A stretch of 64,000 bases of DNA from assembly GCF_044647545.1 (NCBI RefSeq), contig NZ_CP172818.1; one strand, 5' to 3'. The number at the start of each line of letters is the position of its first letter. Positions within the stretch are counted from its first letter, which is position 1. A program made the position numbers and the translations under genes. Source of the stretch: Escherichia coli (GTDB lineage: Bacteria; Pseudomonadota; Gammaproteobacteria; Enterobacterales; Enterobacteriaceae). Below, in pieces: positions 1 through 64,000 of this stretch. Under the pieces are notes generated by a model that did not search any database, had not been told where the DNA came from, and saw only the letters and a list, made by a program, of their open reading frames with translations.

Positions 1-2739
<2,739 letters not shown>

Positions 2740-2831
2740 ACAACGCCGAAGGTGTTTTGGCGGATTGAGAGAAGATTTTCAGCCTGATACAGATTAAATC
2801 AGAACGCAGAAGCGGTCTGATAAACAGAATT

Positions 2832-2951
2832 TGCCTGGCGGCCTTAGCGCGGTGGTCCCACCTGACCCCATGCCGAACTCAGAAGTGAAACGCCGTAGCG
2901 CCGATGGTAGTGTGGGGTCTCCCCATGCGAGAGTAGGGACCACCTTTTTGC
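2832..2951 (+). rRNA. rrfA: 5S ribosomal RNA with aberrant 3' end (canonical sequence only to ~2939)
   Basis: TGCCTGGCGGCC...CCCCATGCGAGAGTAGGGA matches E. coli 5S, ~92 bp after the 23S end; last ~12 nt replaced by CCACCTTTTTGCG instead of ACTGCCAGGCAT. Confidence 0.8.
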
Positions 2952-3010
2952 GTTGGTGCGGAATAAATGCCGGATGCGACGCTGGCGCGTTTGCTCCAGC
3001 CTACTCTTGC

Positions 3011-3538
3011 TTATCCGTCCTGCTTTTGCATCCACTCCACCACAAAATCAGCCAGCCCCTCAACATCATTAATATCCAGTAACGCGACATCAAGATTAAG
3101 CGGCACATCACTGGCTACAACAATAACATGTCTGTCTATCACTAATTCTTCTGGTCGATGTCCGGTTCCATCGCGAAACAGCACAATCTTTGCGATCTCT
3201 TCATGCTTAAACCCTTCGACCAGAATCAAATCCAGCTTTGAAGCATCCATCCGGCTTGCGAGAAAATGCAGATCCAGTTCTTCTTCGTCTGGCGTTTCTG
3301 TCATCAAAGCCCATCGTTGCTGGCTGGCAACGATGGTTTGCGCCGCGCCAGCCTTGCGCAGCTCATAGCTATCTTTGCCCGGTTTATCAACATCCATATC
3401 ATGGTGCGTATGCTTAATCAGCCCCGGACGGATCCCTCTGGCGCATAATGCCGGGATCAGTTTTTTCAGCAGCGTCGTTTTTCCGGTGCCACTCCACGCG
3501 GCAAAGGCGAGTAACGGTATCATTGTCTTTCCTGCCAT
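3011..3538 (-). CDS. mobB: Molybdopterin-guanine dinucleotide biosynthesis adapter protein MobB
   Basis: 175 aa ORF with P-loop [12 protein letters not shown]; overlaps mobA start as in the mobAB operon. Confidence 0.9.
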
Positions 3539-4104
3539 CGGGCAAGCTCCTCTGGCGTATTCACGTTAACAAATGCATCTTTATGATCGCTGAAATCAAC
3601 CGCATGACCGCCAGCCTGACGCATAAATGCCATTACCCGGCGTTCTCCTGCTTGCAAATATTCTTGTAATAAAGGCTCAATAGCGCGGTTTACCAGAGCA
3701 ATAGTCGGGTGATCGCGTTCACCGTCGTGGACCCACACGACAGGCGCATCTTTGCGCTGATGATTAAGCCGGGCGGCTAAATCCTGGGGAATATAAGGCG
3801 TATCGCACGGACAAAACAAAAACCACTCACCCGCTTCCTGCTGCATTACTGAAAGCATTCCTGCCAGAGGGCCTGGGTAATCCGCCAGTGAATCTTCAAT
3901 CACTTTCAGACCGCTTGCCTGATAGATTTCCTGATGACGATTAGCATTAACCACGACGTGAGAGAGCTGCGTCATAAGCGCGTCAGCGACATGTTGCCAT
4001 AATGGTTTGCCGTTTAATTCAAGCAATCCTTTATCTACGCCGCCCATTCGTCTGGCTTTACCGCCTGCCAGCACAACGCCTGTTATCGTCGTCATCAGAT
4101 TCAC
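3520..4104 (-). CDS. mobA: Molybdenum cofactor guanylyltransferase MobA
   Basis: 194 aa [25 protein letters not shown]..., nucleotidyltransferase motif. Confidence 0.93.
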
Positions 4105-4173
4105 CGATATCGCCTCTTTTATTGTGGGATTGACCCTGCTAACGTGTCTGTCTCAAGAGTAAGGAGCATTACT

Positions 4174-4443
4174 ATGAAATGTAAACGTCTGAATGAAGTT
4201 ATTGAACTCCTCCAGCCAGCCTGGCAAAAAGAGCCAGACCTTAACCTGCTGCAATTTTTGCAGAAACTGGCGAAAGAGTCAGGTTTTGACGGCGAACTGG
4301 CGGATTTGACGGATGACATTCTGATCTATCACCTGAAAATGCGTGATTCCGCGAAAGATGCGGTGATTCCGGGTTTGCAGAAAGATTATGAAGAAGATTT
4401 CAAAACGGCGCTATTACGCGCACGTGGCGTAATTAAAGAGTAA
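4174..4443 (+). CDS. yihD: Conserved small protein YihD (DUF1040)
   Basis: 89 aa from [14 protein letters not shown]... inside ORF 4144..4443; synteny. Confidence 0.8.
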
Positions 4444-4519
4444 AAGCTTGTAAGCGGTGCCACCAAAATCATCATGAAATGATATCCTTCATCATTCGTA
4501 ATGTTTTCCGGATGATGGG

Positions 4520-5506
4520 ATGAACAACAGCGCTTTTACTTTCCAGACACTACACCCGGATACCATCATGGATGCTCTGTTTGAGCAAGGGATCCGGGTG
4601 GATTCCGGTCTTACCCCGCTTAACAGCTATGAAAACCGTGTCTATCAATTTCAGGACGAAGATCGTCGACGTTTTGTCGTCAAATTTTATCGTCCTGAAC
4701 GTTGGACAGCCGATCAAATCCTCGAAGAACATCAATTTGCGTTGCAGTTGGTAAATGATGAAGTTCCGGTCGCAGCACCTGTGGCCTTTAACGGTCAGAC
4801 TTTATTGAATCATCAGGGATTTTATTTCGCTGTTTTTCCAGGCGTCGGTGGTCGCCAGTTCGAAGCTGATAATATCGATCAGATGGAAGCGGTTGGGCGT
4901 TATTTAGGGCGTATGCACCAGACGGGGCGCAAACAGCTTTTTATCCATCGCCCGACCATCGGTCTGAATGAATATCTCATTGAGCCTCGCAAGCTGTTTG
5001 AGGACGCTACACTGATACCTTCCGGGTTGAAAGCGGCATTTCTGAAAGCGACAGATGAGCTGATCGCCGCCGTTACAGCACACTGGCGGGAAGATTTCAC
5101 CGTTCTGCGGCTACATGGAGACTGCCACGCTGGGAATATTCTCTGGCGCGATGGTCCAATGTTTGTTGATCTGGATGATGCACGTAATGGTCCGGCTATT
5201 CAGGATTTGTGGATGTTGCTCAATGGCGATAAAGCCGAGCAGCGGATGCAACTGGAAACTATTATTGAAGCTTATGAAGAATTTAGCGAGTTCGACACTG
5301 CTGAAATCGGACTGATTGAACCTTTACGCGCCATGCGTTTGGTTTATTATCTTGCCTGGCTAATGCGGCGTTGGGCTGATCCCGCGTTCCCGAAAAATTT
5401 CCCGTGGTTAACCGGGGAAGATTACTGGCTACGACAGACGGCGACTTTTATAGAACAGGCAAAAGTTCTACAAGAACCCCCTTTGCAATTAACACCTATG
5501 TATTAA
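4520..5506 (+). CDS. srkA: Stress response Ser/Thr kinase SrkA (RdoA/YihE)
   Basis: 328 aa ORF, kinase-like catalytic region HGDCHAGNILW..DLDD; upstream of dsbA. Confidence 0.9.
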   Translation: MNNSAFTFQTLHPDTIMDALFEQGIRVDSGLTPLNSYENRVYQFQDEDRRRFVVKFYRPERWTADQILEEHQFALQLVNDEVPVAAPVAFNGQTLLNHQGFYFAVFPGVGGRQFEADNIDQMEAVGRYLGRMHQTGRKQLFIHRPTIGLNEYLIEPRKLFEDATLIPSGLKAAFLKATDELIAAVTAHWREDFTVLRLHGDCHAGNILWRDGPMFVDLDDARNGPAIQDLWMLLNGDKAEQRMQLETIIEAYEEFSEFDTAEIGLIEPLRAMRLVYYLAWLMRRWADPAFPKNFPWLTGEDYWLRQTATFIEQAKVLQEPPLQLTPMY

Positions 5507-5522
5507 TCGGAGAGAGTAGATC

Positions 5523-6149
5523 ATGAAAAAGATTTGGCTGGCGCTGGCTGGTTTAGTTTTAGCGTTTAGCGCATCGGCGGCGCAGTATGAAGATGGTAAA
5601 CAGTACACTACCCTGGAAAAACCAGTTGCTGGCGCGCCGCAAGTGCTGGAGTTTTTCTCTTTCTTCTGCCCGCACTGCTATCAGTTTGAAGAAGTTCTGC
5701 ATATTTCTGATAACGTGAAGAAAAAACTGCCGGAAGGCGTGAAGATGACTAAATACCACGTCAACTTCATGGGTGGTGACCTGGGCAAAGATCTGACTCA
5801 GGCATGGGCAGTGGCGATGGCACTGGGCGTGGAAGACAAAGTCACTGTTCCGCTGTTTGAAGGCGTACAGAAAACCCAGACCATTCGTTCAGCATCTGAT
5901 ATCCGCGATGTATTTATCAACGCAGGTATTAAAGGTGAAGAGTACGACGCGGCGTGGAACAGCTTCGTGGTGAAATCCCTGGTCGCTCAGCAGGAAAAAG
6001 CTGCAGCTGACGTGCAATTGCGTGGCGTTCCGGCGATGTTTGTTAACGGTAAATATCAGCTGAATCCGCAGGGTATGGATACCAGCAATATGGATGTTTT
6101 TGTTCAGCAGTATGCTGATACTGTGAAATATCTGTCCGAGAAAAAATAA
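5523..6149 (+). CDS. dsbA: Periplasmic thiol:disulfide oxidoreductase DsbA
   Basis: 208 aa, signal peptide [19 protein letters not shown], active site CPHC. Confidence 0.96.
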
Positions 6150-6167
6150 TTCAATGTAAATTACATA

Positions 6168-6197
6168 AAGCCCGTGAATATTCACGGGCTTTTTTTA
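6168..6197 (+). terminator. Rho-independent terminator downstream of dsbA
   Basis: Hairpin AAAGCCCGTGAATATTCACGGGC followed by TTTTTTT. Confidence 0.65.
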
Positions 6198-6261
6198 TTA
6201 TTTAATAAATATAAATACATTCTGATAATGCATCCCGCCGCTGGACATTATTTCAGCATAA

Positions 6262-7734
6262 GTGGATATTCAAAGCTTTGCTGTTTTATCAGGGAATATT
6301 TATATGATACGTAAGTCAGCTACAGGTGTTATTGTTGCGTTAGCCGTAATCTGGGGTGGTGGCACATGGTACACAGGTACGCAAATTCAGCCTGGTGTCG
6401 AAAAGTTTATTAAAGATTTTAACGATGCTAAAAAGAAAGGTGAACATGCCTACGATATGACGTTAAGTTATAAAAACTTTGACAAAGGCTTTTTTAATTC
6501 TCATTTTCAAATGCAAATAACATTTGATAACGGTGCACCCGATCTCAATATCAAGCCAGGCCAGAAAGTTGCATTTGATGTGGATGTTGAGCACGGTCCG
6601 TTGCCCATCACAATGTTAATGCGTGGTAATGTCATCCCCGCACTGGCAGCGGCAAAAGTGAACTTAGTGAATAATGAACTGACACAACCGCTATTTATCG
6701 CCGCAAAAAATAAATCGCCCGTGGAAGCGACATTGCGATTCGCGTTTGGTGGCTCATTCTCCACGACATTAGATGTTGCCCCTGCAAAATATGGAAAGTT
6801 TTCTTTTGGTGAGGGCCAGTTTACTTTTAATGGTGATGGTAGTTCATTGTCTAACCTGGATAGTGAAGGCAAAGTCGAAGATATTGTTCTGCAATTTTCA
6901 CCAATGAACAAAGTAACGGCGAAAAGTTTTACCTTTGATTCTCTGACACGATTAGAAGAAAAGAAATTTCCGGTTGGTGAAAGCGAGTCGAAATTTAATC
7001 AGGTTAATATTATCAACCAGGGGGAAGTCGTTGCCCAAATCGATGCTTTCGTTGCAAAAACCAGGCTGGATCGCGTTAAAGACAAAGATTATATCAATGT
7101 CAATCTGACCTACGAACTTGATAAGTTAATAAAAGGGAATCAGCAACTCGGTAGTGGTGAGTGGTCATTGATTGCTGAATCTATTGATCCATCAGCGGTG
7201 CGCCAATTTATCATCCAGTATAACATTGCGATGCAGAAGCAGCTTGCTGCACACCCTGAGTTAGCAAACGATGAAGTTGCTCTGCAAGAAGTGAATGCTG
7301 CATTGTTCAAAGAGTATTTACCGTTATTACAAAAAAGTGAGCCGACCATTAAACAACCGGTAAGATGGAAGAACGCACTCGGCGAACTAAATGCCAATCT
7401 GGATATCAGTATTGCCGACCCAGCCAAATCTTCATCATCCACAAACAAAGATATCAAATCGCTCAATTTTGATGTGAAGTTACCGCTTAATGTCGTCACA
7501 GAAACCGCAAAACAGCTTAATTTATCTGAAGGAATGGATGCGGAAAAAGCGCAAAAGCAGGCTGATAAACAAATCAGCGGGATGATGACATTAGGTCAGA
7601 TGTTTCAGTTAATCACGATTGACAACAATACCGCCTCGCTGCAGCTGCGTTATACACCGGGTAAAGTTGTTTTTAACGGACAGGAGATGAGCGAAGAAGA
7701 ATTTATGTCTCGTGCCGGACGTTTTGTTCATTAA
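6262..7734 (+). CDS. yihF: DUF945 family protein YihF (true start may be the internal Met at ~6304)
   Basis: 490 aa ORF with N-terminal hydrophobic segment; synteny dsbA-yihF-yihG. Confidence 0.8.
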   Translation: MDIQSFAVLSGNIYMIRKSATGVIVALAVIWGGGTWYTGTQIQPGVEKFIKDFNDAKKKGEHAYDMTLSYKNFDKGFFNSHFQMQITFDNGAPDLNIKPGQKVAFDVDVEHGPLPITMLMRGNVIPALAAAKVNLVNNELTQPLFIAAKNKSPVEATLRFAFGGSFSTTLDVAPAKYGKFSFGEGQFTFNGDGSSLSNLDSEGKVEDIVLQFSPMNKVTAKSFTFDSLTRLEEKKFPVGESESKFNQVNIINQGEVVAQIDAFVAKTRLDRVKDKDYINVNLTYELDKLIKGNQQLGSGEWSLIAESIDPSAVRQFIIQYNIAMQKQLAAHPELANDEVALQEVNAALFKEYLPLLQKSEPTIKQPVRWKNALGELNANLDISIADPAKSSSSTNKDIKSLNFDVKLPLNVVTETAKQLNLSEGMDAEKAQKQADKQISGMMTLGQMFQLITIDNNTASLQLRYTPGKVVFNGQEMSEEEFMSRAGRFVH

Positions 7735-7774
7735 AATACTCACTCGCCTCTGCTCATTCAGAGGCGAGTAAAAC

Positions 7775-8731
7775 TTACTTTTCCTGCCGCTGTGATGACA
7801 TGAGAGACGTCAGAAGCCGGTCTTTTTCCTGCCACAATGAGTTCAGCCATTGCTGAAAATGGCGCTTAAAGCTTTTGTCATTGATGTAGTCGCCATGTAA
7901 CTCATCGGCAATAGGCTGTAAATCCACATGTACGACAATTCGCGTCAGTTTACCGCTTAACATATCGAAGAACGGCTGACGGTTATTGTCCGGATAACAC
8001 AGCGTAACATTAAGCAGTTTATCGAATTGTTTACCCAGTACATTTAGCGCCATCGCAATGCCTGCCGCCTTTGGTGGCAACAAGTTTTGAAAAGTGGAGT
8101 GGGTTTGCTGATGTTTTTCTTGCGTGAAACGGGAGCCTTCAACGAAATTGACAATGGTGGTGGGATGCAGGCGAAACTTTTCACAAGAACGCCGAGTGGT
8201 TTCAACATCTTTACCACGTCGCTCCGGATGACGTAATAAATAAGCGCGGGAATAACGCTTCATAAACGGCATATCCAGCGCCCAGCACGCCAGGCCAAGA
8301 AATGGCACCCAGGCCAGCTGTTGCTTGAGGAAATATTTATTCATCGGAATGTGCTTACGAAACAGCACGCACAGTACGACAATATCTGCCCAACTACGGT
8401 GGTTACAAATAAGCAGATACCAGTTCTTCTTACTTAACCCTTCCAGCCCGTGAACTTCCCATTGCAGGTGTGGGTTCAGATGCAGTAATACCGCCAGACC
8501 TTCACACCAGCAATACATCATAAAATCACAAAAACGCGAAACCTTTCGCCAAATGACTGGCACAGGTAGCAATAGTTTTACAATCCCGGCAATGATGATC
8601 GGGACGGAGCAAAAAATAGTGACCAAAATGGTCAATACGATACTCAGCAAAAGGGTTATCGCAGCGAGTATTCTCGTCATAATGAATTTATTCAAAAGGT
8701 TAGCCATAGACAGTGCGCTAAAGGAGCGCAA
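7775..8731 (-). CDS. yihG: PlsC-family acyltransferase YihG (true start may be internal, ~8707)
   Basis: 318 aa ORF with acyltransferase H(X)4D-like motif NHRSWAD; membrane N-terminus. Confidence 0.8.
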
Positions 8732-9070
8732 GGCGCAGATTTTAGCAGAAAACGCCCCAAATAACGGATGATCCTTAAGGAGAAAAATAATTCATATCTA
8801 TCCACATTAGAAAAAATCCCATTATCTCAATTATTAGGGATGGCTTTATTTTTAACTACATGAAAAACAAAGACAAACATCATGCTGTAAAAAGCATGAT
8901 AATAAATTAAAAGTGATGTAAATAATTTATGCACAAAGTTATCCACATGACGATTTGCGAGCGATCCAGAAGATCTACAAAAGATTTTCACGAAAAGCGG
9001 TGAAAAACTCATGTTTTCATCCTGTCTGTGGCATCCTTTACCCATAATCTGATAAACAGGCACGGACATT

Positions 9071-11857
9071 ATGGTTCAGATCCCCCAAAATCCACTTATC
9101 CTTGTAGATGGTTCATCTTATCTTTATCGCGCATATCACGCGTTTCCCCCGCTGACTAACAGCGCAGGCGAGCCGACTGGTGCGATGTATGGTGTCCTCA
9201 ACATGCTGCGCAGTCTGATCATGCAATATAAACCGACGCATGCAGCGGTGGTCTTTGACGCCAAGGGAAAAACCTTTCGTGATGAACTGTTTGAACATTA
9301 CAAATCACATCGCCCGCCAATGCCGGACGATCTGCGAGCACAAATCGAACCTCTGCACGCGATGGTTAAAGCGATGGGACTGCCGCTGCTGGCGGTTTCT
9401 GGCGTAGAAGCGGACGACGTTATTGGTACTCTGGCGCGCGAAGCCGAAAAAGCCGGGCGTCCGGTGCTGATCAGCACTGGCGATAAAGATATGGCGCAGC
9501 TGGTGACACCAAATATCACGCTTATCAACACCATGACGAATACCATCCTCGGACCGGAAGAGGTGGTGAATAAGTACGGCGTGCCGCCAGAACTGATCAT
9601 CGATTTCCTGGCGCTGATGGGTGACTCCTCTGATAACATTCCTGGCGTACCGGGCGTCGGTGAAAAAACCGCGCAGGCATTGCTGCAAGGTCTTGGCGGA
9701 CTGGATACGCTGTATGCCGAGCCAGAAAAAATTGCTGGGTTGAGCTTCCGTGGCGCGAAAACAATGGCAGCGAAGCTCGAGCAAAACAAAGAAGTTGCTT
9801 ATCTCTCATACCAGCTGGCGACGATTAAAACCGACGTTGAACTGGAGCTGACCTGTGAACAACTGGAAGTGCAGCCACCGGCGGCGGAAGAGTTGTTAGG
9901 GCTGTTCAAAAAGTATGAGTTCAAACGCTGGACTGCTGATGTCGAAGCGGGCAAATGGCTACAGGCCAAAGGGGCGAAACCCGCAGCCAAGCCGCAGGAA
10001 ACCAGTGTTGCAGACGAAGCGCCAGAAGTGACGGCAACGGTGATTTCTTATGACAACTACGTCACCATCCTTGATGAAGAAACACTGAAAGAGTGGATTG
10101 CGAAGCTGGAAAAAGCGCCGGTATTTGCATTTGATACCGAAACCGACAGCCTTGATAACATCTCTGCTAACCTGGTCGGGCTTTCTTTTGCTATCGAGCC
10201 AGGCGTAGCGGCATATATTCCGGTTGCTCATGATTATCTTGATGCGCCCGATCAAATCTCTCGCGAGCGTGCACTCGAGTTGCTAAAACCGCTGCTGGAA
10301 GATGAAAAGGCGCTGAAGGTCGGGCAAAACCTGAAATACGATCGCGGTATTCTGGCGAACTACGGCATTGAACTACGTGGGATTGCGTTTGATACCATGC
10401 TGGAGTCCTACATTCTCAATAGCGTTGCCGGGCGTCACGATATGGACAGCCTCGCGGAACGTTGGTTGAAGCACAAAACCATCACTTTTGAAGAGATTGC
10501 GGGTAAAGGCAAAAATCAACTGACCTTTAACCAGATTGCCCTCGAAGAAGCCGGACGTTACGCCGCCGAAGATGCAGATGTCACCTTGCAGTTGCATCTG
10601 AAAATGTGGCCGGATCTGCAAAAACACAAAGGGCCGTTGAACGTCTTCGAGAATATCGAAATGCCGCTGGTGCCGGTGCTTTCACGCATTGAACGTAACG
10701 GTGTGAAGATCGATCCGAAAGTACTGCACAATCACTCTGAAGAGCTCACCTTGCGTCTGGCTGAGCTGGAAAAGAAAGCGCATGAAATTGCAGGTGAAGA
10801 ATTTAACCTTTCTTCCACCAAGCAGTTACAAACCATTCTGTTTGAAAAACAGGGCATTAAACCGCTGAAGAAAACGCCGGGTGGCGCGCCGTCAACGTCG
10901 GAAGAGGTACTGGAAGAACTGGCGCTGGACTATCCGTTGCCAAAAGTGATTCTGGAGTATCGTGGTCTGGCGAAGCTGAAATCGACCTACACCGACAAGC
11001 TGCCGCTGATGATCAACCCGAAAACCGGGCGTGTACATACCTCTTATCACCAGGCAGTAACCGCAACGGGACGTTTATCGTCAACCGATCCTAACCTGCA
11101 AAACATTCCGGTGCGTAATGAAGAAGGTCGTCGTATCCGCCAGGCGTTTATTGCGCCAGAGGATTATGTGATTGTCTCGGCGGACTACTCGCAGATTGAA
11201 CTGCGCATTATGGCGCATCTCTCGCGTGACAAAGGCTTGCTGACCGCATTCGCGGAAGGAAAAGATATCCACCGGGCTACGGCGGCAGAAGTGTTTGGTT
11301 TGCCACTGGAAACCGTAACCAGCGAGCAACGCCGTAGCGCGAAAGCGATCAACTTTGGTCTGATTTATGGCATGAGTGCTTTCGGCCTGGCGCGGCAATT
11401 GAACATTCCACGTAAAGAAGCGCAGAAGTACATGGACCTTTACTTCGAACGCTACCCTGGCGTGCTGGAGTATATGGAACGCACCCGTGCTCAGGCGAAA
11501 GAGCAGGGCTACGTTGAAACGCTGGACGGACGCCGTCTGTATCTGCCGGATATCAAATCCAGCAATGGTGCTCGTCGTGCAGCGGCTGAACGTGCAGCCA
11601 TTAACGCGCCAATGCAGGGAACCGCCGCCGACATTATCAAACGGGCGATGATTGCCGTTGATGCGTGGCTACAGGCTGAGCAACCGCGTGTACGTATGAT
11701 CATGCAGGTACACGATGAACTGGTATTTGAAGTTCATAAAGATGATGTCGATGCCGTCGCGAAGCAGATTCATCAACTGATGGAAAACTGTACCCGTCTG
11801 GATGTGCCGTTGCTGGTGGAAGTGGGGAGTGGCGAAAACTGGGATCAGGCGCACTAA
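9071..11857 (+). CDS. polA: DNA polymerase I
   Basis: 928 aa ORF; 5'-3' exonuclease, 3'-5' exonuclease and polymerase regions ([23 protein letters not shown]) recognisable. Confidence 0.97.
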
Positions 11858-12004
11858 GATTCGCCTGAACATGCCCTTTTTTCGTAAGTAAGCAACATAA
11901 GCTGTCACGTTTTGTGATGGCTATTAGAAATTCCTATGCAACAACTGAAAAAAAATTACAAAAAATGCTTTCTGAACTGAACAAAAAAGAGTAAAGTTAG
12001 TCGC

Positions 12005-12113
12005 GTAGGGTACAGAGGTAAGATGTTCTATCTTTCAGACCTTTTACTTCACGTAATCGGATTTGGCTGAATATTTTAGCCGCCCCAGTCAGTAATGACT
12101 GGGGCGTTTTTTA
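12005..12113 (+). ncRNA. spf: Spot 42 small regulatory RNA
   Basis: Matches GTAGGGTACAGAGGTAAGATGTTCTATCTTTCAGACC...CCCCAGTCAGTAATGACTGGGGCGTTTTTTA with intrinsic terminator; located between polA and engB. Confidence 0.9.
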
Positions 12114-12138
12114 TTGGGCGAAAGAAAAGATCCGTAAT

Positions 12139-12218
12139 GCCTGATGCGCCATGTTTATCAGGCCAACGGTAGAAGTGTAATCTATTGAATTTACTGGCCG
12201 GATACGCCACATCCGGCA
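12139..12218. repeat. REP (repetitive extragenic palindromic) element(s)
   Basis: GCCTGATGCGCC...TATCAGGCC and GCCGGATACGCCACATCCGGCA palindromic units. Confidence 0.6.
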
Positions 12219-12238
12219 CAAGCATTAAGGCAAGAAAA

Positions 12239-12871
12239 TTATTCGCCGTCCTGCGTTTCTTCTACAGGCTGCATCTCGCTAAACCAGGTATCCAGTTTCT
12301 GCCGCAGCTTGTCCACGCCTTGTTTCTTCAGTGAAGAGAAGGTTTCAACCTGCACATCACCGTTAAACGCCAGCACCGCTTCACGCACCATATTCAATTG
12401 CGCTTTACGTGCGCCGCTTGCCAGTTTGTCCGCTTTGGTCAGCAGCACCAGCACGGCGATATTGCTGTCTACCGCCCACTCAATCATCTGCTGATCCAAA
12501 TCTTTCAGCGGATGGCGAATATCCATTAGCACCACCAGACCTTGCAGGCTCTGACGTTTTTCGAGGTACTCGCCGAGCGCGCGCTGCCATTTGCGCTTCA
12601 TCTCTTCCGGGACTTCCGCATAACCGTACCCAGGCAAGTCAACCAGACGCTTGCCGTCAGCCACTTCAAACAGGTTGATAAGCTGGGTGCGCCCTGGGGT
12701 TTTTGAGGTCCGCGCCAGGCTTTTCTGGTTAGTCAGCGTGTTCAGCGCGCTGGATTTACCTGCGTTGGAACGGCCTGCAAAAGCCACTTCAATTCCGGTA
12801 TCGGAAGGTAGGTGGCGAATATCAGGCGCACTCATCACAAAATGCGTCTGTTGATAATTCAAATTAGTCAA
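12239..12871 (-). CDS. engB: Ribosome biogenesis GTP-binding protein EngB (YihA)
   Basis: 210 aa ORF with G1 motif GRSNAGKSS and G4 motif TKADK. Confidence 0.92.
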
Positions 12872-13141
12872 AGCGGTCGTCTCCGTCAGTCAAAGCTTTG
12901 CGGCGATTATACCTGAACCATAATAAAAGGCGGATTTTTCGGCGTGAGCGTTGTAAGTAAAAGCCATACGCTTTGTGAGACATTGCCGATAGTCTTTATG
13001 CGAAATAGCAGAGAAAATTCTGCGATGCATGTCAAATAAGCTATATAAATCAGTTAATTGCTTTTATATAAAACTCTGAAAATGTGCAAATACTGATGGC
13101 GGTTGATTGTTTGTTTAAAGCAAAGGCGTAAAGTAGCACCC

Positions 13142-13385
13142 ATAGAGCGAGGACGCTAACAGGAACAATGACTCAGGATGAGGGTCAGGAGCGCCAGGAG
13201 GCGAAGACAGAGGATTGTCAGGAAGACAAACGTCCGGAGACGTAATTAAACGGAAATGGAATCAACACGGATTGTTCCGGCTAATGGAAAAACAGGGTGT
13301 GTTGGCGGCCTGCAAGGATTGTAAGACCCGTTAAGGGTTATGAGTCAGGAAAAAAGGCGACAGAGTAATCTGTCGCCTTTTTTCT
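13142..13385 (+). ncRNA. csrC: CsrC small RNA (CsrA-sequestering)
   Basis: ATAGAGCGAGGACGCTAACAGGAACAATGACTCAGGATGAGGGTCAGGAGCGCCAGGAGG... with multiple GGA motifs and terminal hairpin GGCGACAGAGTAATCTGTCGCCTTTTTT; between engB and yihI. Confidence 0.85.
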
Positions 13386-13452
13386 TTGCTTGCTTTCTGT
13401 TAGATTCCGCCGCAAATCTATACTGAATAAAACGGCTAAAAGACGAACCATT

Positions 13453-13962
13453 ATGAAACCATCATCTTCAAACTCACGCAGCAAAGGTCATGCAAAAGCG
13501 CGTCGAAAAACACGCGAGGAGCTGGATCAGGAAGCTCGTGACCGTAAGCGTCAGAAAAAACGTCGTGGTCATGCGCCGGGCAGCCGCGCAGCGGGCGGTA
13601 ACACCTCGTCAGGCAGCAAAGGCCAGAACGCACCAAAAGATCCACGTATTGGCAGTAAAACCCCTATTCCATTGGGCGTGACTGAAAAAGTCACCAAACA
13701 GCACAAACCGAAGAGTGAGAAACCTATGCTTTCACCGCAGGCGGAGTTGGAATTACTGGAAACGGATGAGCGTCTGGATGCGCTGCTGGAACGTCTGGAA
13801 GCAGGCGAAACCCTGAGCGCCGAAGAGCAATCCTGGGTGGATGCTAAACTGGATCGTATTGATGAGTTGATGCAGAAACTCGGCCTCTCTTATGACGATG
13901 ACGAAGAAGAGGAAGAAGACGAGAAGCAAGAAGACATGATGCGTCTGCTGCGGGGCAACTAA
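13453..13962 (+). CDS. yihI: Der GTPase-activating protein YihI
   Basis: 169 aa from [23 protein letters not shown]..., basic N-terminus and acidic C-terminus; inside ORF 13390..13962. Confidence 0.85.
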
Positions 13963-14150
13963 CGGATTGCCGCCGTGGGCCTTCCCGTTCTGCTGATAAC
14001 CCTTCCGGTTATATGTTATCTGGTGTGGTTATTCGTTAAACTACAGCGGTTGTCGCGGCGACAAAAGTGGCTGCGCAACCGGCTGATGACCCGAAACGGG
14101 CATCCGCCGGTACGCCGTAGCCGCCAGAGACGCCATCGGAAGGAGTGAGC

Positions 14151-15524
14151 ATGTCTGTACAGCAAATCGACTGGGATCTGGCCCTGATCCAGAAATATAA
14201 CTATTCCGGGCCACGATACACCTCGTACCCGACCGCGCTGGAGTTTTCAGAAGACTTCGGCGAACAGGCGTTTTTACAAGCCGTGGCGCGCTATCCTGAG
14301 CGTCCATTATCTCTCTACGTACATATTCCGTTCTGCCATAAGCTTTGTTACTTCTGCGGTTGCAATAAGATAGTTACTCGCCAGCAGCACAAGGCCGATC
14401 AGTATCTGGACGCGCTGGAGCAAGAAATCGTCCATCGTGCACCGCTTTTTGCCGGGCGCAAGGTGAGCCAGCTGCACTGGGGCGGTGGTACGCCGACGTA
14501 TCTGAACAAAGCGCAAATCAGCCGTCTGATGAAGCTGCTGCGCGAAAACTTCCAGTTCAATGCCGATGCGGAGATTTCGATCGAAGTCGATCCGCGCGAA
14601 ATCGAACTGGATGTACTCGATCATTTACGCGCCGAGGGCTTTAATCGCCTGAGCATGGGCGTGCAGGACTTCAACAAAGAAGTGCAACGTCTGGTTAACC
14701 GCGAGCAGGATGAAGAGTTCATCTTTGCACTGCTTAACCATGCGCGTGAGATTGGCTTTACCTCCACCAACATCGACCTGATTTACGGTCTGCCGAAACA
14801 GACGCCGGAAAGTTTTGCCTTTACCCTGAAACGTGTGGCGGAGCTGAACCCCGATCGTCTGAGCGTCTTTAACTACGCGCATTTGCCGACCATTTTTGCT
14901 GCTCAGCGCAAAATCAAAGATGCTGACCTGCCGAGTCCGCAGCAAAAACTCGATATCCTGCAGGAAACCATTGCCTTCCTGACGCAATCGGGCTATCAGT
15001 TTATCGGGATGGATCACTTTGCCCGCCCGGATGACGAGCTGGCGGTGGCCCAGCGTGAAGGCGTGCTGCATCGTAACTTCCAGGGCTACACCACTCAGGG
15101 CGATACCGATCTGCTGGGGATGGGCGTTTCCGCCATCAGTATGATTGGCGACTGCTACGCGCAGAACCAGAAAGAGTTGAAGCACTACTATCAGCAAGTG
15201 GATGAACAAGGCAACGCGCTGTGGCGTGGTATTGCGCTAACGCGTGATGACTGTATTCGCCGCGATGTGATTAAGTCGCTCATCTGCAACTTCCGTCTGG
15301 ATTACGCTCCCATTGAGCAACAGTGGGATTTGCACTTCGCTGATTACTTTGCGGAAGATCTCAAGCTGCTCGCCCCGTTAGCAAAAGATGGGCTGGTGGA
15401 TGTGGATGAGAAGGGGATTCAGGTGACGGCGAAAGGTCGCTTGCTGATCCGCAACATTTGCATGTGCTTTGATACCTATCTGCGCCAGAAAGCGCGGATG
15501 CAGCAGTTCTCACGGGTGATTTAA
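14151..15524 (+). CDS. hemN: Oxygen-independent coproporphyrinogen III dehydrogenase HemN (radical SAM)
   Basis: 457 aa from MSVQQIDWDLALIQKYNYSGPRYTSYPTA, radical-SAM cysteine cluster CHKLCYFCGC. Confidence 0.93.
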   Translation: MSVQQIDWDLALIQKYNYSGPRYTSYPTALEFSEDFGEQAFLQAVARYPERPLSLYVHIPFCHKLCYFCGCNKIVTRQQHKADQYLDALEQEIVHRAPLFAGRKVSQLHWGGGTPTYLNKAQISRLMKLLRENFQFNADAEISIEVDPREIELDVLDHLRAEGFNRLSMGVQDFNKEVQRLVNREQDEEFIFALLNHAREIGFTSTNIDLIYGLPKQTPESFAFTLKRVAELNPDRLSVFNYAHLPTIFAAQRKIKDADLPSPQQKLDILQETIAFLTQSGYQFIGMDHFARPDDELAVAQREGVLHRNFQGYTTQGDTDLLGMGVSAISMIGDCYAQNQKELKHYYQQVDEQGNALWRGIALTRDDCIRRDVIKSLICNFRLDYAPIEQQWDLHFADYFAEDLKLLAPLAKDGLVDVDEKGIQVTAKGRLLIRNICMCFDTYLRQKARMQQFSRVI

Positions 15525-15591
15525 ATAGTGAATGGCGCTTCGTTTACAAAGTAGAAAACGAAAGCGCCATCAATGTGCTGAGAACAAGATT

Positions 15592-15744
15592 GCCTGATGC
15601 GCTGGGCAACAAAACCTGTAGAAATTATTGCTTTTGTAGGCCAGATAAGGCGTTTACGCCGCATCTGGCATCTGAGCATGATGCCTGATGCGACGCTGGT
15701 CGCGTCTTATCAGGCCTACGACTTTCTCCGCATCCGGCATAAAC
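15592..15744. repeat. REP/BIME cluster in the hemN-glnG intergenic region
   Basis: Repeated GCCTGATGCG...CTTATCAGGCCTAC and GGCCAGATAAGGCGTTTACGCCGCATC units. Confidence 0.6.
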
Positions 15745-15752
15745 AACGAGCT

Positions 15753-15863
15753 TCAGCTAAACAGCCCAATCATCGCGGCACACAGCACGGCAGCAACGGC
15801 AGTTTGCGGTGTGTGGCTGTCAACTGCGCCACTCGATACCAGATTAATTATTGATTCCAGCAT
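15753..15863 (-). CDS. yshB: Small membrane protein YshB (36 aa)
   Basis: Minus-strand ORF MLESIINLVSSGAVDSHTPQTAVAAVLCAAMIGLFS between hemN and glnG; a small protein of this name is annotated at this position in K-12 (from memory). Confidence 0.45.
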   Translation of the reverse strand: MLESIINLVSSGAVDSHTPQTAVAAVLCAAMIGLFS

Positions 15864-15974
15864 AATGACTCTCCCCGTTTTCCGGGCAAGATCATACTGA
15901 ACTTATCGGAACAGTAAAGCGCAAAATACCAGCAATTTGCGCTCAATAATCAATCTTTACACACAAGCCGTGAA

Positions 15975-17384
15975 TCACTCCATTCCCAGCTCTTTTAACT
16001 TCCGCGTCAGAGTGTTACGCCCCCAGCCGAGTAGCCGCGCCGCTTCCTGTTTATGCCCCTGCGTATGTCGCAACGCGGTCGTCAGTAACGTCCGCTCCAA
16101 CTCTGGTTGCGCTTCAGACAGCAAGTTTTGATGACCGGAACGTAGCGCCCGATCTGCCCACTGTGCTAACAGCGTTGCCCAACTGTCCGGCTGCATTTGT
16201 GAAGTGCTTTCCGGTACGGTTGATTCAAACAGTTCGCCAGGCAAATCCTGAATCAACACTTCCTGTCCGGCAGCCATTACCGTTAGCCAGCGGCAGGTGT
16301 TTTCCAGCTGGCGCACGTTGCCTGGCCACGCCAGACGCGTCAGAGCGGCTTCAGTTTCCGGATGCAGCAACTTTGCTTCTACGCCCAGCTCGCGAGCAGC
16401 AACTTGTAAAAAATGGTGTGCCAGACGGGGAATATCTTCCCGACGCTCACGCAGCGGCGGCAGATGAACACGGATGACGTTCAGGCGGTGGAACAGATCC
16501 TCACGGAACTTGCCTTCCTGCACCCGCTGTTCGAGATTCTGGTGAGTGGCAGCGATAATCCGCACATCCACTTTCACCGGTGCATAGCCGCCAACGCGAT
16601 AAAACTGACCGTCTGCCAGCACGCGCAGCAAACGCGTCTGCACATCCAGCGGCATATCGCCAATTTCATCGAGAAATAACGTGCCGCCATCGGCTTGTTC
16701 AAAACGCCCCTGACGAATGGTATTCGCGCCGGTAAACGCGCCTTTCTCGTGACCAAACAGTTCTGATTCGATCAAATCCTTCGGGATAGCCGCCATATTG
16801 AGCGCGATAAACGGCGCTTTGGCTCGCGGGCTGTGGCGATGCAGGGCATGAGCGACCAGTTCTTTACCAGTGCCGGATTCGCCGTTGATCAGCACGCTAA
16901 TGGAAGAACGCGAAAGTCGACCGATAATACGGAACACGTCCTGCATGGCTGGCGCTTCGCCGATGATATCGGTCGTTGGGCCGTTAAGCTGAACATTACG
17001 CGGCTGCTGCTGTTCCTGATAATGACTGATGGCGCGCTCAACCAGCGCCACGGCTTCGTCGATATCAAACGGTTTGGGCAGATAATCAAACGCCCCTTGT
17101 TGATAGGCGCTGACGGCAGCATCCAGATCGGAATGTGCGGTCATAATGATGACCGGAAGCATTGGATGGCGCTGTTTAATCTGCTTGAGCAGCGCCAGCC
17201 CGTCCATTCCCGGCATACGGATATCTGAAAGCAGTACATCCGGCGTTTTGCTCGCCAACGCCTCCAGTACTTCCGCGCCGTTCTCAAATGTCGTACAGGT
17301 TAAACCCGCTCCAGCGAGCGCACGTTCAAGCACCCAACGGATGGAACTATCGTCATCGACTACCCAGACTATCCCTCGTTGCAT
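15975..17384 (-). CDS. glnG: Nitrogen regulation response regulator NtrC (sigma-54 activator)
   Basis: 469 aa from [23 protein letters not shown]; receiver domain, AAA+ sigma-54 interaction domain ([14 protein letters not shown]), C-terminal HTH. Confidence 0.96.
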
Positions 17385-17395
17385 AAACGTCACCT

Positions 17396-18445
17396 TTATT
17401 TCCTGATAGGCAGGTAAACCGAGAACTCGGTATGACCTGGCCAACTGGTAAATTCAATTTTGCCTGAATGCTGATCAATCAAATTACGGGCGATGGATAA
17501 GCCAAGCCCGGTGCCACCTTCGCGGCCGCTGACCATCGGGTAAAACAGCGTATCCTGCAAATGAGGCGGAATGCCCGGCCCGTTATCTTCCACATCAATC
17601 CGCGCCGCCAGCCGATAGCGCTCGCCGTGCAAGGTCAGTTGAAACGCTGTGCGGGTACGCAGAATGATTTCACCACCCTCCGGCCCCAGCGCCTGTAGCG
17701 CATTGCGCACAATATTCAGCAAGACCTGTTCAATTTGATCCGGGTCGTGCGCCAGTTCCGGCAGGCTGGGATCGTAATCACGAATCAACCGCACGTTGTC
17801 CGGCAGTTCCATCGACACCAGCGTCACCACGCGTTCAGCCACTTTGTGAATACTTTCGGTAACGCGCGTACCGGGCAGCTGCGGCCCCAACAGACGGTCG
17901 ACCAGATTTCGCAGCCGGTCCGCCTGTTCGATAATTACTTTGGTATATTCGAGTAGTGACGGGTCAGGTAATGCCTTGCTGAGTAGCTGCGCCGCACCAC
18001 GTAAACCGCCAAGCGGATTTTTAATCTCATGCGCCAGGCCGCGCACTAAATCACGGGCAGCAACCTGCTGGGCGTGCTGTAGCTGTTCCTGACTTAAGCG
18101 GCGCTGGTTATCCATCGGTGCCATCTCCAGCAGGATCATGCCGTCCGGCATACGCTGGGCCGTCACAGAAAGGATATGCGAACGCCCGTCGATGACCAGC
18201 GTCACTTCGTTATCGGTAAAACCTTGCCCCGCCTCCAGACTTTCTTGCATCAGCTCGATATTTAATGAGAAGTAGCTCAACAGTTCCGGTAACGGTGTAC
18301 CAAACAATTTGCGGGAGCTTTGGGCGAGCAGTTGTTGCGCGGCGGGGTTGGCGTAATGGATCGCCAGGTTGTCATCGATTAACAAAATACTGTTAATCAG
18401 CGAGTTGAGGATCTGCCCAGCATCGGGCTGCGTGCCTGTTGCCAT
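17396..18445 (-). CDS. glnL: Nitrogen regulation sensor histidine kinase NtrB
   Basis: 349 aa, H-box LAHEIKNPL, ATPase region DNGPGI...GTGLGL. Confidence 0.96.
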
Positions 18446-18534
18446 AAAGCAGTCTCCTGAACAGGTTGCACCATTTTAGTGCATTATAGCTTTTTACGGA
18501 TAAAAAGCGCGAAGCATCAGAGAATTGACGGAGA

Positions 18535-18560
18535 AAAAAGCCCATGCAGAGATGGGCTGA
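18535..18560 (-). terminator. Rho-independent terminator downstream of glnA
   Basis: Minus strand reads AGCCCATCTCTGCATGGGCTTTTTTC. Confidence 0.55.
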
Positions 18561-18583
18561 AGTTTCCCGAACAACTTCAACTA

Positions 18584-19993
18584 TTAGACGCTGTAGTACA
18601 GCTCAAACTCTACCGGATGCGGAGTCATACGCACACGGTCATCTTCTTCGCGACGCAGAGCGATGTACGCATCGATCGCTTCATCAGTGAACACGCCACC
18701 GGCTTTCAGGAACTCGCGGTCCAGATCCAGTTCGTTCAGTGCTTCTTCCAGAGAACCAGCAACCTGTGGGATCTCTTTCGCTTCTTCCGGCGGCAGGTCA
18801 TACAGGTTTTTGTCCATCGCTTCGCCCGGATGGATCTTGTTCTTGATACCGTCAAGACCGGCCATCAGCAGGGCAGCAAAGCACAGGTACGGGTTAGCCG
18901 CCGGGTCCGGGAAACGTACTTCGATACGACGTGCTTTCGGAGAAGAAACCACCGGAATACGGATAGACGCAGAACGGTTACGCGCAGAGTAAGCCAGCAT
19001 TACCGGTGCTTCGTAGCCCGGGACCAGACGCTTATAAGAGTTGGTGGTCGGGTTTGCCAGGGCGTTAATTGCTTTCGCGTGTTTGATTACGCCGCCAATG
19101 TAGTACAGCGCCTGTTCAGACAGACCTGCGTATTTGTCGCCAGCAAACAGGTTAACGCCGTTTTTAGACAGCGACATGTGGCAGTGCATACCGGAACCGT
19201 TATCACCGAACATCGGTTTTGGCATAAAGGTCGCAGTTTTACCGAAGCGGTGCGCTACGTTGTGCACAACATATTTGTAGATCTGAATTTCGTCAGCTTT
19301 TTTGGTCATGGTATTGAAGCGGGTAGCCACTTCGTTCTGACCAGCAGTCGCTACTTCGTGGTGATGGGCTTCAACCACCAGACCCATCTGTTCCATCACC
19401 AGACACATTTCAGAACGAATATCCTGAGCCGAGTCTACCGGTGGAACCGGGAAGTAACCGCCTTTCACTGCCGGACGGTGACCTTTGTTACCACCTTCGT
19501 ATTGGGTGGAGGAGTTCCATGCGCCTTCGATATCGTCGATAGCAACGTGGGAACCGGAGATAGATGATCCGAAACGGATGTCATCGAACAGGAAGAATTC
19601 AGGTTCTGGCCCGAACAGTACGGTGTCGGCAATGCCAGTGGAACGCAGGTAATCTTCGGCGCGCTTCGCAATGGAGCGCGGGTCACGGTCATAGCCTTGC
19701 AGGGTGCCAGGTTCAAGGATGTCGCAACGGATAATCAGGGTGGAGTCGGCGAAGAACGGGTCAATCACTGCGGTGGATGCGTCTGGCATCAGCACCATGT
19801 CGGATTCGTTAATGCCTTTCCAGCCGCCAATCGAGGAGCCGTCAAACATTTTGCCTTCTTCGAAGAATTCAGCATTCACCTGATGAGCAGGGATAGTGAC
19901 GTGCTGTTCTTTACCTTTGGTATCGGTGAAGCGCAAATCAACAAACTTCACTTCGTGCTCGTTCAGCATCGTCAGTACGTGTTCAGCGGACAT
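18584..19993 (-). CDS. glnA: Glutamine synthetase
   Basis: 469 aa [42 protein letters not shown]..., adenylylation-site region NLYDLP. Confidence 0.97.
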
Positions 19994-20059
19994 ACTTTAA
20001 CTCTCCTGGATTGGTCATGGTCGTCGTGGTAACGAAATCTGCAATTATTTTGGCCGTGT

Positions 20060-20220
20060 CGCCGTAAAAAAGATAAAGCGAAAACTGTGCCAACTTTTAA
20101 ATTGCCCCTAAAAGGCGTTATCATGCTTAACATCGTGCAAAAGGGCTGCACCATGATGTGAATGTTGCACCAATATAGTGCTTCAATGGAAACATTAAGC
20201 ACCATATTGGTGCAATGGCC
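20060..20220 (-). promoter_or_regulatory. glnAp2 sigma-54 promoter with upstream NtrC binding sites
   Basis: Minus strand TTGGCACAGTTTTCGCTTTATC (GG/GC -24/-12 elements) at ~20076-20093; NtrC-type palindromes GCACCATATTGGTGCA and TGCACCA...TTGCACCA at ~20147-20217. Confidence 0.75.
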
Positions 20221-20365
20221 TTTGGATAACCCTTTTTATGCTCCGTGAAAGCGATCACAAAGGGACTCTGCAATACTTGTTTGCGGAGGATGTTTGTGAT
20301 CCTGTTTTGTAGTGCGATTAATCCGTGTACAATAACGCGCTATTTCTAATGCCTGAGGCAAAGTT

Positions 20366-22189
20366 GTGATCGAAAAATTGCGTAATATCGCCATCATCGC
20401 GCACGTAGACCATGGTAAAACCACCCTGGTAGACAAGCTGCTCCAACAATCCGGTACGTTCGACTCTCGTGCCGAAACCCAAGAGCGCGTGATGGACTCC
20501 AACGATTTGGAGAAAGAGCGTGGGATTACCATCCTCGCGAAAAACACCGCTATCAAATGGAATGATTACCGTATCAACATCGTTGATACCCCGGGGCACG
20601 CCGACTTCGGTGGTGAAGTTGAACGTGTAATGTCCATGGTAGACTCAGTGCTGCTGGTGGTTGACGCATTTGACGGCCCGATGCCGCAAACGCGCTTCGT
20701 AACCAAAAAAGCGTTTGCTTACGGCCTGAAGCCGATTGTTGTTATCAACAAAGTTGACCGCCCTGGCGCGCGTCCTGATTGGGTTGTGGATCAGGTATTC
20801 GATCTGTTCGTTAACCTCGACGCGACCGACGAGCAGCTGGACTTCCCGATCGTTTACGCTTCTGCGCTGAATGGTATCGCGGGTCTGGACCACGAAGATA
20901 TGGCGGAAGACATGACCCCGCTGTATCAGGCGATTGTTGACCACGTTCCTGCGCCGGACGTTGACCTTGACGGTCCGTTCCAGATGCAGATTTCTCAGCT
21001 CGATTACAACAGCTATGTTGGCGTTATCGGCATTGGCCGCATCAAGCGCGGTAAAGTGAAGCCGAACCAACAGGTTACTATCATCGATAGCGAAGGCAAA
21101 ACCCGCAACGCGAAAGTCGGTAAAGTGCTGGGCCACCTCGGTCTGGAACGTATCGAAACCGATCTGGCGGAAGCTGGCGATATCGTGGCGATCACGGGTC
21201 TTGGCGAACTGAACATTTCTGACACCGTTTGCGACACGCAAAACGTTGAAGCGCTGCCGGCACTCTCCGTTGATGAGCCGACCGTTTCTATGTTCTTCTG
21301 CGTTAACACCTCGCCGTTCTGCGGTAAAGAAGGTAAGTTCGTAACGTCTCGTCAGATCCTGGATCGTCTGAACAAAGAACTGGTACACAACGTTGCGCTG
21401 CGCGTAGAAGAAACCGAAGACGCCGATGCGTTCCGCGTTTCTGGTCGTGGCGAACTGCACCTGTCTGTTCTTATCGAAAACATGCGTCGTGAAGGTTTCG
21501 AACTGGCGGTATCCCGTCCGAAAGTAATCTTCCGTGAAATCGACGGTCGTAAACAAGAGCCGTATGAAAACGTGACGCTGGACGTTGAAGAACAGCATCA
21601 GGGTTCTGTGATGCAGGCGCTGGGCGAACGTAAAGGCGACCTGAAAAACATGAATCCAGACGGTAAAGGCCGCGTACGTCTCGACTACGTGATCCCAAGC
21701 CGTGGTCTGATTGGCTTCCGTTCTGAGTTCATGACCATGACTTCCGGTACTGGTCTGCTGTACTCCACCTTCAGCCACTACGACGACGTACGTCCGGGCG
21801 AAGTGGGTCAGCGTCAGAACGGTGTACTGATCTCTAACGGTCAGGGTAAAGCGGTCGCGTTCGCGCTGTTCGGTCTGCAGGATCGCGGTAAGCTGTTCCT
21901 CGGTCACGGTGCAGAAGTTTACGAAGGTCAGATTATCGGTATTCATAGCCGCTCTAACGACCTGACTGTAAACTGCCTGACCGGTAAGAAACTGACCAAC
22001 ATGCGTGCTTCCGGTACTGACGAAGCCGTTGTTCTGGTTCCGCCTATCCGCATGACTCTGGAACAAGCTCTGGAGTTCATCGATGATGACGAACTGGTAG
22101 AAGTGACTCCGACCTCTATCCGTATTCGTAAACGTCACCTGACGGAAAACGATCGTCGTCGCGCCAACCGCGCACCGAAAGACGATTAA
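20366..22189 (+). CDS. typA: Translational GTPase TypA/BipA
   Basis: 607 aa, G-domain motifs AHVDHGKTT and DTPGH, EF-G-like domains. Confidence 0.96.
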
Positions 22190-22206
22190 TTTCGTTTTTT
22201 AGTTAT

Positions 22207-22239
22207 AAAAAACCTGCCATCGCTGGCAGGTTTTTTTTT
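22207..22239 (+). terminator. Rho-independent terminator downstream of typA
   Basis: AAAAAACCTGCCATCGCTGGCAGG followed by TTTTTTTTT. Confidence 0.7.
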
Positions 22240-22405
22240 GCCTGTCGTGAGCGCACACCAATGCGAGTATCTCCCTTATAAGTCTGTGGTTACGTCAATA
22301 GAGAGCTTTGTCACAATTATCTGCAAAGTCATACGCCGTTAATTGCTTTCTTTTTTGGCGTAAGCGTAAGATGCTTCATCTGGTTTAAACCAAAAGGATT
22401 AAACA

Positions 22406-23115
22406 ATGGCGGAGAATCAATCCACCGTAGAAAATGCAAAAGAGAAACTGGATCGGTGGTTGAAAGATGGCATCACCACGCCGGGTGGAAAACTCCCTTC
22501 AGAAAGAGAGCTGGGAGAACTGCTGGGCATTAAACGTATGACGCTGCGCCAGGCGTTGTTGAACCTCGAGGCAGAATCCAAAATCTTCCGTAAGGATTGT
22601 AGGGGTGGTTCGTGACCCAGCCGCGATTTAATTACAGTCCGGAGCTGTCAGCGAGCTTTCAGCGGGCCGCAATTGAGCAAGGACGAGAGCCTTCCTGGGG
22701 GTTTACCGAGAAAAACCGTACCAGCGATATTCCCGAGACGCTCGCGCCACTGATCGCAGTGACACCATCAACTGAACTCTATCGCATCACCGGCTGGGGG
22801 GCGCTGGAAGGACATAAAGTTTTCTATCACGAAACATATATTAATCCTGAAGTTGCTCCGGGCTTTATTGAACAACTTGAAAACCACTCATTTTCTGCAG
22901 TCTGGGAAAAGTGCTACCAAAAAGAGACGGTAGTAAAAAAATTGATTTTCAAACCCGTCAGAATGCCGGGCGATATCAGCAAGTATCTTGGCGGTTCTGC
23001 GGGTATGCCAGCGATCTTAATTGAAAAGCATCGCGCCGACCAGCAAGGCAATATTGTCCAAATAGATATTGAATATTGGCGATTTGAGGCCGTAGACCTC
23101 ATCATTAATCTGTAG
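22406..23115 (+). pseudogene. yihL: GntR-family regulator YihL, split by an apparent 1 bp deletion near 22601-22610
   Basis: ORFs 22406..22615 (69 aa, winged HTH) and 22612..23115 (167 aa) lie in different frames; combined length equals the 236 aa expected for intact YihL. Confidence 0.7.
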
Positions 23116-23122
23116 GTGTTTT

Positions 23123-24103
23123 ATGGTGACAATAAATAACGCAAGAAAGATTCTACAACGTGTCGACACTCTTCCTCTTTATTTACATGCTTATGCCTTT
23201 CATTTAAATATGCGGCTGGAAAGAGTGTTGCCTGCTGATTTACTTGATATCGCAAGTGAAAATAATCTACGTGGCGTCAAAATCCATGTTCTCGATGGCG
23301 AGCGTTTTTCTCTTGGTAATATGGACGATAAAGAACTCTCTGCCTTTGGGGATAAAGCCCGCCGTCTGAACCTTGATATTCATATTGAAACCAGCGCCTC
23401 AGATAAGGCATCTATTGACGAAGCCGTCGCCATCGCGTTGAAAACTGGGGCATCGTCCGTACGTTTTTATCCACGTTATGAAGGTAATTTGCGCGACGTA
23501 TTATCGATTATCGCTAACGACATTGCCTATGTACGGGAAACGTATCAGGACAGCGGCCTGACTTTTACGATCGAGCAGCATGAAGATTTAAAAAGTCATG
23601 AGCTGGTGTCGCTGGTCAAAGAAAGTGAGATGGAATCTCTTTCCTTACTGTTTGATTTTGCGAACATGATCAATGCAAATGAGCATCCCATCGACGCTTT
23701 AAAAACGATGGCACCGCATATTACCCAGGTCCATATCAAAGATGCCTTGATCGTTAAAGAACCGGGTGGCCTGGGTCATAAAGCCTGTATTTCAGGTCAG
23801 GGTGATATGCCGTTCAAAGCGTTATTAACGCACCTTATCTGCCTGGGTGATGATGAGCCGCAGGTGACGGCATATGGCCTGGAAGAAGAGGTTGATTACT
23901 ATGCGCCGGCGTTCCGCTTTGAAGACGAAGATGATAATCCGTGGATCCCTTATCGCCAGATGAGTGAAACACCATTGCCAGAAAATCATTTACTGGATGC
24001 GCGGTTACGTAAAGAAAAAGAAGATGCAATTAATCAGATAAATCATGTGCGTAACGTACTACAACAAATCAAACAAGAGGCAAACCATCTTCTGAACCAC
24101 TAA
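23123..24103 (+). CDS. yihM: Sugar phosphate isomerase/epimerase (xylose isomerase-like TIM barrel) YihM
   Basis: 326 aa ORF; synteny yihL-yihM-yihN. Confidence 0.85.
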   Translation: MVTINNARKILQRVDTLPLYLHAYAFHLNMRLERVLPADLLDIASENNLRGVKIHVLDGERFSLGNMDDKELSAFGDKARRLNLDIHIETSASDKASIDEAVAIALKTGASSVRFYPRYEGNLRDVLSIIANDIAYVRETYQDSGLTFTIEQHEDLKSHELVSLVKESEMESLSLLFDFANMINANEHPIDALKTMAPHITQVHIKDALIVKEPGGLGHKACISGQGDMPFKALLTHLICLGDDEPQVTAYGLEEEVDYYAPAFRFEDEDDNPWIPYRQMSETPLPENHLLDARLRKEKEDAINQINHVRNVLQQIKQEANHLLNH

Positions 24104-24204
24104 TAAGTTTTAACTCATACGCAGTTAATAAAACCATTCCATATGAATGGTCGGTATCTTATTGCCTTTAAAACAGTGATTTTAAAAATCGCTTAGGGGA
24201 TGTT

Positions 24205-25470
24205 ATGCTCACGAAAAAGAAATGGGCGTTATTTAGTCTATTAACACTGTGTGGCGGTACAATTTATAAATTACCGTCGCTGAAAGATGCGTTTTATATC
24301 CCGATGCAGGAATATTTCCATTTGACCAATGGTCAAATTGGTAATGCTATGTCGGTAAACTCATTTGTCACCACAGTGGGCTTTTTTCTGTCTATTTATT
24401 TTGCCGATAAACTACCGCGCAGATACACCATGTCATTCTCACTCATTGCGACAGGATTACTGGGTGTTTATTTGACGACAATGCCGGGGTATTGGGGCAT
24501 CCTCTTTGTCTGGGCGCTATTTGGCGTTACTTGCGACATGATGAACTGGCCGGTCTTGCTCAAGTCGGTAAGTCGATTGGGCAATAGCGAACAACAAGGT
24601 CGGTTGTTTGGCTTCTTCGAAACAGGGCGTGGCATTGTCGATACCGTGGTGGCATTTTCTGCGTTGGCAGTATTTACCTGGTTTGGCAGTGGCTTATTAG
24701 GTTTTAAAGCAGGCATCTGGTTCTATTCCCTTATTGTGATTGCCGTAGGCATTATTATTTTCTTTGTCCTGAATGACAAAGAAGAGGCACCGTCCGTTGA
24801 GGTGAAAAAAGAAGACGGAGCATCGAAAAACACCAGTATGACCTCGGTGCTGAAAGACAAAACTATCTGGCTTATCGCTTTTAACGTCTTCTTCGTTTAC
24901 GCGGTTTACTGTGGCCTGACATTCTTCATTCCATTCCTGAAAAACATCTATCTATTGCCCGTTGCGCTGGTGGGGGCTTACGGCATCATTAACCAATACT
25001 GTCTGAAAATGATTGGTGGACCGATTGGTGGCATGATTTCAGATAAGATCCTGAAATCGCCAAGTAAATATCTATGCTACACCTTTATCATTAGTACCGC
25101 TGCGCTCGTACTGTTGATTATGCTGCCGCACGAAAGTATGCCGGTCTATTTAGGGATGGCATGTACGCTGGGCTTTGGCGCGATAGTCTTTACACAGCGA
25201 GCCGTATTTTTTGCACCTATCGGCGAAGCAAAAATTGCTGAAAATAAAACAGGTGCGGCGATGGCGTTGGGTAGCTTTATTGGTTACGCTCCGGCGATGT
25301 TCTGCTTCAGTCTGTATGGCTACATTCTGGATTTAAATCCGGGGATTATTGGCTACAAAATCGTGTTTGGCATTATGGCCTGCTTCGCATTCAGTGGTGC
25401 GGTGGTTTCCGTAATGCTGGTTAAGCGTATTAGCCAACGTAAGAAAGAGATGCTGGCGGCTGAAGCTTAA
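24205..25470 (+). CDS. yihN: MFS transporter YihN
   Basis: 421 aa ORF with ~12 hydrophobic segments. Confidence 0.85.
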   Translation: MLTKKKWALFSLLTLCGGTIYKLPSLKDAFYIPMQEYFHLTNGQIGNAMSVNSFVTTVGFFLSIYFADKLPRRYTMSFSLIATGLLGVYLTTMPGYWGILFVWALFGVTCDMMNWPVLLKSVSRLGNSEQQGRLFGFFETGRGIVDTVVAFSALAVFTWFGSGLLGFKAGIWFYSLIVIAVGIIIFFVLNDKEEAPSVEVKKEDGASKNTSMTSVLKDKTIWLIAFNVFFVYAVYCGLTFFIPFLKNIYLLPVALVGAYGIINQYCLKMIGGPIGGMISDKILKSPSKYLCYTFIISTAALVLLIMLPHESMPVYLGMACTLGFGAIVFTQRAVFFAPIGEAKIAENKTGAAMALGSFIGYAPAMFCFSLYGYILDLNPGIIGYKIVFGIMACFAFSGAVVSVMLVKRISQRKKEMLAAEA

Positions 25471-25475
25471 TTAAT

Positions 25476-25553
<78 letters not shown>

Positions 25554-25560
25554 TTTCACA

Positions 25561-26253
25561 TCAGAAGAAATACTTCGTCCCGATACGAATCTGGTTTTGC
25601 TCGCGGTGGTACGGTTCGACATTACGATCTAACCAGCGCAATTCAATATAGGGCAACCAGTGCTCATTAATGCGATAACGGAAGGTGTTAGTGATTTCCC
25701 AGTGATGCTTCGTACCATTGCTGCTATTGAAATCATTAATGTTATAAAAATAATGCGGTTCAAAGGTATATGAGAACTTATCGGTAATAATAAAGTTCCA
25801 GTAGTTGCCAATCTCGTAGCTGTCATTATTATCCAGATCACCGTTCAAATCGGTTGAGCTGTAGTTATTATGGTTAAAACGATTACGTACCGTCAGGTTA
25901 AACCATGGAGTAAATTTGTAGTTAACATCCAGATAAACAGCACCACCCGAACCGATACTCTTATCATTAATTAAGCCACCGGGCTGGATGGTTAATTTAT
26001 CGGTTGGTTTGAATAACGGATACCAACCTTCGATTTCGTTATATCCATGTTTGAGTTCATCTTCTCGCTGAAAGGTGTAGGTATTGGTTAACATAATACC
26101 CGCGCCCATATCGAAGTTATAACCCACACGTAGCATAACCTCGCCCTGATCGGAGGCGAGATTATATGCCTCCCTGTTTTCGACGTATGCGCCAGCAAAT
26201 ACCGAGGCAGAGGTCAGAGAGGATAATAGAATTATTGCATTAATCTTTTTCAT
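25561..26253 (-). CDS. ompL: Outer membrane porin OmpL
   Basis: 230 aa from MKKINAIILLSSLTSASVFA (signal peptide) ending in C-terminal Phe (..KYFF), beta-barrel-like composition. Confidence 0.85.
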   Translation of the reverse strand: MKKINAIILLSSLTSASVFAGAYVENREAYNLASDQGEVMLRVGYNFDMGAGIMLTNTYTFQREDELKHGYNEIEGWYPLFKPTDKLTIQPGGLINDKSIGSGGAVYLDVNYKFTPWFNLTVRNRFNHNNYSSTDLNGDLDNNDSYEIGNYWNFIITDKFSYTFEPHYFYNINDFNSSNGTKHHWEITNTFRYRINEHWLPYIELRWLDRNVEPYHREQNQIRIGTKYFF

Positions 26254-26319
26254 AATAAGTCCATTTTTAAACGTAGGGAGGCCGCCACCCACCAGGATGG
26301 AAATAGCGGCTATTGACAT

Positions 26320-27729
26320 TTATAACGTTACGGAAGCCGTTTTTTCTTCTGTCGCCATCTCTTTATTTTTGCGTTGGTTGATTTCCTCAATAATCAATGC
26401 AAACCGTTTTTCATTGAGTGTGTAAAAGAATCCCATCGTCAATGCAGCAATAATTGCCAGTGCACAAGGCCAGATAAAAATGAGCTGACGCAAACCCTGT
26501 AATGTCGCATCACTTTGCGCGATGTTGGGAACATAACCGATTTGCGTCAGCATAATGCCTGGCAAGAAGCCAGCAAGTGCGGCAGAAATTTTACGAAAGA
26601 AGGTATAACCGGTATAAACAGAACCTTCGGCACGAATACCGGTTTTCCATTCACCGTAATCTACGGTATCTGGCACCAGTGCCCAGTTCAGGCTGTTTAC
26701 AAAGGCCGTGCCAAAAAAGGCGACACAAGAGAACATGACGAAAGTGAAAGAGTTACTTCCCCAGAAATAATTCAGGATATCACCAACCGCCCATAGCACC
26801 ATGCCAGCTAAATAAACCTGTTTTTTACCAAAACATTTTACAGTTAATGGCACCAGTAATACGCCGACGAGGATACATCCCATACTGAAAAATCCCATCC
26901 ACGACAATAAATTAATATCATTCAGCACATACTGGGTGTAATAGACCTGAATCGCCAGTTTGATATTAAATGCCGCCAGGGTACACAGGTTAGCAATGCA
27001 CAAAACCAGCAATGGCGGATTACGAAATATCGCGCAAAAAGATTTGAGAATACTGGCTTTATGTCCGGTTGGCGTCGTGTCTACATAATGCTCTTTGACG
27101 CCTCTGTAGCACAGCATCATAAAAATAAAGCCACCAATGGAGAACATCAGTGCCGCGCAGGCATAACCGACGGTGGAGTCAGAAAAAAGCGACTGCAATG
27201 GAATAAATGCTACGGTACAAATCAATAGCCCTATGGTTGCGCCGCCCTGGCGGTAAGCCGCAAGCTGCGCGCGCTCATTCGGGTTTTTGGTAATTGCCGG
27301 GATCATCGCGCCATACGAGCAGTTCATCAGACTGTATGAAAGTCCAAACATCATAAACAGCGCGGTGGCAATCGTCGTTTTAACCGGCAAACTAAAAGTG
27401 GTGGCGATAAACTGGAGCGTTGCAATTAACGCCGCCGGAACCGCTGCATATAAAATAAAGGGACGAAATTTGCCTTTAGGCCCAATATTTTTCCGCGAGT
27501 CGAGTAAAAATCCGGTGAGCATATCGGTAAATGCGGTAAAAAACTTCGCCACCAGAAAGATAATCCCGCCATAGTAAGCAGGCATCCCTAATTCATCGGT
27601 ATAAAATTTGAGGAGATACAGAGTACCGATGCAGAGCATTAAATTCGAACCGACGTCGCCCATACCATAGGCGATTTTTTCCCGCAGATTCAGTCTTAAT
27701 GTCAGTGGATTATGGTCAGACATAATCAC
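26320..27729 (-). CDS. yihO: GPH-family sulfoquinovose importer YihO
   Basis: 469 aa ORF, sugar:cation symporter motifs (MGDVGSN, ~12 TM); first gene of the sulfoquinovose cluster by synteny. Confidence 0.85.
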   Translation of the reverse strand: MIMSDHNPLTLRLNLREKIAYGMGDVGSNLMLCIGTLYLLKFYTDELGMPAYYGGIIFLVAKFFTAFTDMLTGFLLDSRKNIGPKGKFRPFILYAAVPAALIATLQFIATTFSLPVKTTIATALFMMFGLSYSLMNCSYGAMIPAITKNPNERAQLAAYRQGGATIGLLICTVAFIPLQSLFSDSTVGYACAALMFSIGGFIFMMLCYRGVKEHYVDTTPTGHKASILKSFCAIFRNPPLLVLCIANLCTLAAFNIKLAIQVYYTQYVLNDINLLSWMGFFSMGCILVGVLLVPLTVKCFGKKQVYLAGMVLWAVGDILNYFWGSNSFTFVMFSCVAFFGTAFVNSLNWALVPDTVDYGEWKTGIRAEGSVYTGYTFFRKISAALAGFLPGIMLTQIGYVPNIAQSDATLQGLRQLIFIWPCALAIIAALTMGFFYTLNEKRFALIIEEINQRKNKEMATEEKTASVTL

Positions 27730-27765
27730 TCCTTATAACGCCCCGCAGGGCGTTGTTTATTATAA

Positions 27766-29187
27766 TTACGCCGTGCGTTTACGGGCTTCTATCTCTTCAA
27801 CAATGCGGACGTACATCTTCTCGTTCAGACTGTAGAAGCAACCCATTGCCACGATGGTGACTACTGCCAGTGCGCTTGGGTAGATGAAGATCAGTTGGCG
27901 CAACCCTTCGATAGTGTGGTCAGCCTGGGCGACGTTTGGCACATAGCCGATTTGCGTCAGCATCCAGCCTGGGAAGAAACCTGCCAGCGCCTGAGATACT
28001 TTGCGAAAGAAGGTGAAACCGGTGTAGACCGTACCTTCCGAACGCACACCGGTGCGCCACTCGCCGTACTCGACGGTGTCGGAAACCAGCGCCCAGTTCA
28101 GGCTGTTAACAAACGCTGAGCCGAAGAATGCCAGGCAGGAGAACGCCACGAAGCTGACCGAACCGCCGCCAAAGAAATAGTTGAGCAGATCGCCAAGCAC
28201 CCAAATCAGCAGGCCGCCGATATAGACCTTCTTCTTACCAAAACGTCTGACTGCGCCGGGCATCAGGAACACGCCGATGAAAATACAGCCCATGCTGAAA
28301 AATCCCATATATGACAACAGGATGGGATCGTTGAGCACGTACTGGGTGTAATAGACCTGAATGGCGAGCTTGACGTTAAACGCCCCTAAAGTGCAGAGGT
28401 TGGCAATACACAGAATGAACAGTGGGCGGTTACCAGCAATCGCGCGGAAAGACTGCAACAAGCCAGGCTTTTTTTGCGCCGGATTGGTAGGTTGGGTTTC
28501 GACATAACGCTCTTTCACGCCCGAGTAGCAGATCCACATAAACAGCAGGCCGAACAGTGAAAACAGCGTGGCGGCGAAGATATAGCCAAGTTGCTGATTA
28601 CCTTCGATAAGATTCATAACCGGCACGAATCCCACCGTACACAGCAGCAGGCCTAATGTAGCGCCACCCTGACGCCATGCTGCCAGCGATGCACGTTCGT
28701 TGGGGTTTTTAGTAATAGCGGGGACCATCGCGCCATACGAGCAGTTCATCATGCTGAAAAACAGTCCGTAAAGCATAAACAGGATGGTGGCCATCACCGT
28801 TTTACCGGTGACATCGAACGGCGTACCGATAAAGTTGGCGATCGCCAGCAGGGTGACCGGGAATGACGCATACAGAATAAAAGGACGGAACTTGCCTTTT
28901 GGGCCGATCTTGCGTCGGGAATCCAGCATGATGCCTGTTCCCATATCGGTAAACGCAGTAAAGAATTTTGAAATCAAAAAGATAATGCCGCCATAGGTGC
29001 CAGGCAGCCCCAGAACGTCGGTATAAAACTTCAAAAGATAAAGCGTACCAATATCCAGCAGGATGTTAGAGGCCAGGTCGCCAATACCGTAAGAGAGTTT
29101 CTCTTTAAAGGGCAGGCGTAAAGTTGCTGGATCTTCCGTTGTGATGTGACTCATCGTTGTTCTCCCTTTGCCCGTGAGTTTCCCCAC
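27766..29187 (-). CDS. yihP: GPH-family transporter YihP (paralog of YihO)
   Basis: 473 aa ORF; strongly similar to the YihO ORF in this window (e.g. LYLLKFYTD, GGATxGLL, FNxKLAIQVYYTQYVLND). Confidence 0.85.
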   Translation of the reverse strand: MGKLTGKGRTTMSHITTEDPATLRLPFKEKLSYGIGDLASNILLDIGTLYLLKFYTDVLGLPGTYGGIIFLISKFFTAFTDMGTGIMLDSRRKIGPKGKFRPFILYASFPVTLLAIANFIGTPFDVTGKTVMATILFMLYGLFFSMMNCSYGAMVPAITKNPNERASLAAWRQGGATLGLLLCTVGFVPVMNLIEGNQQLGYIFAATLFSLFGLLFMWICYSGVKERYVETQPTNPAQKKPGLLQSFRAIAGNRPLFILCIANLCTLGAFNVKLAIQVYYTQYVLNDPILLSYMGFFSMGCIFIGVFLMPGAVRRFGKKKVYIGGLLIWVLGDLLNYFFGGGSVSFVAFSCLAFFGSAFVNSLNWALVSDTVEYGEWRTGVRSEGTVYTGFTFFRKVSQALAGFFPGWMLTQIGYVPNVAQADHTIEGLRQLIFIYPSALAVVTIVAMGCFYSLNEKMYVRIVEEIEARKRTA

Positions 29188-29199
29188 GGGCGGATGTGA

Positions 29200-31236
29200 T
29201 TAGATGCTTTTTAACGACGCGAACAGTGCCGCCCATTCGCTATCGGCGCGATAAAAGACCGGCGGTTTACCGATGGGCGCATTAACGGTAACTTCCCCGC
29301 CCCGGAACGCTTCACCCGTCCAGGCATGGACCCAGTTATCCTCCGGCAGATAGAGCGTCCAGTCGCTACGGCCTTCTTCATGCACCGGAGCGACCAGAAT
29401 GTCGCGGCCTAACAGGTACTGATATTTCAGGGTGTAGGTCTGCGCGTCGTCTTCGTAATGCAGGAACAGCGGGCGCATAACCGGCAGGCCGGACTTCGCA
29501 TTCAGCGCGACGGCCTCTTTCAGGTAAGGTTTCAGGGTGGTGAAGACGGTGGTCATACGGGCAAAATGGGCGATGGTTTCCGCGTCGCCGTCAAACTGCC
29601 AGTTGTCGCCAGGACGGTTACCTTCGTGGGTGCGCATCATCGGCGTGAAGGCGCTGAAATCGCACCAGCGCAGCAGCAGCTCTTTGCTGCGCTTCATCTC
29701 AAACAGGGTGGTGTAACCGCCAATATCGCTGTGATGCAGGCCATGTCCGGTCATTGCCAGCGACAGCGCCGCCGGGACAACCGACGCCAGGCCATCGTCG
29801 AGACTCCAGTCGACGTTCTGGTCGCCCGCCCACATCATGGTGGAGTATTTCTGGCTACCGGTAGAACCGGCGCGCATAAAGAAAAGGATCTCGCCAAGCT
29901 TGCCCGTTTCTTCAAGGGCTTCGTAGTTACATTTCGCCCACAGTGCGGGCCAGGCGTTATGCATAATTTCCGCGCTGACGCCGTTATGCAGGTAAGTGTC
30001 GGTGGGCAGATACTCGCCGAAGTCAGCCATCCAGCCGCCGCAGCCGAGTTCAATCATGTTCTTTTTGATCACTTCCTTGAACCAGGCGTAGGCTTCTGGA
30101 TTGGTGAGATCGACAACGCCGCCATAGAACTCGCCAAACTCCACCAGATAGTCGCCGCCAGAGGCATCTTTTGCCAGATAGCCGTGTGAAGCCGCCTCGG
30201 CGCAGAGGTCCTTATCGCTGGCAACATACGGGTTGATGTAGGCGAGGAACTGCACGCCTTCTTTGTTCCACTGTTTAATACGCGAATCCAGTTGCGGATA
30301 GTTTTCGCTGTTCCACTTCCAGTTCCACATCACACGTTTACCAAACGAGGTCATACGGATCCCGGACCAGTCCTGCGCCCAGATGCCGTTGACCTTCACG
30401 CCCGCGTTACGCATGGTGTCCAGTTTCTTCTGGCACACCTCAGTGCCGCCCTGAATGCCGAGCGTTACCCCGTCATAAATCCAGTCGGGCAGTTCTGGCT
30501 GGCGTCCCAGCAGGGCAGTTAATTTTTCCAGCAGGGAGATGTATGTATCAGCACATTCAAAACGCAGCGTTGCTTTGTCTTCCCACAGCGCCAGTTCATG
30601 GTATTCCGGGGCGCTAAAGTCGAAGTTCATGTAGCAACTGTTATCAACATGGCAGTAATACTTCTGCGTGCTGACAAACGTAGGCTGTGGGAAGAAAGTC
30701 CAGTAATAGTCGCCGCCCGCGTTCTCTTTGCAGTCGGCCTGCCAGGTGACATAGGTTTGCTTGTTGCGACCAACGCCTTGTTCACTGGTCCATAGCGGGA
30801 ACGGTTTGCCGCGCAGATCAAAGTAGGAGAATTGTTCACCGCAGCCGTAGATATGGTCCTCTGGTTGAGCGGCAAGGCGCAGCCAGATACGGTTGTGGTT
30901 AAGGTTGTCGTTTTGTAGTTCCAGCAATAAACGGCCCTGTTCGTCGGCAGAGATACGCAGCGTGGCGCTAATGTCAGAACCACGGCTGAAATGGATTAAC
31001 CAACCATCCGGTGACTGGCTGACGATGGCGTCGGTAAGCGCAATTTTCTCCTGTAGTTTATCTTTAATGCTGAAATTGCCGCGGAACATATCGATATCCG
31101 CAATACCTGAACCAATCCATAAACAAGGATTATCTTTGCTATGGGTTAAAATAAGACGCTGTTGAAAATGTAGGGTAAAACTGTCGTTATTCTGATGAAA
31201 CTGAAAATCTGGTAATTGTGGGCGTGGCGTATCCAT
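29200..31236 (-). CDS. yihQ: Sulfoquinovosidase (GH31 alpha-glucosidase family) YihQ
   Basis: 678 aa ORF with GH31-type catalytic region (GIWAQDWSG, WMADFGE). Confidence 0.9.
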   Translation of the reverse strand: MDTPRPQLPDFQFHQNNDSFTLHFQQRLILTHSKDNPCLWIGSGIADIDMFRGNFSIKDKLQEKIALTDAIVSQSPDGWLIHFSRGSDISATLRISADEQGRLLLELQNDNLNHNRIWLRLAAQPEDHIYGCGEQFSYFDLRGKPFPLWTSEQGVGRNKQTYVTWQADCKENAGGDYYWTFFPQPTFVSTQKYYCHVDNSCYMNFDFSAPEYHELALWEDKATLRFECADTYISLLEKLTALLGRQPELPDWIYDGVTLGIQGGTEVCQKKLDTMRNAGVKVNGIWAQDWSGIRMTSFGKRVMWNWKWNSENYPQLDSRIKQWNKEGVQFLAYINPYVASDKDLCAEAASHGYLAKDASGGDYLVEFGEFYGGVVDLTNPEAYAWFKEVIKKNMIELGCGGWMADFGEYLPTDTYLHNGVSAEIMHNAWPALWAKCNYEALEETGKLGEILFFMRAGSTGSQKYSTMMWAGDQNVDWSLDDGLASVVPAALSLAMTGHGLHHSDIGGYTTLFEMKRSKELLLRWCDFSAFTPMMRTHEGNRPGDNWQFDGDAETIAHFARMTTVFTTLKPYLKEAVALNAKSGLPVMRPLFLHYEDDAQTYTLKYQYLLGRDILVAPVHEEGRSDWTLYLPEDNWVHAWTGEAFRGGEVTVNAPIGKPPVFYRADSEWAALFASLKSI

Positions 31237-31554
31237 AAATAATCTCCATAGAGTATAAAGCTAATATTTCATGCCATCCTGTTGTTACAGGTTTCATTAA
31301 TTAAAGATTGTGTGCTATAAATAAAACCCCATAAGTGATATATAAAAACTTTTTCAGCCCGGCGGATTGCCGCCATTTTTAACCAAAAATGCCAGTTACA
31401 ATAATAACTAACAATAAACGGAGCAGAATCCAGCCGGGAATTCCCATCCCTTTTATCAACATAGAACCGGAGGCAATCAGCAACAAAAAGACCATCACAC
31501 GGAACACTTTGACTGAAAGCGTTTATGCACATATCTCCAACAAGCGAACCGAGA

Positions 31555-31945
31555 ATCAGGAAAACAAAAAACACCAGTTAAAAAAAGAAACATCAAAATC
31601 CCCCCCCCCCGCCCCCCCCGCCCCCCTTTTTGGGGAAAAAAAGGGTCCGAGGCCCCGAATCCCCCGGGCCCAATTCCAGCATACCTACACCCCCGCCCCG
31701 CCCCCCGCCCCGCTCGCCGCTACTCGCCGATACGCCGCGACCATAACGTCAAAACGACAGACAAGAAATAAACATAAAAAAAAAAAAAAAGAAAAGGATC
31801 CCCCTACCCATTAAAAACGTACATACAAACACACAAACAAACAACAAAAAAAAAAATAACGCCCCCCCAACACAAAAAAAAAAACCCCAACAAAAAGAAA
31901 AAAAAAAAAAAAAAAAAAAAAAACACCCCCCAAAAAAAAAAAAAA
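31555..31945. other. Anomalous low-complexity tract (A+C only; homopolymer runs of C and A up to ~26 nt)
   Basis: Directly visible: CCCCCCCCCCCGCCCCCCCCGCCCCCC, AAAAAAAAAAAAAAAAAAAAAAAAAA and similar; G nearly absent for ~250 bp; no plausible coding frame. Confidence 0.9.
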
Positions 31946-32008
31946 CATAATATTTCCTGTTGTGTAAATACAACCCTAAACAATGATCTCGTTCTTTTCT
32001 TAATAAAA

Positions 32009-32920
32009 TTAATTGTGCTGCCCGTGAATATTAAAAAACAGGCGGTGCGTTTTTCCTGGTTCCAGTAATAATAAGTCGATACCTGAATTAAAGGCGTTAG
32101 GCGGGCAACTCATAGGTTCAACTGCCAGTCCCTGACGCTGTAATTTTTCTCCGCTATAAACCTGCACCCAGGGTTGATCGGAACAGAGGCTCACCGAAAG
32201 CGCCTGTTGTGGATGGGTAATGGTTATTTCCCACAGATCATTAGCGGTTTTAAAGGTATGGTCTATTTTTGTCGCGGCTATTTTTGTCGCCCGCGTGAAA
32301 TTTAAATTCAGCTCATCAACGTGGTGAAGCGTTGTCGGATTTGCGTGCTCATCGACGGCATAAACCTGTTCTGCCGGAAGCTGGAAAAGATAGTCATCAA
32401 CAGATGTTAAGTTGCAGGTTAAATAAGGATGAATACCCACACCATAAGGTGCGGTCACAGTACCAATATTCTGGCTTGCGATCTCAACGGAAAGGCCCGT
32501 GCGAGCGTTGAGCGAATAAACAACCTGCGAAGCCAGCATAAACGGATAGCCGTAACTGGGCGGCAGAAAAGCTGTCAGGGTAACGCTGGTGGCGGTTAAT
32601 TCGCTAATTTGCCAGTCACGCCAGGCAAGCAGCCCGTGAATAGCGGCTTTTGAACCATGTTCATTAATGGGTAACTGATATTCCTGCCCCTGATAGCGAT
32701 AACAGCCGTTGGCGATCCGGTTCGGCCACGGAATAAGCACTTTACCCAGATGCGCCAGCGGCATCTCTTCGGGTTTGTGCGGGATGACTAAATGACAACC
32801 CTGAAAGGTTAATTCAGCCAGACCAGCACCAACCGTCACGATAGTCGCGTGATAATCCCCCGCGGCAAGTGAAACGGTTTGTCCACTGCAATGCATGTTG
32901 GTGATTTGCATACGAGGCAC
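32009..32920 (-). CDS. yihR: Aldose 1-epimerase family protein (sulfoquinovose mutarotase) YihR
   Basis: 303 aa ORF; synteny between yihQ and yihS. Confidence 0.85.
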   Translation of the reverse strand: MPRMQITNMHCSGQTVSLAAGDYHATIVTVGAGLAELTFQGCHLVIPHKPEEMPLAHLGKVLIPWPNRIANGCYRYQGQEYQLPINEHGSKAAIHGLLAWRDWQISELTATSVTLTAFLPPSYGYPFMLASQVVYSLNARTGLSVEIASQNIGTVTAPYGVGIHPYLTCNLTSVDDYLFQLPAEQVYAVDEHANPTTLHHVDELNLNFTRATKIAATKIDHTFKTANDLWEITITHPQQALSVSLCSDQPWVQVYSGEKLQRQGLAVEPMSCPPNAFNSGIDLLLLEPGKTHRLFFNIHGQHN

Positions 32921-32978
32921 CTTTATTGAATAACGACATACCCGGCATGTAGCCTGATATGCCGTTATTTCAGCTCAG

Positions 32979-34220
32979 TTATTTCGCATTCACGTCCAGC
33001 AGACCCGCCGCAACTGCCGGAGCCAGGCCTGGCGCTAACGGGATACGCGGGATCACCAGGCAATGCAGCAGGTGATAAATATCCTGTTTGCCGTCCCAGA
33101 CTTTGGTGGTGACCTTATTGTCCGCATCCAGCTCCTGCCACCAGGAACCATTTTCATAGTCCATCAGGTACTTAATGCAGTACTCCCACCATGTCTGATA
33201 CCAGGTTTCGTACTGGCGATCGCCGGTGACGGTGTAGAGCGCGTAAGCCGTACCCATCGCCTCGACGATAGGCCAACGCACACGTTCGCGAACGACCGGT
33301 TTTCCTTCCCAGTCAACGGTATAAACAATCCCGTCCGCACCATCGGGCGCCCAGGCATCGCGCACGGTGGCGTTGAACAGACCTTTGGCATCTTCTAACA
33401 GCCAGGCTGGCGGCTGTTCGCCGCGGGCTTCCAGGGCGGCATGGATGTGCAGCATTAAACGACCCCACTCGATCCAGTGGCCTGGCGTGCCTCCGAATGC
33501 GCGGAAGCGGTGCGCCGGGTTATCTTTGTTGTAATCCGGCAGCGGATTCCACTGGGTATCGAAGTGCTCGTTAACGCGATAATGATTATTTCTGGCGACG
33601 TCGTGGATAATGACGGAAGCCACGCGAATCGCGCGATCCAGCCATTTTTTGTCATGGGTGACGTCATAGACAATCAGGAAGGCTTCCACCGCGTGCATAT
33701 TGGCATTGCCGCCGCGATACTCTTCGGTTTTGCTGAAGGCTTCATCCCAGGACTCCAGGCACATCTGCTCTTCTTCGCTCCAGAAGTATTTCTCGATAAT
33801 TTCAATGGTGTAATCGAGCAGCTTGCGCGCTTCCGGGTGACCCGTTGTGACGGCACTGGCGGCACCCAGCAGGGCAAAGAAATGTTGATAGCCCTGTTTG
33901 GAGGCATCCACCACGCCCTCGTCATTCACACAGGCATACCAGCCGCCATATTTTTTATCGCGCAGTGCGCCATTCATGGCTTTGATACCGTGATCAACCA
34001 ACGAGTAAGCGCCAGGGCGGCCCATCGCCGCAGCAACGGAATAAACGTGCAGCATACGGGCGGTGATCCACAGATGCGTGCCCATCTCTTCTTTGATTTG
34101 CCCTTTATTGCCCAGCCAGCCAAAGCCAGTCGGCACCACGGCATTCTTACCAAAATCAAAGATGCGATCGGTTTCCTGTTCCAGCCAGCGGTTGTGACTT
34201 AAGGTGTTAAACCATTTCAT
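32979..34220 (-). CDS. yihS: Sulfoquinovose isomerase YihS (N-acyl-glucosamine 2-epimerase fold)
   Basis: 413 aa ORF, length and synteny match. Confidence 0.88.
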
Positions 34221-34235
34221 TTTTGTATCCCCATC

Positions 34236-35114
34236 TTAACGGCGTTTAGCCATCATTTCGTCGACGATATCGCCAAGTTGTTGTAATTTCGGTGCGCAAA
34301 CGTCACGCAGCATCAGCTCGTTGTCTGGTAAACCGACAACCGATGCCCAGACGGCACGACCAGCCAGGAAGCCCGATGCACCCGCTGTCATTGCCACGCG
34401 TACGGCACGCGGGAACAGTTTTTCGTCGACACCGGAAGAAAGTATCACCCACGGCATATTGATATGGTCATTCAGACGTTGTGAAGCACTGAGAAGCTCT
34501 TGTTGCGGACCTTTACCGTAAAGCGGCATTTCAACTTTGTAGAGGTCAGCGCCACTGTCGCCCAGCTCTTTGGCAGCATCGATGATCGCTTGTTCGCGAT
34601 CGAATTTATCGCCACGACGTGGTGGGCGGACGACTGGCTCAATAATGCTTACCAGGCCGTGTGAGTGGCACAGTTCGTTAAACTCTTTCACCATATCCAG
34701 ACGTTGCTGCGCATCTTCATCACTACGCCACAGCACCAGCAGTTTTAAGGCTTTGCCACCGTCTTGTTTGATTTGTAGCGGATTGATTTTGCGGTCAATG
34801 ACCACGCTATCTACCGGAATACCGTTGCCAGGAATGAACTCATCGGCGGCGACAATCATGGCGCAACTTTTGGCAATCGCGTTTTGCTCAACCACCTGGC
34901 GGTAACAGAATTGTTGATCTACCAGAATCGCCGAGGCATAAGGCGAGAGGGTCTTCGCCGCGTTAACTTTGAAATCAGTTAAAACGCTATCGGCTACCGG
35001 AGCGGGTGCGCCAGCCGCGGCAAACATCATGCGCATGGCTTCGCGCTGATCGACCGCCAGCATGGCAAAACCGCCCGATGCGCGCGTAATGTCGTTGATG
35101 GTGTACTTATTCAT
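34236..35114 (-). CDS. yihT: 6-deoxy-6-sulfofructose-1-phosphate aldolase YihT
   Basis: 292 aa ORF, class I aldolase-like; synteny. Confidence 0.88.
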
Positions 35115-35137
35115 TCATTTATTCCTTTATCCAGTCG

Positions 35138-36034
35138 TTACATTTTTACTTTGGCAGTCATCCCGGCACTGACACGGACCTGTTCCAGAATGGCGGACCA
35201 GTCCTGGCGACCGCGACCCGCTGCGCGCGCCTGGCTATAAACCTCCCGTGAGGCGGCCCCCAGCGGCATTGGCACATGCAGCTGGTTGGCGACATCAAGG
35301 GCGATACCAAGATCCTTATGGGCAAGATCGATCATGAAGGCGGGAGAAAGATCCCCGCTGAGGACTTTGTTTGGCCAGGAAGTGGTGAAGTGGCCTTTAC
35401 CGGCGGCGGTACCGCTCATCACCTTGACGGCAACATCGAAGGGAAGATTCAGGGCTTCGCACAAAACGGCGGCTTCTGCCGAAAGCGCATTGAGCGCGAT
35501 GCTCATGTAGTTGTTGATGAGCTTAACGCGGATCCCCATGCCCGGACCGCCCGCGTTGATCAACTCACTGCCCATCGCCATCAGGATCGGTGTGGCGCGT
35601 TCAACTTGTTCAGCGGTGCCGCCAGCCAGCAGTAACAGAGTACCGGTAATGGCATTTGCAGAAGTACGGCCTACCGGAACATCCATCATGCTGAAGCCTC
35701 TGGCCTGCATATCAGCAATCAATTTATCGGTTTGCAGTGGGTGGATGGTCGACATATCAATGACCAGCGCATCGGAAGATAAGCTCTCACAGACACCGTT
35801 TTCACCGAACAACACGTGACGCACCAGATCGCCATTCGGCAACATGGTAATGATAAATTCGGCACCTTTAGCGGCCTGCGCCGGGTTGGCGGCGGGAGTC
35901 GCACCTTTGTCTACCAGATGCCGCACAGCTTCGGCGTTCACATCAAAGACGCGAAGTTGATGCCCTTGCTGCAATAAATTGCTCGCCATTGGCGAACCCA
36001 TTTGCCCTAAACCGATAAACGCGATTGCTGCCAT
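35138..36034 (-). CDS. yihU: 3-sulfolactaldehyde reductase YihU (NAD-binding beta-hydroxyacid dehydrogenase family)
   Basis: 298 aa ORF, N-terminal Rossmann motif [10 protein letters not shown]. Confidence 0.9.
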
Positions 36035-36195
36035 AACCCTCTCCTGAATACAGTAATGTCACTTTTTGTCATTTATGACATGCCTTGCTTGTCTGTTTTT
36101 GATCGTATTTGTAATTTATCGTCAAAAAATTGACAGCCGTCACTTTTTAAACAATTGGTGAAATTAAAATGAACGCATCCCAAAATGCTTAAGGA
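36035..36195. promoter_or_regulatory. Divergent yihU/yihV promoter region with repeated TGTCA/TGACA half-sites (candidate CsqR operator)
   Basis: TGTCACTTTTTGTCATTTATGACATG (36056-36081) and TTGACAGCCGTCACTTTTT (36130-36148) contain direct and inverted TGTCA repeats. Confidence 0.5.
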
Positions 36196-37098
36196 ATGAC
36201 CATGATTCGTGTTGCTTGTGTAGGAATTACCGTGATGGATCGCATCTATTACGTGGAAGGATTGCCGACGGAGAGCGGTAAATACGTGGCGAAAAATTAT
36301 ACGGAAGTTGGCGGCGGGCCAGCGGCTACAGCAGCAGTTGCGGCGGCCAGACTAGGTGCGCAGGTCGATTTTATTGGTCGCGTCGGTGACGACGACACAG
36401 GCAACAGCCTGCTGGCAGAGCTGGAATCCTGGGGCGTTAACACCCGTTATACCAAACGGTATAACGAGGCGAAATCTTCGCAATCCGCCATCATGGTGGA
36501 TACCAAAGGCGAGCGGATAATCATTAACTACCCCAGCCCGGACTTGCTGCCTGACGCAGAGTGGTTGGAGGAAATTGATTTCTCTCAGTGGGATGTTGTG
36601 CTGGCGGATGTACGCTGGCACGAAGGTGCTAAAAAAGCCTTCACCCTGGCCCGGCAGGCGGGCGTGATGACTGTTTTGGACGGGGACATTACGCCGCAGG
36701 ATATCAGTGAGCTGGTGGCATTAAGCGATCATGCGGCCTTTTCAGAACCGGGTCTGGCGCGCTTAACGGGGGTGAAAGAGATGGCCAGTGCGCTAAAACA
36801 GGCACAAACGCTCACAAATGGTCATGTCTATGTGACCCAGGGCAGTGCAGGCTGTGACTGGCTGGAGAATGGCGGGCGACAGCATCAACCGGCCTTCAAA
36901 GTTGATGTGGTAGATACCACAGGAGCGGGTGATGTTTTTCACGGCGCATTGGCGGTGGCGCTGGCAACAGGTGGGGATTTAGCGGAGTCAGTCCGCTTCG
37001 CCAGCGGAGTAGCGGCGTTGAAATGCACGCGTCCCGGTGGACGAGCCGGGATCCCTGACTGTGATCAAACCCGATCTTTTTTGTCACTTTTTGTATAA
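36196..37098 (+). CDS. yihV: 6-deoxy-6-sulfofructose kinase YihV (PfkB/ribokinase family)
   Basis: 300 aa ORF; GG motif near N-terminus, C-terminal DTTGAGD motif. Confidence 0.9.
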   Translation: MTMIRVACVGITVMDRIYYVEGLPTESGKYVAKNYTEVGGGPAATAAVAAARLGAQVDFIGRVGDDDTGNSLLAELESWGVNTRYTKRYNEAKSSQSAIMVDTKGERIIINYPSPDLLPDAEWLEEIDFSQWDVVLADVRWHEGAKKAFTLARQAGVMTVLDGDITPQDISELVALSDHAAFSEPGLARLTGVKEMASALKQAQTLTNGHVYVTQGSAGCDWLENGGRQHQPAFKVDVVDTTGAGDVFHGALAVALATGGDLAESVRFASGVAALKCTRPGGRAGIPDCDQTRSFLSLFV

Positions 37099-37107
37099 AA
37101 TGCCAGG

Positions 37108-37917
37108 GTGATGGTTTTTCGAGGAATTTTCATGAGCCTTACCGAACTAACCGGTAACCCGCGGCACGACCAACTCCTCATGCTGATCGCCGAGCGTGGG
37201 TATATGAATATTGATGAGCTGGCAAATCTGCTGGATGTCTCCACGCAGACGGTCCGCCGGGATATTCGTAAATTAAGCGAGCAAGGACTGATTACGCGCC
37301 ATCACGGTGGCGCGGGTCGGGCCTCCAGCGTCGTTAATACGGCGTTTGAGCAGCGTGAGGTTTCGCAAACTGAAGAGAAAAAAGCGATTGCCGAAGCGGT
37401 GGCAGACTATATTCCTGATGGATCGACAATATTTATCACCATCGGTACGACTGTTGAACATGTTGCCCGGGCGTTACTTAACCACAATCATTTGCGGATA
37501 ATCACCAACAGCCTGCGTGTGGCGCATATTCTTTACCACAACCCGCGCTTTGAAGTGATGGTGCCTGGCGGAACGCTGCGTTCCCATAACAGTGGGATCA
37601 TTGGCCCTTCAGCGGCGTCCTTTGTGGCCGATTTTCGCGCCGATTATCTGGTAACAAGTGTAGGCGCAATTGAGAGCGATGGCGCGTTGATGGAGTTTGA
37701 TGTAAACGAAGCTAACGTGGTGAAAACGATGATGGCGCACGCGAGAAATATTCTGCTGGTCGCCGATCACACTAAGTATCATGCTTCGGCGGCGGTTGAA
37801 ATTGGTAACGTGGCACAGGTTACCGCGCTCTTTACCGACGAGCTGCCGCCCGCTGCGCTAAAATCACGCTTACAAGACAGCCAAATTGAAATCATCCTTC
37901 CCCAGGAAGACACGTAG
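37108..37917 (+). CDS. csqR: DeoR-family repressor of the sulfoquinovose operon, CsqR (YihW)
   Basis: 269 aa ORF, N-terminal HTH and DeoR C-terminal sugar-binding domain; true start probably internal. Confidence 0.88.
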   Translation: MMVFRGIFMSLTELTGNPRHDQLLMLIAERGYMNIDELANLLDVSTQTVRRDIRKLSEQGLITRHHGGAGRASSVVNTAFEQREVSQTEEKKAIAEAVADYIPDGSTIFITIGTTVEHVARALLNHNHLRIITNSLRVAHILYHNPRFEVMVPGGTLRSHNSGIIGPSAASFVADFRADYLVTSVGAIESDGALMEFDVNEANVVKTMMAHARNILLVADHTKYHASAAVEIGNVAQVTALFTDELPPAALKSRLQDSQIEIILPQEDT

Positions 37918-37994
37918 AATTTTGTGACCGTTGACCTGCCTTCATACCTGGCCACATAGCCAAACCCATCCTTTCCCGCTACAGTTAATTTCTT

Positions 37995-38615
37995 GTGGCG
38001 CGAAAGGAGGCAAAAATGCTCTATATCTTTGATTTAGGTAATGTGATTGTCGATATCGACTTTAACCGTGTGCTGGGGGCCTGGAGCGATTTAACGCGTG
38101 TTCCACTGGCTACGCTTAAGAAGAGTTTCCACATGGGCGAGGCGTTTCATCAGCATGAGCGTGGGGAAATTAGCGACGAAGCGTTCGCAGAGGCGCTGTG
38201 TCATGAGATGGCCCTGCCGCTAAGCTATGAGCAGTTCTCCCACGGTTGGCAGGCGGTATTTGTTGCGCTACGACCGGAAGTGATCGCCATCATGCATAAA
38301 CTGCGTGAGCAGGGGCATCGCGTGGTGGTGCTTTCCAATACTAACCGCCTGCATACTACCTTCTGGCCGGAGGAATACCCGGAAATCCGTGATGCTGCTG
38401 ACCATATCTATCTGTCGCAAGACTTGGGTATGCGCAAACCTGAAGCACGAATTTATCAGCATGTTTTGCAGGCAGAAGGTTTTTCACCAGACGATACGGT
38501 CTTTTTCGACGATAACGCCGATAATATAGAAGGAGCTAATCAGCTAGGCATTACTAGTATTCTGGTGAAAGATAAAACCACCATCCCGGACTATTTCGCG
38601 AAGGTGTTATGCTAA
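37995..38615 (+). CDS. yihX: HAD-family alpha-D-glucose-1-phosphate phosphatase YihX
   Basis: ORF contains HAD motif I ([14 protein letters not shown]) and motif IV (FFDDNADNI). Confidence 0.88.
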
Positions 38616-39481
38616 AAACCATTCAGGACAAAGCCAGGCATCGTACCCGTCCACTATGGGCCTGGCTAAAACTACTCTGGCAACGCATTGATGAGGACAA
38701 CATGACAACCCTGGCAGGTAACCTTGCCTATGTGTCGTTGCTCTCATTAGTGCCGCTGGTTGCCGTTGTTTTTGCGCTTTTCGCCGCTTTTCCCATGTTT
38801 TCCGACGTCAGCATTCAGTTGCGTCACTTTATTTTTGCCAACTTTCTGCCTGCTACTGGCGATGTTATTCAGCGGTATATCGAACAATTTGTTGCCAATT
38901 CCAACAAAATGACCGCCGTCGGGGCGTGCGGGCTGATCGTCACGGCGTTATTGTTGATGTACTCCATCGATAGCGCGTTGAATACCATCTGGCGCAGCAA
39001 ACGAGCGCGACCAAAAATTTACTCGTTTGCCGTGTACTGGATGATTTTAACGCTGGGGCCGCTGCTGGCAGGGGCCAGTCTGGCGATCAGTTCCTATCTG
39101 CTCTCCCTGCGCTGGGCGAGCGATCTCAATACTGTCATCGACAACGTGCTGCGTATTTTTCCGCTGCTGTTGTCGTGGATCTCCTTCTGGTTGCTGTACA
39201 GCATTGTTCCTACCATCCGCGTACCTAACCGCGACGCGATTGTCGGCGCGTTTGTCGCTGCACTCCTGTTCGAAGCAGGAAAGAAAGGTTTCGCGCTTTA
39301 TATCACCATGTTCCCGTCATATCAGCTCATTTACGGCGTGCTGGCGGTGATCCCCATTCTCTTTGTCTGGGTCTACTGGACATGGTGTATCGTCTTGCTT
39401 GGCGCGGAAATTACTGTCACTCTCGGGGAATACCGCAAATTAAAACAAGCTGCTGAACAAGAAGAAGACGACGAACCATGA
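38609..39481 (+). CDS. yihY: YihY/BrkB-family inner membrane protein
   Basis: 290 aa polytopic membrane ORF; synteny. Confidence 0.85.
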
Positions 39482-39915
39482 TTGCATTAATTCAACGCGT
39501 AACCCGTGCCAGCGTCACCGTGGAGGGAGAAGTGACGGGCGAAATTGGCGCGGGACTTTTGGTGTTATTGGGTGTCGAAAAGGATGACGACGAACAGAAA
39601 GCAAACCGTCTGTGCGAGCGTGTGCTCGGCTACCGCATCTTTAGCGATGCCGAAGGCAAGATGAATCTCAACGTGCAACAGGCGGGCGGCAGTGTACTGG
39701 TGGTTTCCCAGTTTACTCTCGCCGCAGATACCGAACGGGGGATGCGCCCAAGTTTCTCCAAAGGCGCATCACCGGATCGCGCAGAGGCGTTATATGACTA
39801 TTTCGTCGAACGCTGCCGTCAGCAAGAGATGAACACGCAAACAGGACGCTTCGCTGCGGATATGCAGGTATCGCTGGTCAATGATGGCCCCGTGACATTC
39901 TGGTTGCAGGTATGA
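39478..39915 (+). CDS. dtd: D-aminoacyl-tRNA deacylase
   Basis: 145 aa [40 protein letters not shown]..., conserved SQFTL motif. Confidence 0.93.
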
Positions 39916-40901
39916 GCCAGCTTCCAGGGTTGTCACGGGAAACAAGAGAGAGTATCGCTATGTATCACCTTCGGGTTCCACAAACAGAAGAAGAATTAGA
40001 GCGTTACTATCAGTTTCGCTGGGAAATGTTGCGTAAGCCCCTGCATCAACCGAAAGGTTCGGAACGCGACGCGTGGGATGCGATGGCGCATCACCAGATG
40101 GTCGTCGACGAGCAGGGTAATCTGGTGGCGGTAGGCCGACTGTATATTAATGCCGACAATGAAGCGTCCATTCGCTTTATGGCCGTTCATCCCGACGTGC
40201 AGGACAAAGGGTTAGGAACGCTGATGGCGATGACCCTCGAATCTGTGGCGCGTCAGGAAGGTGTTAAGCGCGTGACCTGTAGCGCCCGCGAAGACGCGGT
40301 GGAGTTTTTCGCCAAGCTGGGGTTTGTTAATCAGGGAGAAATCACCACGCCAACCACCACGCCGATTCGCCATTTTTTGATGATTAAACCCGTTGCCACT
40401 CTGGATGATATTTTGCATCGCGGCGACTGGTGCGCGCAGCTGCAACAGGCGTGGTATGAACACATCCCGCTGAGTGAAAAAATGGGCGTGCGCATTCAGC
40501 AATATACCGGGCAAAAATTTATCACCACCATGCCGGAAACAGGCAATCAGAATCCGCATCACACGCTGTTTGCCGGGAGTTTATTCTCGCTGGCAACGCT
40601 CACCGGTTGGGGGCTTATCTGGCTGATGCTGCGCGAACGCCACCTCGGCGGAACGATTATTCTGGCGGATGCGCATATCCGCTATAGCAAGCCGATTAGC
40701 GGCAAACCTCATGCGGTAGCCGACCTTGGTGCCTTAAGCGGCGATCTCGACCGTCTGGCGCGTGGACGAAAAGCACGGGTGCAGATGCAAGTAGAAATCT
40801 TTGGCGACGAGACGCCGGGTGCAGTGTTTGAAGGCACGTATATCGTTCTGCCCGCGAAGCCATTTGGCCCGTATGAAGAGGGCGGGAACGAAGAAGAGTA
40901 G
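39912..40901 (+). CDS. yiiD: GNAT acetyltransferase / thioesterase fusion protein YiiD (FabY)
   Basis: 329 aa ORF with GNAT region ([15 protein letters not shown]) followed by hotdog-like C-terminal domain. Confidence 0.85.
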
Positions 40902-40904
40902 CGT

Positions 40905-41729
40905 TGGCAGGTGCATTGCACTCCTTGCCCCTGTCATGCGGTGATACAACGCTTCACCTTCATCGCAAAGTGGGTCGTATTCAGCGGTAATGATATGTAC
41001 AGGTGGCAAGCCATTGAAATCATCGCGCCAAAGAGGGCTGGCTTCAGGATGCCTGCGTTCAATGCCTGGCAGGTACATCTCAAAGCCGCTCAGTAAAGTG
41101 TCGCGTGTGATGATGTAATCGTGACGATTGCGTATGTAGCTTTCGAAATGCGCAGTCGCATCAAGCATGGGATAAATTAAGATGACCGAGTTGTGCCGGT
41201 TGCCACTCGCCAGCACGCTTTAATCGCAAAGCAGTTACCAGCGCCAGATGTCCGCCCGCACTGTCACCGGCAAGAGTTATCCGTTGTTTATCAACGCCGA
41301 GTCGTTCGGCGTGTTGCCGACTGAATTCTGCACCTCGTTGCGCATCATCATGGGCGGCGGGGAAAGTATGTCCGGTGCCAGCCGATACTGGACGGCAATA
41401 ACCCGACATTGCCCGTAATAGGCTAACTGGCGCAGCTGGTTGTCGTGAGTTGCGAACCCGCCGCTAACAAAACAGCCACCGTAGTAATAAATTATCGTCG
41501 GGAGTAATGTCGGGGCATTCAGCGGTGACACTATTCGTAAGGTCATCGCTTCAAGTTCGATAGTCTGAATATCTACCCGCGTTTCTGTCTCACCCGCAAG
41601 GACAGCGCTGGCGATATAGCCCTCCCTGCGCTGCGCAATACTTTGTTGACGCGATGAGGGGCGACCCGCAGCGATAAACTCTTCGACTAACTCTGCAATT
41701 CCTTTTTCAGTGCCATAGTAGAACTCATT
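40905..41729 (-). pseudogene. Decayed alpha/beta-hydrolase (hormone-sensitive-lipase family esterase, Aes-like) gene remnant
   Basis: Minus-strand fragments in three or more frames: ..IIYYYGGCFVSGGFATHD.. (oxyanion-hole region), ..ITLAGDSAGGHLALVTALRLK.. (GDSAG nucleophile elbow), ..HIITAEYDPLCDEGEALYHRMTGA.. (acid-residue region); no single frame covers the gene and the 3' end runs into yiiD. Confidence 0.6.
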
Positions 41730-41945
41730 TTGCTGTATGAATGTACAGTTTTATACACCCGTTTTTACTGGATGGATACAGGGAAATTCACGGGCGTGAA
41801 AAATCTGGAAAGCGCCTCGCAAATGTAAAGACAAACCCGGCAGAGATGTGGTTTTGCTGGAGCACTATCAGTAAGCTAGTGGTTTCAAGGGTACGTCAAT
41901 GACGTACAGAAGGGGTTTATTTATCTAAGCCAATGGCGTATAATT

Positions 41946-42256
41946 ATGCTCTTCATCGAAACGGAAATTTTTACTGAAGATGTTCAAAAACTGCTGACCG
42001 ACGATGAATTCAGTCGTTTTCAGTTTTTCCTGGCCTTGAATCCTGACTATGGTGAGGTAATACCTGAAACTGGTGGGTTAAGAAAGGTTCGATGGGTGTC
42101 AGGAGGAAGGGGAAACGTGCTGGTGTCAGGGTTATTTACTTTCATCAGGTTAAACATTATGAGATCAGATTACTGCTTATTTATCGTAAGGGTATTAAAG
42201 ATAATATCTCTCCCCAGGAAAAAGCAATGCTCCGGTTGTTAAATACGAGGTGGTAA
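41946..42256 (+). pseudogene. RelE/ParE-superfamily (HigB-like) toxin with an internal frameshift
   Basis: Frame 1 gives MLFIETEIFTEDVQKLLTDDEFSRFQFFLALNPDYGEVIPETGGLRKVRWVSGGRG..; the +1 frame continues ..GKRAGVRVIYF..EIRLLLIYRKGIKDNISPQEKAMLRLLNTRW and stops at TAA directly abutting the antitoxin ATG. Confidence 0.6.
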
Positions 42257-42547
42257 ATGGATAAGGCACTTTTTGAGCGGTTGACTCACAGCATGGCCCA
42301 GATGAATGAAATTATTGAAGGAACGCGACAGCCTTCGCGGACTTTTGAAGTTGATGCTATGAAAATCAAAGAAATACGCCGCGCTTCAGGGTTGTCACAA
42401 TCTAAATTTGCCGATCTTATTTCTGTAAGCGTAGACACGTTGCGTAACTGGGAGCAGGGGCGACGTTCGCCGACCGGGCCTGCAAAGGCTTTGCTGCGAG
42501 CGATTGCCAATGATCCGCAACATGTGCTGCAAGCACTTAACCGTTAG
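42257..42547 (+). CDS. HTH (XRE-family) HigA-like antitoxin
   Basis: 96 aa ORF with HTH region IRRASGLSQSKFADLISVSVDTLRNWEQGRRSP; translationally coupled (TAAATG) to the upstream toxin frame. Confidence 0.7.
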   Translation: MDKALFERLTHSMAQMNEIIEGTRQPSRTFEVDAMKIKEIRRASGLSQSKFADLISVSVDTLRNWEQGRRSPTGPAKALLRAIANDPQHVLQALNR

Positions 42548-43150
42548 AGGCATGGTTATGCCATACAGAAAGCACCAGCATTCAGAACTCCTGTGAAAGC
42601 GGCGTAGTGCCACCTGCTCAGGAGTTTTGCTATGACCCGTAATCAGTGCTGACCGTTGCCACCCTATGATGCGATTAAAAAAACTCATCGTCGCGCCGAT
42701 GATTGACGTCAATGCTATCGGATGATACCGGGGGTGTTCCAGAAAGATCCAACTTTCCCGAACTGTTACCAACAAAATTATAACGATGAGCAAGTTAAGA
42801 CCGGTTGGTAGCAGTACTGACCGGTCTGTGATGGATGATTAATTTCACCTTAAATCCGGGTGCTGTTAGGATGCTGACATTTTTCGGCTACACCATTCAG
42901 ATTATGCAAATAAAGATCCAATCAAAAAATAAACATCCCTGTATATAATATATTTATAGCACCCATATCTCATCCTGGGCGATAACCCAACCATTTTTGA
43001 TTAACAAATGAAACAACTGCAACGTTCTTATTATTTCTGGAAAACGTCTCGCAAAAACAAAACAGCATGCAAAAATCCGCTTTTTTTAAATGATTTTTCG
43101 GCGTAATTTTCGCACATACATTAATGAGTAATATATGTAAGGTATTGGTA

Positions 43151-43369
43151 ATGGCGATGAATACGGTTTTTCTTCATTTATCAGAAGAGGCAATTAAACG
43201 GCTGAACAAGCTTAGGGGCTGGCGTAAGGTTTCACGATCTGCAATTTTACGCGAAGCGGTTGAGCAATATCTGGAGCGGCAGCAATTTCCGGTGCGTAAA
43301 GCAAAGGGTGGCAGGCAAAGGGGGGAGACAGTAGTTGTTGATGATCAGTGTAAGGAGCATAAGGAATGA
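43151..43369 (+). CDS. yiiE: Ribbon-helix-helix (CopG-like) small regulator YiiE
   Basis: 72 aa from MAMNTVFLHLSEEAIKRLNKLRGWRKVSRSAILREAVEQYLERQ inside ORF 43124..43369. Confidence 0.75.
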   Translation: MAMNTVFLHLSEEAIKRLNKLRGWRKVSRSAILREAVEQYLERQQFPVRKAKGGRQRGETVVVDDQCKEHKE

Positions 43370-43578
43370 CAAAAAATTTATTATTCTTGAATATAAAAAC
43401 CAGATGCCCTTATTCTGGTATTAATACAAGGCTGTTTTACTTGAACTTATAATAACTGCAACTGTTACATCATATCTGGAAAACGCCTCGCGAAATACGA
43501 GAGTTTGGAATAGCAGGTGTCGTCATACCCTATGAACTGTAATCCGGGCGACCAGCGCCACCCGGAAAACGTCAGAGA

Positions 43579-44508
43579 TTACTCCCCTTCACCCGGAAAC
43601 AGGAACGGGTTGATGGAACTACGGGCATAGCCTTCTTGCTCCATTCGCGCGTCCAGTACCAGAGAGGCGAGGTCATCTGCCACGGCTTCAACTTTCGGTT
43701 CTTTTTCCTGATAAAGAATCTTCAGGTAAGTGCCGCAGTCATCGCAGCTTTCGGCTTTAATCGCGGCCTGTTCGTCATCCAGCGACCAGTAATGCAGTTT
43801 GCCGCTTTGTTCACAGTTGCTGCATTTTACGCGTACTACGTGCCATTCAGTTTCACACAGGTTGCAGTGCAGGTAACGCAGCCCCTGAGTGGTGCCAATT
43901 TGCACCATGCTGGACACCGGCATAGAACCACAAACCGGGCAATATTGACGTTGTTCGCCATATTCCGCACGCGCTTTGCCGGGGATCAGATTGGCCATCT
44001 GCGCCCAGTAGAGCGACAGTGCAGCCCAGATAAACGGCGCTTTATCGCTGCTGACGGACGAGAAATCAGAGGCAAACAGTGCGCTGGCCATATCTTCCAG
44101 CTCCTGAGTCGATGCCTTCTCCAGATTCTCAATCACTGCCAGCGCCGGGCCGCTCATTTCAGGTTTCAGCTCAGCAATCAGCGCCATCAGCAGCTTTTGC
44201 CAGTGCTTATCACGCGGCAGAACGTGAATATCCAGCGGGGGCTTGCCTTGTGCGCTGGCTTCTTTAATGCGCGTGGTCAGATCCATCTCCAGCGGATGGT
44301 CGTACAGCACCACTTCCTGGGCGTGGGCGATAAGCGCAGCAAAGCGCAGGTAATCACCCAGCGGATTATTTTCTGCCAGCTCGCGCAGACGCTCGGCGCG
44401 GCGGTTGTATAAATTCTTGAGCCGAGGGAACAATAACGGCGGAATCATATCCGCCGTACGTTTCTCGCTCGAACCCAGCTCATCTTGCGGGATTATGCGA
44501 ATACTCAT
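43579..44508 (-). CDS. fdhE: Formate dehydrogenase accessory protein FdhE
   Basis: 309 aa ORF with CxxC pairs ([23 protein letters not shown]). Confidence 0.93.
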
Positions 44509-45140
44509 TCAGCTTTCTTTTCCGTTGTCTTGCGGACCTCACGGTACCAGCGCGGGTGATGTTTCTTCGCCCAGGCGCTGGTAACCCATCCTTCCACCAT
44601 GGCGGTAATCGTGCCTTTCACCCAAAGGGCGGCGTAGATATGCACCATGATAACCACAATTAACGCCACTGCGGCAAATGAATGCAGCATTAACGCGAAT
44701 CGGATCACCGGGATTGAGAAAGCAGGTGCAAAATAAGGACGCCAGATAATCACGCCGCTCACCAGCAGCAGAACCAGGAAAATAATCGCCGCCCAGAAAA
44801 CGCATTTCTGACCGAAGTTATAACGCCCGGTGTCACCTACTTCCTCGTTGACGACGATCTTACGAATATTCTTCGCCCAAAAGATATCATCCCGATTGAT
44901 TAGGTTGTGATGCCAGTAACGGAAAAACATGATGATGAACGAGGCAAACATAACCACGCCGACAAACGGGTGCAGAATGCGCGCCAGCTGCGGTGTGCCC
45001 ATGATTTGCATCAACCAGTTGAAGGACGGGAACAAAAAGCCCAGCCCGCTCACCGCCGCCAGGATGAAGCAGAAGGCGGTGATCCAGTGGTTGATACGTT
45101 CCGGCGCGGTGTAGCGCACGATGGTGTCACGTCGTTTCAT
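44505..45140 (-). CDS. fdoI: Formate dehydrogenase-O cytochrome b556 subunit
   Basis: 211 aa membrane ORF with conserved His ligands; overlaps fdoH stop. Confidence 0.92.
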
Positions 45141-46039
45141 TTGCGCTCCTCGTCTTTCTCTTCGTGCAGATTATTCTCTTCCTCATCCGCACGGTTCGGA
45201 CCGACACCCACGTAGTGGAAGATACTGGCCGCAAAGGTAGCCGCAAAGCCAACAGCCGCGAGCGGTTTCCAGATGCCTTTCCAGAATTTCACGGTTTCGC
45301 TGATTTCCGGGTTCTCCGGCAAGCCATGATACAGATTTGGCTTGTCAGCATGGTGCAGCACGTACATAACATGTGTACCACCGACGCCTGCCGGGTCGTA
45401 CAAACCCGCATTGTCGTAACCACGGGTTTTCAGCTCCGCCACGCGCTCGCTCGCCAGCGTTTTCATCGACTCTTTCGTACCGAAGTGAATCGCGCCCGTT
45501 GGGCAGGTCTTCACGCAGGCCGGTTCTTGCCCAACCACCACGCGGTCAACGCACAACGTACATTTGTAGACGCGGTTGTCTTCCGGGTTGAGGCGCGGAA
45601 TGTCGAACGGACAGCCCGCAATGCAATAACCGCAGCCGATGCACTGCTCGGACTGGAAGTCGACGATACCGTTGGCATACTGAATAATTGCCCCTTCCGC
45701 CGGGCACGCTTTCAGGCAGCCTGGATCGGAACAGTGCATACAGCCGTCTTTGCGGATCAGCCATTCCAGTTTGTCGTTCTGCTCCACTTCCGAGAATCGC
45801 ATCACCGTCCACGATTTGGCACTTAAATCATTGGGGTTGTCGTACACCCCAATGTTATTGCCGACGGTATCGCGAATGTCGTTCCACTCTGAACACGCCA
45901 CCTGACAGGCTTTACAGCCGATACAGGTGGTAACGTCGATGAGTTTCGCCACTTCTTCCTGGAAGTCCCGCGCCTGAGGCGCGGGGGTCAGACCGTTAGT
46001 CGCGGAACGACGAATGATATCTTGCGATTGATAAGCCAT
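45137..46039 (-). CDS. fdoH: Formate dehydrogenase-O iron-sulfur subunit
   Basis: 300 aa ORF with four ferredoxin-type Cys clusters (CIGCKAC.., CMHC.., CIGCGYC.., CTLC..). Confidence 0.94.
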
Positions 46040-46051
46040 ATGTCGTCTCCG

Positions 46052-49000
46052 TTACACCTTTTCCACATTCACAAGGAAGGACTTAAACTCCGGCGTCTGC
46101 GTGTTCGCATCACCCACGAATGGCGTTAACGTATTGGCAATAAAGCCTTTTTTCGCAACGCCTTCATAGCCCCAGTGAATCGGAATACCGATGGTATCGA
46201 TATCTTTGCCGTTCGCTTTCAGCGTGCGAATACGTTTGGTCACCACCGCTTTGGCTTTGATATAGCCACGGTTGGAGGAGACTTTCACAGTATCGCCCTG
46301 GGCAATGCCAAGTTTATTCGCCAGCGACTCCCCGATTTCCACAAACTGCTCTGGTTGCAAAATCGCATTCAACAGCGCGTGTTTGGTCCAGTAGTGGAAG
46401 TGCTCGGTCAGACGATAGGTGGTTCCGACATACGGGAACTTATCGGCTTTACCCAATGCTTCGGCGTCGTCTTTAAAGATACGCGCAGCCGGGTTCGAGA
46501 TAACGTTTGGATGCAGCGGGTTAGTTCCCAGCGGCGTTTCAAACGGCTCGTAGTGTTCCGGGAACGGACCTTCCGCCATCTTATCGAGGGCAAACAGACG
46601 TCCCATGCCTTCCTGCTGCATGATAAACGGCCCTACGCCGCTGCCCGGAGGCGCTGCGCTGTAGTCCGGAATATCCCAGCCGGTCCACTTAGTGCCGTCC
46701 CATTTCAGCAACTGACGCTTCGGATCCCATGGGTTACCCTGCGGATCTGCGGAGGCGCGGTTATACAGAATGCGGCGGTTAAGCGGCCATGCCCATGCCC
46801 AGCCCAGCGTGTTACCGAGGCCAGACGGATCGGCGTTATCACGACGCGCCATCTGGTTACCTTCTGGCGTCCAGCTACCGGCGAAAATCCAGCAGCCACA
46901 GGAGGTCGTACCGTCATCGCGCAGTTGGGCGAACGAGCTAAGTTGTTGGCCTTTCTTGACGATAACCGCACCGGTTGCCGGATCGGTAATATCGGCCAGC
47001 GCCTTACCGTTGCTCTCCATCGCCACTTCTTCCGACTTCGGCTCATGCGGAATGGCGTAGTTCCAGGTCATATTCAGCACCTGGTCCGGGTTTGCGCCAC
47101 CCTGTTCGGCATACATCTTGCGCAAGCGCAGGAAGATACCGGAGAGGATCTCGCCATCAGTCAGCGCAATCCCTGGGGCGTCCGCACCTTTCCAGTGCCA
47201 CTGTAACCAGCGACCGGAGTTAACGATTGAACCGTTCTCTTCTGCGAAGCAAGTCGATGGCAGACGGAACACTTCGGTCTGGATCTTCGACGAGTCAACT
47301 TCGTTCAGCTCACCGTGGTTCTGCCAGAAGTTAGAGGTTTCAGTGTTCAGCGGGTCGATGGTGACGAGGAACTTCAGTTTCGACAGACAGCCGATCACTT
47401 TGTTTTTGTTCGGGAATGAGGCAACAGGGTTAAAGCCCTGGCAGATATAGCCATTGACCTTGCCCTCTTTCATCATCTCGAAGTATTGCAGGACGTCGTA
47501 GCCTTTATCCCACTTCGGCAACCAGTCAAAGCCCCAGTTATTTTCCGCCGTCGCTTTATCACCAAAGAAGGCCTTCATCATGGAGACGAAGAATTTCGGG
47601 TAATTGCCCCAGTAGTTAACCTGGCCTTCCAGCAGTGGTTTCGGCGTGTTGGCGGTAAGGTAAGTTTGCAGATCGGTCTGCTTCTCGCTTGGCAACGTCA
47701 TGTAACCTGGCAGACTCTGCGACAGCAGCCCCAGGTCGGTCAGCCCCTGAATATTGGAGTGACCGCGCAGGGCGTTAACGCCGCCGCCAGCCATCCCCAT
47801 ATTGCCGAGCAGCAGCTGGATCATCGCCATCGTACGAATGTTTTGCGCACCAATGGAGTGTTGCGTCCAGCCGAGGGCGTAGAGGAACGACGCTGTTTTA
47901 TCGTGAGCACTGGTTTCGGCGATGTATTCGCAGACTTTCAGGAACGCGTCTTTTGGCGTACCGCAGATGTTTTCAACCACATCTGGCGTATAACGGGAAA
48001 CGTGCTGTTTCAGCAAGTTCCACACGCAACGTGGATGTTGCAGCGTGGTATCGCGTTTGGCGAAGCCGTTTTCGTCCAGTTCGTAAGTCCAGGAGGATTT
48101 ATCGTACTTGCGTTTTTCCGCGTCGTAGCCGGTGAACAGGCCATCTTCAAAGCCGTAATCCTCACGCACGATCAGGCTGGCGTTGGTATAGGCTTCGGTG
48201 TATTCGCGGTTGAATTTTTCATTGTTCAGCAGGTACAGCAATACGCCTGACAGGAAAGCAATGTCAGTCCCGGAACGAATAGGGGCATAGTAGTCAGCCA
48301 CCGCCGCCGTACGTGTAAAGCGAGGATCGATCACAATCAGCTTCGCGCCGTTGTGAATTTTGGCTTCCATCGCCCAGCGGAACCCGACCGGGTGAGCTTC
48401 AGCGGCGTTACCGCCCATCACCACGACGAGGTTGGCATTCTTGATGTCGACCCAGTGGTTGGTCATCGCACCGCGACCAAATGTTGGAGCAAGACTTGCT
48501 ACCGTTGGTCCGTGTCAGACACGCGCCTGGTTGTCGACCGCGAGCATACCCAGCGCGCGGGAGAATTTTTGCGTTAAATAGCCGGTTTCGTTACTCGACG
48601 CGGAAGCACACAGCATCCCGGTGGAGAGCCAGCGGTTAACAGTCACGCCTTCGGCGTTTTGCGCAATGTAGTTCGCATCGCGGTCTTCTTTCATCAGTTT
48701 GGCGATGCGATCAAACGCCTCTTCCCAACTGATTTGTTGCCATTTATCAGAACCTGGCGCACGGTATTCCGGAAACTTCAGGCGGCTTTCGGAGTGGATG
48801 AAATCCACCAGGCCAGCGCCTTTCGGACAAAGTGCTCCGCGGTTGACCGGGTGATCCGGGTCACCTTCGATATGGAAGATAGATGCTTTGGCGTTTTTTG
48901 CTCCGTCACCGAGGCTGTACATCAACAGCCCACAGCCTACGGAACAATAGGTGCAGGTATTACGGGTTTCGCGGGTGCGCAGCAGTTTATACTGCCGGGT

Positions 49001-49102
49001 TTCCGCGAGTGCTACGCTGGGTGCAAAACCCAGTGCCGCTGCCGTGGTGCCTGCCATACCGCCAGCGCAGATCTTAAAGAACTGCCTTCTGCTGACCTGC
49101 AT
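46052..49102 (-). CDS. fdoG: Formate dehydrogenase-O major (molybdopterin/selenocysteine) subunit; in-frame TGA at 48515-48517 read as selenocysteine
   Basis: ORFs 48515..49102 (Tat signal RRQFFKICAGGMAGTTAAALG) and 46052..48466 are in the same frame, separated only by one TGA; combined length ~1016 aa. Confidence 0.93.
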
Positions 49103-49295
49103 GGATTGCTCCTTGTTTCGACATTGTCACGTCCCATTTACATTCGCTTGCTGCGTGTGCAGGGAGTGGGAGTTATTTTTCTTTGCGGAAGGGGCCGCAA
49201 AGGTCCAGAATTGGCTCAATTTCCCTCCATCCAGGAAGGGTTTGTAACAGAATACCATAATGTTGGTGTGTGTGTTCTTATCTGGTTAAGAGAAA

Positions 49296-50129
49296 GTGAA
49301 AAAAACACAGCAAAAAGAAATCGAAAATGTGACAAGTGTCACAGGTGTTCGTCAAATTGAGTTATGGCGGCGTGATGATTTACAACACCCACGGTTAGAT
49401 GAGGTGGCGGAAGAGGTTCCCGTTGCGCTGGTCTACAACGGCATTTCGCATGTAGTGATGATGGCGTCACCCAAAGACCTTGAGTACTTTGCGCTCGGTT
49501 TTTCGCTTTCCGAGGGGATTATCGAAAGTCCGCGCGATATCTTCGGTATGGATGTCGTTCCTTCCTGTAATGGTCTGGAAGTGCAAATTGAGCTTTCCAG
49601 CCGCCGCTTTATGGGGTTGAAGGAGCGTCGCCGGGCACTGGCGGGACGTACGGGATGTGGCGTGTGCGGCGTGGAGCAACTTAATGACATCGGAAAACCG
49701 GTGCAGCCGCTACCGTTCACCCAGACGTTTGATCTCAACAAACTGGATGATGCATTACGTCATCTCAATGATTTTCAGCCAGTGGGGCAACTGACCGGTT
49801 GTACTCACGCCGCCGCCTGGATGTTGCCATCTGGCGAACTGGTCGGCGGGCATGAAGACGTGGGTCGCCATGTGGCGCTGGACAAACTGTTAGGCCGCCG
49901 GTCACAAGAAGGGGAAAGCTGGCAGCAAGGTGCGGTGCTGGTTTCCAGCCGTGCCAGTTATGAAATGGTGCAAAAGTCAGCGATGTGTGGCGTAGAGATT
50001 TTGTTTGCGGTGTCTGCCGCGACCACGCTTGCCGTAGAAGTGGCTGAGCGCTGTAATCTGACACTGGTAGGTTTTTGTAAACCGGGTCGGGCAACGGTTT
50101 ATACCCATCCGCAGCGTTTGAGCAATTAA
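49296..50129 (+). CDS. fdhD: Sulfurtransferase FdhD (formate dehydrogenase maturation)
   Basis: 277 aa ORF; synteny divergent from fdoGHI. Confidence 0.92.
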
Positions 50130-50281
50130 TTAAAATAAGTCCTGCGAGATATATTAAATTGCAGGACTTATTCATTTCGTGAATTTTATTATTTTATTTA
50201 TAAACAAAACGCGTGTAGTGGCGTTTTCTTTTTTCATTTATTATGTTCACTCTCTTATCTATATATTTATAAGGCAATTAA

Positions 50282-51337
50282 ATGAAAAGGAATTTATTAT
50301 CTTCCGCTATTATAGTCGCCATCATGGCCCTCGGTCTCACGGGTTGTGATGATAAAAAAGCCGAAACAGAAACGCCCCCGCCTGCCAATAGTCAACCTGC
50401 CGCACCAGCTCCTGAAGCGAAACCTGCTGAAGCTCCCGTTGCAAAAGCAGAAGTTAAACCTGAAACGCCTGCCCAACCGGTGGTCGATGAACAAGCGGTT
50501 TTCGACGAAAAAATGGATGTCTATATCAAGTGCTACAACAAGTTACAGATCCCGGTACAGCGCAGTCTGGCGCGTTATGCTGACTGGCTGAAAGATTTTA
50601 AACAGGGGCCTACCGGTAAAGAGAGTACTGTTTATGGCATCTACGGCATTAGTGAATCCAGCCTCGCTGAGTGTGAAAAAGGCGTAAAAAGTGCTGTGGC
50701 GTTAACGCCTGCGCTGCAACCTATTGATGGCGTAGCGGTGAGTTATATCGATGCTGCCGTGGCGTTGGGTAATACCATTAACGAAATGGATAAATATTAC
50801 ACCCAGGAAAATTATAAAGACGATGCGTTTGCGAAAGGGAAAACGCTGCACCAGACATTCTTAAAAAATCTGGAAGCCTTTGAACCTGTAGCCGAATCTT
50901 ATCATGCGGCGATCCAGGAAATTAATGATAAGCGTCAGCTTGCGGAACTGAAAAATATTGAAGAAAGAGAAGGGAAAACATTCCACTACTATTCTCTGGC
51001 AGTCATGATTTCAGCGAAACAAATTAATAACCTGATATCGCAAGAGAAGTTTGATGTTGATGCGGCAATGAAGAAAGTGTCTGAACTGGAAACGCTGGTG
51101 GCGCAGGCCAAAGAAGCGGATAAAGGCGGCATGAATTTCTCGTTTATTAATTCGGCAGGCCAGTATCAACTCGAGGCTAAAAAATACGTTCGCCGCATCA
51201 GAGATAAAGTCCCGTACTCTGACTGGGATAAAGAGCAACTTCAGGACGCAAACTCAAGCTGGATGGTCGAAGACTCTTTCCCGAGAGCATTACGCGAGTA
51301 CAACGAAATGGTCGATGATTATAATCGCCTGCGTTAA
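50282..51337 (+). CDS. yiiG: Lipoprotein YiiG (DUF3829)
   Basis: 351 aa ORF, lipobox LGLTGC, Pro/Ala-rich linker. Confidence 0.85.
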   Translation: MKRNLLSSAIIVAIMALGLTGCDDKKAETETPPPANSQPAAPAPEAKPAEAPVAKAEVKPETPAQPVVDEQAVFDEKMDVYIKCYNKLQIPVQRSLARYADWLKDFKQGPTGKESTVYGIYGISESSLAECEKGVKSAVALTPALQPIDGVAVSYIDAAVALGNTINEMDKYYTQENYKDDAFAKGKTLHQTFLKNLEAFEPVAESYHAAIQEINDKRQLAELKNIEEREGKTFHYYSLAVMISAKQINNLISQEKFDVDAAMKKVSELETLVAQAKEADKGGMNFSFINSAGQYQLEAKKYVRRIRDKVPYSDWDKEQLQDANSSWMVEDSFPRALREYNEMVDDYNRLR

Positions 51338-51386
51338 ACGTTTTTGATGATAAATGCAGTGTCGGATGCGGCGCATCCGACACAGT

Positions 51387-53135
51387 TCACCCCTTGTGAA
51401 GTAACTCCATAAATGCCTCATATCCTGTTAACCCGGCAATAACCTCTGCCGGATGCTGACACAATACGCTTGCCAGATAGCTAAATATTTTTAGCTCATG
51501 ACGCGCATCGGCGGCGGCGCAGGCGATCAAAACATGGTTAATGACTTCGTTATTCACCTCAACTGATTGGGCGAGGGTAATAAAAAATCCACGAAAACGT
51601 CGCTCCTGTTCGCTCCAGCAATGTGGGATGGCGAGGCGATTAACAATCAGGTTTTCACCTTCGCCTTCGCGGGCGATGATCCGTTGCGCTTCATCGGCGG
51701 TAATATGGTGTTGTGCGACTAATTGAGCACAAATTTGCCGGGTAATATGTTGCCAGCTTTCACCGCGTACATTCGAATAATGAAAACTTCCGGGGGCAGA
51801 GAAAAAACGCTCCGGTTGCCGGCGAATAAACGCCGTCGCCAGAAAATGTTTTATTTGTTCGATACCGGCGGCAGTAATAATGTTTTTTACGGTGATGCAA
51901 TTATTGACCGCATCATCCAGTAAATAATGGCTGTTATTAATGATCAATAACGGCTCAATCTCTTCGCGAATGGCAACCAGTTCGCTTACGCTGCGGGCAA
52001 TAATCACCCGACAATTCAGGACATCGCGCTCAATGGCGAGCTGATTAATAGTAGCAATCGCGTTCTGATCAGAGAGCAAAATGATCGGCTGGCGTTCGTT
52101 TTGATGCCGTTCCAGCGCACAGGCAAAATACAAACCAATCAGATCGCTGTCGAAAAGGGGAATATCGAGTTGTTCACGCAGTAGCGTAATAAAGTGCAGA
52201 CTCATATCAAAGGCCGCAGGCCAGGCGGCTTTCAGGTTATTCATGCTGCTTTGGCGGTGCTCGGCAATCCACACCGGTGCGGCAAGGCAACGTAATAAAT
52301 GCCCGGTAATATTCTCAACCAACTGCGTATCAATAATATTCAATGACGCGATGCCTGGCACCCTTTGCAGCAACCCCAGCACATGATCGGCAGAAATTAC
52401 CTGCGCTTGCTGATGCTGTTTCTCTATCAAACCTGTCAGGGTTCTTACAGCGTTATCACCAAGAAACAGGCCGCTCTGTTCAACGATTTGTTTTATCTCG
52501 TCACCGGGATATTGCGGCCACTCATCGGTCAGTTGATTACGCAGGGCGTAAATCGCCAGAATCAGGCTTGAGAGATAGTCGCCTTGCATCAGCGGCCAGC
52601 GACGTTGCTTTTCGCAGGCGGTGGTTAATTGTTGAAAATTGTCTCGTGTTACGCCCGACAGCGGAATTAAAAACGGATCTTTGCGTAAAAGATTCGCCAG
52701 CAAAATAATGCGTTTCTCTTCTGTCTCATCAATGAAATGGCCCAAACCAGGGCGACTAGCGAGACAAAAACCGCGTTCATAGCGCTGTTTCAGGCGGGGC
52801 AGGCGCTCTGCTACCCACGTTTCTGGCAAATTAAGCGCCGAGGCGAGTTGCGCACGGGGAGTGAAGGTATTCAGTAATAACAGCGCCAGCAGCCGATCGT
52901 CGTTATCGTGCTTTTGCAGCAACTGAAAAAAGCTGCGGCGCTCGAAGATTTCCAGCTGATAGCCCGCGTTGCCACTGGCGGAAATGCGGGCTTTGCCGTT
53001 AAGGGTAAAGTTGAGATAGTCAATATCACGCAGGATGGTCCTGCCGGAAACGCCAGTCTGTTGCGCCAGCTCGCCAGGCGTGCGTGGCTGTTGCTTCAGC
53101 AGATCGACAATCTTTAACTGGCGTTCGTTTAGCAT
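51387..53135 (-). CDS. frvR: Putative frv operon regulator FrvR (HTH plus PTS regulation domains)
   Basis: 582 aa ORF; synteny downstream of frvABX. Confidence 0.88.
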   Translation of the reverse strand: MLNERQLKIVDLLKQQPRTPGELAQQTGVSGRTILRDIDYLNFTLNGKARISASGNAGYQLEIFERRSFFQLLQKHDNDDRLLALLLLNTFTPRAQLASALNLPETWVAERLPRLKQRYERGFCLASRPGLGHFIDETEEKRIILLANLLRKDPFLIPLSGVTRDNFQQLTTACEKQRRWPLMQGDYLSSLILAIYALRNQLTDEWPQYPGDEIKQIVEQSGLFLGDNAVRTLTGLIEKQHQQAQVISADHVLGLLQRVPGIASLNIIDTQLVENITGHLLRCLAAPVWIAEHRQSSMNNLKAAWPAAFDMSLHFITLLREQLDIPLFDSDLIGLYFACALERHQNERQPIILLSDQNAIATINQLAIERDVLNCRVIIARSVSELVAIREEIEPLLIINNSHYLLDDAVNNCITVKNIITAAGIEQIKHFLATAFIRRQPERFFSAPGSFHYSNVRGESWQHITRQICAQLVAQHHITADEAQRIIAREGEGENLIVNRLAIPHCWSEQERRFRGFFITLAQSVEVNNEVINHVLIACAAADARHELKIFSYLASVLCQHPAEVIAGLTGYEAFMELLHKG

Positions 53136-54211
53136 TAATCCACCTGACGGAACTGGCTAAACGCGTTGACTTTCTCCGCGGTTAAGGTGGTCAGAAAATC
53201 CCTTATCAACGTGAGCAGAGCATCGTAATCGGCTTTTGAAATCATACCGCTATTGGCGTGCAGATAACGCGTTGGCAGACACAGCGCGACAACTGGACGC
53301 CCGCCGCCCATCACGTTGTAGCGCCCGCCATCCGTCGCTCCGGTTTTCATGGTGGAAAATTGCAGCGGTAAATCGTTATGTGCGGCACAGCTTTTTAACG
53401 CCGCCACCAGTTTCTGGTTGGGGAAGTAGCGCTTGTCAAACAGCATCAGCCCCGGCCCCTGGCCCAGTTTCAGCGGGTATTTTATGTTATCAATGCCCGG
53501 AACATCGCCCGCTACGGCGGTATCCAACACGATCACGACGTCCGGTTTAATGTGTTCCGCCGAGGTTTGTGCCCCGCGTAGCCCAACTTCTTCTTCCACG
53601 CTGCCGACGCCATACAGCGTAATTTCGGGGTTATTTACTGTCTGTAGTAGCTCAGCCATCATCGCGCAGCCGATGCGGTTATCCAGCGCCTTGCCGACCA
53701 CTTTATCTTCGCCCCAGCAGGCAAAATTGGCTTCCGGGCTAATAAAATCGCCAATTTCCACGCCGCGCTTTTCCACCTCTTCGCGACTGTTCGCGCCAAT
53801 ATCAATGAACATCTCATCAAATGACAGCGGTTGTTGCTTTTGCTTTTCGGTTAACGCATGAGGCGCGACGGAACCAATCACACCAGGGATTTTCACTCCC
53901 TTGTGTGTGCGTATGGTTACCCGGTGGTTGAGCATCGACTGATTCCACCAGCCACCAATGGTGGTGAAACGCAAAAAACCGCTCTCGTCGATGTGGGTGA
54001 CCATAAAGCCGACTTCATCCATATGCCCGACAACGGCAACTTTTGGCCCTTTATTCCCCTTACGGGCAACAAAGCTGCCCAGACCATCAAAGGTGATCTC
54101 ATTAACGCAAGGTTCCAGCGTGTTTATCAGAATGTCGCGAACTTCCTGTTCATCGCCGCTGACGGCGCTGGCTTCGCACAACTGTTGCAGTAACTCAATG
54201 TTCATGGACAA
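53135..54211 (-). CDS. frvX: M42-family aminopeptidase/cellulase-like protein FrvX
   Basis: 358 aa ORF; synteny. Confidence 0.88.
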   Translation of the reverse strand: MSMNIELLQQLCEASAVSGDEQEVRDILINTLEPCVNEITFDGLGSFVARKGNKGPKVAVVGHMDEVGFMVTHIDESGFLRFTTIGGWWNQSMLNHRVTIRTHKGVKIPGVIGSVAPHALTEKQKQQPLSFDEMFIDIGANSREEVEKRGVEIGDFISPEANFACWGEDKVVGKALDNRIGCAMMAELLQTVNNPEITLYGVGSVEEEVGLRGAQTSAEHIKPDVVIVLDTAVAGDVPGIDNIKYPLKLGQGPGLMLFDKRYFPNQKLVAALKSCAAHNDLPLQFSTMKTGATDGGRYNVMGGGRPVVALCLPTRYLHANSGMISKADYDALLTLIRDFLTTLTAEKVNAFSQFRQVD

Positions 54212-55652
54212 GCTCCTGTTGCGCAGCTTTGGCTTTGCGGCGTAACCATAATCCTTTCAGGACGATAATGAATGAAATGTTCAGCGCGAGGCCAATCGCC
54301 AGCACCAGGTAAAACGAACCTACCGGCGACATCAGGCCGATCAGCGGGTCAAAGATACCCAAACCAGGTGCCAGTCGTTTGATTCCGAAAGCGATCACCA
54401 GCACGCCGGTAATGCCGCCCGCCAGCGTATTGGCGGTGATCATTGGCAGTGGTGCCGCCAGAGCGTAAGGAATAGCCGGTTCGGTCGCGACCGTGGCACC
54501 GACCACAATGGCGCTACTGGCGGCTTCTTTTTCCTGTTGAGTAAACAGCTTGGGCGCAATGAACGTCGCAAGACCCGCCGCGACAGGCGGCATCAGCGCG
54601 ACAACGCCGACGATGGCGTACCAGTCGTAAATGTGTTTTTCCAGCAGTGAGAAGCAGAAGAACCAGGCGGTTTTATTGATAGGACCGCCCATATCGAACG
54701 CCAGCATCGCACCGACCAAAAACGCTGCCGCAAACTTCATTGACGGAGGAATGGTGTTCAGGAAGTGCAGCAACCCGCCCATGAGGTCGGACATCACCGG
54801 TCCGATAACGTAGTAAGTCAGTACGCCGAAAACCAGCAGAGTGACGAACGGGATCAGCATGGAACCGAGCAGCGGTTGTAATGCTTTGCCAAGGCGCACT
54901 TTACGGAACCAGAAGACGAAATAGCCAATCGCCAGCCCCAGCACCACCGCACCGAGGAAGCCCGCGCCAGACTGGGTGCCGAGCAGGGCTTTGTCATTCG
55001 CCAGATAGCAAACCAGAAACGCCGGAGCGAAAGCCGGTTTATCGGCAATCGACGAGGCAATATAAGCGCCCATGATGGGGATCATAAAGGTGAAGCCGAG
55101 ATAACCGATGGATTCCACCACCCAGGTAAACGACGGCGCGCCTTTCGACATATCGGTATACGGCAAACCGAACTGCACCAGCATGTTGGCAAGCGCCACC
55201 AGGATACCGCCACCGATGACAAACGGCAGCGCCGCAGAAACACCCGCCATCAGATGGCTCATTACGCTGCCACTTTGCACTTCCTGTTTGCCGAGCTTCA
55301 CGCCGCTATCTGCGGCAAAAAGCTGCGAGTTTGTCGGTAATTCACTGAAAATCTGGTCGATATTTTTCAGCGCCTGGGAGATGGCAATCTCATAAACCTT
55401 TTTCCCGGCAAATCGCGCGCGATCATCACCGCTCAGGCCACGCCCGGTAGCGAGAATCACGTAATCGGCAGCGGCAATCTCTTCGCTGGATAAGCGGTTT
55501 TCGATGCCGCTTGATCCTTGAGTTTCAACTTTAATGGTATGACCGAGAGAACGGGCTTTCTGTTCCAGGGCTTCCGCCACCATGTAGGTGTGAGCGATCC
55601 CGGCGGGGCAGTTGGTGATCGCGACAATACGTAAGGATGACTCCATCGCCAC
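54195..55652 (-). CDS. frvB: Fructose-like PTS EIIBC component FrvB
   Basis: 485 aa ORF, N-terminal EIIB Cys motif (ITNCPAGIAHTYM) and polytopic EIIC domain. Confidence 0.9.
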   Translation of the reverse strand: MAMESSLRIVAITNCPAGIAHTYMVAEALEQKARSLGHTIKVETQGSSGIENRLSSEEIAAADYVILATGRGLSGDDRARFAGKKVYEIAISQALKNIDQIFSELPTNSQLFAADSGVKLGKQEVQSGSVMSHLMAGVSAALPFVIGGGILVALANMLVQFGLPYTDMSKGAPSFTWVVESIGYLGFTFMIPIMGAYIASSIADKPAFAPAFLVCYLANDKALLGTQSGAGFLGAVVLGLAIGYFVFWFRKVRLGKALQPLLGSMLIPFVTLLVFGVLTYYVIGPVMSDLMGGLLHFLNTIPPSMKFAAAFLVGAMLAFDMGGPINKTAWFFCFSLLEKHIYDWYAIVGVVALMPPVAAGLATFIAPKLFTQQEKEAASSAIVVGATVATEPAIPYALAAPLPMITANTLAGGITGVLVIAFGIKRLAPGLGIFDPLIGLMSPVGSFYLVLAIGLALNISFIIVLKGLWLRRKAKAAQQELVHEH

Positions 55653-55656
55653 TTCC

Positions 55657-56103
55657 TTATGAGCTGAGGGTTTGATTTAACAAAGCAAGTACCTGGTCGG
55701 CGTCGCCCTGTCGCAGTTGGTTGATAAAATCCTGGTGGATAATTTTGCGGCACAGCGTGCCGATGATTTTGACCTGTTCCTCTTCGCCACTTTGTGGCAC
55801 GCCGAGGCAGATCCAGCAATTGACGTCTTCGCCATCGCTGGCCTGCCAGTCAATGGCCTGCGTTTTGCGGGCGAATAACACGAACGGTTGTTTAACGCAG
55901 GCGCTTTTACCGTGCGGCACGGCGACACCGGAACCAAATCCCGTGGAGTGCATTTTTTCGCGCAGCAGCAGGGTTTGCAGGAACTGGTGTGAGTCGGTGA
56001 TAAAACCGTTTTGTAACGCCATTGTCGCCAACTGCTTCAGAACGGAATAAGCGCCATTGCCCTGAATATTCAGGTCAATACAGCTTGCAGTAAGTGCTGC
56101 CAT
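55657..56103 (-). CDS. frvA: Fructose-like PTS EIIA component FrvA
   Basis: 148 aa from MAALTASCIDLNIQ..; EIIA(Fru/Mtl) family with conserved His region (GVAVPHGKS). Confidence 0.9.
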   Translation of the reverse strand: MAALTASCIDLNIQGNGAYSVLKQLATMALQNGFITDSHQFLQTLLLREKMHSTGFGSGVAVPHGKSACVKQPFVLFARKTQAIDWQASDGEDVNCWICLGVPQSGEEEQVKIIGTLCRKIIHQDFINQLRQGDADQVLALLNQTLSS

Positions 56104-56539
56104 TATTGGATTCCATGAAAAAATATAATAGTTAATTGTAACGGCGGGGCGGTTTTGTGATGAGCGCGGATATGTCGTGAAGTCGTGACAATATAAGGCA
56201 GAGTGAAGGATAAATTTTGCGGTGTAAGGCACATATTGATGGGTAAAATAAAGCAGTGAATAAAAAATCATTATTTAATGATGTTGTGAATGTTTAACTG
56301 CCGCACATGTTTTGCAGCAAGGTTATTTATATTTGTGGCTTATGAGTCAGCGTGAATTATATCTAATATTTTTAACGATATTTGGTTAAAAACGGCACTA
56401 TTGTTTATTCCTCAGTTCCAGAAATCAGCGGATTTACTCATATTATACGATACTATCCATCGCCTCTAAGTTGATTAAAAATTCGAAATCACACCTTATA
56501 TTTCTCTATAACTATTCCTTTTGAAACATCTCTTTTTTT

Positions 56540-57125
56540 GGGGAAGAAAAAAAAAAAAAACATTTGTTTGGGGAGGAGAGGGAAAAAAAAAAATTAAGGG
56601 AACAACGAGATTGTGGAAGAAGCCGGAGAGAAAAAAGCGGCAAAAAAAGAGAGAGAGGGGGAAAAAAAGCAGACAAAAAAAGGGAGACGGAAAAAGAGCG
56701 CGAGAAGGGGAAAAAGAGGAGAAGCGGGGAGCGAGAAAAAAAAACCCACCTCTCTTCTTCTCTGGGAAAAAAAAGCGGGAAAATAAAGGGAAAAGAAGGG
56801 GGGAGAAGAGTGGAGAAGACCACAAAAGAGAGGAGTGTTGTTGGAAAGAGAAGAAGTCGCGGGGTCCCCCGCAGGGGGGAGGGGGAGAAAAAGGGGTGTT
56901 TTCGCAAGAAAAAGAAGAAGGAAAGAAGGGGGGAGTGCCGGAGGAAGTGTGAGTAGAAAAACGAATGAGGGGGGAGCTATATGAAAGAAGGGGCGGGGGC
57001 AGGGGGTCATTCGGAAAAAAAAAAGAATGTTGAAAAAAAAGAAAGAAAAGGAAAAATTAAAGAAGAAAAGAGGAGGGGAGGGAGAAAGAAAATTCGGGAT
57101 GCGGGGCAGGAGGGTGCGCGGTGCT
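56540..57125. other. Anomalous ~590 bp polypurine (A+G) low-complexity tract
   Basis: Directly visible: GGGGAAGAAAAAAAAAAAAAA..GGGGAGGAGAGGGAAAAAAAAAAA..; plus strand almost devoid of pyrimidine runs; overlapping ORFs in several frames encode only low-complexity K/E/R/G or P/S/F/L peptides. Confidence 0.9.
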
Positions 57126-57152
57126 GGATATTTTCCGGCACTTCGCAACTCA

Positions 57153-57467
57153 TTAAGGCAGGTAAAACACTTCTTGCAGCTCGCTACTGACTGGGCTGTT
57201 ATCCGGGTTAGCTGGCATAACGTCGGTCATATATTTCCACCAACGTTGGCAAACATCAGTACTGGCTACCGCATTCCACCGTTCTTCAGATTCAATCTCT
57301 ACCGTGGCAAACAGCAGATTACGCGCTTTGTCGAGGTAAATGGCGTAGTTATGTGCACCGTGAGATTTCAACACTGCTTCCAGTTCCGGCCAGATTGGAT
57401 TATGCCGACGCTGATACTCTTCGTGGGCGTCGGGGTTAACCTGCATGACAAAGGCTTTGCGGATCAT
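57153..57467 (-). CDS. rhaM: L-rhamnose mutarotase
   Basis: 104 aa [41 protein letters not shown].. Confidence 0.93.
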
Positions 57468-57476
57468 GTTTGCTCC

Positions 57477-58301
57477 TTACAGCGCCAGCGCACTGGCGAG
57501 TGGTGTAACACCGAAACGCTGGCCGAGCGCTATCAGCTCTTCACGACTGATGGTCTGTTTCATGCCGCCCATCGAATAAACCTTCACTAATACTTGTGCT
57601 GATTTTTCTGCGGTGTCGATTAAACCGAATGTTTCATCCAGTGTCGGACCGCTGCCGAAGACGCCGTGGAAGGGCCACAACACCAGCGAATGTTTTTGCA
57701 TTTCCTGTGCGGTCGCCTGGCCGATTTCGTCCGTGCCGGGCACCATCCACGGCAAAATGCCGACGCCATCCGGGAACACTACCAGACACTCGGTGCTGCC
57801 TTCCCAAAGCTGGCGAGTGAAGAGCGCGGTGTCGTTTTCCAGTACGTAGGTAAGGGCGATCAGGTTGGTGGCGTGGCAGTGCATGATCACCCGATCTTTA
57901 CCGTTGGTGGCTTTAATGCGCTCGCAGTGGGAGAGAAAGTGAGCCGGAAGTTCAGAGGTTGGAACGGCTTCGTTGGTTAGCCCCCAGAGAATATGGTAGC
58001 CCGCGCCGTCGCTGTCGACTTTTACGACGCCTAAGTTAGCCGCAGGATCAAGCTGGACGTTACGAAAGAATTTGCCGGAGCCGGTGACAATAAACGGTGT
58101 ATTTGCCAGTAAAGGCATGGGCTGGATGAGCGGGATATAGCGCGGTTGTGCATGAAAGTTGCCGTGATAAGGCGCGATATCGGCGTCATCCAGGCGCAGC
58201 GTCAGGTTACCACCATTGCGCTCGTCCCAGCCTTTCAGCCAGGCGTCGGTGGTGGCTTTGATCATTCCCTGGACAAACCAGGACTGGGTAATGTTTTGCA
58301 T
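57477..58301 (-). CDS. rhaD: Rhamnulose-1-phosphate aldolase
   Basis: 274 aa from [37 protein letters not shown] inside ORF 57477..58394. Confidence 0.95.
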
Positions 58302-58319
58302 GTTCTGTGTTCCTGTTAA

Positions 58320-58737
58320 TTGGACGTCCGTGCCTGTTGCCGGATGTACGATCTGTAGGCCGGATAAGGCACTCGTGCCGCATCCGGCAATCAATGCCTG
58401 ATGCGACGCTGTCGCGTCTTATCAGCCTACAACTATTGCCGACCCTAGCCGGATATGGCGCTCGTGCCGCATCCGGCAATCAATGCCTGATGCGACGCTG
58501 TCGCGTCTTATCAGGCCTACAACTATTGCCGACCTGTAGGCCGGATAAGGCACTTGTGCCGCATCCGGCAACAATGCTGATGCGACGCGTCGCGTCTTAT
58601 CAGGCCTACAACTATTGCCGACCCGTAGCCGATATGCGCTCGTGCCGCATCCCAATCAATGCCGATGCGACGCTGCGCGCTATCAGGCCACAACAGCCGA
58701 CCCGAGGCCGGAAAGGCACGGCCGCATCCGGCAGTGT
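58320..58737. repeat. Tandem REP/BIME array (~4.5 units of ~85 bp) in the rhaD-rhaA intergenic region
   Basis: Repeated GCCGGATAAGGC.CTCGTGCCGCATCCGGCAATCAATGCCTGATGCGACGCTGTCGCGTCTTATCAGGCCTACAACTATTGCCGACC; distal copies progressively lose bases. Confidence 0.8.
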
Positions 58738-61750
<3,013 letters not shown>

Positions 61751-62587
61751 ATGACCGTATTACATAGTGTGGATTTTTTTCCGTCTGGTAACGCGTCCGT
61801 GGCGATAGAACCCCGGCTCCCGCAGGCGGATTTTCCTGAACATCATCATGATTTTCATGAAATTGTGATTGTCGAACATGGCACGGGTATTCATGTGTTT
61901 AATGGGCAGCCCTATACCATCACCGGTGGGACGGTCTGTTTCGTACGCGATCATGATCGGCATCTGTATGAACATACCGATAATCTGTGTCTGACCAATG
62001 TGCTGTATCGCTCGCCGGATCGATTTCAGTTTCTCGCCGGGCTGAATCAGTTGCTGCCACAAGAGCAGGATGGGCAGTATCCGTCTCACTGGCGCGTTAA
62101 CCACAGCGTGTTGCAGCAGGTGCGACAGCTGGTTGCACAGATGGAACAGCAGGAAGGGGAAAATGATTTACCCTCGACCGCCAGTCGCGAGATCTTATTT
62201 ATGCAATTACTGCTCTTGCTGCGTAAAAGCAGTTTGCAGGAGAACCTGGAAAACAGCGCGTCACGTCTCAACTTGCTTCTGGCTTGGCTGGAGGACCATT
62301 TTGCCGATGAGGTGAATTGGGATGCCGTGGCGGATCAATTTTCTCTTTCGCTGCGTACGCTACATCGGCAGCTTAAGCAGAAAACGGGACTGACGCCTCA
62401 GCGTTACCTGAACCGCCTGCGACTGATGAAAGCTCGACATCTGCTACGCCACAGCGAGGCCAGCGTTACTGACATCGCCTATCGCTGCGGATTTAGCGAC
62501 AGTAACCACTTTTCGACGCTTTTTCGCCGAGAGTTTAACTGGTCACCGCGTGATATTCGCCAGGGACGGGATGGCTTTCTGCAATAA
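61751..62587 (+). CDS. rhaS: AraC-family activator RhaS
   Basis: 278 aa ORF with cupin N-domain and C-terminal AraC HTH. Confidence 0.96.
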
Positions 62588-62660
62588 CGCGAATCTTCTC
62601 AACGTATTTGTACGCCATATTGCGAATAATCAACTTCGTTCTCTGGCCGAGGTAGCCACG

Positions 62661-63509
62661 GTGGCGCATCAGTTAAAACTTCTCAAAGATGATTTTTTTG
62701 CCAGCGACCAGCAGGCAGTCGCTGTGGCTGACCGTTATCCGCAAGATGTCTTTGCTGAACATACACATGATTTTTGTGAGCTGGTGATTGTCTGGCGCGG
62801 TAATGGTCTGCATGTACTCAACGATCGCCCTTATCGCATTACCCGTGGCGATCTCTTTTACATTCATGCTGACGATAAACACTCCTACGCTTCCGTTAAC
62901 GATCTGGTTTTGCAGAATATTATTTATTGCCCGGAGCGGCTGAAGCTGAATCTTGACTGGCAGGGAGCGATTCCGGGATTTAGCGCCAGCGCAGGGCAAC
63001 CACACTGGCGCTTAGGTAGCGTGGGGATGGCGCAGGCGCGGCAGGTTATCGGTCAACTTGAGCATGAAAGTAGTCAGCATGTGCCGTTTGCTAACGAAAT
63101 GGCAGAGTTGCTGTTCGGGCAGTTGGTGATGTTGCTGAATCGCCATCGTTACACCAGCGATTCGTTGCCGCCAACATCCAGCGAAACATTGCTGGATAAG
63201 CTGATTACCCGGCTGGCGGCCAGCCTGAAAAGTCCCTTTGCGCTGGATAAATTTTGTGATGAGGCATCGTGCAGTGAGCGCGTTTTGCGTCAGCAATTTC
63301 GCCAGCAGACTGGCATGACCATCAATCAATATCTGCGGCAGGTCAGAGTGTGTCATGCGCAATATCTCCTCCAGCATAGCCGCCTGTTAATCAGTGATAT
63401 TTCGACCGAATGTGGCTTTGAAGATAGTAACTATTTTTCGGTGGTGTTTACCCGGGAAACCGGGATGACGCCCAGCCAGTGGCGTCATCTCAATTCGCAG
63501 AAAGATTAA
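62661..63509 (+). CDS. rhaR: AraC-family activator RhaR (GTG start)
   Basis: 282 aa from (V)[37 protein letters not shown].. inside ORF 62550..63509. Confidence 0.93.
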
Positions 63510-64000
63510 TTCGCCATGCCGATGCCGACGATGTTAGCGGCGACAATAATCACCACACAACCGAGGCTCAACACCGTTACCGGACGGCGTCCTGCATTGT
63601 TCCACTCTTTCAGCACCAGCCCGACGATACCGCCGCACAATACATAGAAGCTCATATGCAGCATCCAACTGATGTAGTCATACTGCGCCGGAATGCGGGC
63701 GTGGCCCCAGGCATAGAAAAAGAATTGCAGATACCACATCAACCGCCCAGTGCTGAGAGTAACACATTGTGAATGATCAGCGGTTTTGCCAGCGAGAAGT
63801 CGGCTTTTAGCGACAAATCTTTCACTTTTGCCAGACGAATGAAGCAGAAACCGAGGTTGATGATCGCGCCGCCTCCCATGATGACAACATAGCTTGGCAG
63901 AGCGACATACAGTGGATCGACGCCCAGTGCGGCAGCGGCTTCATGCATCGGTTTTGCGGCGTTCATCGCAAAGGACATCCCGGCAGAGAAAATGCCGCAC
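63506..64000 (-). pseudogene. rhaT: L-rhamnose-proton symporter RhaT, 3' portion (gene continues past window end), split by an apparent 1 bp deletion near 63739-63742
   Basis: ORFs 63739..63978 (..[16 protein letters not shown]) and 63506..63742 ((L)[19 protein letters not shown]..) are consecutive RhaT segments in different frames. Confidence 0.75.

Follow-up and report, generated by a model that had tools for sequence, protein, structure and literature searches.

A truncated 5S rRNA gene between rrnA and mobB in an Escherichia coli genome is probably an error of the sequence record

We analysed a 64,000-nt stretch of Escherichia coli DNA, called the window here, which the gene order 23S-5S-mobB-mobA and the annotation of relatives identify as the rrnA–mobB region. 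The locus contains the following features.

1 to 2739, plus strand: 23S rRNA of the rrnA operon, its 5' end cut by the window edge (Rfam RF02541, 2682.9 bits)
2832 to 2939, plus strand: 5S rRNA (rrfA) nt 1–108, identical to the copies of ST648, FDAARGOS_497 and GCA_028597905.1
2844, plus strand: T at 5S nt 13 ('GCCTTAGCG'); the triplet is CTT in comparison loci L001–L003 and L005–L008 and AGT in K-12
2851 to 2859, plus strand: GGTGGTCCC, the exact reverse complement of a new GGGACCACC at 2936–2944
2940 to 2944: junction filler CCACC, in place of 5S nt 109–120, the AU-rich RNase E spacer and the hairpin GGCCCAGTC-GGAA-GACTGGGC
2945 to 2949, plus strand: TTTTT, the rrnA terminator's T-run, left without a hairpin (from alignment)
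2950 to 3010: rest of the rrfA–mobB spacer, the same as in relatives (100% identity to loci L001, L002 and L005 3' of the junction)
3011 to 3538, minus strand: mobB, intact (from the ORF list; 528/528 nt, no stops; annotated mobB in relatives)
3520 to 4104, minus strand: mobA, intact (from the ORF list and the relatives' annotation)

The 23S rRNA differs from that of strain TUM12368 by just 2 SNPs. The 5S gene begins TGCCTGGCGGC... at 2832 and matches the intact copies exactly up to ...GAGAGTAGGGA, with position 2939 corresponding to 5S nt 108; past that point the record reads CCACCTTTTTGCG and the intact copies read ACTGCCAGGCAT. An earlier note, made from the sequence, had described a 5S that is canonical as far as this position and then diverges, and the alignments bear it out. 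As nt 1–108 are the same as in relatives, helices II–V, loops B–E and the 5' strand of helix I are intact. The same note had pointed to a single substitution near the 5' end. The T at 2844 is indeed present, but it is common to all of the non-K-12 loci examined (7/7) and occupies a column that is unpaired loop A in the Rfam consensus; judged from these alignments, the G13-to-T change is a normal natural allele and no lesion. Positions ~2969–3005, in the remaining rrfA–mobB spacer, hold what we take, reading off the REP consensus, to be a REP-like palindromic sequence.

Alignments to the closest genomes showed that 48 nt of the intact relatives correspond to the 5 nt CCACC (2940–2944) in the record, a net change of -43 bp. 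Where relatives read GGGA, then ACTGCCAGGCATCAAATTAAGCAGAAGGCCCAGTCGGAAGACTGGGCT, then TTTTTGCG, the record reads GGGA, then CCACC, then TTTTTGCG; to the left and to the right, identity to the comparison genomes is 100%. After 5S nt 108 the record reads CCACC TTTTT GCGTTGG, the whole junction being GGGACCACCTTTTTGCG; the intact form at this place is ...GGGAACTGCCAGGCATCAAATTAAGCAGAAGGCCCAGTCGGAAGACTGGGC(C/T)TTTTTGCG. Gone from the record are 5S nt 109–120, which make up the 3' strand of helix I, the AU-rich spacer AUCAAAUUAAGCAGAA belonging to the RNase E 3' cut of the 9S precursor, and the complete rrnA terminator hairpin, whose T-run survives. With this loss the record has no CAUCAAAUUAAG, the putative single-stranded AU-rich RNase E site directly 3' of the mature 5S end that the step from 9S to p5S requires. 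9S RNA requires two RNase E cuts flanking 5S (PMC6202311).

As had been noticed before, the 5S runs into the T-tract of an rrn terminator end (TTTTT retained at 2945–2949) and its spacer to mobB is very short: the end of mobB lies 62 nt past the T-run, whereas the K-12 spacer measures 269 nt and that of close relatives 104 nt. The proposal that the 5S 3' end and most of the terminator had been deleted stands at the level of sequence but not as a clean deletion, the event being a delins (48 nt to 5 nt) with 3–5 unexplained bases in which the first T of the run has become C. The natural allele of SCU-115 ends ...GACTGGGCC-TTTTT (GGGCC+T5). If the progenitor had an allele of this type, the filler may owe its final CC to that ancestor, which would leave only CCA unexplained.

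The RF00001 covariance model matched 2834–2948, nominally full-length, at 77.4 bits (threshold 38). The intact ST648 5S reached 93.2 bits with helix I paired, the record's copy scoring 15.8 bits lower; cmscan flagged most helix-I pairs of the record as non-canonical and a single one in the intact copy. When CCACCUUUUUGC was set by hand against the 5' strand, at most 5 of the 10 pairs could be made, 3 of them G-U, with no more than 2 contiguous. The earlier statement that the 3' strand of helix I is missing was thereby upheld, and on this modelling the truncated 5S product could not form helix I. At 77 bits, the broken 5S would still be labelled as a normal rrf by Rfam-based annotation and its defect would not be flagged. 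A consensus terminator scan of window positions 2700–3200 returned 0 terminator-like sites; the same scan of the equivalent stretch of a relative returned 1, with a hairpin of 8–9 bp, and the terminator region there has a folding energy of -30.8 kcal/mol (z = -4.3). The record keeps the U-tract part of an intrinsic terminator (2945–2949) and lacks the G+C-rich, short-loop hairpin part.

The filler forms part of an inverted repeat. GGTGGTCCC sits 76 nt upstream of GGGACCACC, and the 9-nt inverted match takes in the whole filler. A local match this long or longer would be given by 27 of the 1024 possible 5-mer fillers (p about 0.03), and if the CC is ancestral there are only 3 nt to explain. In both the MFE and the centroid structure that RNAfold gives for the truncated transcript, the two 9-mers pair immediately ahead of U5, and the folding energy of this transcript overall is no better than that of shuffles (z = -1.0). 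The new 9-mer stem before U5 might, as modelled, give weak termination.

We searched for the junction in 5,426 complete E. coli genomes (megablast, with the locus and with a 90-nt probe). There was no contiguous match in this set, and the best matches to the junction probe were all in two pieces with a 43-nt gap. With a probe starting at GGGACCACC the alignment never reached left of CC, and none of the 5,426 genomes had CCACC before the T-run. An exact-pattern scan for the junction gave 0 hits in GTDB representative genomes and 0 in JGI metagenome contigs. Two comparators, GCA_028597905.1 and GCA_029964605.1, were found by exact-protein look-up with the window's PolA; over ~19 kb they show a handful of mismatches and 1-nt gaps relative to the window (~99.99% identical), and the full 5S 3' end and terminator hairpin are present in both. 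TUM12368 has zero differences from the window between 2945 and 9163. By these comparisons the 5S lesion is a singleton on an otherwise identical background.

The whole window was compared with GCA_028597905.1 (loci L006, L010 and L013) and TUM12368, and at least seven further record-specific lesions came to light. The damaged stretches are listed here.

18562 to 18575: glnA terminator lost; the hairpin CCCGGCG-TTGTT-GCGCCGGG between glnA and glnL is taken out by a delins of ~35 nt whose edges are scrambled
~22601 (yihL, 22406 to 23115): split yihL; a 1-nt deletion versus TUM12368 turns the GntR-family regulator gene into two ORFs
31308 to 31600: drop-out run; single bases missing, mostly G (31308–31449 almost only missing G or T), grading into junk
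31603 to 31945: C/A-rich homopolymer junk, 343 nt in place of 591 nt of a TauE-family membrane-protein gene
40895 to 41460: fabY/hydrolase lesions; a 160-nt deletion with GTAG microhomology at its flanks, plus five small indels or scrambles
41709 to 43507: small substitution and indel clusters (e.g. 41909–41923, 42741–42753, 43504–43507); both references agree against the window
56374 to 56526: G-only drop-outs, grading into A/G-rich junk
56527 to 57115: A/G-rich junk with an AT skew as high as +1.0, 589 nt in place of 1435 nt of a Porin_8 carbohydrate porin gene
58426 to 58721: REP/BIME array between rhaD and rhaA with ~24 single-base deletions versus a near-identical genome; Rfam naRNA4 matches

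The delins at the glnA terminator is absent from all four aligned relatives (4/4). In relatives the TauE-family gene sits between yihQ and yihR, and the Porin_8 gene replaced by junk is the one between frvA and rhaM. The 160-nt deletion takes out the fabY/hydrolase spacer hairpin together with the hydrolase 3' end, and the alpha/beta-hydrolase gene is broken into three ORFs; the adjoining 8,956 consecutive nt are 100% identical to the relative. One of the clusters within 41709–43507 frameshifts a 103-aa hypothetical gene. The deletions in the REP array affect G first and then almost exclusively T. Both junk stretches aligned to the true sequence above shuffled controls in a gap-tolerant global alignment (z = 6.0 and 3.5), and because they align collinearly better than shuffles we regard the junk as a degraded collinear copy, not as foreign DNA; in a plain LCS test of the junk as the reference minus bases, shuffled controls scored equally high. 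Drop-outs and junk of this sort are, going by their sequence, no biological mutation pattern.

The yihL segment has no near-identical comparator, and its 1-nt deletion fits an error or a real pseudogene alike. From 22237 to 25553, yihL-yihM-yihN reaches at most ~99.1% identity to any of the 5,426 complete genomes, and the YihN loci from the exact look-up are just ~97% identical. In the closest backbone relative, the place of yihL–yihN is taken by a different 5.7-kb gene set (ATP-grasp, sulfatase, radical SAM). The SNPs of the 22–25 kb segment fall at third codon positions (checked against the yihM frame), and for this reason we read 22237–25553 as a natural recombination mosaic.

Elsewhere, 45 of 48 conserved CDSs are without an indel. 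The single in-frame TGA of fdoG is the selenocysteine codon, with a SECIS element (RF01989) within the gene at 48462–48520 on the minus strand. The underlying genome thus appears to be real and well determined, with localised damage. All lesions fall either in structured DNA between genes or in accessory genes that vary among strains, and the contrast between this damage and the untouched conserved genes excludes neutral decay on this timescale. A generally noisy assembly was considered and rejected, as core differences from relatives are SNPs at third codon positions with almost no indels. The sRNAs Spot 42 (11995–12113), CsrC (13142–13395) and ES222 (20177–20284) are intact.

We consider it likely, on sequence comparison, that the truncation of the 5S gene is an error which arose in the sequence record (through assembly, consensus or copying) and which the organism itself does not have. 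The genome behind the record would belong to a genuine E. coli from a phylogroup-F-like lineage related to ST648, and its rrfA and rrnA terminator would be normal. In the record, 48 nt where the rrn repeat ends would have been lost and a few spurious bases put in, and one lossy process would also have hit the other intergenic and accessory-gene stretches of the window. We infer that the 5S lesion shares its cause with the other lesions, and the glnA-terminator loss and the fabY/hydrolase lesions do resemble it in their scrambled edges. The junction is located where the multi-copy rrn repeat passes into unique sequence. Borders between repeat and unique sequence are a classic place for faulty assembly joins, and we infer that a faulty join could have arisen at this one. 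The earlier note had concluded that the 5S copy would be non-functional if real. Helix I indeed cannot form, but a record error is more likely than a non-functional gene because the junction is unique, the near-identical relatives are intact and non-biological lesions lie nearby. Systematic loss of the most stable hairpins was tried as an account of the damaged sites and rejected: a local folding-energy scan puts the rrnA hairpin in eighth place and the glnA one outside the top 40, and the terminators of Spot 42 and CsrC are stronger yet intact, so that hairpin stability does not explain the choice of sites. For base-specific drop-outs combined with two-letter junk, we know of no documented platform signature that can be cited.

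Some observations count against an error. The flanks of the 5S junction are perfectly clean, with no single-base drop-outs for thousands of bases on each side, and the graded edges of the junk stretches are not seen there. The rrnA–mobB spacer is naturally length-polymorphic through deletions (269 nt in K-12 vs 104 nt in the ST648 type), so that another real deletion at this place is not far-fetched. The K-12 spacer (L004 337–607) contains T1, a repeat of the 5S 3' end (AACTGCCAGGCATCAAATTAAGCAGAAGGCC) and T2; the ST648-type spacer (L001 811–914) has just one, hybrid terminator, such as a recombination between the two repeats would leave. One could go as far as to see in the record's rrfA 3' flank a normal natural allele of the lineage, which would call for nothing beyond this variability. 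Yet every relative, including those with identical flanks, has the full 5S and the hairpin, and CCACC precedes the T-run in none of the 5,426 genomes; the identical-flank alignments rule such an allele out, and we give this reading practically no chance. The reference alignment, which the note had named as a possible refutation, does not show this sequence as the normal rrfA 3' flank. A clean deletion from an unsampled terminator allele ending ...CCACC was also rejected, there being none in the 5,426 genomes and the SCU-115 allele explaining the last CC at most.

A real, very recent, strain-specific deletion, produced in one complex event by slippage or template switching near the terminator hairpin, is the more serious alternative, and we regard it as unlikely. 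The clean flanks and the deletion history of the spacer speak for it, and so does the filler: GGGACCACC is the reverse complement of GGTGGTCCC, and completing a 9-nt inverted repeat is the trace that a replication template switch at a quasipalindrome would be expected to leave (27/1024), although with a GGGCC+T5 ancestor the filler shrinks to 3 nt and this statistic weakens. Also on its side are the two RNase E cuts flanking 5S that 9S needs (PMC6202311) and the survival of E. coli after 5S gene loss, at a fitness cost, as Ammons et al. 1999 are cited in PMC4330394; according to that work as cited in PMC4330394 and PMC7283268, the loss of 5S genes is disproportionately costly. The loss of one 5S copy of eight should be survivable, and one defective gene among the eight should be tolerated. 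Against a real deletion stand the absence of the junction from near-identical relatives (~19 kb) and from all 5,426 complete genomes, the presence in the same record of lesions that cannot be biological, and the cost that should attach to losing the terminator of a very strong, antiterminated operon facing mobBA. A real deletion would make rrfA a pseudogene; its transcript, without helix I or a 3' RNase E site, would miss normal 9S maturation and probably be degraded or unstable. The rrnA operon would be without a canonical terminator, and its transcription would stop inefficiently or continue antisense through mobB and mobA. Seven further 5S genes would make up for the loss, and the case would be a minor curiosity of a single strain, bearing on tolerance of rrn read-through and on 5S dosage. 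There is only a slim chance that a real deletion left a helix-I-less 5S pseudogene without its terminator in which the filler stem and the U-tract act as a substitute terminator around the 5S core; were that true, it would be a natural case of terminator repair by template switch and of tolerated rrn read-through antisense to mobBA. Slimmer still is the chance that the filler was selected as a makeshift terminator, with a predicted 9-bp G+C-rich stem (2851–2859 with 2936–2944). RNAfold does put this stem directly before UUUUU in both MFE and centroid structures, but the overall folding energy is no better than that of shuffled sequences (z = -1.0), native helices II and III, folding during transcription, would compete for the 5' arm, and canonical intrinsic terminators are short-looped, whereas here a structured 'loop' of 76 nt encloses the 5S core and the scan finds no terminator; all the evidence against a real deletion applies as well.

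If the truncated 5S is a record error, as we think probable, it offers nothing mechanistically new, and its value would be that of a quality warning. The corrupted stretches of the window would give rise to pseudogenes, 'novel' low-complexity elements and terminator losses that are all false. Whatever else is reported from this window, above all from intergenic or accessory regions, calls for comparison with a close relative such as GCA_028597905.1.

Among known systems, missed base calls at inverted repeats are documented in nanopore data (PMC7229812). The record resembles these errors in losing bases at hairpin-forming DNA (two terminators and the REP array) and in that its lesions are record-specific, with conserved sequence elsewhere clean; it differs in that the repeats of PMC7229812 are much longer, whereas the hairpins here are only ~20 nt and stronger ones are untouched. 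Compared with a quasipalindrome template switch, the record is alike in that its new bases extend complementarity to nearby sequence, giving a perfect 9-nt inverted repeat, but it has no pre-existing imperfect palindrome here, 43 nt are also deleted, and the statistical support is modest and varies with the ancestral allele assumed. Mutations associated with quasipalindromes and attributed to template switching are known from E. coli mutagenesis. The natural polymorphism of the spacer is similar in that it, too, involves a loss of sequence between the 3' end of 5S and the last T-run, GCG(T/A)TTGG; however, the variants found in nature retain the full 120-nt 5S and one or more hairpins beside a T-run, and the window keeps neither. 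The nearest counterpart is the E. coli rrfA with its rrnA terminator in ST648, FDAARGOS_497 and TUM12368, which shares with the record the locus, the gene order, 5S nt 1–108, the nt-13 T allele, the T-run and the downstream sequence, and from which the record differs in carrying CCACC instead of 5S nt 109–120, AUCAAAUUAAGCAGAA and the GGCCCAGTC/GACTGGGC hairpin.

Follow-up and report, generated by a model that had tools for sequence, protein, structure and literature searches.

The small RNA genes spf (Spot 42) and csrC on either side of yihA/engB in a segment of the Escherichia coli chromosome

The DNA analysed here, a stretch of 64,000 nucleotides which we call the window, is a segment of the Escherichia coli chromosome in which polA, spf, yihA (also known as engB), csrC, yihI and hemN follow one another in this order. 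The assignment of polA, yihA, yihI and hemN as neighbours is backed by NCBIfam equivalog models. The gene for DNA polymerase I, polA, occupies positions 9071-11857 on the plus strand (its open reading frame matches NF004397 with 1253 bits, and it is named polA both in K-12 and in a RefSeq record that is 100% identical), and the gene for the ribosome-biogenesis GTPase, yihA/engB, occupies 12239-12871 on the minus strand, with the start codon of its 210-codon frame at 12871 (TIGR03598, GTPase_YsxC, the YihA/YsxC equivalog, 252 bits; K-12 b3865). Further along, yihI, encoding the Der GTPase-activating protein, is found at 13453-13962 on the plus strand (NF003560, YihI, 169 bits), the start of K-12 b3866 mapping to 13453. 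The two RNA genes, spf (12005-12115) and csrC (13142-13387), are both on the plus strand, one on each side of yihA. Many complete RefSeq E. coli chromosomes carry the 1601 nt from 11860 to 13460 with 100% identity, and this region is found in 5425 of 5426 complete E. coli genomes. In the curated record of K-12 MG1655 the same order is given as polA, the ncRNA spf (b3864) with the nested coding sequence spfP (b4837), yihA, the ncRNA csrC (b4457), yihI and hemN. It is thus virtually certain that two independent and experimentally characterised E. coli small RNA genes, both read from the plus strand, flank the minus-strand yihA/engB.

Rfam covariance models were scanned permissively over positions 9000-17000 and, at gathering thresholds, over the whole window, and both RNAs were matched in each scan; in the permissive one, CsrC and Spot_42 were the two dominant plus-strand matches. 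Spot_42 (RF00021) matched 11995-12113 with 122.8 bits (gathering score 80, E=4.5e-25), over model positions 1-115 of 115, and CsrC (RF00084) matched 13142-13395 with 277.9 bits (gathering score 61, E=1.5e-88), over model positions 1-255 of 255. These scores, far over the cut-offs, and the near-identity to the annotated K-12 genes bear out the original prediction, which had recognised Spot 42 and CsrC by their sequence, proposed an Rfam scan as the check, placed spf downstream of polA and csrC between engB and yihI (the flanking genes are confirmed above, and the positions were also compared with 120 related loci, see below) and assigned a terminator to each RNA (a consensus scan places them at 12081-12106 and 13347-13386). 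It had delimited the pair as 12005-13385; the first of these positions coincides exactly with the annotated +1 of K-12 spf, and the second falls 2 nt before 13387, to which the annotated csrC 3' end of K-12 maps. By every feature testable here, spf and csrC are members of their families, csrC having been judged by the definition of CsrA-sequestering sRNAs from Kulkarni et al. 2006 (PMC1488887). Since both are effectively K-12 type sequences, they are already known, everything reported here on the two genes has been published, and the identification, correct as it is, is an ordinary one.

The spf gene is identical to K-12 b3864 in 111 of 111 nt, with the same +1, terminator and SpfP reading frame and with no difference within the gene, and it shares the K-12 position, beginning 147 nt after the polA stop codon, with yihA following downstream. 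One promoter-proximal substitution, 40 nt upstream of the +1, separates the two sequences (position 11965 is A here and G in K-12). The RNA has been described as 109 nt long, which corresponds to 12005-12113, whereas the K-12 annotation gives 111 nt and extends to 12115. Its minimum free energy fold opens with a long 5' hairpin, continues with a short one in the middle and ends in the terminator. The latter, an intrinsic terminator at 12081-12113 on the plus strand, has an 11-bp GC-rich stem, a loop and a U-tract, the consensus scan reporting the hairpin at 12081-12106 followed by TTTTTT. Between spf and engB, reading the sequence by eye reveals REP-like palindromes with 7-bp arms; a repeat search of the same interval with a minimum length of 8 found none, because the arms are 7 bp long.

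Spot 42 carries a reading frame of its own. The original prediction had stated that no ORF marks either RNA, which holds for CsrC (whose longest internal ORF has 39 codons) but not for Spot 42, and this is the sole refinement that the prediction needs: Spot 42 is not ORF-free. The 15-codon frame, spfP (12023-12070, plus strand; translation MFYLSDLLLHVIGFG, followed by the stop codon), corresponds to K-12 b4837, annotated as the dual-function small protein SpfP. It is intact, begins with ATG, has a GAGG Shine-Dalgarno sequence ahead of it and is retained in 106 of 111 aligned Spot 42 orthologues, and both the translation of SpfP and its binding to CRP have been demonstrated (Aoyama et al. 2022, PMC8916003). 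Taken together, these features could be read as meaning that the spf transcript is only the mRNA of a 15-residue peptide, the label of small RNA being superfluous. We consider this reading extremely improbable, given that the same study genetically separated the two activities of Spot 42 and confirmed the base-pairing repression of nanC, srlA and glpF fusions, and that the conservation of Spot 42 reaches the non-coding 3' hairpins with compensatory changes, an outcome that a constraint on the peptide alone would not yield.

The conservation of the fold was quantified on 111 aligned sequences (110 distinct), in which 99.4% of the cells of the Spot 42 structure are paired, whereas slid controls reach 38-51%. 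Compensatory changes occur in nine pairs, with 90 compensatory cells, and none of 500 shuffles scored as high; in the terminator (helix 4), 8 of 10 pairs have such changes. Positions 7-37 were fixed by the search pattern from which the orthologues were collected (the first 37 nt being fixed or nearly so), so that conservation there is partly by construction, and the informative variation is located 3' of these positions. The covariation supports the Spot 42 structure.

Concerning the mode of action of Spot 42, the picture drawn for the characterised RNA (PMC8916003) would be expected to apply here. In this picture, Spot 42 would be transcribed when glucose is present, because cAMP-CRP is known from the literature to repress spf; the RNA would then pair with mRNAs of genes through which non-preferred carbon sources are taken up and used (galK, srlA, fucI, nanC and others), blocking their expression. 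Serving also as the mRNA for the 15-residue SpfP, it would give rise to a peptide that binds CRP and damps CRP-dependent activation, and both activities, base pairing and SpfP, would reinforce catabolite repression. Since the gene is identical to that of the characterised RNA, Hfq-dependent pairing of the present Spot 42 with galK, srlA, nanC and other mRNAs is likewise to be expected (PMC8916003). More generally, expression, protein binding and regulatory effects of both RNAs in the present strain would be expected to follow what the literature describes for identical or near-identical sequences.

The csrC gene (13142-13387, plus strand; 246 nt as in the K-12 annotation) is identical to K-12 b4457 in 245 of 246 nt and shares with it the +1, the terminator, the UvrY inverted repeat and the yihA and yihI flanks. 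K-12 csrC belongs to the clan CL00106 of CsrA sponges of the CsrB/RsmB type, which also holds CsrB (RF00018) and the Yersinia CsrC (Ysr186, RF02767), both acting by the same mechanism (sequestration of CsrA on GGA repeats), the Yersinia RNA even occupying the same engB-yihI interval. By sequence, however, CsrB and Ysr186 are different families, and the RNA in the window scores as CsrC proper, overlapping lower-scoring matches from the same clan having been dropped by the Rfam scan in its favour. The strong intrinsic terminator of csrC (13347-13386, plus strand) was found by the terminator scan as an extended A-tract/U-tract hairpin of 18 pairs followed by a T-rich tail; it is palindromic enough to match on both strands, and a partial Rfam match on the minus strand covers only this hairpin.

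The single substitution relative to K-12 csrC is at 13285 (CsrC position 144), T here and A in K-12, and changes AAGGA into AUGGA, so that the GGA core stays and one canonical AGGA/ARGGA motif is lost. Of 5422 complete E. coli genomes, 2515 (about 46%) carry an identical stretch of 61 nt around this position, and the T is therefore a common natural allele. Such a polymorphism might alter the CsrA capacity per CsrC molecule and amount to a two-allele difference in the Csr set-point between E. coli lineages. We regard this as very unlikely, because the substitution leaves the GGA core intact, the family structure has the motif partly base-paired and the position is free to vary (A, G, C or T) from genus to genus.

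The abundance of GGA motifs, which the original prediction had described as multiple GGA-containing repeats, stands above the background of the window. In its 246 nt, CsrC contains 14 GGA, nine of them as AGGA, against a window-wide mean of 3.28 GGA per 246 nt (99th percentile 11) and of 0.66 AGGA (maximum elsewhere 4). When AGGA is counted, no part of the 64 kb other than CsrC is an outlier, and the AGGA density is specific to CsrC. Measured against the G/A-rich composition of CsrC itself, the GGA excess is moderate: dinucleotide shuffles contain 8.9 ± 2.0 GGA, against the 14 of the real sequence, and 53 of 5000 reach 14. Once placed on the Rfam consensus structure, 11 of these 14 triplets have no paired nucleotide at all; hairpin loops hold six of them and single-stranded linkers the other five.

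GGA density alone was rejected as a detector of CsrC, since it also flags 56464-56940, a purine-rich, artefact-like stretch and no second sponge RNA. In this part of the window, positions 56527-57115 form 589 nt of low-complexity DNA (about 81% purine over the 571 nt counted, 56530-57100), which stand in place of 1436 bp containing an entire carbohydrate-porin gene in otherwise near-identical genomes. Over the approximately 290 nt that precede it, small deletions become progressively denser. This version of 56527-57115 is covered by no complete E. coli genome, and it looks like a local assembly or sequencing artefact.

The CsrC structure was evaluated on an alignment of 28 sequences, namely that of the window and 27 others from Escherichia, Citrobacter, Enterobacter, Klebsiella, Kosakonia, Pluralibacter, Shimwellia, Cedecea and other genera. 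Pairs were counted on the Rfam consensus structure in place of an RNAalifold prediction from a MAFFT alignment, which recovered the hairpins only partly, added an implausible long-range helix and was set aside. In the family structure, 84.1% of the cells are paired, against 38-48% when the partners are slid by 1-3 columns, and the terminator (helix 11) reaches 98.2%. Seventeen pairs have compensatory changes, and none of 500 shuffles reaches the observed covariation score; the covariation therefore supports the structure of CsrC, as it does that of Spot 42.

This result also bears on how the interval has been annotated elsewhere. RefSeq records that are identical to the window omit the ncRNA features for spf and csrC; in two of them (NZ_CP033850.1 and NZ_AP018488.1), a pseudo-CDS ("hypothetical protein; frameshifted; internal stop") has been placed over csrC, at the equivalent of about 13168-13334. 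Taken at face value, this annotation would make the interval a decayed protein-coding gene with no RNA gene in it, a proposal to which we give next to no credence. The longest ORF in this intergenic region between yihA and yihI that falls within csrC has 39 codons and starts with TTG, and the pseudo-CDS itself needs both a frameshift and an internal stop; the CsrC covariance model matches from end to end with 277.9 bits, the helices covary over 28 genera and strains and the K-12 curators annotate the interval as the ncRNA csrC. The missing real ORF, the full-length match and the covariation together effectively refute a protein-coding interval. The same records agree with the remark of the original prediction that the two genes are easy to miss, and the present identification matters only as correct annotation, no new biology following from it. 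Once spf and csrC are recognised, no "hypothetical protein" is wrongly called and no intergenic region is wrongly taken as "empty", at two genes whose products are global regulators (Spot 42 in catabolite repression, CsrC in the Csr circuit of carbon storage, biofilm and virulence).

Upstream of csrC, we found an 18-nt inverted repeat for UvrY of the BarA-UvrY system (12974-12991, plus strand; TGTGAGACATTGCCGATA), which is an exact match to the published E. coli csrC repeat and is centred at -159.5 from the csrC +1. A TGTAAG half-repeat (12952-12957, plus strand) lies 16 bp upstream of it, and both elements, with the same spacing, have been described for E. coli csrC (Zere et al. 2015, PMC4682653). 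A consensus promoter scan of 11800-13500 found no canonical sigma-70 promoter and located neither the spf nor the csrC promoter; the hexamer TAAAGT (11992-11997, plus strand), read from the sequence 7 nt upstream of the spf +1, is by its position a tentative candidate for the -10 element of spf. The CRP operator consensus (TGTGA-N6-TCACA, with up to 2 mismatches) returned CRP-like half-sites with 2 mismatches each upstream of spf (11913-11928) and of csrC (13021-13036). Such matches are at or below chance in the window as a whole (20 found, 25.9 expected), for which reason the two sites are not counted as evidence.

The features of csrC are consistent with the mechanism described for CsrC in the literature (PMC7652899, PMC4682653, PMC1488887). 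CsrC would be a protein sponge, whose GGA motifs, most of which lie in hairpin loops or in single-stranded linkers, would bind CsrA dimers and titrate CsrA off its mRNA targets, relieving these from CsrA control. Phosphorylated UvrY (BarA-UvrY), acting through the inverted repeat some 160 nt upstream, would activate csrC transcription, and turnover of the RNA would depend on CsrD, RNase E and PNPase. The identity of 245 of 246 nt to the characterised RNA suggests that the present CsrC, too, would bind multiple CsrA dimers, antagonise CsrA and decay via CsrD and RNase E (PMC7652899).

In order to place the locus among its relatives, one-genome-per-species contigs were searched with an exact 31-nt Spot 42 core, which returned 120 loci covering Enterobacterales, Vibrionales, Aeromonadales and a few Alteromonadales. 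Among the 104 loci with enough flank, 90 have the end of polA within 1 kb upstream of spf, and in 84 of 87 loci engB follows spf within 1.5 kb, encoded on the opposite strand. At Rfam gathering thresholds, CsrC is present between engB and yihI in Citrobacter, Enterobacter, Klebsiella, Kosakonia and Shimwellia, and the Yersinia CsrC family (Ysr186/RF02767, from the same clan) is found in the corresponding interval. Matches to the Csr clan in this interval in Edwardsiella, Serratia, Hafnia, Erwinia and Vibrio (CsrB-type), with E-values of 1e-9 to 1e-14, are indicative only, because their scores are below the gathering cut-offs. It has been reported that csrC homologues are always near yihA and yihI (Kulkarni et al. 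2006, PMC1488887), and our comparison therefore confirms the conservation of this neighbourhood without being new.

Throughout the Enterobacteriaceae, spf and csrC stay about 1.1 kb apart. In Salmonella, furthermore, CRP-cAMP represses both Spot 42 and CsrC, and CsrC levels rise when Spot 42 is over-expressed (El Mouali et al. 2020, PMC7591399). These observations invite the idea that Spot 42 and CsrC act as a single functional unit, their genes being adjacent because the RNAs base-pair directly. We find this very improbable on three counts. In the published work, it was a transcriptional csrC-lacZ fusion that responded to Spot 42, and this speaks for an indirect route. The engB-yihI gap of Pectobacterium, Dickeya and Brenneria measures 224-347 nt with 1-3 GGA, too short to hold csrC, and spf nevertheless keeps its position. 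Finally, the predicted Spot 42-CsrC duplex has an energy of -54.6 kcal/mol, against a mean of -55.6 for shuffled CsrC, with 56% of the shuffles being as good, and direct pairing was consequently rejected as the cause of the adjacency. Given a duplex no better than with shuffled sequences and a published effect exerted on a transcriptional fusion, Spot 42 more likely influences CsrC by an indirect route.

The interval between engB and yihI, which holds csrC in the window (13142-13387, plus strand), is rich in GGA motifs (at least 11 per 246 nt) in 49 of the 60 loci with both flanks present, among those collected with the exact 31-nt Spot 42 core (L numbers below). In Edwardsiella, Serratia, Hafnia, Erwinia and a Vibrio, Rfam places RNAs of the Csr clan (the CsrB/RsmB-type sponges of CsrA) in this interval (L057, 3502-3751; L110, 7097-7403; L114, 7398-7623; L074, 6171-6386, minus strand; L013, 3955-4289, minus strand). 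The E-values of these matches range from 1e-9 to 1e-14 and the scores lie below the Rfam gathering cut-offs, so that routine annotation would miss these RNAs. In the soft-rot genera Pectobacterium, Dickeya and Brenneria (L071, L097, L108 and L083), the gap between engB and yihI is just 224-347 nt long and holds one to three GGA motifs; csrC is therefore absent. The gap of Enterobacter sp. Ag1 and Cedecea neteri (L016 and L100) measures 449 nt, with five GGA motifs, and since the resemblance to CsrC is limited there to the 3' ~110 nt, the sequence suggests a truncated csrC.

In the window itself, csrC differs from the K-12 gene solely at 13285, where K-12 has A and the window has T. This substitution changes AAGGA into AUGGA in the RNA, with the loss of one AGGA motif and retention of the GGA core, and of 5422 E. 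coli genomes, 2515 carry the surrounding 61-nt stretch unchanged. In the RefSeq annotation of two genomes identical to the window (NZ_CP033850.1 and NZ_AP018488.1), neither spf nor csrC has an ncRNA feature; a pseudo-CDS, "hypothetical protein (frameshifted; internal stop)", is placed within csrC instead (~13168-13334), a call that we rejected as spurious.

Upstream of spf (12005-12115, plus strand), K-12 and the window differ at 11965, in the promoter region and 40 nt before +1, with G in the former and A in the latter. The spacer from the Spot 42 terminator to the engB 3' end carries two REP-like palindromes, each with arms of 7 bp, that were read from the sequence (GCCTGAT...ATCAGGC at 12139-12163 and GCCGGAT...ATCCGGC at 12197-12217); a repeat search with a minimum length of 8 reported neither of them. 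Concerning other genera, the locus of Bowmanella yangjiangensis (L080, 12919-13038, minus strand) has the exact 5' core of Spot 42 with a terminator almost directly after it, lacks the middle hairpin and the linker, and gives no Rfam Spot_42 match at the gathering threshold; it may encode a shorter form of Spot 42. In Pectobacterium (L071), an Rfam "Fwd6 3'UTR" element (6712-6827) adjoins the Spot 42 5' end, within the polA-spf spacer.

Farther along the window, a low-complexity stretch of 589 nt (56527-57115), with a purine share of ~81% over 56530-57100, lies between frvA and rhaM, in place of 1436 bp that comprise, in otherwise near-identical E. coli genomes, an entire carbohydrate-porin gene. 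Its degraded flank begins at ~56240, with small deletions that become increasingly dense as the stretch is approached, and a 2-nt insertion is found beyond it, near 57142. None of 5426 complete E. coli genomes covers at least 80% of the region 55600-57600, which spans the stretch. The stretch seems to be an artefact of the assembly or the sequencing rather than biology.

Other Rfam matches in the window include a 23S rRNA, cut off at its 5' end, followed by a 5S rRNA (1-2948). The naRNA4 family (RF02564), which is based on REP-type repeats, matches downstream of hemN (15639-15716) and three times in tandem at 58358-58428, 58447-58517 and 58539-58606. A selenocysteine-insertion element, SECIS_3, lies on the minus strand (48462-48520), and a match to the ES222 sRNA (RF02755; 20177-20284, plus strand, 130.6 bits) contains a CRP-like site with one mismatch at 20244-20259.

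Follow-up and report, generated by a model that had tools for sequence, protein, structure and literature searches.

In the stretch of Escherichia coli DNA analysed here, which is 64,000 nt long and is hereafter called the window, the gene for the regulator YihL is written as two consecutive open reading frames (ORFs) rather than one. This raises the question of whether yihL has been inactivated in the sequenced organism, whether its two halves might still be functional, or whether the break arose during sequencing or assembly.

The split reading frame and its lesion

The two ORFs are on the plus strand in different frames, the first starting at an ATG and encoding 69 aa, the second starting at a GTG and encoding 167 aa, with the coordinates (Table 1) described in an earlier sequence-only reading. 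Its assignment of the locus to the GntR-type regulator YihL agrees with the Pfam domains, the gene order and the nucleotide identity, orthology being supported by the typA-yihL-yihM-yihN arrangement and by 99.4 % nucleotide identity to annotated yihL genes. The first ORF scores 64.3 bits against the Pfam GntR model (PF00392; cut-off 27), matching HMM positions 2-61 of 64, with the last three positions, which form the second wing strand, missing through the frameshift; the second scores 78.7 bits against the UTRA model (PF07702; cut-off 23.8), matching positions 1-140 of 141. After the 1-bp deletion these domains lie in different frames, and are not found on one polypeptide. As written, yihL reads as a disrupted copy and not as a functional member of the HutC subfamily. 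Of 5,426 complete E. coli genomes, 4,421 gave a match to the locus in a megablast search with positions 22350-23150; the gene is annotated there as 'yihL: GntR family transcriptional regulator', the best matches being 99.4 % identical and having 802 bases in the record against 801 in the query; the locus is absent from about 1,000 of the 5,426, or about a fifth.

Table 1. Features of the yihL locus and its surroundings, and other disrupted yihL alleles. Positions are those of the window, except for the other alleles.
Feature	Position	Strand	Description
ORF1	22406..22615	+	yihL codons 1-64, then C-R-G-G-S and a stop; GntR winged-HTH without the last wing beta-strand (native KGWFV)
ORF2	22612..23115	+	yihL codons 70-236; Val70 GTG as start; complete UTRA effector/dimerisation domain
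yihM	23123-24103	+	sugar-phosphate isomerase/epimerase family; intact, K-12-identical
yihN	24205-25470	+	MFS transporter; intact, K-12-identical
Variant patch	22598..22764	+	167 bp; C>T 22598, delA, G>A 22650, G>A 22683, T>C 22755, G>A 22764
yihL-yihM-yihN island	22224..25587	+	matches K-12 MG1655 and strain 300709 throughout, apart from the six changes of the variant patch (22598-22764)
typA intrinsic terminator	22213..22239	+	CCTGCCA-TCGC-TGGCAGG, then T9; left island junction inside
Perfect 12-bp palindrome TGGTTTAAACCA	22381..22392	.	14 nt upstream of the yihL ATG; fits the HutC-subfamily GTnTAnAC pattern
rhaT lesion	63742	-	1-bp deletion (CCC>CC) and TC>CT 10 bp away; gene runs off the window end
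Other yihL disruption, L003	1843-2814		IS110-family transposase insertion
Other yihL disruption, L005			TGG>TAG nonsense
Other yihL disruption, L004			delA in AAAA
Other yihL disruption, L006			delG
Other yihL disruption, L009 (E. coli 178900)			+G in a GGGG run
Other yihL disruption, L010-L012			+T

The cause of the split is, as had been proposed, a 1-bp deletion: alignment with an intact yihL, 711 bp long and encoding 236 aa, gives exactly one gap, of 1 bp, and with intact YihL at this length a reference that is naturally shorter or longer is not the cause. The summed length of the two products (69 and 167 aa) had been taken to point to the same 236 aa protein; this matches the length of YihL, yet the exact fit is partly a coincidence, as the first ORF consists of 64 native residues and five others. 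It ends in ...FRKD-CRGGS where the native protein has ...FRKD-RKGWFV, G67 being kept by chance, and its stop overlaps the GTG of the second ORF (Val70) in the sequence GTGA at 22612-22615.

Alignment with two intact alleles, which gave one gap and four substitutions, places the loss at 22600/22601, where one A is missing from the AA dinucleotide directly 5' of GGGG: the reference has GTAAGGGG and the window GTAGGGG (in the wider context, GATCGTAAGGGGTGG has become GATTGTAGGGGTGG, and the window letters at 22595-22605 are GATTGTAGGGG). The junction had previously been located inside a G-run at about 22601-22610; in fact the deletion adjoins this run, and GGGG is present in both the window and the reference. 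Restoring the frame across 22600/22601 would need a -1 shift. Three nucleotides upstream of the deletion is a C>T substitution at 22598 (CGT>TGT, R65C) that abolishes a GATC site, and with one A restored the encoded YihL equals that of K-12 except for R65C. Both changes belong to a patch of six variants (Table 1), of which those at 22650, 22683 and 22764 constitute a common natural yihL allele whilst the other three are private; the four substitutions besides R65C are all synonymous third-position transitions. R65C was found in an otherwise intact YihL in one case, a Shigella flexneri draft with a different allele background. The private substitutions at 22598 and 22755 exchange GATC and GATT before a G, with one Dam site lost (GGATCG>GGATTG) and another gained (TGATTG>TGATCG), which could be a coincidence or an effect of methylation on basecalling. 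A basecalling error related to Dam sites is not borne out by the other GATC sites of the window, none of which shows a change.

The regulator of K-12 (b3872, a putative GntR-family protein) lies at the same locus in island DNA that is identical save for six positions; relative to it, the deletion falls at codon 66, next to R65C, and splits the frame into the 69- and 167-aa ORFs. The closest solved relatives, NagR/YvoA of B. subtilis (2wv0, 4u0v) and DasR of Streptomyces (4zs8), are distant proteins having the same architecture of winged HTH (wHTH) and UTRA domains, but here the two domains are on separate ORFs. Residues 12-216 of YihL align to residues 16-219 of YvoA (E=5e-13), and constructs of the isolated NagR/YvoA DNA-binding domain align to YihL 12-70. 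The best NCBIfam match of YihL, over its full length, is to PhnR (TIGR03337), a regulator of 2-aminoethylphosphonate utilisation, with 183.4 bits against an equivalog cut-off of 296.75; unlike that system, the neighbours of yihL (the isomerase-like yihM and the MFS gene yihN) are not phn genes. With a score below the cut-off and these neighbours, identity with PhnR was rejected.

The allele is private to one record. A 76-nt query with the junction at its centre matched 4,252 complete E. coli genomes, none of which has either the deletion or the C>T substitution, the best match (97.4 %) consisting of the gap and the mismatch. The exact 69-aa product has a single public source among about 15 billion proteins, an NCBI contig of 4,499,902 bp. 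Exact-pattern scans of the GTDB species representatives and JGI metagenomes for the junction and for the C at 22755, carried out without a positive control, returned nothing. The 167-aa product does occur elsewhere, each time with another lesion upstream: an insertion, a nonsense mutation or a small indel (Table 1). These alleles share the C-terminal product, and their lesions fall in the last 50 bp or so before Val70, but none combines C>T with delA, and each lesion differs from the one described here. Three of the records, L010-L012, also have broken yihM and yihN genes, which suggests error-prone assemblies or decaying loci. In public assemblies yihL has been disrupted more than once and independently.

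The backbone, the yihLMN island and damage elsewhere in the window

Chromosomes of the ST648 lineage (phylogroup F) match the right third of the window at 99.7 % identity, and relative to MS6198 there are no substitutions over positions 2945-22236, 25554-31307, 31946-40893 and 43507-56251, about 53 kb in all. The frameshift in rhaT is common to the window and ST648: at this site 59 complete E. coli genomes match with 100 % identity, and PGAP labels the MS6198 gene 'frameshifted'. Unlike the lesion in yihL, it marks a genuine, inherited pseudogene. When about 60 conserved proteins were compared with the window by tblastn, only yihL and the inherited rhaT were found to be split; with these proteins otherwise in order, about 53 kb matching MS6198 and the damage localised rather than diffuse, a generally error-prone assembly was rejected. 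So was an origin from Shigella, there being no IS elements in the 64 kb and the backbone being of ST648 type. The division of fdoG (46052-49102, minus strand) into ORFs of 804 and 195 aa is no lesion: K-12 FdoG matches over its full length by tblastn with one '*', the selenocysteine codon TGA that this gene normally has in frame.

The yihLMN island, by contrast, is of K-12 type, the stretch containing it (22150-25620) having 99.7 % identity to K-12, and the ST648 genomes to which the window otherwise corresponds do not have it. MS6198 lacks yihLMN and has, between typA and ompL, a radical-SAM/HAD island, STM4011-4015; this Salmonella-like ST648 island (22414-28161 of L017) encodes a Cof-type HAD hydrolase, two radical-SAM proteins, a hydrolase and two proteins of unknown function. 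The interval between typA and ompL (22237-25553 in the window) is a replaceable island, occupied by yihLMN in approximately 4,400 of the 5,426 complete E. coli genomes.

Three-way alignment locates the change from ST648-type to K-12-type sequence on the left within 22224-22236, where 13 bp are shared, and the change back on the right within 25554-25587, where 34 bp are shared. The left junction falls in the intrinsic terminator of typA: the SNPs at 22220 and 22223 in its loop are of ST648 type, and the sequence is of K-12 type from 22237 onwards, whilst the T9 run at 22231-22239, within which ST648 diverges, is of K-12 type and has no length error. Natural recombination importing yihLMN is unlikely on these grounds, as it would have required both crossovers to lie no more than 13 and 34 bp from the limits of homology; two natural crossovers in such slivers are very unlikely because kilobases of flanking sequence of about 98 % identity were available. 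The junctions would hence seem too tight for recombination of the RecA type on both sides. They are exactly what a chimera defined by alignment would give, in which sequence from the sample is used wherever reads align and that of a template or a second strain elsewhere.

Other damage in the window coincides with structural differences between K-12 and ST648. Of 144 differences between the window and MS6198, 137 are concentrated in 4.8 kb (7.6 % of the window), in zones without a colinear K-12 counterpart; of the remaining seven, the multi-copy 23S gene accounts for six and the border of the island for one. In the yihQ-yihR interval (31308-31945), a tauE/safE-family gene of ST648 decays through single-base deletions into homopolymer junk consisting of A and C only (CCCCCCCCCCCGCCCCCCCC, with runs of C11, C8, A15, A26 and A14), and 100 % identity resumes abruptly at 31946; this junk is non-biological sequence. 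In the frvA-rhaM interval (56252-57143), the ST648 carbohydrate-porin gene is truncated and garbled, with junk of A and G only at 56530-57115. Spurious ORFs arise from the junk in the porin zone, for instance 56594..57148 on the minus strand.

A third zone, at 40894-42753, contains an alpha/beta-hydrolase gene with seven small indels and one substitution, flanked by sequence with no differences at all; intact in MS6198 (about 302 aa), it is reduced here to ORFs of 160, 82 and 89 aa. A 1-bp deletion at 42106 (GGAGGAAAGGGG>GGAGGAAGGGG) also affects the neighbouring higB-like toxin gene, in the same context as that in yihL, an A before GGGG. Both alleles are private, the best match being 98.4 %, and the region coincides exactly with a segment absent from K-12. 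That the tauE, porin and hydrolase genes are old, decayed pseudogenes was rejected, the alleles being private, dominated by indels with nearly no substitutions, and ending in homopolymer junk. Such lesions cannot have built up naturally in a lineage that is free of substitutions along about 53 kb.

The window also lacks a further 43, 37 and 5 bp at rrf-mobB, glnA-glnL and the yiiF site, three places where ST648 has less sequence than K-12. At 2939-2945, the 43 bp lost relative to MS6198 fall at the 3' end of the 5S rRNA gene and in its terminator hairpin, the Rfam 5S model still matching at 2834-2948 (77.4 bits). The glnA-glnL intergenic region (18558-18571) is shorter by 37 bp and 1 bp than that of MS6198 and by about 148 bp than that of K-12, the missing piece including a GC-rich hairpin; in K-12 this is the region of the GlnZ sRNA. 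Compared with the ST648 copies, a REP/BIME sequence between rhaD and rhaA (58424-58720) has around 20 single-base deletions, mostly of T and G, and scarcely any substitutions. The contig itself, at 4.50 Mb, is 0.4-0.8 Mb smaller than the matching ST648 chromosomes (4.94-5.31 Mb), as expected if strain-specific islands could not be rebuilt.

Origin of the frameshift

On the comparison of these sequences, we think it rather probable that the frameshift is not a true mutation of the sequenced organism and arose as a by-product of chimeric assembly. An ST648-type backbone would have been reconstructed on, or co-assembled with, a K-12-like genome, through either reference templating or a mixture of strains, and yihLMN, missing from ST648, would have been brought in from the K-12-like sequence, at what would be the only place in the window where a K-12-type version was kept. 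The frameshift would then lie at the edge of a read-sized patch (167 bp, six variants) within an otherwise K-12-identical island, and we infer that the lesion itself is noise, coming from stray or low-coverage reads or from a consensus error. The sequenced organism may have no yihL at all.

Chimeric assemblies, whether templated or mixed, have the same pattern of a backbone with a foreign island and junctions at the exact limits of homology, and, as here, garbled or truncated sequence at structural differences and an undersized chromosome. In one respect the window is unlike a chimera that is purely reference-templated: the natural polymorphisms in the yihL patch imply that a second real E. 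coli contributed. The patch is derived from real yihL DNA and is not random noise, because four of its five substitutions are synonymous third-position transitions and three equal a common natural allele; the deletion could accordingly be a true feature of that donor.

That the deletion is a genuine loss-of-function frameshift private to this strain, with yihL an ordinary pseudogene, we regard as possible though doubtful. The sequence leaves no doubt about the deletion, natural synonymous polymorphisms surround it in the patch, and R65C is known from an intact yihL elsewhere. Moreover, the gene is dispensable, is missing from the fifth of genomes noted above and is independently disrupted by IS insertion, nonsense mutation and indels, and the other conserved genes of the window are intact, the assembly outside the damaged zones being essentially free of error. 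However, three private changes within 160 bp contrast with 0 private substitutions along about 53 kb elsewhere, the island junctions are near base-exact in a backbone lineage that lacks the island, and every other private lesion of the window can be shown to be non-biological.

The sequence as written cannot encode full-length YihL. Were the allele real, it would yield a 69-aa wHTH fragment whose last wing strand is missing, accompanied at most by a second polypeptide containing only UTRA. Such a truncated wHTH protein, deprived of that strand and of the UTRA domain through which dimers form, would be unable to dimerise or to sense an effector, and repression should be lost. If YihL represses yihLMN as other HutC-type regulators do, then the operon, of which yihM and yihN (23123..25470) are presumed to be the downstream genes, would be derepressed, an effect that Rho polarity over the second ORF, if untranslated, might counteract. 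The palindrome TGGTTTAAACCA upstream of yihL is a plausible candidate for a YihL auto-operator controlling yihLMN; GTnTAnAC occurs seven times in the window, against about 16 occurrences expected by chance, such that a single match is not significant.

It is very unlikely that the two ORFs constitute a functional split regulator, produced through termination and reinitiation at GTGA as separate polypeptides, or a wHTH-only protein with altered regulation. Besides the overlap of stop and start codons at 22612-22615 and the presence of the whole UTRA domain in the second ORF, such an arrangement would be favoured by a Shine-Dalgarno-like element, AGGGGTGG, upstream of the GTG; its duplex with the 3' end of 16S rRNA, at -7.8 kcal/mol against only -5.4 for the yihL ATG, ranks with the strongest 9 % of random 20-mers, those reaching -6 kcal/mol or lower. 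However, this element and the GTG are incidental to the intact gene, in which the duplex reaches -8.4 kcal/mol; the last wing beta-strand is gone from the first ORF; and occurrence in one assembly only gives no sign of selection. The stronger proposition, that the deletion is real and both halves are made from one mRNA to give, for example, a weak, non-inducible repressor plus a free effector-binding domain, seems still more improbable.

A homopolymer error in the G-run, which the sequence-only reading had named as its alternative to a real mutation, has hardly any likelihood left. Although the lesion adjoins GGGG, and an additional G is present in the same run of E. coli 178900 (L009), the change is not a slip in a G homopolymer because the run is four long in both window and reference and the missing base is an A, from a run of two; in addition, there is a substitution 3 nt away, and no length error is seen in longer homopolymers of the vicinity, for example the T9 at 22231-22239. 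Programmed -1 ribosomal frameshifting, or transcriptional slippage, restoring full-length YihL was rejected as practically without likelihood: a -1 shift would regain the frame and a rare AGG codon precedes the stop, but there is no X XXY YYZ heptamer in AAG GAT TGT AGG GGT GGT TCG TGA (22592-22615) and no long A/T run, the two-frame arrangement occurs in none of the 4,252 genomes, and the relatives all have a single frame.

Meaning for the record and for yihL

Sequence of ST648 type and of K-12 type is mixed, along with garbled stretches, in the 64-kb window and probably throughout the 4.50-Mb record. Calls of pseudogenes and of gene content made from it, such as the presence of yihLMN or the absence of STM4011-4015, tauE and the porin, are consequently untrustworthy without the reads, as would be any 'genome reduction' inferred from its size.

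YihL is among the E. coli transcription factors of unknown function (PMC9308461), and the Keio deletion of its gene serves as a neutral linked marker (PMC4759930). A real loss of yihL would be biologically unremarkable, because the gene has been disrupted independently elsewhere and its deletion is used as a neutral marker. At best, then, the allele would represent another private null allele of a dispensable, uncharacterised regulator.

Follow-up and report, generated by a model that had tools for sequence, protein, structure and literature searches.

Introduction

The yih cassette of Escherichia coli K-12 MG1655 is the prototype of the sulfo-EMP pathway, and the 'long' form of this cassette has been defined as ompL-yihOPQRSTUVW (PMC12608037), with ompL as its first gene. 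A 'short' form, yihTUVW, occupies the same locus in Nissle 1917 and other B2 strains (PMC12608037). K-12 grows on sulfoquinovose (SQ) and excretes 2,3-dihydroxypropane-1-sulfonate (DHPS) (PMC12608037). In other sulfoglycolysis clusters, TauE-type permeases have been proposed as sulfonate exporters. The sulfo-EMP variant of Arthrobacter and the sulfo-TAL cluster of Bacillus aryabhattai each contain a TauE-family permease as the proposed C3-sulfonate exporter, whereas in E. coli this export role has putatively been given to YihP.

The E. coli sequence analysed here (the window, 64,000 nt in total) contains a yih cassette at positions 25561–37917, in the order ompL-yihOPQ / yihRSTU / yihV-csqR. 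K-12 carries the same ten genes in the same order and orientation, and in both sequences the locus lies between typA/yihLMN and yihX on the chromosome (Table 1). The four distal genes are also those of the 'short' cassette; however, ompL and yihOPQRS, which the 'short' cassette lacks, are intact in the window, and the locus is not of the short form. Upstream of ompL, the window carries yihLMN as in K-12, whereas E. coli FDAARGOS_497 carries STM4011–4015 genes, and no match above 98.9% identity to the yihLMN junction of the window was obtained among complete E. coli genomes. The most probable reading, to which we assign a probability of roughly 0.9, is that we are dealing with the 'long' yih cassette of E. 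coli, which encodes sulfo-EMP, that it belongs to the eleven-gene type known from Salmonella, and that its eleventh gene, encoding a TauE/SafE permease, has undergone technical or in-silico corruption.

Table 1. Features of the yih cassette, with positions in the window and supporting evidence
Feature	Position	Strand	Evidence
ompL, KdgM-family outer-membrane porin	25561..26253	-	NCBIfam equivalog 'porin OmpL' 473 bits; Pfam KdgM; 93.9% vs K-12
yihO, GPH/MFS_2 symporter, putative sulfoquinovose/SQ-glycerol importer	26320..27723	-	TIGR00792 gph 529 bits; 99.4% vs K-12
yihP, GPH/MFS_2 symporter, putative DHPS exporter	27766..29154	-	TIGR00792 534 bits; 99.1% vs K-12
yihQ, GH31 sulfoquinovosidase	29200..31236	-	99.0% vs K-12; PDB 5aed 'Sulfoquinovosidase' 1616 bits, full length
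Garbled TauE/SafE (TSUP) permease remnant	31308..31947 (CDS-equivalent about 31341-31947)	-	Colinear with FDAARGOS_497 gene; A+C-rich, no usable ORF
yihR, sulfoquinovose mutarotase, aldose-1-epimerase family	32009..32911	-	NCBIfam equivalog PRK15172 615 bits; Pfam Aldose_epim; 95.3% vs K-12
yihS, sulfoquinovose-sulfofructose isomerase	32979..34220	-	99.0% vs K-12; PDB 2rgk, 7ag4 'Sulfoquinovose isomerase'
yihT, class I sulfofructose-1-phosphate aldolase	34236..35114	-	99.3% vs K-12; PDB 7ag1
yihU, NADH-dependent sulfolactaldehyde reductase, makes DHPS	35138..36034	-	NCBIfam equivalog 'sulfolactaldehyde 3-reductase' 602 bits (cut-off 348 bits); PDB 6sm7; 98.3% vs K-12
Divergent yihU/yihV control region	36035..36201	.	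164/167 nt identical to K-12
yihV, sulfofructose kinase, PfkB family	36202..37098	+	98.7% vs K-12; PDB 7ag6 'Sulfofructose kinase'
csqR (yihW), DeoR-family repressor	37132..37917	+	Same as K-12 CsqR over 260/261 residues (100% identity); DeoR/GlpR family matches

Identity and integrity of the ten cluster genes

None of the ten cluster genes contained an internal stop, and every protein was full length. Amino-acid identities of the ten proteins ranged from 93.9 to 100% against K-12 MG1655 and were 100% in each case against FDAARGOS_497. At the DNA level, 0 mismatches per kb were counted between the cluster and FDAARGOS_497 outside the garbled tract, both flanks included. The region was matched by 4038 of the 5426 complete E. 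coli genomes, where it is annotated with sulfoquinovose genes, and the 'short' form probably explains most of the remainder, the approximately 26% in which no full-length match was obtained.

Full-length matches were obtained to solved structures of E. coli and Salmonella proteins (5aed, 2rgk/7ag4, 7ag1, 6sm7, and 7ag6), and YihR, YihO, YihP, and OmpL, at 93.9–99.4% identity to K-12, gave equivalog or family matches above cut-off. All 21 catalytic or sulfonate-pocket residues that were checked across YihQ, YihS, YihV, YihT, and YihU were kept. D405 and D472, reported as the catalytic residues of YihQ (Speciale et al. 2016), are both present. The positions of 19 of the 21 residues, including the sulfonate pocket of YihQ (R301, W304, Y508), came from PMC8006165. 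The other residues present are the catalytic H248 and H383 of YihS with its pocket residues R55, Q362, and Q379; the Schiff-base K193 of YihT with A26, S226, S227, and R253; pocket residues N174 and S178 of YihU with R123; and pocket residues K27, N109, and R138 of YihV.

YihO and YihP are paralogues, as their protein identity of 65.9% indicates (about 68–69% for DNA); this relationship had been proposed by a sequence-only reading of the window. The K-12 annotation of YihO is 'putative sulfoquinovose transporter'. In K-12, CsqR binds the yihU/yihV spacer and the region upstream of yihW (PMC12608037). An Rfam scan found no known RNAs inside the cluster.

The same sequence-only reading had placed the ORFs from yihO to csqR at the positions listed in Table 1, with ompL (25561–26253) just outside its starting point, and had called the system an intact and well-described sulfo-EMP cluster. 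The positions agree, and the identity, intactness, and lack of novelty of the cluster were borne out by the protein identities and by the family and structure matches. Low identity to the characterised proteins, which would have counted against this assignment, was looked for and was not found; the enzymes, transporters, and regulator showed 95–100% identity to K-12, and the porin OmpL 93.9%. The yih sulfo-EMP cluster is an already known and ordinary system, for which the genetics, biochemistry, and structures have been done, and the copy in the window is a near-identical allele.

The garbled tract between yihQ and yihR

In FDAARGOS_497, an 876-bp CDS for a TauE/SafE (TSUP) permease lies between yihQ and yihR (Pfam TauE, 121 bits). 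The K-12 spacer at this position is 198 nt and has no TauE gene, in contrast to about 1 kb with a TauE/SafE gene in the lineage of the window; the last two or three codons of yihR differ between the window and K-12 at the indel junction. In the window, the yihQ–yihR interval (31237–32008) measures 772 nt and is 271 nt shorter than in FDAARGOS_497. The tract is colinear with the eleven-gene cassette of FDAARGOS_497/ST648-type E. coli, O157:H7, and Salmonella enterica, with the same flank types; however, the eleven-gene cassette keeps the TauE reading frame, which is destroyed in the window.

In the alignment with FDAARGOS_497, the first ~520 nt of the interval ran colinearly with the TauE gene and the sequence flanking it. 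When compared with shuffle controls, the similarity between tract and gene was significant at 31560–31830 (z 8–13) and absent at 31830–31947, and it fell from left to right along the tract (z 13, then 10, then -3). The last 118 nt showed no detectable similarity to anything, after which exact identity to FDAARGOS_497 returned abruptly at the TauE start codon (CAT). G and T were preferentially deleted or replaced, with deletions dominating; the substitutions comprised G>A 21, T>A 17, G>C 12, and T>C 9. The sequence collapsed toward A and C from left to right, with homopolymers of 26 nt (A) and 11 nt (C). Only fragmentary ORFs were found in the tract, the longest on the minus strand being 101 aa long and largely in the wrong frame, and an intact TauE/SafE (PF01925) ORF of ~291 aa was absent between yihQ and yihR. 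A sample exact 40-mer of the tract is CCAGCATACCTACACCCCCGCCCCGCCCCCCGCCCCGCTCG.

The sequence-only reading had described this stretch as a disrupted intergenic region and thereby implied a ten-gene cluster of K-12 type whose spacer was broken by an unrelated low-complexity insertion. The gene-free spacer of K-12 and the unmatched final 118 nt of the tract are in keeping with such an event. The colinear ~520 nt (z 8–13), the TauE peptide that fragments of the tract still encode (e.g. FRVMVFLLLIASGSMLIKG), and the flanks, which are identical to the TauE-bearing allele of FDAARGOS_497 and not of the K-12 spacer type, all speak against it. An unrelated insertion was ruled out by the colinearity and the shuffle controls, and we give a broken K-12-type spacer next to no chance of being correct. 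The interval is instead a garbled copy of a real TauE/SafE gene that is intact in the nearest genomes and in Salmonella.

The description of the cluster as complete consequently holds in part. As the ten K-12-type genes are intact and the eleventh is garbled, it is true of the ten-gene set and not of the eleven-gene version of this lineage; that is, the K-12-type pathway is complete, and the eleventh gene of the lineage is unreadable from the window.

Origin of the garbled tracts

A second garbled gene, for a carbohydrate porin, is located at about 56463–57110, ~25 kb from the TauE tract, and a lightly corrupted stretch occupies 40898–43510. NZ_CP033850, by contrast, has a yihQ–yihR interval of about 1043 nt, an intact porin gene of 1395 bp, and a hydrolase gene free of frameshifts. 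The porin tract decays from left to right like the TauE tract, though its gene lies on the opposite strand, and its base bias differs, being purine-rich (A+G) versus A+C. The left edges of the two tracts fall outside the CDS, by about 36 nt and about 100 nt, and do not coincide with gene boundaries; thus, the impression that the tracts are delimited by genes rests on the right edges only. Among 5426 complete RefSeq E. coli genomes searched in 'distant' mode, no other genome carried the TauE tract. The garbled ORFs also had no exact match among ~15 billion public proteins, although this carries little weight, since a gene caller may settle on a different start codon.

From the 0-mismatch backbone, the loss of G and T, the one-way decay in two genes on opposite strands, and the lack of any other carrier genome, we infer that the record was most plausibly corrupted, technically or in silico, and that the tracts do not reflect the evolution of a pseudogene. 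Genuine evolution, in which TauE was lost through an unusual strand-biased loss of G and T together with deletions, would fit the derivation of the tract from the TauE gene rather than from foreign DNA; natural decay of accessory genes occurs, and K-12 shows that the TauE gene is dispensable. However, with 0 mismatches per kb to FDAARGOS_497, the flanks leave almost no divergence time. The decay is moreover monotonic along the plus strand, with a sudden stop at the start codon, homopolymers of 26 nt (A) and 11 nt (C) are present, the substitution spectrum mixes transitions with transversions, a second gene on the opposite strand decays in the same way with a different base bias, and the tract is absent from all other complete E. 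coli genomes examined. A natural pseudogene is hence considered very unlikely. Strand-specific deamination of the sense strand (A to I, C to U) was rejected separately, as transversions (T>A 17, G>C 12) occur no less often than transitions, most changes are deletions, and a purine-rich second tract is impossible under that model.

It is extremely doubtful that the garbled TauE tract and its porin twin are real DNA of a living strain. If they were, some hitherto undescribed directional process would have to turn particular accessory genes into low-complexity sequence of two letters without affecting the flanks. With corruption of the record as the preferred explanation, the window holds at least two stretches that are not credible, both of which replace genes that K-12 lacks, and no biological reading should be given to 31.3–31.95, 40.9–43.5, and 56.46–57.11 kb without reads.

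Predicted pathway

The steps of the pathway and its regulation follow established K-12 knowledge as summarised in PMC12608037. SQ or its glycerol glycoside would be imported via OmpL and YihO, with import by YihO being putative even in K-12. The glycoside would be cleaved by YihQ, the SQ anomers interconverted by YihR, and SQ converted by YihS to sulfofructose, which YihV would phosphorylate. YihT is then expected to split the product into DHAP, which would enter glycolysis, and sulfolactaldehyde, which YihU would reduce to DHPS, the predicted product being DHPS and not sulfolactate. DHPS would subsequently be exported, with YihP as the candidate exporter of K-12, a role that is putative even there. 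The divergent yihU/yihV promoters and that of csqR itself would be repressed by CsqR until SQ or SQ-glycerol frees the repressor.

K-12 lacks the TauE gene yet grows on SQ, and the core pathway is therefore expected to function with or without it. Loss of TauE could nevertheless be supposed to disable the cluster in this strain, for instance by letting DHPS or sulfite accumulate, and the 80–86% identity of TauE in many Enterobacterales, in two types of sulfoglycolysis cluster, lends this some weight. Against it stand the growth of K-12 on SQ with excretion of DHPS (PMC12608037) and the intact YihO and YihP; moreover, the actual strain would still have its TauE gene if the tract is artefactual. 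A non-functional cluster is accordingly judged highly improbable.

The TauE/SafE gene in Enterobacterales

The TauE/SafE gene was found in 1296 of 5426 complete E. coli genomes (~24%), that is, in about a third of the 4038 genomes with a matching long cassette. Among the interval-spanning matches listed, the yihQ–yihR interval of TauE-bearing genomes was about 1041–1044 nt. Salmonella carries a TauE/SafE gene at the same position, and Hafnia has an orthologue of 81% identity at the end of a sulfo-ED-like cluster. The gene is conserved across many Enterobacterales (80–86% identity) and linked with two different sulfoglycolysis clusters, both of which point to a genuine function. The enterobacterial protein, a TauE-family permease like the proposed C3-sulfonate exporters of Arthrobacter and B. 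aryabhattai, would be an extra exporter of C3-sulfonate or sulfite. The searchable literature, made up mostly of papers outside subscription, contained no mention of TauE in the yih clusters of enterobacteria, and the absence is not proof.

The literature describes a ten-gene cassette in E. coli, with a 'long' and a 'short' form. The TauE-bearing eleven-gene cassette could be a structural variant that has gone unnoticed, with its permease as the real DHPS exporter; this is likelier than the garbled tract being real DNA. For the still unproven export of DHPS, the TauE/TSUP permease is a candidate that can be tested cheaply.

Gene content and occurrence of the cluster

In the ORF map of 24–40 kb, the sulfoquinovose (SQ) cluster appeared as a minus-strand run of eight ORFs (25561–31236 and 32009–36034) and a plus-strand block of two (36196–37917). 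The sequence-only reading had placed the cluster at 26320–37917, and these boundaries were right, as the stretch starts at the yihO stop codon and ends at the csqR stop codon. Of 5426 complete E. coli genomes searched by megablast, 4038 (74%) matched this stretch, on the chromosome every time, with yihO, yihP, yihQ, yihR, yihS, yihT, yihU, yihV, and csqR annotated. The K-12 MG1655 record showed the identical gene set and order, with ompL in front. The remaining complete genomes (approximately 26%), in which no match spanned the full length, probably carry, for the most part, the short yihTUVW form of B2/Nissle-type strains.

Genes of the cluster, with coordinates using annotated start codons, amino-acid identity to K-12, solved structures matched over full length, and residues kept (SF, sulfofructose; SFP, sulfofructose-1-phosphate; SLA, sulfolactaldehyde)
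Gene	Coordinates	Strand	Product	Identity (%)	Structure matched	Residues kept
ompL	25561-26253	-		93.9
yihO	26320-27723	-		99.4
yihP	27766-29154	-		99.1
yihQ	29200-31236	-	sulfoquinovosidase	99.0	PDB 5aed (sulfoquinovosidase)	R301, W304, Y508, D405, D472
yihR	32009-32911	-		95.3
yihS	32979-34220	-	sulfoquinovose isomerase	99.0	PDB 2rgk, 7ag4 (SQ isomerase)	R55, H248, Q362, Q379, H383
yihT	34236-35114	-		99.3	PDB 7ag1 (SFP aldolase)	A26, K193, S226, S227, R253
yihU	35138-36034	-		98.3	PDB 6sm7 (SLA reductase)	R123, N174, S178
yihV	36202-37098	+		98.7	PDB 7ag6 (SF kinase)	K27, N109, R138
csqR	37132-37917	+		100

Elsewhere in the window, the start lies inside the 23S rRNA of an rrnA-type operon, followed by 5S rRNA (1–2948), and the Spot 42 and CsrC sRNA genes occupy their usual K-12 positions (11995–12113 and 13142–13395). 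One naRNA4 (REP/BIME-type) element was found downstream of hemN (15639–15716) and three in tandem between rhaD and rhaA (58358–58606); their copy number differs from that of K-12 and FDAARGOS_497, which accounts for extra BLAST pieces there. The fdoG frame is split into two ORFs (46052–48466 and 48515–49102). Since a SECIS_3 element lies at 48462–48520, the split is not a defect but reflects the selenocysteine UGA that formate dehydrogenase-O normally carries.

Protein identity and predicted pathway

All ten proteins were 100% identical to those of E. coli FDAARGOS_497 (NZ_CP033850), and none of the ten reading frames contained an internal stop. OmpL, YihR, and YihU matched NCBIfam equivalogs above cut-off, whilst YihO and YihP matched the GPH symporter model. 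Family models identified GH31 domains in YihQ and the GlcNAc-2-epimerase fold in YihS, and assigned YihT to the DeoC/LacD aldolase family and YihV to the PfkB family. In the case of YihO and YihP, 65.9% of residues were shared and the DNA cross-matched at 68–69%; thus, they are paralogues, as had been proposed. The YihQ positions D405 and D472 are those reported by Speciale et al. 2016. All other sulfonate-pocket and catalytic positions were taken from PMC8006165. The divergent yihU/yihV control region, a spacer described as a target of CsqR (YihW) (PMC12608037), was identical to K-12 at 164 of 167 positions.

Low identity to characterised sulfoglycolysis enzymes had been named as grounds for refutation; on alignment, identities to K-12 were 93.9–100%, and therefore the identification stands. 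Ten full-length genes in K-12 order confirmed the cluster as observed, and all defining sequence features amenable to testing were found. Judged by its sequence, the cluster is a member of the prototype sulfo-EMP (yih) family and corresponds to the 'long' cassette of PMC12608037, in which a 'short' yihTUVW cassette is also described. Accordingly, the system was already known, in agreement with the earlier 'not novel'.

The pathway steps are established knowledge (PMC12608037; PMC8006165), transferred by inference to the copy in the window. SQ or SQ-glycerol would enter via OmpL and YihO, the glycoside would be hydrolysed by YihQ, and the anomers would be equilibrated by YihR. Sulfofructose would be made by YihS and phosphorylated by YihV, and YihT would convert the phosphorylated product to DHAP and sulfolactaldehyde. 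YihU would reduce the latter to 2,3-dihydroxypropane-1-sulfonate (DHPS), which would then be exported. CsqR would repress the cluster, and SQ would lift the repression.

A garbled permease gene between yihQ and yihR

The yihQ–yihR interval had been taken for a disrupted intergenic region; instead, it holds a garbled gene. At that place, FDAARGOS_497 has an 876-bp CDS annotated as 'sulfite exporter TauE/SafE family protein', which scored 121 bits on Pfam TauE. In the best genome matches, query coverage was only 97%, split into two pieces, and the span was 11869 nt, compared with 11598 nt for the window. When the window interval was searched by 'distant' BLAST, a TauE gene was found at this position in 1296 (24%) of the 5426 complete E. 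coli genomes, O157:H7 among them. Among the matches listed, the interval was approximately 1041–1044 nt in each record spanning it. In contrast, K-12 has an unrelated spacer of approximately 150–200 nt and no TauE gene; homology to the TauE-bearing allele ends 58 nt upstream of yihQ and within the last yihR codons.

The window aligned perfectly with FDAARGOS_497 through 31307. To the right, small deletions and substitutions came first, followed by growing 'smoothing' into homopolymers (for example, GCGGTGAAGAAAGCG in the reference became GGGGAAAAAAAGG), with A runs of up to 26 in the final part. Exact identity returned abruptly at 31947/31948, at the CAT of the TauE start codon, and the interval was 271 nt shorter than in the reference. 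A and C were retained; G counts were 235 in the reference and 96 in the window, and T counts 232 and 134, respectively. The substitutions (G>A 21, T>A 17, G>C 12, T>C 9) ruled out deamination or any transition-type spectrum. Compared with shuffled controls, similarity to the TauE gene was strong at 31560–31700 (z 12–13), persisted at 31700–31830 (z 8–10), and was absent at 31830–31947 (z below 0). No usable TauE ORF is left in the tract, but matches to the TauE protein persist in fragments, for example FRVMVFLLLIASGSMLIKG. Therefore, the claim of an intact cluster held for the ten K-12-type genes but not for this one.

Corruption or biology

A second tract (approximately 56463–57110), A+G-rich with A runs of up to 14, stands in place of a 1395-bp carbohydrate-porin gene found between frvA and rhaM in FDAARGOS_497, and the region is 862 nt shorter in the window. 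The porin gene lies on the strand opposite to TauE. Similarity to it falls from left to right (z 10–12, then approximately 0); the first 170 nt or so are porin-like and the remainder is not, and exact identity returns abruptly approximately 5 nt past the stop codon. A third stretch, 40898–43510, has a 156-nt deletion immediately after fabY and 36 clustered substitutions and indels relative to FDAARGOS_497, with an alpha/beta-hydrolase gene frameshifted. This stretch may represent either a milder case of such corruption or a divergent allele. At 22237–25550, the window has yihL-yihM-yihN, whereas FDAARGOS_497 has Salmonella-type STM4011-4015 genes. This segment showed 0 mismatches to K-12 MG1655 over 22765–25587 (2.8 kb), and the surrounding DNA showed 0 mismatches per kb to FDAARGOS_497. 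As no complete E. coli genome matched the junction above 98.9% identity, the window is a mosaic unseen in RefSeq.

We read the garbled TauE tract as sequence corruption, not biology. Except for a few stretches, FDAARGOS_497 is matched with 0 mismatches per kb throughout the 64-kb window. This leaves essentially no evolutionary time for a gene to decay by approximately 40%. The decay is directional along the plus strand and ends in a step, and the porin tract repeats this course on a gene of the opposite strand. The deletion and clustered changes of the third stretch argue the same way, as does the location of all garbled stretches in DNA that K-12 lacks. The K-12-identical yihLMN segment and its unmatched junction point in this direction too. 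Moreover, 'distant' BLAST found the tract in none of the 5426 complete E. coli genomes, and its ORFs were absent from approximately 15 billion public proteins in an exact look-up, which is sensitive to start-codon choice. The origin could be a decaying read that served to fill a gap or, equally, the regeneration of selected genes in silico. Parts of the window are thus non-credible sequence and should be interpreted with caution.

Proposed role and distribution of the eleventh gene

In Salmonella enterica (L007/L008), the same gene lies between yihR and yihQ with 86% identity, and orthologues with 80–85% identity are spread across Enterobacterales. In Hafnia (L009/L010, 1–9888), an 81%-identical orthologue closes a different cluster of LacI regulator, SSF transporter, ILVD/EDD dehydratase, HpcH aldolase, aldose epimerase, SGL lactonase, YihU-like dehydrogenase, and SDR genes. 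A sulfo-Entner-Doudoroff pathway is known from Pseudomonas putida. By comparison with it, we infer a sulfo-Entner-Doudoroff-like gene set in Hafnia, with a reductase where an SLA dehydrogenase would stand.

In other sulfoglycolysis clusters, sulfonate export has been proposed for TauE-type permeases; thus, by association, the eleventh gene is a plausible candidate exporter of DHPS or sulfonate. As K-12 grows on SQ (PMC12608037) without it, the ten intact genes predict a working pathway irrespective of the true state of the eleventh. The TauE-bearing sub-variant is not mentioned in PMC12608037, the CsqR phylogeny paper, or other searchable literature. Salmonella and a substantial minority of E. 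coli genomes have the cluster with an eleventh gene of the TauE type.

Follow-up and report, generated by a model that had tools for sequence, protein, structure and literature searches.

Introduction

Repressors of the DeoR family are oligomers with several DNA-binding domains. In the family prototype, DeoR acting at deoO1, deoO2 and deoOE, a multivalent oligomer recognizes a half-site (TGTTAGAA) starting with TGT on several operators, which are 16-bp perfect palindromes lying hundreds of base pairs apart and brought together by DNA looping. The tetrameric GlpR binds cooperatively to tandem half-sites of about 10 bp that also start with TGT (approximately ATGTTCGAT) and form regular 20-bp palindromes, in the divergent glpTQ/glpACB region, with co-regulation by CRP. 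UlaR (ulaG/ulaA) and AgaR (aga) are locally encoded repressors of this family with several operators in a short divergent spacer and involvement of CRP, which repress transcription in both directions as well as their own genes, and UlaR needs looping assisted by IHF. For CsqR (YihW), the regulator of sulfoquinovose genes, the primary study is reportedly that of Shimada et al. 2019 (Microbiology 165:78).

CsqR binds strongly to the yihU/V spacer and also to the region upstream of its own gene, as established by gSELEX, EMSA and AFM, and it represses three transcription units, yihUTS, yihV and csqR. Its complexes are large and cooperative, "polymeric" by EMSA and AFM, and are dissociated by sulfoquinovose (SQ), sulfoquinovosyl glycerol (SQGro) and sulforhamnose (SR) (PMC8006165, PMC8249747, PMC12608037). 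In gSELEX the protein was classed as a single-target regulator. Other work on CsqR and the yih genes includes Kaznadzey et al. 2018, Sharma et al. 2021 and Gao et al. 2021, the last using ChIP-exo.

The locus described here is the same as that of E. coli K-12, with which it agrees in protein, target fragments, cooperative binding and release by sugars. The system is therefore already known, and the present analysis is a modest base-level refinement of the CsqR switch: published descriptions, in the parts of the sources accessible to us, resolve binding to fragments or to 41 bp, whereas here we give the repeat anatomy, a shared 13-mer and a cross-species footprint. The overall layout is like that of the GlpR, UlaR and AgaR systems. 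Compared with GlpR, the candidate CsqR units differ in sequence and are mostly direct repeats with A/T-rich spacers. The motif is also distinct from those of UlaR and AgaR, with no sign at this locus of IHF-assisted looping. In contrast to the DeoR operators, the candidate sites are contiguous within about 90 bp, are mostly direct repeats, and have a palindromic arm that is not conserved.

The yih locus and its regulator

The window, meaning the whole 64-kb stretch of DNA that was analysed, comprises the E. coli sulfoquinovose (yih) cluster. Its positions 34000-38500 are 100% identical to several annotated E. coli chromosomes with yihT, yihU, yihV, csqR and yihX. The genes considered and the spacer between them are as follows.

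35138-36034, minus strand: yihU (RefSeq annotation of an identical strain)
36035-36201, no strand assigned: divergent spacer of 167 bp with 34% GC between yihU and yihV, in the literature the main target of CsqR (open reading frames, RefSeq annotation and published binding)
36202-37098, plus strand: yihV (RefSeq annotation of an identical strain)
37132-37917, plus strand: csqR (yihW), encoding a DeoR-family repressor (annotation and Pfam)

The spacer is 99% identical to that of K-12 MG1655, with three differing positions, none of them in the repeats, and no indels. It had been taken in the original prediction to end at 36195, but the annotated start of yihV is 36202 and not 36196, which places the spacer at 36035-36201. 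An in-frame ATG at 36196, two codons ahead of the annotated start, explains the discrepancy, since the shorter spacer assumes this unannotated start. An in-frame upstream GTG is also present in csqR, at 37108, and would give a protein of 269 aa, against 261 aa from the annotated 37132. CsqR has the domain arrangement of the DeoR family, with an N-terminal helix-turn-helix (Pfam HTH_DeoR PF08220, residues 11-66, E=2.6e-23) and a C-terminal DeoRC sensor domain (PF00455, residues 79-237, E=1.7e-49).

Some features of the window lie apart from the switch itself. The cluster of this strain has, relative to K-12, an extra gene of the TauE/SafE family of sulfite exporters between yihQ and yihR (31073-31948, minus strand), where K-12 MG1655 has just a 198-bp gap; a sulfite/sulfonate exporter encoded among sulfoquinovose genes might be relevant to how the sulfonate product is exported. 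Beyond ompL, at about 22000-25200, genes of the STM4012-STM4015 family (a radical SAM protein, a hydrolase and others) stand where K-12 carries yihL, yihM and yihN, and thus the left boundary of the cluster differs among strains. At 49328-49343, in the divergent spacer between a formate dehydrogenase alpha-subunit gene (annotated fdnG) and fdhD, the perfect CRP-consensus palindrome TGTGACAAGTGTCACA is the sole CRP match without mismatches in the window.

Repeat organization of the spacer

The two strings on which the original prediction was based are present where it placed them, TGTCACTTTTTGTCATTTATGACATG at 36057-36082 and TTGACAGCCGTCACTTTTT at 36130-36148. Its spacing of about 75 bp is close to the 73 bp between the starts of the two clusters, but a description as two sites falls short of the near-continuous array. 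Exact TGTCA/TGACA pentamers occur at 36057 and 36067 on the plus strand and at 36076 and 36131 on the minus strand, and a relaxed search with YGTCW adds 36090 (TGTCT), 36120 (CGTCA) and 36138 (CGTCA). A repeat finder grouped the array into a family of three copies (TGTCACTTTTTG at 36057, TGTCTGTTTTTG at 36090 and CGTCACTTTTTA at 36138) and a family of two (TTTGTCATTTAT at 36065 and TTTGTAATTTAT at 36108). The elements to which we refer below are listed here.

36057-36068, plus strand: TGTCA-1 within the 12-mer TGTCACTTTTTG, the best repeat copy and a candidate CsqR half-site, in DNA of the yihU 5' leader (repeats, conservation, identity with the csqR promoter)
36067-36071, plus strand: TGTCA-2, a direct repeat 10 bp after TGTCA-1 with a T-run ahead of it (TTTTGTCA), a candidate CsqR half-site (95% conserved)
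36076-36080, minus strand: TGACA inverted arm, completing the palindrome TGTCATTTATGACA at 36067-36080 (50% conserved)
36090-36119, plus strand: central block of three 10-bp units, TGTCTGTTTT / TGATCGTATT / TGTAATTTAT (repeats, 95% conserved)
36120-36148, no strand assigned: right-hand cluster (repeat and motif searches, conservation)

Degenerate members of the two repeat families are found in the central block, as is a GATC at 36101-36104. The right-hand cluster is composed of CGTCA at 36120, GTCA-N6-TGAC at 36121-36134, TTGACA at 36130-36135, the palindrome TGAC-N4-GTCA at 36131-36142 and CGTCACTTTTT at 36138-36148; it shares bases with the yihV -35 region and with the CRP-like ATTGA-N6-TCACT (36129-36144). 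Read by eye in steps of 10 bp, positions 36090-36149 give TGTCTGTTTT, TGATCGTATT, TGTAATTTAT, CGTCAAAAAA, TTGACAGCCG and TCACTTTTTA, and the left cluster gives TGTCACTTTT and TGTCATTTAT.

Enrichment was assessed against 20,000 dinucleotide-preserving shuffles of the spacer. The four pentamers compare with 0.61 expected (P=0.0013), and the seven GTCA/TGAC cores, with 1.42 expected, were reached in none of the 20,000 shuffles; the exact 10-mer direct repeat GTCACTTTTT, at 36058 and 36139 and thus 81 bp apart, has P=0.035. The spacer therefore contains multiple candidate half-sites, as DeoR-family operators do, in the form of seven YGTCW units within 92 bp that are enriched over shuffles and fall into repeat families of three and two copies. 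It is also the sole place in the 64-kb window with at least four pentamers per 167 bp. A single other patch of the window, at about 21891-22150, reaches seven GTCA/TGAC tetramers per 167 bp. By itself TTTTGTCA shows no enrichment in the window (5 occurrences, 3.45 expected), so that the informative property is the longer element or the clustering.

Promoter positions

The yihV transcript starts at -25/-27 from the ATG, that is at 36175-36177, and yihU transcripts start at 36096/97 and at 36116-36126, with minor starts nearer the gene (PMC5816610). A scan of the spacer for canonical sigma-70 promoters returned none, and the promoter positions used here rest on these published primer-extension starts and an inferred -10.

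36165-36177, plus strand: yihV promoter, with a putative -10 TAAAAT at 36165-36170 and the start at 36175-36177 (start from PMC5816610)

The sequence ATTAAAAT at this promoter is 96% conserved. Given these starts, CGTCACTTTTT covers the yihV -35 position, the yihU starts and their promoter elements fall under the central block and the units at 36120-36135, and TGTCA-1 and TGTCA-2 are within the yihU leader.

Conservation among enterobacteria

A scan for CsqR in one genome per species gave 67 loci, in which the order yihU / yihV-csqR is nearly always kept; the Sinomicrobium and Fluviicola homologues (31-35% identity) were left out as their orthology is doubtful. We aligned 56 distinct spacers, ranging from Escherichia to Pantoea, Rahnella and Leminorella, and 60 distinct regions upstream of csqR. 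Conservation is given as the majority-base frequency across the 56 spacers, which are related by descent and not independent.

36035-36056, 36062-36066 and 36072-36089: flanks of TGTCA-1 and TGTCA-2, conservation 0.59-0.68
36057-36061: TGTCA-1, conservation 0.97
36067-36071: TGTCA-2, conservation 0.95
36076-36080: inverted arm TGACA, conservation 0.50
36090-36119: central block, conservation 0.95
36120-36136: GTCA-N6-TGAC, conservation 0.94
36137-36153: CGTCACTTTTTAAACA, conservation 0.92
36163-36171: yihV -10 region, conservation 0.96
36090-36172: whole 83-bp core, conservation 0.93

Third codon positions in the same species set, used as a near-neutral baseline, reach 0.60 in yihV and 0.63 in yihU. 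The TGTCA repeats are real, non-random and conserved. The layout of direct and inverted TGTCA elements described in the original prediction was upheld for the direct repeats, which are the best-conserved left elements (95-97%), but not for the inverted arm, which at 50% is confined to a minority of lineages, including E. coli, and is probably not a required element. The other palindromes, the right-hand TGAC-N4-GTCA and GTCA-N6-TGAC pairs, are conserved (arms 92-94%, with part of the central N4, 36136-36138, variable) but lie over promoter and CRP-like elements.

The distances within the array are also kept. TGTCA-1, TGTCA-2 and TGTCT stand 49, 39 and 16 bp from the invariant TATTTGTAA in 36 of the 56 species, and within 2 bp of these values in nearly all, despite variation of the sequence between the left and central half-sites. 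From the TATTTGTAA anchor to the yihV -10 the distance is 58 bp in 55 of the 56. The first repeat, on the other hand, lies 10 to 25 bp from the yihU ATG in most species. Since it is the distance to the core that is fixed and the distance to the ATG that varies, the position of the left repeats is tied to the core and not to the gene.

Two side observations may be added. Codons 201-210 of yihV (36802-36831) have a third-position conservation of 0.83, against 0.46-0.57 over the next 70 codons, which could reflect codon bias or an internal regulatory element. An 885-bp contig labelled Bacillus coahuilensis m4-4 encodes part of a CsqR with 100% identity to that of E. coli and is almost certainly E. 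coli contamination.

The csqR promoter and the rest of the cluster

The exact 11-mer TGTCACTTTTT has two copies in the 64 kb, at 36057 and 37082, and the match between them extends to the 13-mer TGTCACTTTTTGT.

37082-37094, plus strand: second exact TGTCACTTTTTGT, in the last yihV codons, a candidate auto-repression operator (exact match, conserved in 60 species)

This copy abuts and overlaps a TATAAA at 37094-37099 upstream of the csqR ATG (37132). The csqR transcript starts at -27/-28 from its ATG, about 37104/37105 (PMC5816610), and for this reason we assign TATAAA as the csqR -10. Thus, the best repeat of the spacer is also found at the csqR promoter, the second known target of CsqR. TGTCACTTTTTGT occurs 46 times in orthologous loci totalling about 800 kb, always at one of the two homologous positions. 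Moreover, where yihV overlies the csqR promoter its third codon positions are conserved at 0.91, compared with 0.46-0.57 in the 70 codons before and 0.60 in the gene as a whole.

Within the 64 kb the element is present upstream of csqR and absent from non-targets. YGTCW is absent from the intergenic regions upstream of ompL, yihO, yihP, yihR, yihS and yihT, and a lone TGTCA lies upstream of yihQ. The original prediction proposed looking for the same half-sites upstream of yihW, yihO and ompL; they are found at the first and at neither of the other two. Their limitation to two yih regions agrees with the two published gSELEX sites. A position-weight matrix derived from the six copies in E. coli gave back its own training sites and nothing convincing elsewhere in the window, its best further matches being at 22929 and 11903, both outside the yih cluster; as such a scan is circular, it was used solely to show the absence of sites in the cluster.

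Published binding sites

The binding of CsqR to the spacer is published, and it is therefore nearly certain that the spacer is the CsqR operator region. In vivo, ChIP-exo gave eight YihW peaks, of which a single one is dominant (NC_000913.2 4071641-4071681, S/N 168, nearest gene yihV; PMC8464067). The reference genome of that study is NC_000913.2, and the alignment between K-12 and the window is indel-free. For the shift from version 2 to version 3 at this locus we take +1977, the assumed difference in MG1655 length. A published U00096.2 transcription start coordinate, together with the NC_000913.3 yihV start at 4073739, confirmed this value within +-1 bp.

36081-36121, no strand assigned: in vivo YihW/CsqR ChIP-exo peak mapped to the window (table of PMC8464067; error +-2 bp)

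The mapped peak falls between the two clusters first noticed, on the conserved central block that had been missed. It covers degenerate copies alone (TGTCT, TGATC and TGTAA) and not the best copies at 36057 and 36138. Hence, the comparison with reported sites bears out the spacer as a bound region and the control of both yihU and yihV by CsqR, for which binding and repression are published, but places the peak outside the repeats originally flagged. Taken together, the original prediction is partly supported: the regulator and the region were right, and the half-site probably so. A GATC (Dam) sequence at 36101-36104, conserved at 95% or more in the 56 species, lies near the midpoint of the peak.

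The other YihW peaks are 12-40 times weaker than the main one (S/N 4-14). The TGTCAC/T-run motif is absent from those at glpA, ssuE, yafO and yhcC, and these secondary peaks may be non-specific. One of them is just upstream of the glpA start and another is upstream of the sulfonate-utilisation gene ssuE. A full-text literature search for the motif strings returned unrelated eukaryotic papers only.

The short cassette

Among 5426 complete E. coli genomes, about 576 have the region in a form that is about 65% identical at the DNA level and appears to be the published "short cassette". In E. coli NT1F25 it consists of an aldolase, a yihU-like gene, a sugar kinase and a DeoR regulator. This regulator shares 72% identity with CsqR across 260 aa, rising to about 90% in the first 60 residues, where the helix-turn-helix is located. 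In this strain yihN and yihM adjoin the cassette, and genes for a zinc alcohol dehydrogenase and for an MFS transporter accompany it.

The central block is retained in the short cassette, as it is in Leminorella. The NT1F25 spacer keeps GTCTGTTTTTGAGCATATTTGTAATTTATG and GACA-N4-TCAC, and on its left side has three TGACA units in the opposite orientation to the long cassette and at different distances. The promoter of its regulator keeps TTTTTGTCAC beside a TAAAAT, with TGTCAC adjoining the -10. When the spacers and the regulator promoters of both cassettes, long and short, were intersected for k-mers on either strand, a single 8-mer, TTTTGTCA, was common to all four; two 7-mers were shared, compared with 0.0025 expected in shuffles.

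Operator models

Judging from the sequence, we find it fairly likely that the TGTCA-type units are half-sites recognized by CsqR, in an array that an oligomer would cover. What we computed in support of this model is the enrichment of the units, their conservation, their fixed spacing and the motif common to the csqR promoter; the model also agrees with the published repression of three transcription units and with the "polymeric" complexes. We infer both TGTCA as the contacted half-site and the geometry of occlusion. In the absence of sulfoquinovose, a CsqR oligomer would bind cooperatively to TGTCA-type half-sites, in their best form TTTTGTCAC/T followed by a T-run, at 36057, 36067, 36090, (36110), 36120, 36131 (minus strand) and 36138, with spacings that are mostly about 10 bp or a multiple of it. 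Occupancy of about 36057-36148 would cover the yihV -35 region and the yihU starts (36096-36126) and would thereby block both divergent promoters, while the two leftmost repeats, in the transcribed yihU leader, would lengthen the complex or hold it in place. Auto-repression would come from the one copy of the best 13-mer that overlies the csqR -10. Binding of sulfoquinovose, its glyceryl glycoside or sulforhamnose to the C-terminal domain would release CsqR, and CRP probably shares the right-hand part of the array.

A large part of the core must also serve two promoters and a CRP site, and therefore conservation alone does not assign its bases to CsqR; TTGACAGCCGTCAC, for example, overlaps the yihV -35 position and the CRP-like site and is not assignable to CsqR alone. 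It is possible, if rather unlikely in our judgement, that the conserved elements are mainly promoter and CRP architecture and that CsqR recognizes another sequence of the central block, such as the TGATCGTATTTGTAA region below the ChIP-exo peak. TTGACA (36130-36135) and GTCAC (36139-36143) would then be -35-type hexamers or CRP half-sites and, as TGTCA resembles the CRP half-site TGTGA, pairs of the type TGTCA-N6-TGACA would be weak CRP sites. CRP does bind the yihU/V fragment in vitro (EMSA), and for csqR a class II CRP site has been reported. The sequence ATTGA-N6-TCACT has its centre some 39.5-41.5 bp upstream of the yihV start, a position suited to class II activation, but is a 3-mismatch match of chance-level frequency: three such matches overlap the repeats (36065, 36120 and 36129), and in the window they number 188 against 218 expected. 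TTGACA is a perfect -35 hexamer, but at 29 bp from the yihV -10 it is too far to serve as its -35, and the consensus scan found no canonical promoter. The position of the ChIP-exo peak between the two clusters also fits a promoter and CRP architecture, as does the fact that the most invariant bases in the deepest comparisons are TATTTGTAA, GACA-N4-TCACT and the -10. This reading leaves unexplained, however, the identical 13-mer on the csqR -10, where no CRP geometry fits, and the conservation of TGTCA-1 and TGTCA-2, which keep a constant distance to the core and are situated in the yihU leader, downstream of the main yihU starts.

A more elaborate form of the CsqR array, which we put forward as doubtful, would treat the 83-bp core as a rigid scaffold on which CsqR polymerises in helical phase along 10-bp TGTCA-like units, competing with CRP for TGTCA/TGTGA-like half-sites. 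It is suggested by the 93% conservation of the core in more than 50 Enterobacterales species, against about 60% at third positions, and by the fixed repeat distances. If this were true, CsqR would be a filament-type DeoR repressor with a CRP/CsqR switch, possibly sensitive to methylation, and not a two-operator repressor.

Two discrete operators (36057-36080 and 36130-36148) with about 50 bp looped out between them, as the original prediction implied, seem improbable. The occurrence of the exact 10-mer GTCACTTTTT in both clusters and the CsqR oligomerisation suggested in the papers are in line with such a loop. However, the ChIP-exo maximum falls within the supposed loop, where conservation is the highest in the spacer and degenerate repeat copies occur; the 81 bp between the two copies of the 10-mer correspond to about 7.7 helical turns, so that these copies are not on the same face, and the published AFM and EMSA describe cooperative coating and not looping. 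E. coli DeoR loops DNA over longer distances.

Finally, a structured RNA element or sensor in the yihU 5' leader made from the -82/-92 starts, conceivable in that the upstream yihU starts (36116-36126) would put the strongly conserved 36035-36126 in the mRNA leader, was rejected as highly improbable, given that there is no Rfam match at E<=1, that the leader fold (-9.4 kcal/mol, z=-0.44) is no better than shuffles, and that the conservation extends upstream of every mapped yihU start and is near-invariant with no covariation signal.

Significance

Few organosulfur compounds in nature are more abundant than sulfoquinovose, and the yih cluster serves as the model for how enterobacteria of the gut and of plants degrade it. 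A base-level model of the operator, with CsqR on an array of TGTCA-type half-sites, points to the bases to mutate and could aid the search for CsqR targets in other genomes. It may also offer a possible reason for the differing response of short-cassette strains. The known logic of the system is unchanged by these findings, with a local DeoR-type repressor that is released by the sugar and acts together with CRP.

Follow-up and report, generated by a model that had tools for sequence, protein, structure and literature searches.

Between fabY (yiiD) and yiiE, the window analysed here (the whole 64,000-nucleotide stretch of Escherichia coli contig NZ_CP172818.1) carries a disrupted esterase sequence on the minus strand and, beside it, the genes of a type II toxin-antitoxin pair on the plus strand (Table 1). 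Three overlapping minus-strand open reading frame (ORF) fragments lie between fabY and the toxin-antitoxin pair and match consecutive parts of the Pfam profile Abhydrolase_3 (PF07859): the ORF at 41277-41546 matches profile positions 1-43 (E 7e-12), that at 41161-41409 positions 43-103 (E 2e-15), and that at 40734-41216 positions 100-196 (E 1.7e-20). The presence of a broken esterase ORF in the deposited sequence is real and far beyond chance, and a sequence-only reading of this DNA had rightly recognised a hormone-sensitive lipase (HSL)-family esterase on this strand and had placed and described it accurately.

Table 1. Genes, esterase segments and lesions between fabY and yiiE (positions in the window; lesions relative to the intact orthologue)
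Feature	Position	Strand	Remarks
fabY (yiiD), intact	39912-40901	+	stop TAG 40899-40901; annotated fabY in orthologous loci
Esterase remnant, HSL/family IV, Abhydrolase_3	40902-41716	-	from Pfam, DNA alignment and tblastn map
Esterase segment 1	41708-41716	-	aa 1-3
Esterase segment 2	41373-41708	-	aa 4-115; holds YGGCF
Esterase segment 3	41190-41371	-	aa 116-177; holds GDSAG
Esterase segment 4	40932-41185	-	aa 178-262; holds DPLCDEG
Esterase segment 5	40898-40930	-	aa 262-272
-1 G	~41708		codon 3/4, in CTGGAAAAAGG, beside AAAAAGG run
-1 A	~41372		GGAAC to GGAC
+C/-T pair	41319-41323		ELVW to EFSR
+4 nt	41184-41189		insertion relative to the intact orthologue
G to C missense	41126		Gly to Arg
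+1 G	40928-40931
160-bp deletion junction	40898-40902		between two GTAG copies (4-bp microhomology, 40898-40901)
Esterase-toxin patch	40894-42753		1,860 bp with 31 alignment columns that differ, mainly by indels
HigB-2-like RelE/ParE-family toxin gene, frameshifted	41946-42256	+	in the same low-quality patch
NadS-family HTH antitoxin, intact	42257-42547	+	Pfam HTH_3; one substitution at 42469
yiiE (CopG/RHH regulator), intact	43124-43369	+	in error-free stretch 42754-43503, where K-12 homology has resumed

The lesions were mapped against the intact 302-residue orthologue of ST648-type E. coli (a 909-bp gene, L001:3116-4024, minus strand). The five segments into which the remnant falls have codon starts at coordinates that give 1, 2, 0, 2 and 1 modulo 3, amounting to three frames, and the hallmark motifs that the earlier reading had listed (YGGxF, GDSAG and DPLxDEG) are all present across them, as YGGCF, GDSAG and DPLCDEG. 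The nucleophile elbow GDSAG (GxSxG) corresponds to residues 151-155 of the orthologue and lies in the frame of the ORF at 41161-41409; the motif of the catalytic Asp is likewise kept. The catalytic His motif HGF (residues 277-279 of the orthologue, with His277) falls in the missing 160 bp, and the window has no HGF. At the oxyanion-hole position (window ~41470-41485) the window copy and the intact orthologue alike read Y-G-G-C, retaining the GG core of the H-G-G-G found in the esterases Est8 and PestE, without the flanking His and the third Gly.

The orthologue, WP_001318161.1, is annotated as an alpha/beta hydrolase and occupies the same fabY-yiiE locus in ST648-type strains and in many other E. 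coli, with orientation and neighbours as in the window (fabY on one side; higB-2-like, nadS and yiiE on the other). The locus query is covered over at least 80% of its length by megablast in 2,614 of 5,426 complete E. coli genomes, and the exact intact protein is present on at least 1,000 contigs. These copies are uninterrupted; the one in the window is broken by six frame-disrupting indel events and ends 30 codons early, without a stop. The intact protein matches Abhydrolase_3 almost from end to end (E 4.7e-69, positions 1-209 of 210). Its nearest solved relative is Est8 (PDB 4YPV, E 8.5e-51), followed by PestE (2YH2, E 2.4e-50) and EST2 (1EVQ, E 2.3e-43); E. coli Aes (4KRX, E 5.1e-29) is more distant. 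The protein is a paralogue of Aes and not Aes itself. It keeps the GDSAG, DPLxDEG and HGF motifs of family IV esterases, with YGGC in place of the canonical HGGG(A) oxyanion motif, and it reaches the cut-off of none of the NCBIfam HSL models (LipP1 comes closest, with 238.8 bits against 350). This E. coli esterase may represent a distinct, uncharacterised HSL subgroup. The names on the protein records ("alpha/beta hydrolase", "acetyl esterase") are automatic. The esterase is a known, ordinary accessory gene of E. coli, predicted from its motifs and profile matches to encode a family IV/HSL carboxylesterase.

Relative to this orthologue the window copy is indeed multiply frameshifted, with six frame-disrupting indel events (-1, -1, a +1/-1 pair, +4 and +1) and a 3' deletion; the additional shift that had been expected near the AAAAAGG run is the first of the two -1 events. 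Three of the indels lengthen or shorten a short mononucleotide run, and the +4 insertion and the +C/-T pair are not of the homopolymer kind. Once the indels are removed, the window and orthologue DNA are identical except for one isolated substitution and the 5-nt cluster of the +C/-T pair, giving a spectrum of about seven indel events to a single isolated substitution. The 160-bp deletion takes out codons 273-302, the stop codon and the entire 63-bp spacer up to the fabY stop codon, which the remnant now abuts; the truncation that had been suspected at the end of yiiD is therefore present in the record.

The adjoining toxin gene is affected as well. It carries a -1 in an AAA run at ~42107 and three clustered substitutions at 42203-42208 (DDLS to DNIS), as compared with an intact 103-residue orthologue that is named HigB-2 or RelE/ParE by different sources, is present as the exact protein on at least 1,000 contigs and has no Pfam match. 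The antitoxin scores 60.7 bits against the NCBIfam NadS model, with a cut-off of 60. Thus, the esterase does lie next to a toxin-antitoxin module, as had been stated, but the module had been taken as intact, and in the window only the antitoxin is whole while the toxin is frameshifted.

The lesions are private to this record. None of the 5,426 complete E. coli genomes shares the esterase lesions or surpasses the intact ST648 form, the best match to the patch at 98.4-98.5%, and none crosses the deletion junction in one piece. The 30-mer that spans this junction has no match among GTDB representative genomes or the scanned metagenome contigs. At the +4 site, a gapped pattern that accepts both forms found the intact form in 10 of 10 metagenome contigs, and the exact 144-residue frameshift product is present on one NCBI contig only. 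Two metagenome contigs of the same 90% protein cluster (L003 and L004) are free of every lesion they cover; the -1 at ~41708 lies beyond both of them, and the 160-bp deletion lies beyond L004 as well. These two members of cluster P0002 had been candidates for further broken copies and were rejected as such; they are short metagenome contigs of intact sequence, L003 containing a run of N.

The lesions are set in flanks that are nearly perfect. In a comparison of the whole window with the ST648-type E. coli FDAARGOS_497 (NZ_CP033850.1), there are only six differences in 55,833 aligned bases outside five patches, and four of these are in the multicopy 23S rRNA. Positions 2945-18567 show no mismatch and one gap, 18571-22236 no difference at all, and 43507-55500 100% identity; 31937-40901 has three mismatches to an ST648-type sequence (L006), all at the far edge. 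The excess of differences in the esterase-toxin patch over the DNA outside the five patches is 155-fold (Poisson P ~2e-56). Odd clusters of substitutions occur in this patch at 41909-41923, 42203-42208 and 42741-42753, and the next lesion, a small one at 43504-43507, lies at the yiiF breakpoint. Natural divergence in this window is, by contrast, biased towards substitutions: the window differs from K-12 by 137 mismatches and no gaps over 6.7 kb in one segment, and by 272 mismatches and three gaps over 7.9 kb in a second.

Other patches of the window are worse, contrary to the earlier statement that the density of lesions at the esterase is far above that elsewhere. At 31300-31945, a gene of the TauE/SafE sulfite-exporter family, which lies between yihQ and yihR in ST648 and has no counterpart in K-12, degrades progressively: the sequence is correct at the start, then shows dropouts, and finally gives way to long poly-A and stretches like CCCCCCGCCCCCCCCGCCCCCC; in all, ~340 bp are missing, and from 31945 the identity is suddenly 100% again. 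At 56253-57143, a carbohydrate-porin gene (between frvA and rhaM in ST648, none in K-12) decays through base dropouts into ~600 nt of G/A-rich noise, with ~850 bp missing relative to ST648, and is then followed again by sequence of 100% identity. These two patches are base-calling or assembly junk and cannot be biological. A further low-quality patch, likewise junk rather than mutation, covers 58425-58721 in the REP/BIME array that separates rhaD from rhaA; single bases drop out there in series (G first, then T), and the repeat copies are arranged differently from those of ST648.

The position of these patches tracks homology to K-12 MG1655. This homology breaks at 31254|32018, 40902|42750, 43495|43516 and 56235|57152 and at the REP array 58349-58733, and all error patches fall inside such structural differences between K-12 and ST648, in DNA that K-12 MG1655 lacks. 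The esterase patch coincides with 40903-42749, a segment without K-12 homologue, its left edge lying within one base of the K-12 breakpoint and its right edge within four. fabY is the last high-quality, K-12-homologous DNA ahead of it; K-12 homology ends at 40902 and the 160-bp "deletion" sets in at the very next base. On the other side, K-12 homology is back at 42750, the errors end at 42753, and 42754-43503 is free of errors.

A complementary feature is found at 22237-25587, where the window carries yihL-yihM-yihN and ST648-type genomes carry the STM4011-4015 radical-SAM cluster. Positions 23000-25499 are 100% identical to K-12 MG1655, whereas the flanks are diverged from K-12 by 2-3%, which suggests a carry-over of reference sequence, or else very recent transfer. 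No exact match to this yihLMN mosaic was found in complete E. coli genomes, the best being 99.7%. The closest relatives have chromosomes of 4.94-5.31 Mb, and the present one, at 4,499,902 bp, is ~0.6 Mb smaller. As a separate observation, yihL is apparently frameshifted by a 1-nt deletion at 22601, its ORF encoding 167 instead of 236 residues.

As the error patches are confined to non-K-12 DNA and yihLMN is identical to K-12, the simplest reading would be a K-12-guided assembly. The esterase "pseudogene" is very probably a sequencing or assembly artefact, judged from comparisons of the deposited sequence, with the gene intact in the strain; the frameshift of the HigB-2-like toxin beside it is most probably an artefact, too. 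The strain is ST648-like (phylogroup F-type), and its chromosome as deposited seems to rest on a K-12-like backbone, such that DNA shared with K-12 would be accurate and DNA that K-12 lacks would have been filled with low-quality sequence, probably from untrimmed or single-pass reads or from a weak local assembly. The yihLMN genes, probably absent from the strain, would then have been carried over from the K-12 reference, and artefacts would include all of the frameshifts, the clustered substitutions and the +4 insertion as well as, probably, the 160-bp "deletion", which lies at a contig or patch boundary. In the organism itself, both genes, esterase and toxin, would most likely be intact.

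Several properties of the record are those of a known class of artefact, in which reference sequence is carried over and low-quality reads are left untrimmed. In this class, error patches are confined to insertions relative to the reference, as they are here; sequence decays progressively to homopolymer noise and returns abruptly to perfect quality, as in the junk patches of the window; and segments identical to the reference occur where the nearest relatives differ, as with yihLMN, the smaller chromosome being consistent as well. The esterase patch is unlike the junk of this class in being much cleaner. Its error rate of ~1.7% is far below that of the junk patches and not obviously progressive, so another cause is possible for this patch. 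Nor was the yiiF segment of K-12 carried over, and a simple model in which the reference is kept wherever reads are lacking is thus incomplete and does not explain everything.

It is unlikely that only part of the damage is artefactual, with one or two lesions being real (for example a single frameshift or the 160-bp deletion) and the others being errors over a region of low coverage. The deletion has a clean junction with microhomology, unlike the ragged junk patches, and real deletions often have microhomology, like the 4-bp GTAG here; the lower error rate of the esterase patch would also fit. However, the deletion begins where K-12 homology ends, that is, at the edge of the low-quality patch, which is the placement expected of a mis-join, and its junction was absent from all searches of complete E. 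coli genomes, GTDB representatives and metagenomes.

The sequence-only reading had proposed instead that the gene is genuinely decayed, a notion that would have esterase and toxin eroded in the strain through frameshifts and a microhomology-mediated 3' deletion. In its favour, the deposited sequence does have a broken esterase ORF, the deletion has its GTAG repeat, three of the indels belong to a common class of spontaneous mutation in short mononucleotide runs, and the gene is accessory, with at least 80% query coverage in only 2,614 of 5,426 genomes; real pseudogenes accumulate in accessory islands, too. Against this stand ~52 kb of single-copy flank that are essentially without substitutions relative to genomes with the intact gene. 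With divergence this close to zero, seven or more independent neutral lesions would not have had time to build up within 0.8 kb. Moreover, the indel-to-substitution ratio of ~7:1 is the reverse of natural divergence, the odd changes are equally dense in intergenic DNA and in the toxin gene and end within four bases of the resumption of K-12 homology, no lesion is held in common with any other genome, metagenome or protein record searched, and the sister patches are sequencing junk. With lesions that are private to one assembly, mostly indels and bounded by the K-12 breakpoints, with undiverged flanks and junk in the sister patches, genuine decay is unsupported and must be considered quite improbable.

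Alternatively, the lesions might be real and reflect a burst of localised, indel-biased mutagenesis in a very recent ST648-like lineage, a reading that we consider very improbable. Such a burst, for instance from error-prone repair round a break, would have been confined to the non-core fabY-yiiE island and would have inactivated both the esterase and the HigB-2-like toxin while leaving more than 50 kb of flanking DNA unchanged. If true, this would be an unusually local and indel-dominated mutational burst, contrary to the evidence.

Three further candidates were rejected: a Shigella or divergent Escherichia source (identity to ST648-type genomes is ~100%, and the sequence is free of IS elements), import by recombination of an old pseudogene allele from another E. 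coli lineage (no genome of the collection fits the patch better than ST648, and the substitutions are too few), and systematic nanopore or methylation-motif error (the contexts of the lesions have no motif in common, and the +4 and +C/-T changes are not homopolymer errors). The best match of only 97.4% for 22000-40900 results from the replacement between yihLMN and STM4011-4015 and from paralogous yihO/yihP alignments, and not from divergence of the lineage.

An assembly artefact, the preferred explanation, has consequences for how such loci are read. A multiply frameshifted pseudogene of textbook appearance near a toxin-antitoxin module is here best explained by the quality of the record, and this assembly would yield wrong counts of pseudogenes, wrong rates of accessory-gene decay and wrong inferences on toxin-antitoxin loss; in automatic annotation, a gene that thousands of related genomes keep intact would be split or dropped. 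The sequence-only reading had called for tblastn mapping of the frameshifts and for comparison with intact orthologues at fabY-yiiE; the lesions could be mapped in this way, and the gene is intact elsewhere. It had further held that a single-frame alignment after correction of at most one homopolymer error would indicate an intact, mis-sequenced gene. Six frame corrections are needed, yet mis-sequencing is still the best explanation, and allowing for one homopolymer error was therefore too narrow.

Some minor differences were noted elsewhere in the window and at the fabY-yiiE site. In the glnL-glnA intergenic region (glnZ/REP area, 18558-18571), the window lacks 34 bp relative to ST648 and ~148 bp relative to K-12; a 1-nt gap adjoins this breakpoint, and the record differs there from both. 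yiiE is present and yiiF absent in both the window and ST648; K-12 has an extra ~600 bp with yiiF, and where this extra DNA sits (43495-43516) the window shows a 5-nt loss and a substitution. The spacer between fabY and yiiE is hypervariable, with at least three unrelated contents (window 40902-43123; L019:41440-42291; L005:34174-37097): the esterase with higB-2/nadS, as in ST648 and roughly half of the E. coli genomes; in K-12, which also has yiiF at the site, ~470 bp of unique DNA unrelated to the esterase; and, in strain KE55, a partial hypothetical gene with a transposase.

Follow-up and report, generated by a model that had tools for sequence, protein, structure and literature searches.

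Putative Sxy-dependent CRP sites accompany gene cassettes in the variable fabY–fdhE islet of Escherichia coli

A 21-bp motif that occurs three times in the variable fabY–fdhE islet of Escherichia coli is probably a CRP-S site, a type of site where activation of transcription by cAMP-CRP also requires Sxy/TfoX (PMC6728893). We estimate a probability of roughly 0.7 that each copy is such a site, with CRP and Sxy binding predicted from the sequence. In the window (the whole stretch of DNA that was analysed, 64 kb in length), the islet comprises a minus-strand esterase gene, copy 1, a higB-like toxin/nadS pair, copy 2, yiiE, copy 3 and the scar of a 591-bp deletion. The features are as follows.

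40808–41716, minus strand: alpha/beta-hydrolase (esterase) gene, divergent from copy 1; in the window, at least 4 indels shift its reading frame
41733–41748, no strand: LexA-box-like palindrome CTGTATGAATGTACAG, conserved in 6 genera, that overlies the predicted start of esterase transcription
41803–41824, plus strand: copy 1, putative CRP-S-type site (22-mer aTCTGGAAAGCGCCTCGCAAAT; TGCGA-GGCGCT-TTCCA on the minus strand), flanked by the divergent esterase gene and the higB-like/nadS pair
41891–41907, no strand: palindrome GTACGTCAATGACGTAC near the toxin start, a candidate antitoxin operator at a proximal promoter
41946–42256, plus strand: higB/RelE-like toxin gene with a weak RelE Pfam match and a frameshift near 42107, where an A-run has lost 1 nt
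42257–42547, plus strand: nadS/HTH (XRE-type) antitoxin gene
43015–43023, plus strand: 9-mer AACTGCAAC 5' of copy 2, within a 45-nt unit duplicated between yiiE and yiiF
43035–43056, plus strand: copy 2, putative CRP-S-type site (TGCGA-GACGTT-TTCCA on the minus strand), kept in K-12 and CFS3313
43151–43369, plus strand: yiiE, encoding a 72-aa ribbon-helix-helix (CopG) protein, a paralogue of the VapB-like YiiF
43454–43462, plus strand: 9-mer AACTGCAAC 5' of copy 3
43474–43495, plus strand: copy 3, putative CRP-S-type site in which a T4-to-C change has degraded the strong half to CGCGA; the deletion junction lies at the 3' edge of the site
43492–43496, no strand: junction of the 591-bp deletion, with CGC microhomology; lost are yiiF, its proximal promoter region and downstream REP-like repeats
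43579–44508, minus strand: fdhE, which is conserved and bounds the variable islet on the right

The pattern TCTGGAAARCGYCTCGCRAAA was found three times on the plus strand, at 41804, 43036 and 43475; the chance expectation, given by the mean of shuffled sequences, is 0.02 copies, and no shuffle reached a count of three. No further match to the 21-mer was detected in the 64 kb when up to 3 mismatches were allowed. A sequence-only reading of this DNA had reported three same-orientation copies around the islet and yiiE, and the pattern search and shuffles agree with it. The 21-mers are TCTGGAAAGCGCCTCGCAAAT (copy 1, 41804–41824), TCTGGAAAACGTCTCGCAAAA (copy 2, 43036–43056) and TCTGGAAAACGCCTCGCGAAA (copy 3, 43475–43495). 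As had also been claimed, copies 1 and 2 lie upstream of the toxin gene and yiiE, respectively, and copy 3 lies downstream of yiiE; the toxin ATG (41946) is 121 nt 3' of copy 1, and the yiiE ATG (43151) is 94 nt 3' of copy 2 and 105 nt from its centre. A 45-nt stretch common to copies 2 and 3 is 78% identical between them, and AACTGCAAC occurs on the plus strand only at 43015 and 43454, so the 9-mer does precede both copies as described, but the gap to the motif is 12 nt rather than 15–20 bp. The 28-codon ORF that was said to follow copy 3 in fact precedes it (43366–43452); what lies 3' of copy 3 is a 37-codon ORF starting with GTG (43517–43630), which runs into the 3' end of fdhE, a gene of the opposite strand.

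On the opposite strand, the motif reads TTTTGCGA-N6-TTCCAGA, which corresponds to the asymmetric E. coli CRP-S core, TGCGA-N6-TTCCA (PMC6728893). A CRP-S site was defined as a 22-bp sequence with T4G5C6G7A8-N6-T15T16C17C18A19, in which position 6 is C or G and never T. The reverse complements of copies 1 and 2 contain the exact core (two matches compared with 0.26 expected), and copy 3 is one change (CGCGA) away from it. Copy 1 is identical to the K-12 sxy CRP-S site, TTCGGAAAGAGCCTCGCAAAT, at 18 of 21 positions, and the motif closely resembles the ppdD site, the right half of which is identical; the ppdD site is bound by CRP in vitro, and the gene is induced 90-fold by Sxy (PMC1635313). The copies do not conform to the canonical CRP site (CRP-N, TGTGA-N6-TCACA, with T6 and A17), since their halves, TGGAA and TCGCA, carry G6 and G17 and lack T6, and the left half-site TGGAA lacks G7, the usual contact of CRP. 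To our knowledge, based on an informal comparison, none of the marbox, Ada box, PhoP, CpxR, PurR/LacI-type, Fis and IHF sites fits the motif.

A weight matrix trained on the accessory-locus copies only was applied to the upstream regions of the Sxy regulon, where it gave scores of 22.4 for sxy, 14.0 for ppdA and 11.7 for ppdD, compared with a maximum of 2.3 among 308 control chunks. The matrix missed other Sxy-regulated promoters (hofM, comEA and dprA); it is over-specific because the training copies came from a strict pattern. In the spacer between the esterase gene and vapB/yiiF in 8 genera, both half-sites are invariant while the spacer positions and both flanks diverge. The distance from the site centre to the ATG is 103–132 nt here, compared with 112–135 nt at sxy, ppdD and ppdA. 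With respect to adjacent operons, the motif occurs both ways round, which is consistent with the published orientation independence of CRP-S sites (PMC6728893). When compared with class I positions (about −62, −72, −83 or −93 from the transcription start), the centres lie at about −71 for the esterase gene, −60 for the c4 promoter and −84 for yiiE/yiiF, in each case relative to a start predicted by eye; the centre at relB/parE, at about −47 from a start predicted in the same way, does not fit a class I position.

Sxy control of toxin-antitoxin operons is already known (hicAB, higBA and chpSB), and the precedents include the hicAB P1 promoter, H. influenzae toxTA, and Sxy induction of higBA, chpSB and hokD. 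A close counterpart of the sites described here is that of the sxy (tfoX) promoter (Jaskolska & Gerdes 2015; Sondberg et al. 2019, PMC6728893), which has the same asymmetric halves with the TGCGA half facing the gene, a centre about 100–135 nt from the start codon, and a LexA box in the same divergent intergenic region (that of sulA there, of the esterase gene here). The weak half of the sxy site is TTCCG, whereas the copies here have the consensus TTCCA; moreover, the sxy site autoregulates a core regulator and was tested by mutagenesis, whereas the present sites are predicted ones in a strain-variable islet. At ppdD (Cameron & Redfield 2006, PMC1635313), where CRP binding is weak but specific and activation is strictly Sxy-dependent, the site shares AACGCCTCGCAAAT with copies 2 and 3; unlike the genes of the islet, ppdD is a competence-machinery gene of the core genome, and its weak half is TTCGT-like instead of TTCCA. 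In K-12 hicAB, as relayed in PMC6957337 from Turnbull & Gerdes 2017, a distal CRP-S/Sxy-dependent promoter (P1) that is unrepressed by the antitoxin is combined with a proximal, antitoxin-repressed promoter that adjoins the start codon. The half-site TTCTGGAA is common to hicAB and the motif, but the other hicA half-site differs, with no TGCGA found, as do the toxin and antitoxin families, and the two-promoter layout that was demonstrated at hicAB is suggested here by palindromes and spacing. The H. influenzae toxTA operon (HI0660/HI0659, PMC6957337), in which loss of ToxA blocks transformation, is a toxin-first operon with a Gp49/ParE-RelE-type toxin, an HTH antitoxin and a CRP-S promoter, and both the higB-like/nadS pair and a Gp49/HTH pair that follows the motif at another locus (L015) have the same build; however, the Pasteurellaceae CRP-S site is palindromic (TGCGA-N6-TCGCA), in contrast to the asymmetric enterobacterial form.

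The motif occurs at no more than 5 places in any E. coli genome, a per-genome count that is an upper bound because the query consisted of two concatenated copies. At other loci, the same 21-mer adjoins relB/parE, Gp49/HTH, yhcG, rhuM, a PTS gene and c4-RNA modules. The sequence-only reading had regarded many copies at unrelated loci as evidence of a generic repeat; unrelated loci were indeed found, as would be expected of a site that belongs to a regulon, but many copies were not. The motif is not a dispersed repeat of the REP/ERIC type, having neither a high copy number nor inverted-repeat arms. Among approximately 100,000 species genomes scanned, the intergenic matches with conserved context were all in Enterobacteriaceae, as expected of a site confined to Sxy-bearing gamma-proteobacterial families; matches outside Enterobacteriaceae had no common flanking sequence, and about three of them (L008, L039 and L042) were E. 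coli yiiE/yiiF DNA under the titles of other taxa. A phage origin was rejected, as viral contigs contained three matches only: one, in an enterobacterial-type context, lies beside the end of a P2-like prophage and not within it, and the other two look like chance. A plasmid origin was rejected as well, the "plasmid" matches being mislabelled pieces of chromosome. No tRNA genes were found in the window or in ten loci examined, which led us to reject a tRNA-linked integration site, and no Rfam match at E≤1 was obtained between 41500 and 43700, which disposed of known RNA or repeat families as the identity of the motif. A coding relic was rejected since the frames FWKxxRK, SGKRLA and LESASQ disagree between copies; ORFs spanning the motif at loci L004 and L061 are spurious.

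Copy 3 had been taken as a hint that a neighbouring paralogue was deleted, and comparison with other strains bears this out. In K-12 and CFS3313, yiiF stands 3' of copy 3, and the 591-bp segment is absent from the window, where the offset from the motif to ATACGAGAG is 20 nt instead of the 611 nt seen in both strains. yiiF was found in 4735 of 5426 E. coli genomes. Copy 3 was thus orphaned by the deletion of yiiF, and with its strong half-site damaged it is probably now inert. A weak RpoS SELEX peak in the yiiD–yiiE spacer is on record in the literature; it has no bearing on the motif.

The earlier suggestion that the motif marks islet boundaries was supported, and the motif follows cassette boundaries as well. 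One alternative is that it is primarily a recombination site, with toxin-antitoxin cassettes moving in and out at the core sequence and any regulation being secondary. We consider this unlikely. Strain MJ-T, which lacks higB/nadS and yiiE, carries a hybrid motif made up of the left flank of copy 1 and the right flank of copy 3, and FHI_NMBU_03, which lacks higB/nadS, has a copy 1/copy 2 hybrid, indicating that cassettes were lost or gained exactly at the site. Yet the exact MJ-T hybrid was present in only 1 of 5426 genomes and an FHI-type hybrid in 6, numbers low enough to match sporadic recombination between short direct repeats. Deletions of yiiF begin at the 3' edge of the motif not only in the window but also in Atlantibacter, C. 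freundii and Phytobacter, and the variable region at the clpA–infA locus begins about 8 nt past it; deletions that stop beside the motif can, however, also be explained by selection that keeps a regulatory site. Furthermore, the arms do not form inverted repeats, there is no linked recombinase gene, and the empty cybC–nrdG site has no motif, which at that locus lies inside a 700-bp insert, about 130 nt from the insert edge. Finally, core genes, sxy and ppdD among them, have CRP-S sites of the same sequence.

The same correspondence with the sxy and ppdD sites of K-12 speaks against the proposal of the sequence-only reading that the motif is an operator of a ribbon-helix-helix regulator of the YiiE/YiiF type. 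The direct half-repeats TCTGGAAA and CTCGCAAA, 11–12 bp or about one helical turn apart, could bind tandem ribbon-helix-helix dimers, and the motif precedes yiiE and yiiF and, in five other genera (Superficieibacter, Enterobacter, Franconibacter, Citrobacter and Klebsiella), the yiiF-vapC pair. This proposal was not sustained and is very unlikely to be correct: the motif also adjoins HTH-type or non-regulator cassettes and the PTS gene, at loci without ribbon-helix-helix genes, beside unrelated DNA-binding proteins or none, and it is intact where only a remnant of yiiF survives. Instead of covering the proximal promoter, it lies some 100 nt away from the start codon, and it is another conserved element, ATGATAT, that adjoins the yiiF ribosome-binding site. 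The motif could also be read as a sigma-54 (−24/−12) promoter, given that CTGG-N10-CGCA has the appropriate GG/GC spacing, that the variable positions would coincide with the sigma-54 spacer and that TCGC occurs in glnAp2. A matrix built from 50 ChIP-confirmed sites, however, gave the copies 1.1–5.3 bits, compared with a minimum of 7.9 and a median of 16.1 for real sites, and 202 to 310 positions of the window match or exceed the score of the better copies (cut-offs of 5 and 4 bits). In published sigma-54 ChIP-seq data, yiiE, yiiF and yhcG have no entry, and only a site within fdoI is listed; the orientation of the motif is wrong for a sigma-54 promoter at several adjacent operons; the weight-matrix score and the ChIP-seq data lead us to reject the sigma-54 promoter as effectively refuted. 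Another Enterobacteriaceae factor, or a functionless relic that hitch-hikes with mobile cassettes, is improbable too. All copies are very similar, as common descent predicts, there is no Rfam match, and we did not find the motif sequence in the literature; nevertheless, fixed halves and a free spacer across genera whose flanks cannot be aligned argue for selection, and the exact fit to a characterised CRP-S site makes a further factor unnecessary. The near-identity of the copies at unrelated loci could still partly reflect common descent of mobile cassettes and not selection on each copy.

The earlier suggestion of a shared regulatory element is supported in that the motif looks functional and stands ahead of separate small transcription units. 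Each site would consist of a C6 half-site, TTTTGCGA, and the weaker TTCCA half. When cAMP is high and Sxy accumulates, CRP-Sxy would occupy the site and recruit RNA polymerase from upstream, in a class-I-type position, to a distal promoter that escapes autorepression by the antitoxin, a two-promoter design like that of E. coli hicAB and H. influenzae toxTA. By eye, each of the higB-like/nadS, relB/parE and Gp49/HTH operons has a further palindrome near the start codon, apart from the site, and these palindromes fit a design of distal site plus proximal operator. Copy 1, whose centre is about 71 nt upstream of the esterase start (predicted only), may serve the higB-like/nadS pair, the divergent promoter of the SOS-box esterase, or both; copy 2 may serve yiiE, and copy 3 may formerly have served yiiF. 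We infer the regulatory outcome and the promoter positions from sequence. Copies 2 and 3 presumably arose by the duplication that gave rise to yiiE and yiiF, the ancestral layout (esterase, CRP-S site, vapB(yiiF)-vapC, fdhE) persisting in Klebsiella and Citrobacter. The sites form 21-bp direct repeats, and entire cassettes are therefore deleted or swapped when they recombine with one another.

The cassettes seen with the site comprise type II toxin-antitoxin pairs of at least 4 families, orphan antitoxins, the PDDEXK protein YhcG, RhuM and c4-antisense-RNA modules. Tentatively, and with less than even odds, CRP-S sites might be regulatory tags that travel with cassettes exchanged horizontally among Enterobacteriaceae. 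In that case, addiction and defence genes would make up a large accessory regulon under Sxy, different from strain to strain, that is switched on as cells ready themselves for DNA uptake. Since the same site adjoins many unrelated toxin-antitoxin and defence-type cassettes in other genera, our results suggest that Sxy control of addiction modules reaches further, and varies more between strains, than is apparent from the K-12 regulon. The genes yiiE and yiiF are still y-genes, and a near-consensus CRP-S site before each suggests Sxy with cAMP as a candidate inducing condition. The fabY–fdhE islet as a whole, including the SOS-box esterase and the ancestral vapBC pair, would be placed in a competence/starvation regulon. 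If CRP-S sites are indeed such tags, the orphan antitoxins YiiE and YiiF may be anti-addiction factors that Sxy induces, and the repeated sites would double as homology for cassette shuffling in hot spots such as fabY–fdhE. Cassette loss has its breakpoints at short identical, putatively regulatory sites, which accounts for a piece of the local genome dynamics.

The part of the window that holds the motif copies is the E. coli fabY(yiiD)–fdhE interval, and its features, in order, are as follows.

40808-41716, minus strand: alpha/beta-hydrolase ("esterase") gene, before copy 1 of the motif
41946-42256: higB/RelE-like toxin gene, after copy 1
42257-42547: HTH "NadS" antitoxin gene, directly after the toxin gene and before copy 2
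43151-43369: yiiE, ribbon-helix-helix, between copies 2 and 3
Minus strand: fdhE, after copy 3

The esterase, the toxin-antitoxin (TA) pair and yiiE occur together in 2041 of 5426 complete genomes; the K-12 interval lacks both the esterase and the TA pair, and that of O157 has other genes in place. Compared with intact versions from other strains, the window's esterase gene carries at least four frameshifting indels and its higB-like gene a 1-nt deletion in an A-run. Several of these indels are homopolymer-length changes, and the frameshifts could represent real pseudogenes or assembly errors.

A motif search of the 64 kb located the 21-mer TCTGGAAARCGYCTCGCRAAA on the + strand at 41804, 43036 and 43475 (copies 1, 2 and 3), as the sequence-only reading had claimed in describing three copies of one orientation; no further match with up to three mismatches was present in the 64 kb, and shuffled sequences averaged 0.02 matches. 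The similarity of copies 2 and 3 extends over a 45-nt unit (78% identity) that includes AACTGCAAC, and copy 1 has only the 21-mer in common with them. On the window's + strand, AACTGCAAC is confined to two places, 43015-43023 and 43454-43462, 12 nt upstream of copy 2 and of copy 3, respectively. It contains TGCAAC, the reverse of GTTGCA, the sequence bound by the PutA ribbon-helix-helix domain; AACTGCAAC could be a YiiE/YiiF contact or simply duplicated sequence.

Read on the opposite strand, the motif is TTTTGCGA-GGCGTT-TTCCAGA. The CRP-S motif of E. coli, at which cAMP-CRP activates only with Sxy (TfoX), has two different half-sites, T4G5C6G7A8-N6-T15T16C17C18A19, and is non-palindromic and functional in either orientation (PMC6728893); enterobacterial CRP-S half-sites have C6 or G6, never T6 (PMC1635313). 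Copies 1 and 2 have the exact core TGCGA-N6-TTCCA (two hits against 0.26 expected), and the core of copy 3 has CGCGA in place of TGCGA. The K-12 sxy CRP-S site, TTCGGAAAGAGCCTCGCAAAT, is identical to copy 1 at 18 of 21 positions, and AACGCCTCGCAAAT is common to the ppdD site and copies 2 and 3. A weight matrix made from accessory-locus copies only gave scores of 22.4, 14.0 and 11.7 upstream of sxy, ppdA and ppdD, respectively, and no more than 2.3 in every 200-nt chunk of the remaining window; the matrix, made over-specific by the strict pattern used to collect the copies, detected no sites at hofM, comEA or dprA. From site centre to start codon, the distance here is 103-132 nt, compared with 112-135 nt for sxy, ppdD and ppdA. 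The TTCTGGAA half is also found upstream of hicA and K-12 higB, with different partner halves. The copies are probably CRP-S-type sites (probability about 0.7), with putative CRP/Sxy binding and Sxy dependence.

When one genome per species was searched, ~30 Enterobacteriaceae hits were obtained, nearly all intergenic and at several unrelated loci, including positions between cybC and nrdG within a relB/parE cassette, upstream of a Gp49/HTH TA pair, before a PTS gene, next to c4-antisense-RNA modules, and upstream of yhcG and of rhuM. Its presence beside unrelated cassettes rules out a locus-specific YiiE operator, one of the roles that had been suggested from the sequence alone. The GG/GC spacing would fit a sigma-54 promoter, but this reading failed: the copies score 1-5 bits against at least 7.9 bits for real sites in a matrix built from 50 ChIP-confirmed sites, and published sigma-54 ChIP-seq has no peak at them. 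Separately, a sigma-54-like 17-mer between copy 2 and yiiE (TCGGCGTAATTTTCGCA, 43098-43114, +) scored a moderately good 10.4 bits and has no published ChIP peak, and CTGGCGCGCATTCTGCA inside fdoI (~44971, -; 16.8 bits) corresponds to the published intragenic sigma-54 site IS47.

At five of the compared loci, C4 antisense RNAs (RF01695, P1/P7 immunity type) scored above the Rfam gathering threshold ~150 nt from the CRP-S-like motif.

L007, 863-949: C4 antisense RNA match
L015, 5250-5333: C4 antisense RNA match
L021, 6127-6214: C4 antisense RNA match
L053, 1783-1867: C4 antisense RNA match
L056, 7359-7444: C4 antisense RNA match

The hosts are chromosomes of Enterobacter, Lelliottia and Enterobacteriaceae RIT691 and RIT714. 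Each match is followed by a ~150-aa ORF with no Pfam family. Of the two locus types, one has the motif inverted and the other has it direct. The c4 module of the Lelliottia clpA–infA region has a CRISPR array beside it (L021 6881-7987; Rfam CRISPR-DR4, ~19 repeats).

The esterase–vapB/yiiF spacers of seven genera, together with Klebsiella and a second Citrobacter, were aligned. Both half-sites are invariant; variation occurs in the motif at the spacer positions (A/G, G/A, C/T/G), and the flanks cannot be aligned. Only a remnant of the downstream antitoxin gene is left in Atlantibacter, one C. freundii and Phytobacter, and the motif is still intact there, which fits copy 1 also serving the divergent esterase promoter. 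The predicted extended -10 of the esterase is TGTATAAA (41750-41757, minus strand), and the centre of copy 1 would lie near -71 of the predicted start, a class I position. That start is covered by a LexA-box-like palindrome, CTGTATGAATGTACAG (41733-41748), conserved at this position in Klebsiella, Citrobacter, Superficieibacter, Enterobacter, Franconibacter, Atlantibacter and Phytobacter; thus, the esterase may be an SOS gene. A LexA box and a CRP-S site also occur together in the K-12 sulA–sxy spacer.

On the model of hicAB and H. influenzae toxTA (PMC6957337; review PMC11951105), the cassettes may have a two-promoter design, in which CRP-Sxy at the distal site would drive a promoter free of antitoxin autorepression, and proximal palindromes, such as GTACGTCAATGACGTAC at 41891-41907, would be antitoxin operators. 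At yiiE/yiiF, a conserved -35/-10 pair (TCCGGC/TTCGGC and TACATT/TAGATT) is predicted 61-67 nt after the motif and would place the site near -84; promoter positions throughout are predictions.

In K-12 and strain CFS3313, yiiF, the yiiE paralogue, follows the third copy at a distance of 92 nt, and 591 bp are missing from the window, starting inside the last motif bases of copy 3, which bears out the earlier hint of a deleted paralogue. The 28-codon ORF that had been placed after copy 3 (43366-43452) precedes it instead; on its 3' side is a 37-codon ORF overlapping the 3' end of fdhE. The junction, CTCGC|GAAATACGAGAG, shows CGC microhomology, and the deletion took out yiiF along with the repeat-rich spacer ahead of fdhE. 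Of 5426 genomes, 4735 carry yiiF and ~680, Nissle 1917 included, lack it. At the equivalent position in Klebsiella, Citrobacter, Superficieibacter, Enterobacter and Franconibacter, a yiiF-like vapB is followed by a PIN-domain vapC, indicating that yiiF is an orphaned VapB antitoxin and that its presence is ancestral. With a T-to-C change in its strong half-site, and its gene and downstream promoter gone, the window's copy 3 is most likely non-functional.

Hybrid motifs were found in MJ-T (copy 1 left flank and copy 3 right flank, with the esterase, motif and yiiF remaining; exact junction in one genome) and in FHI_NMBU_03 (copy 1 joined to copy 2, with higB/nadS missing; junction type in six), and several independent deletions end at the motif's 3' edge. 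Our reading is that the 21-bp direct repeats occasionally recombine and that selection retains the site. A dedicated recombination system was set aside, as the cybC–nrdG motif is inside a 700-bp insert and the empty site has no motif. This relB/parE cassette (L027 4612-5320, compared with L065/L066), carried by 443 of the 5425 E. coli genomes, replaces a 30-nt hairpin and brings its own terminator hairpin and CRP-S-like site. In one strain (L064 3585-3605), copy 2 is degenerate (TTTGGATGCCGTCTCGCAAAA), its left flank is similar to the left flank of copy 3, and two additional small ORFs lie upstream, which suggests a further cassette junction inside the motif. In strain 500111, the closest to the window, IS1 (L003 2993-3690) lies ~26 nt downstream of copy 2, between the CRP-S-like site and yiiE.

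Both CRP-S sites and the control of TA operons by Sxy are already established. We found no Sxy link to yiiE, yiiF or yhcG in the papers searched, and the primary Sxy microarray study may already list them. What is new is the sequence-based assignment of the fabY–fdhE locus to the CRP-S family, the orphaned CRP-S-type site, and the recurrence of near-identical sites beside mobile cassettes across many genera.
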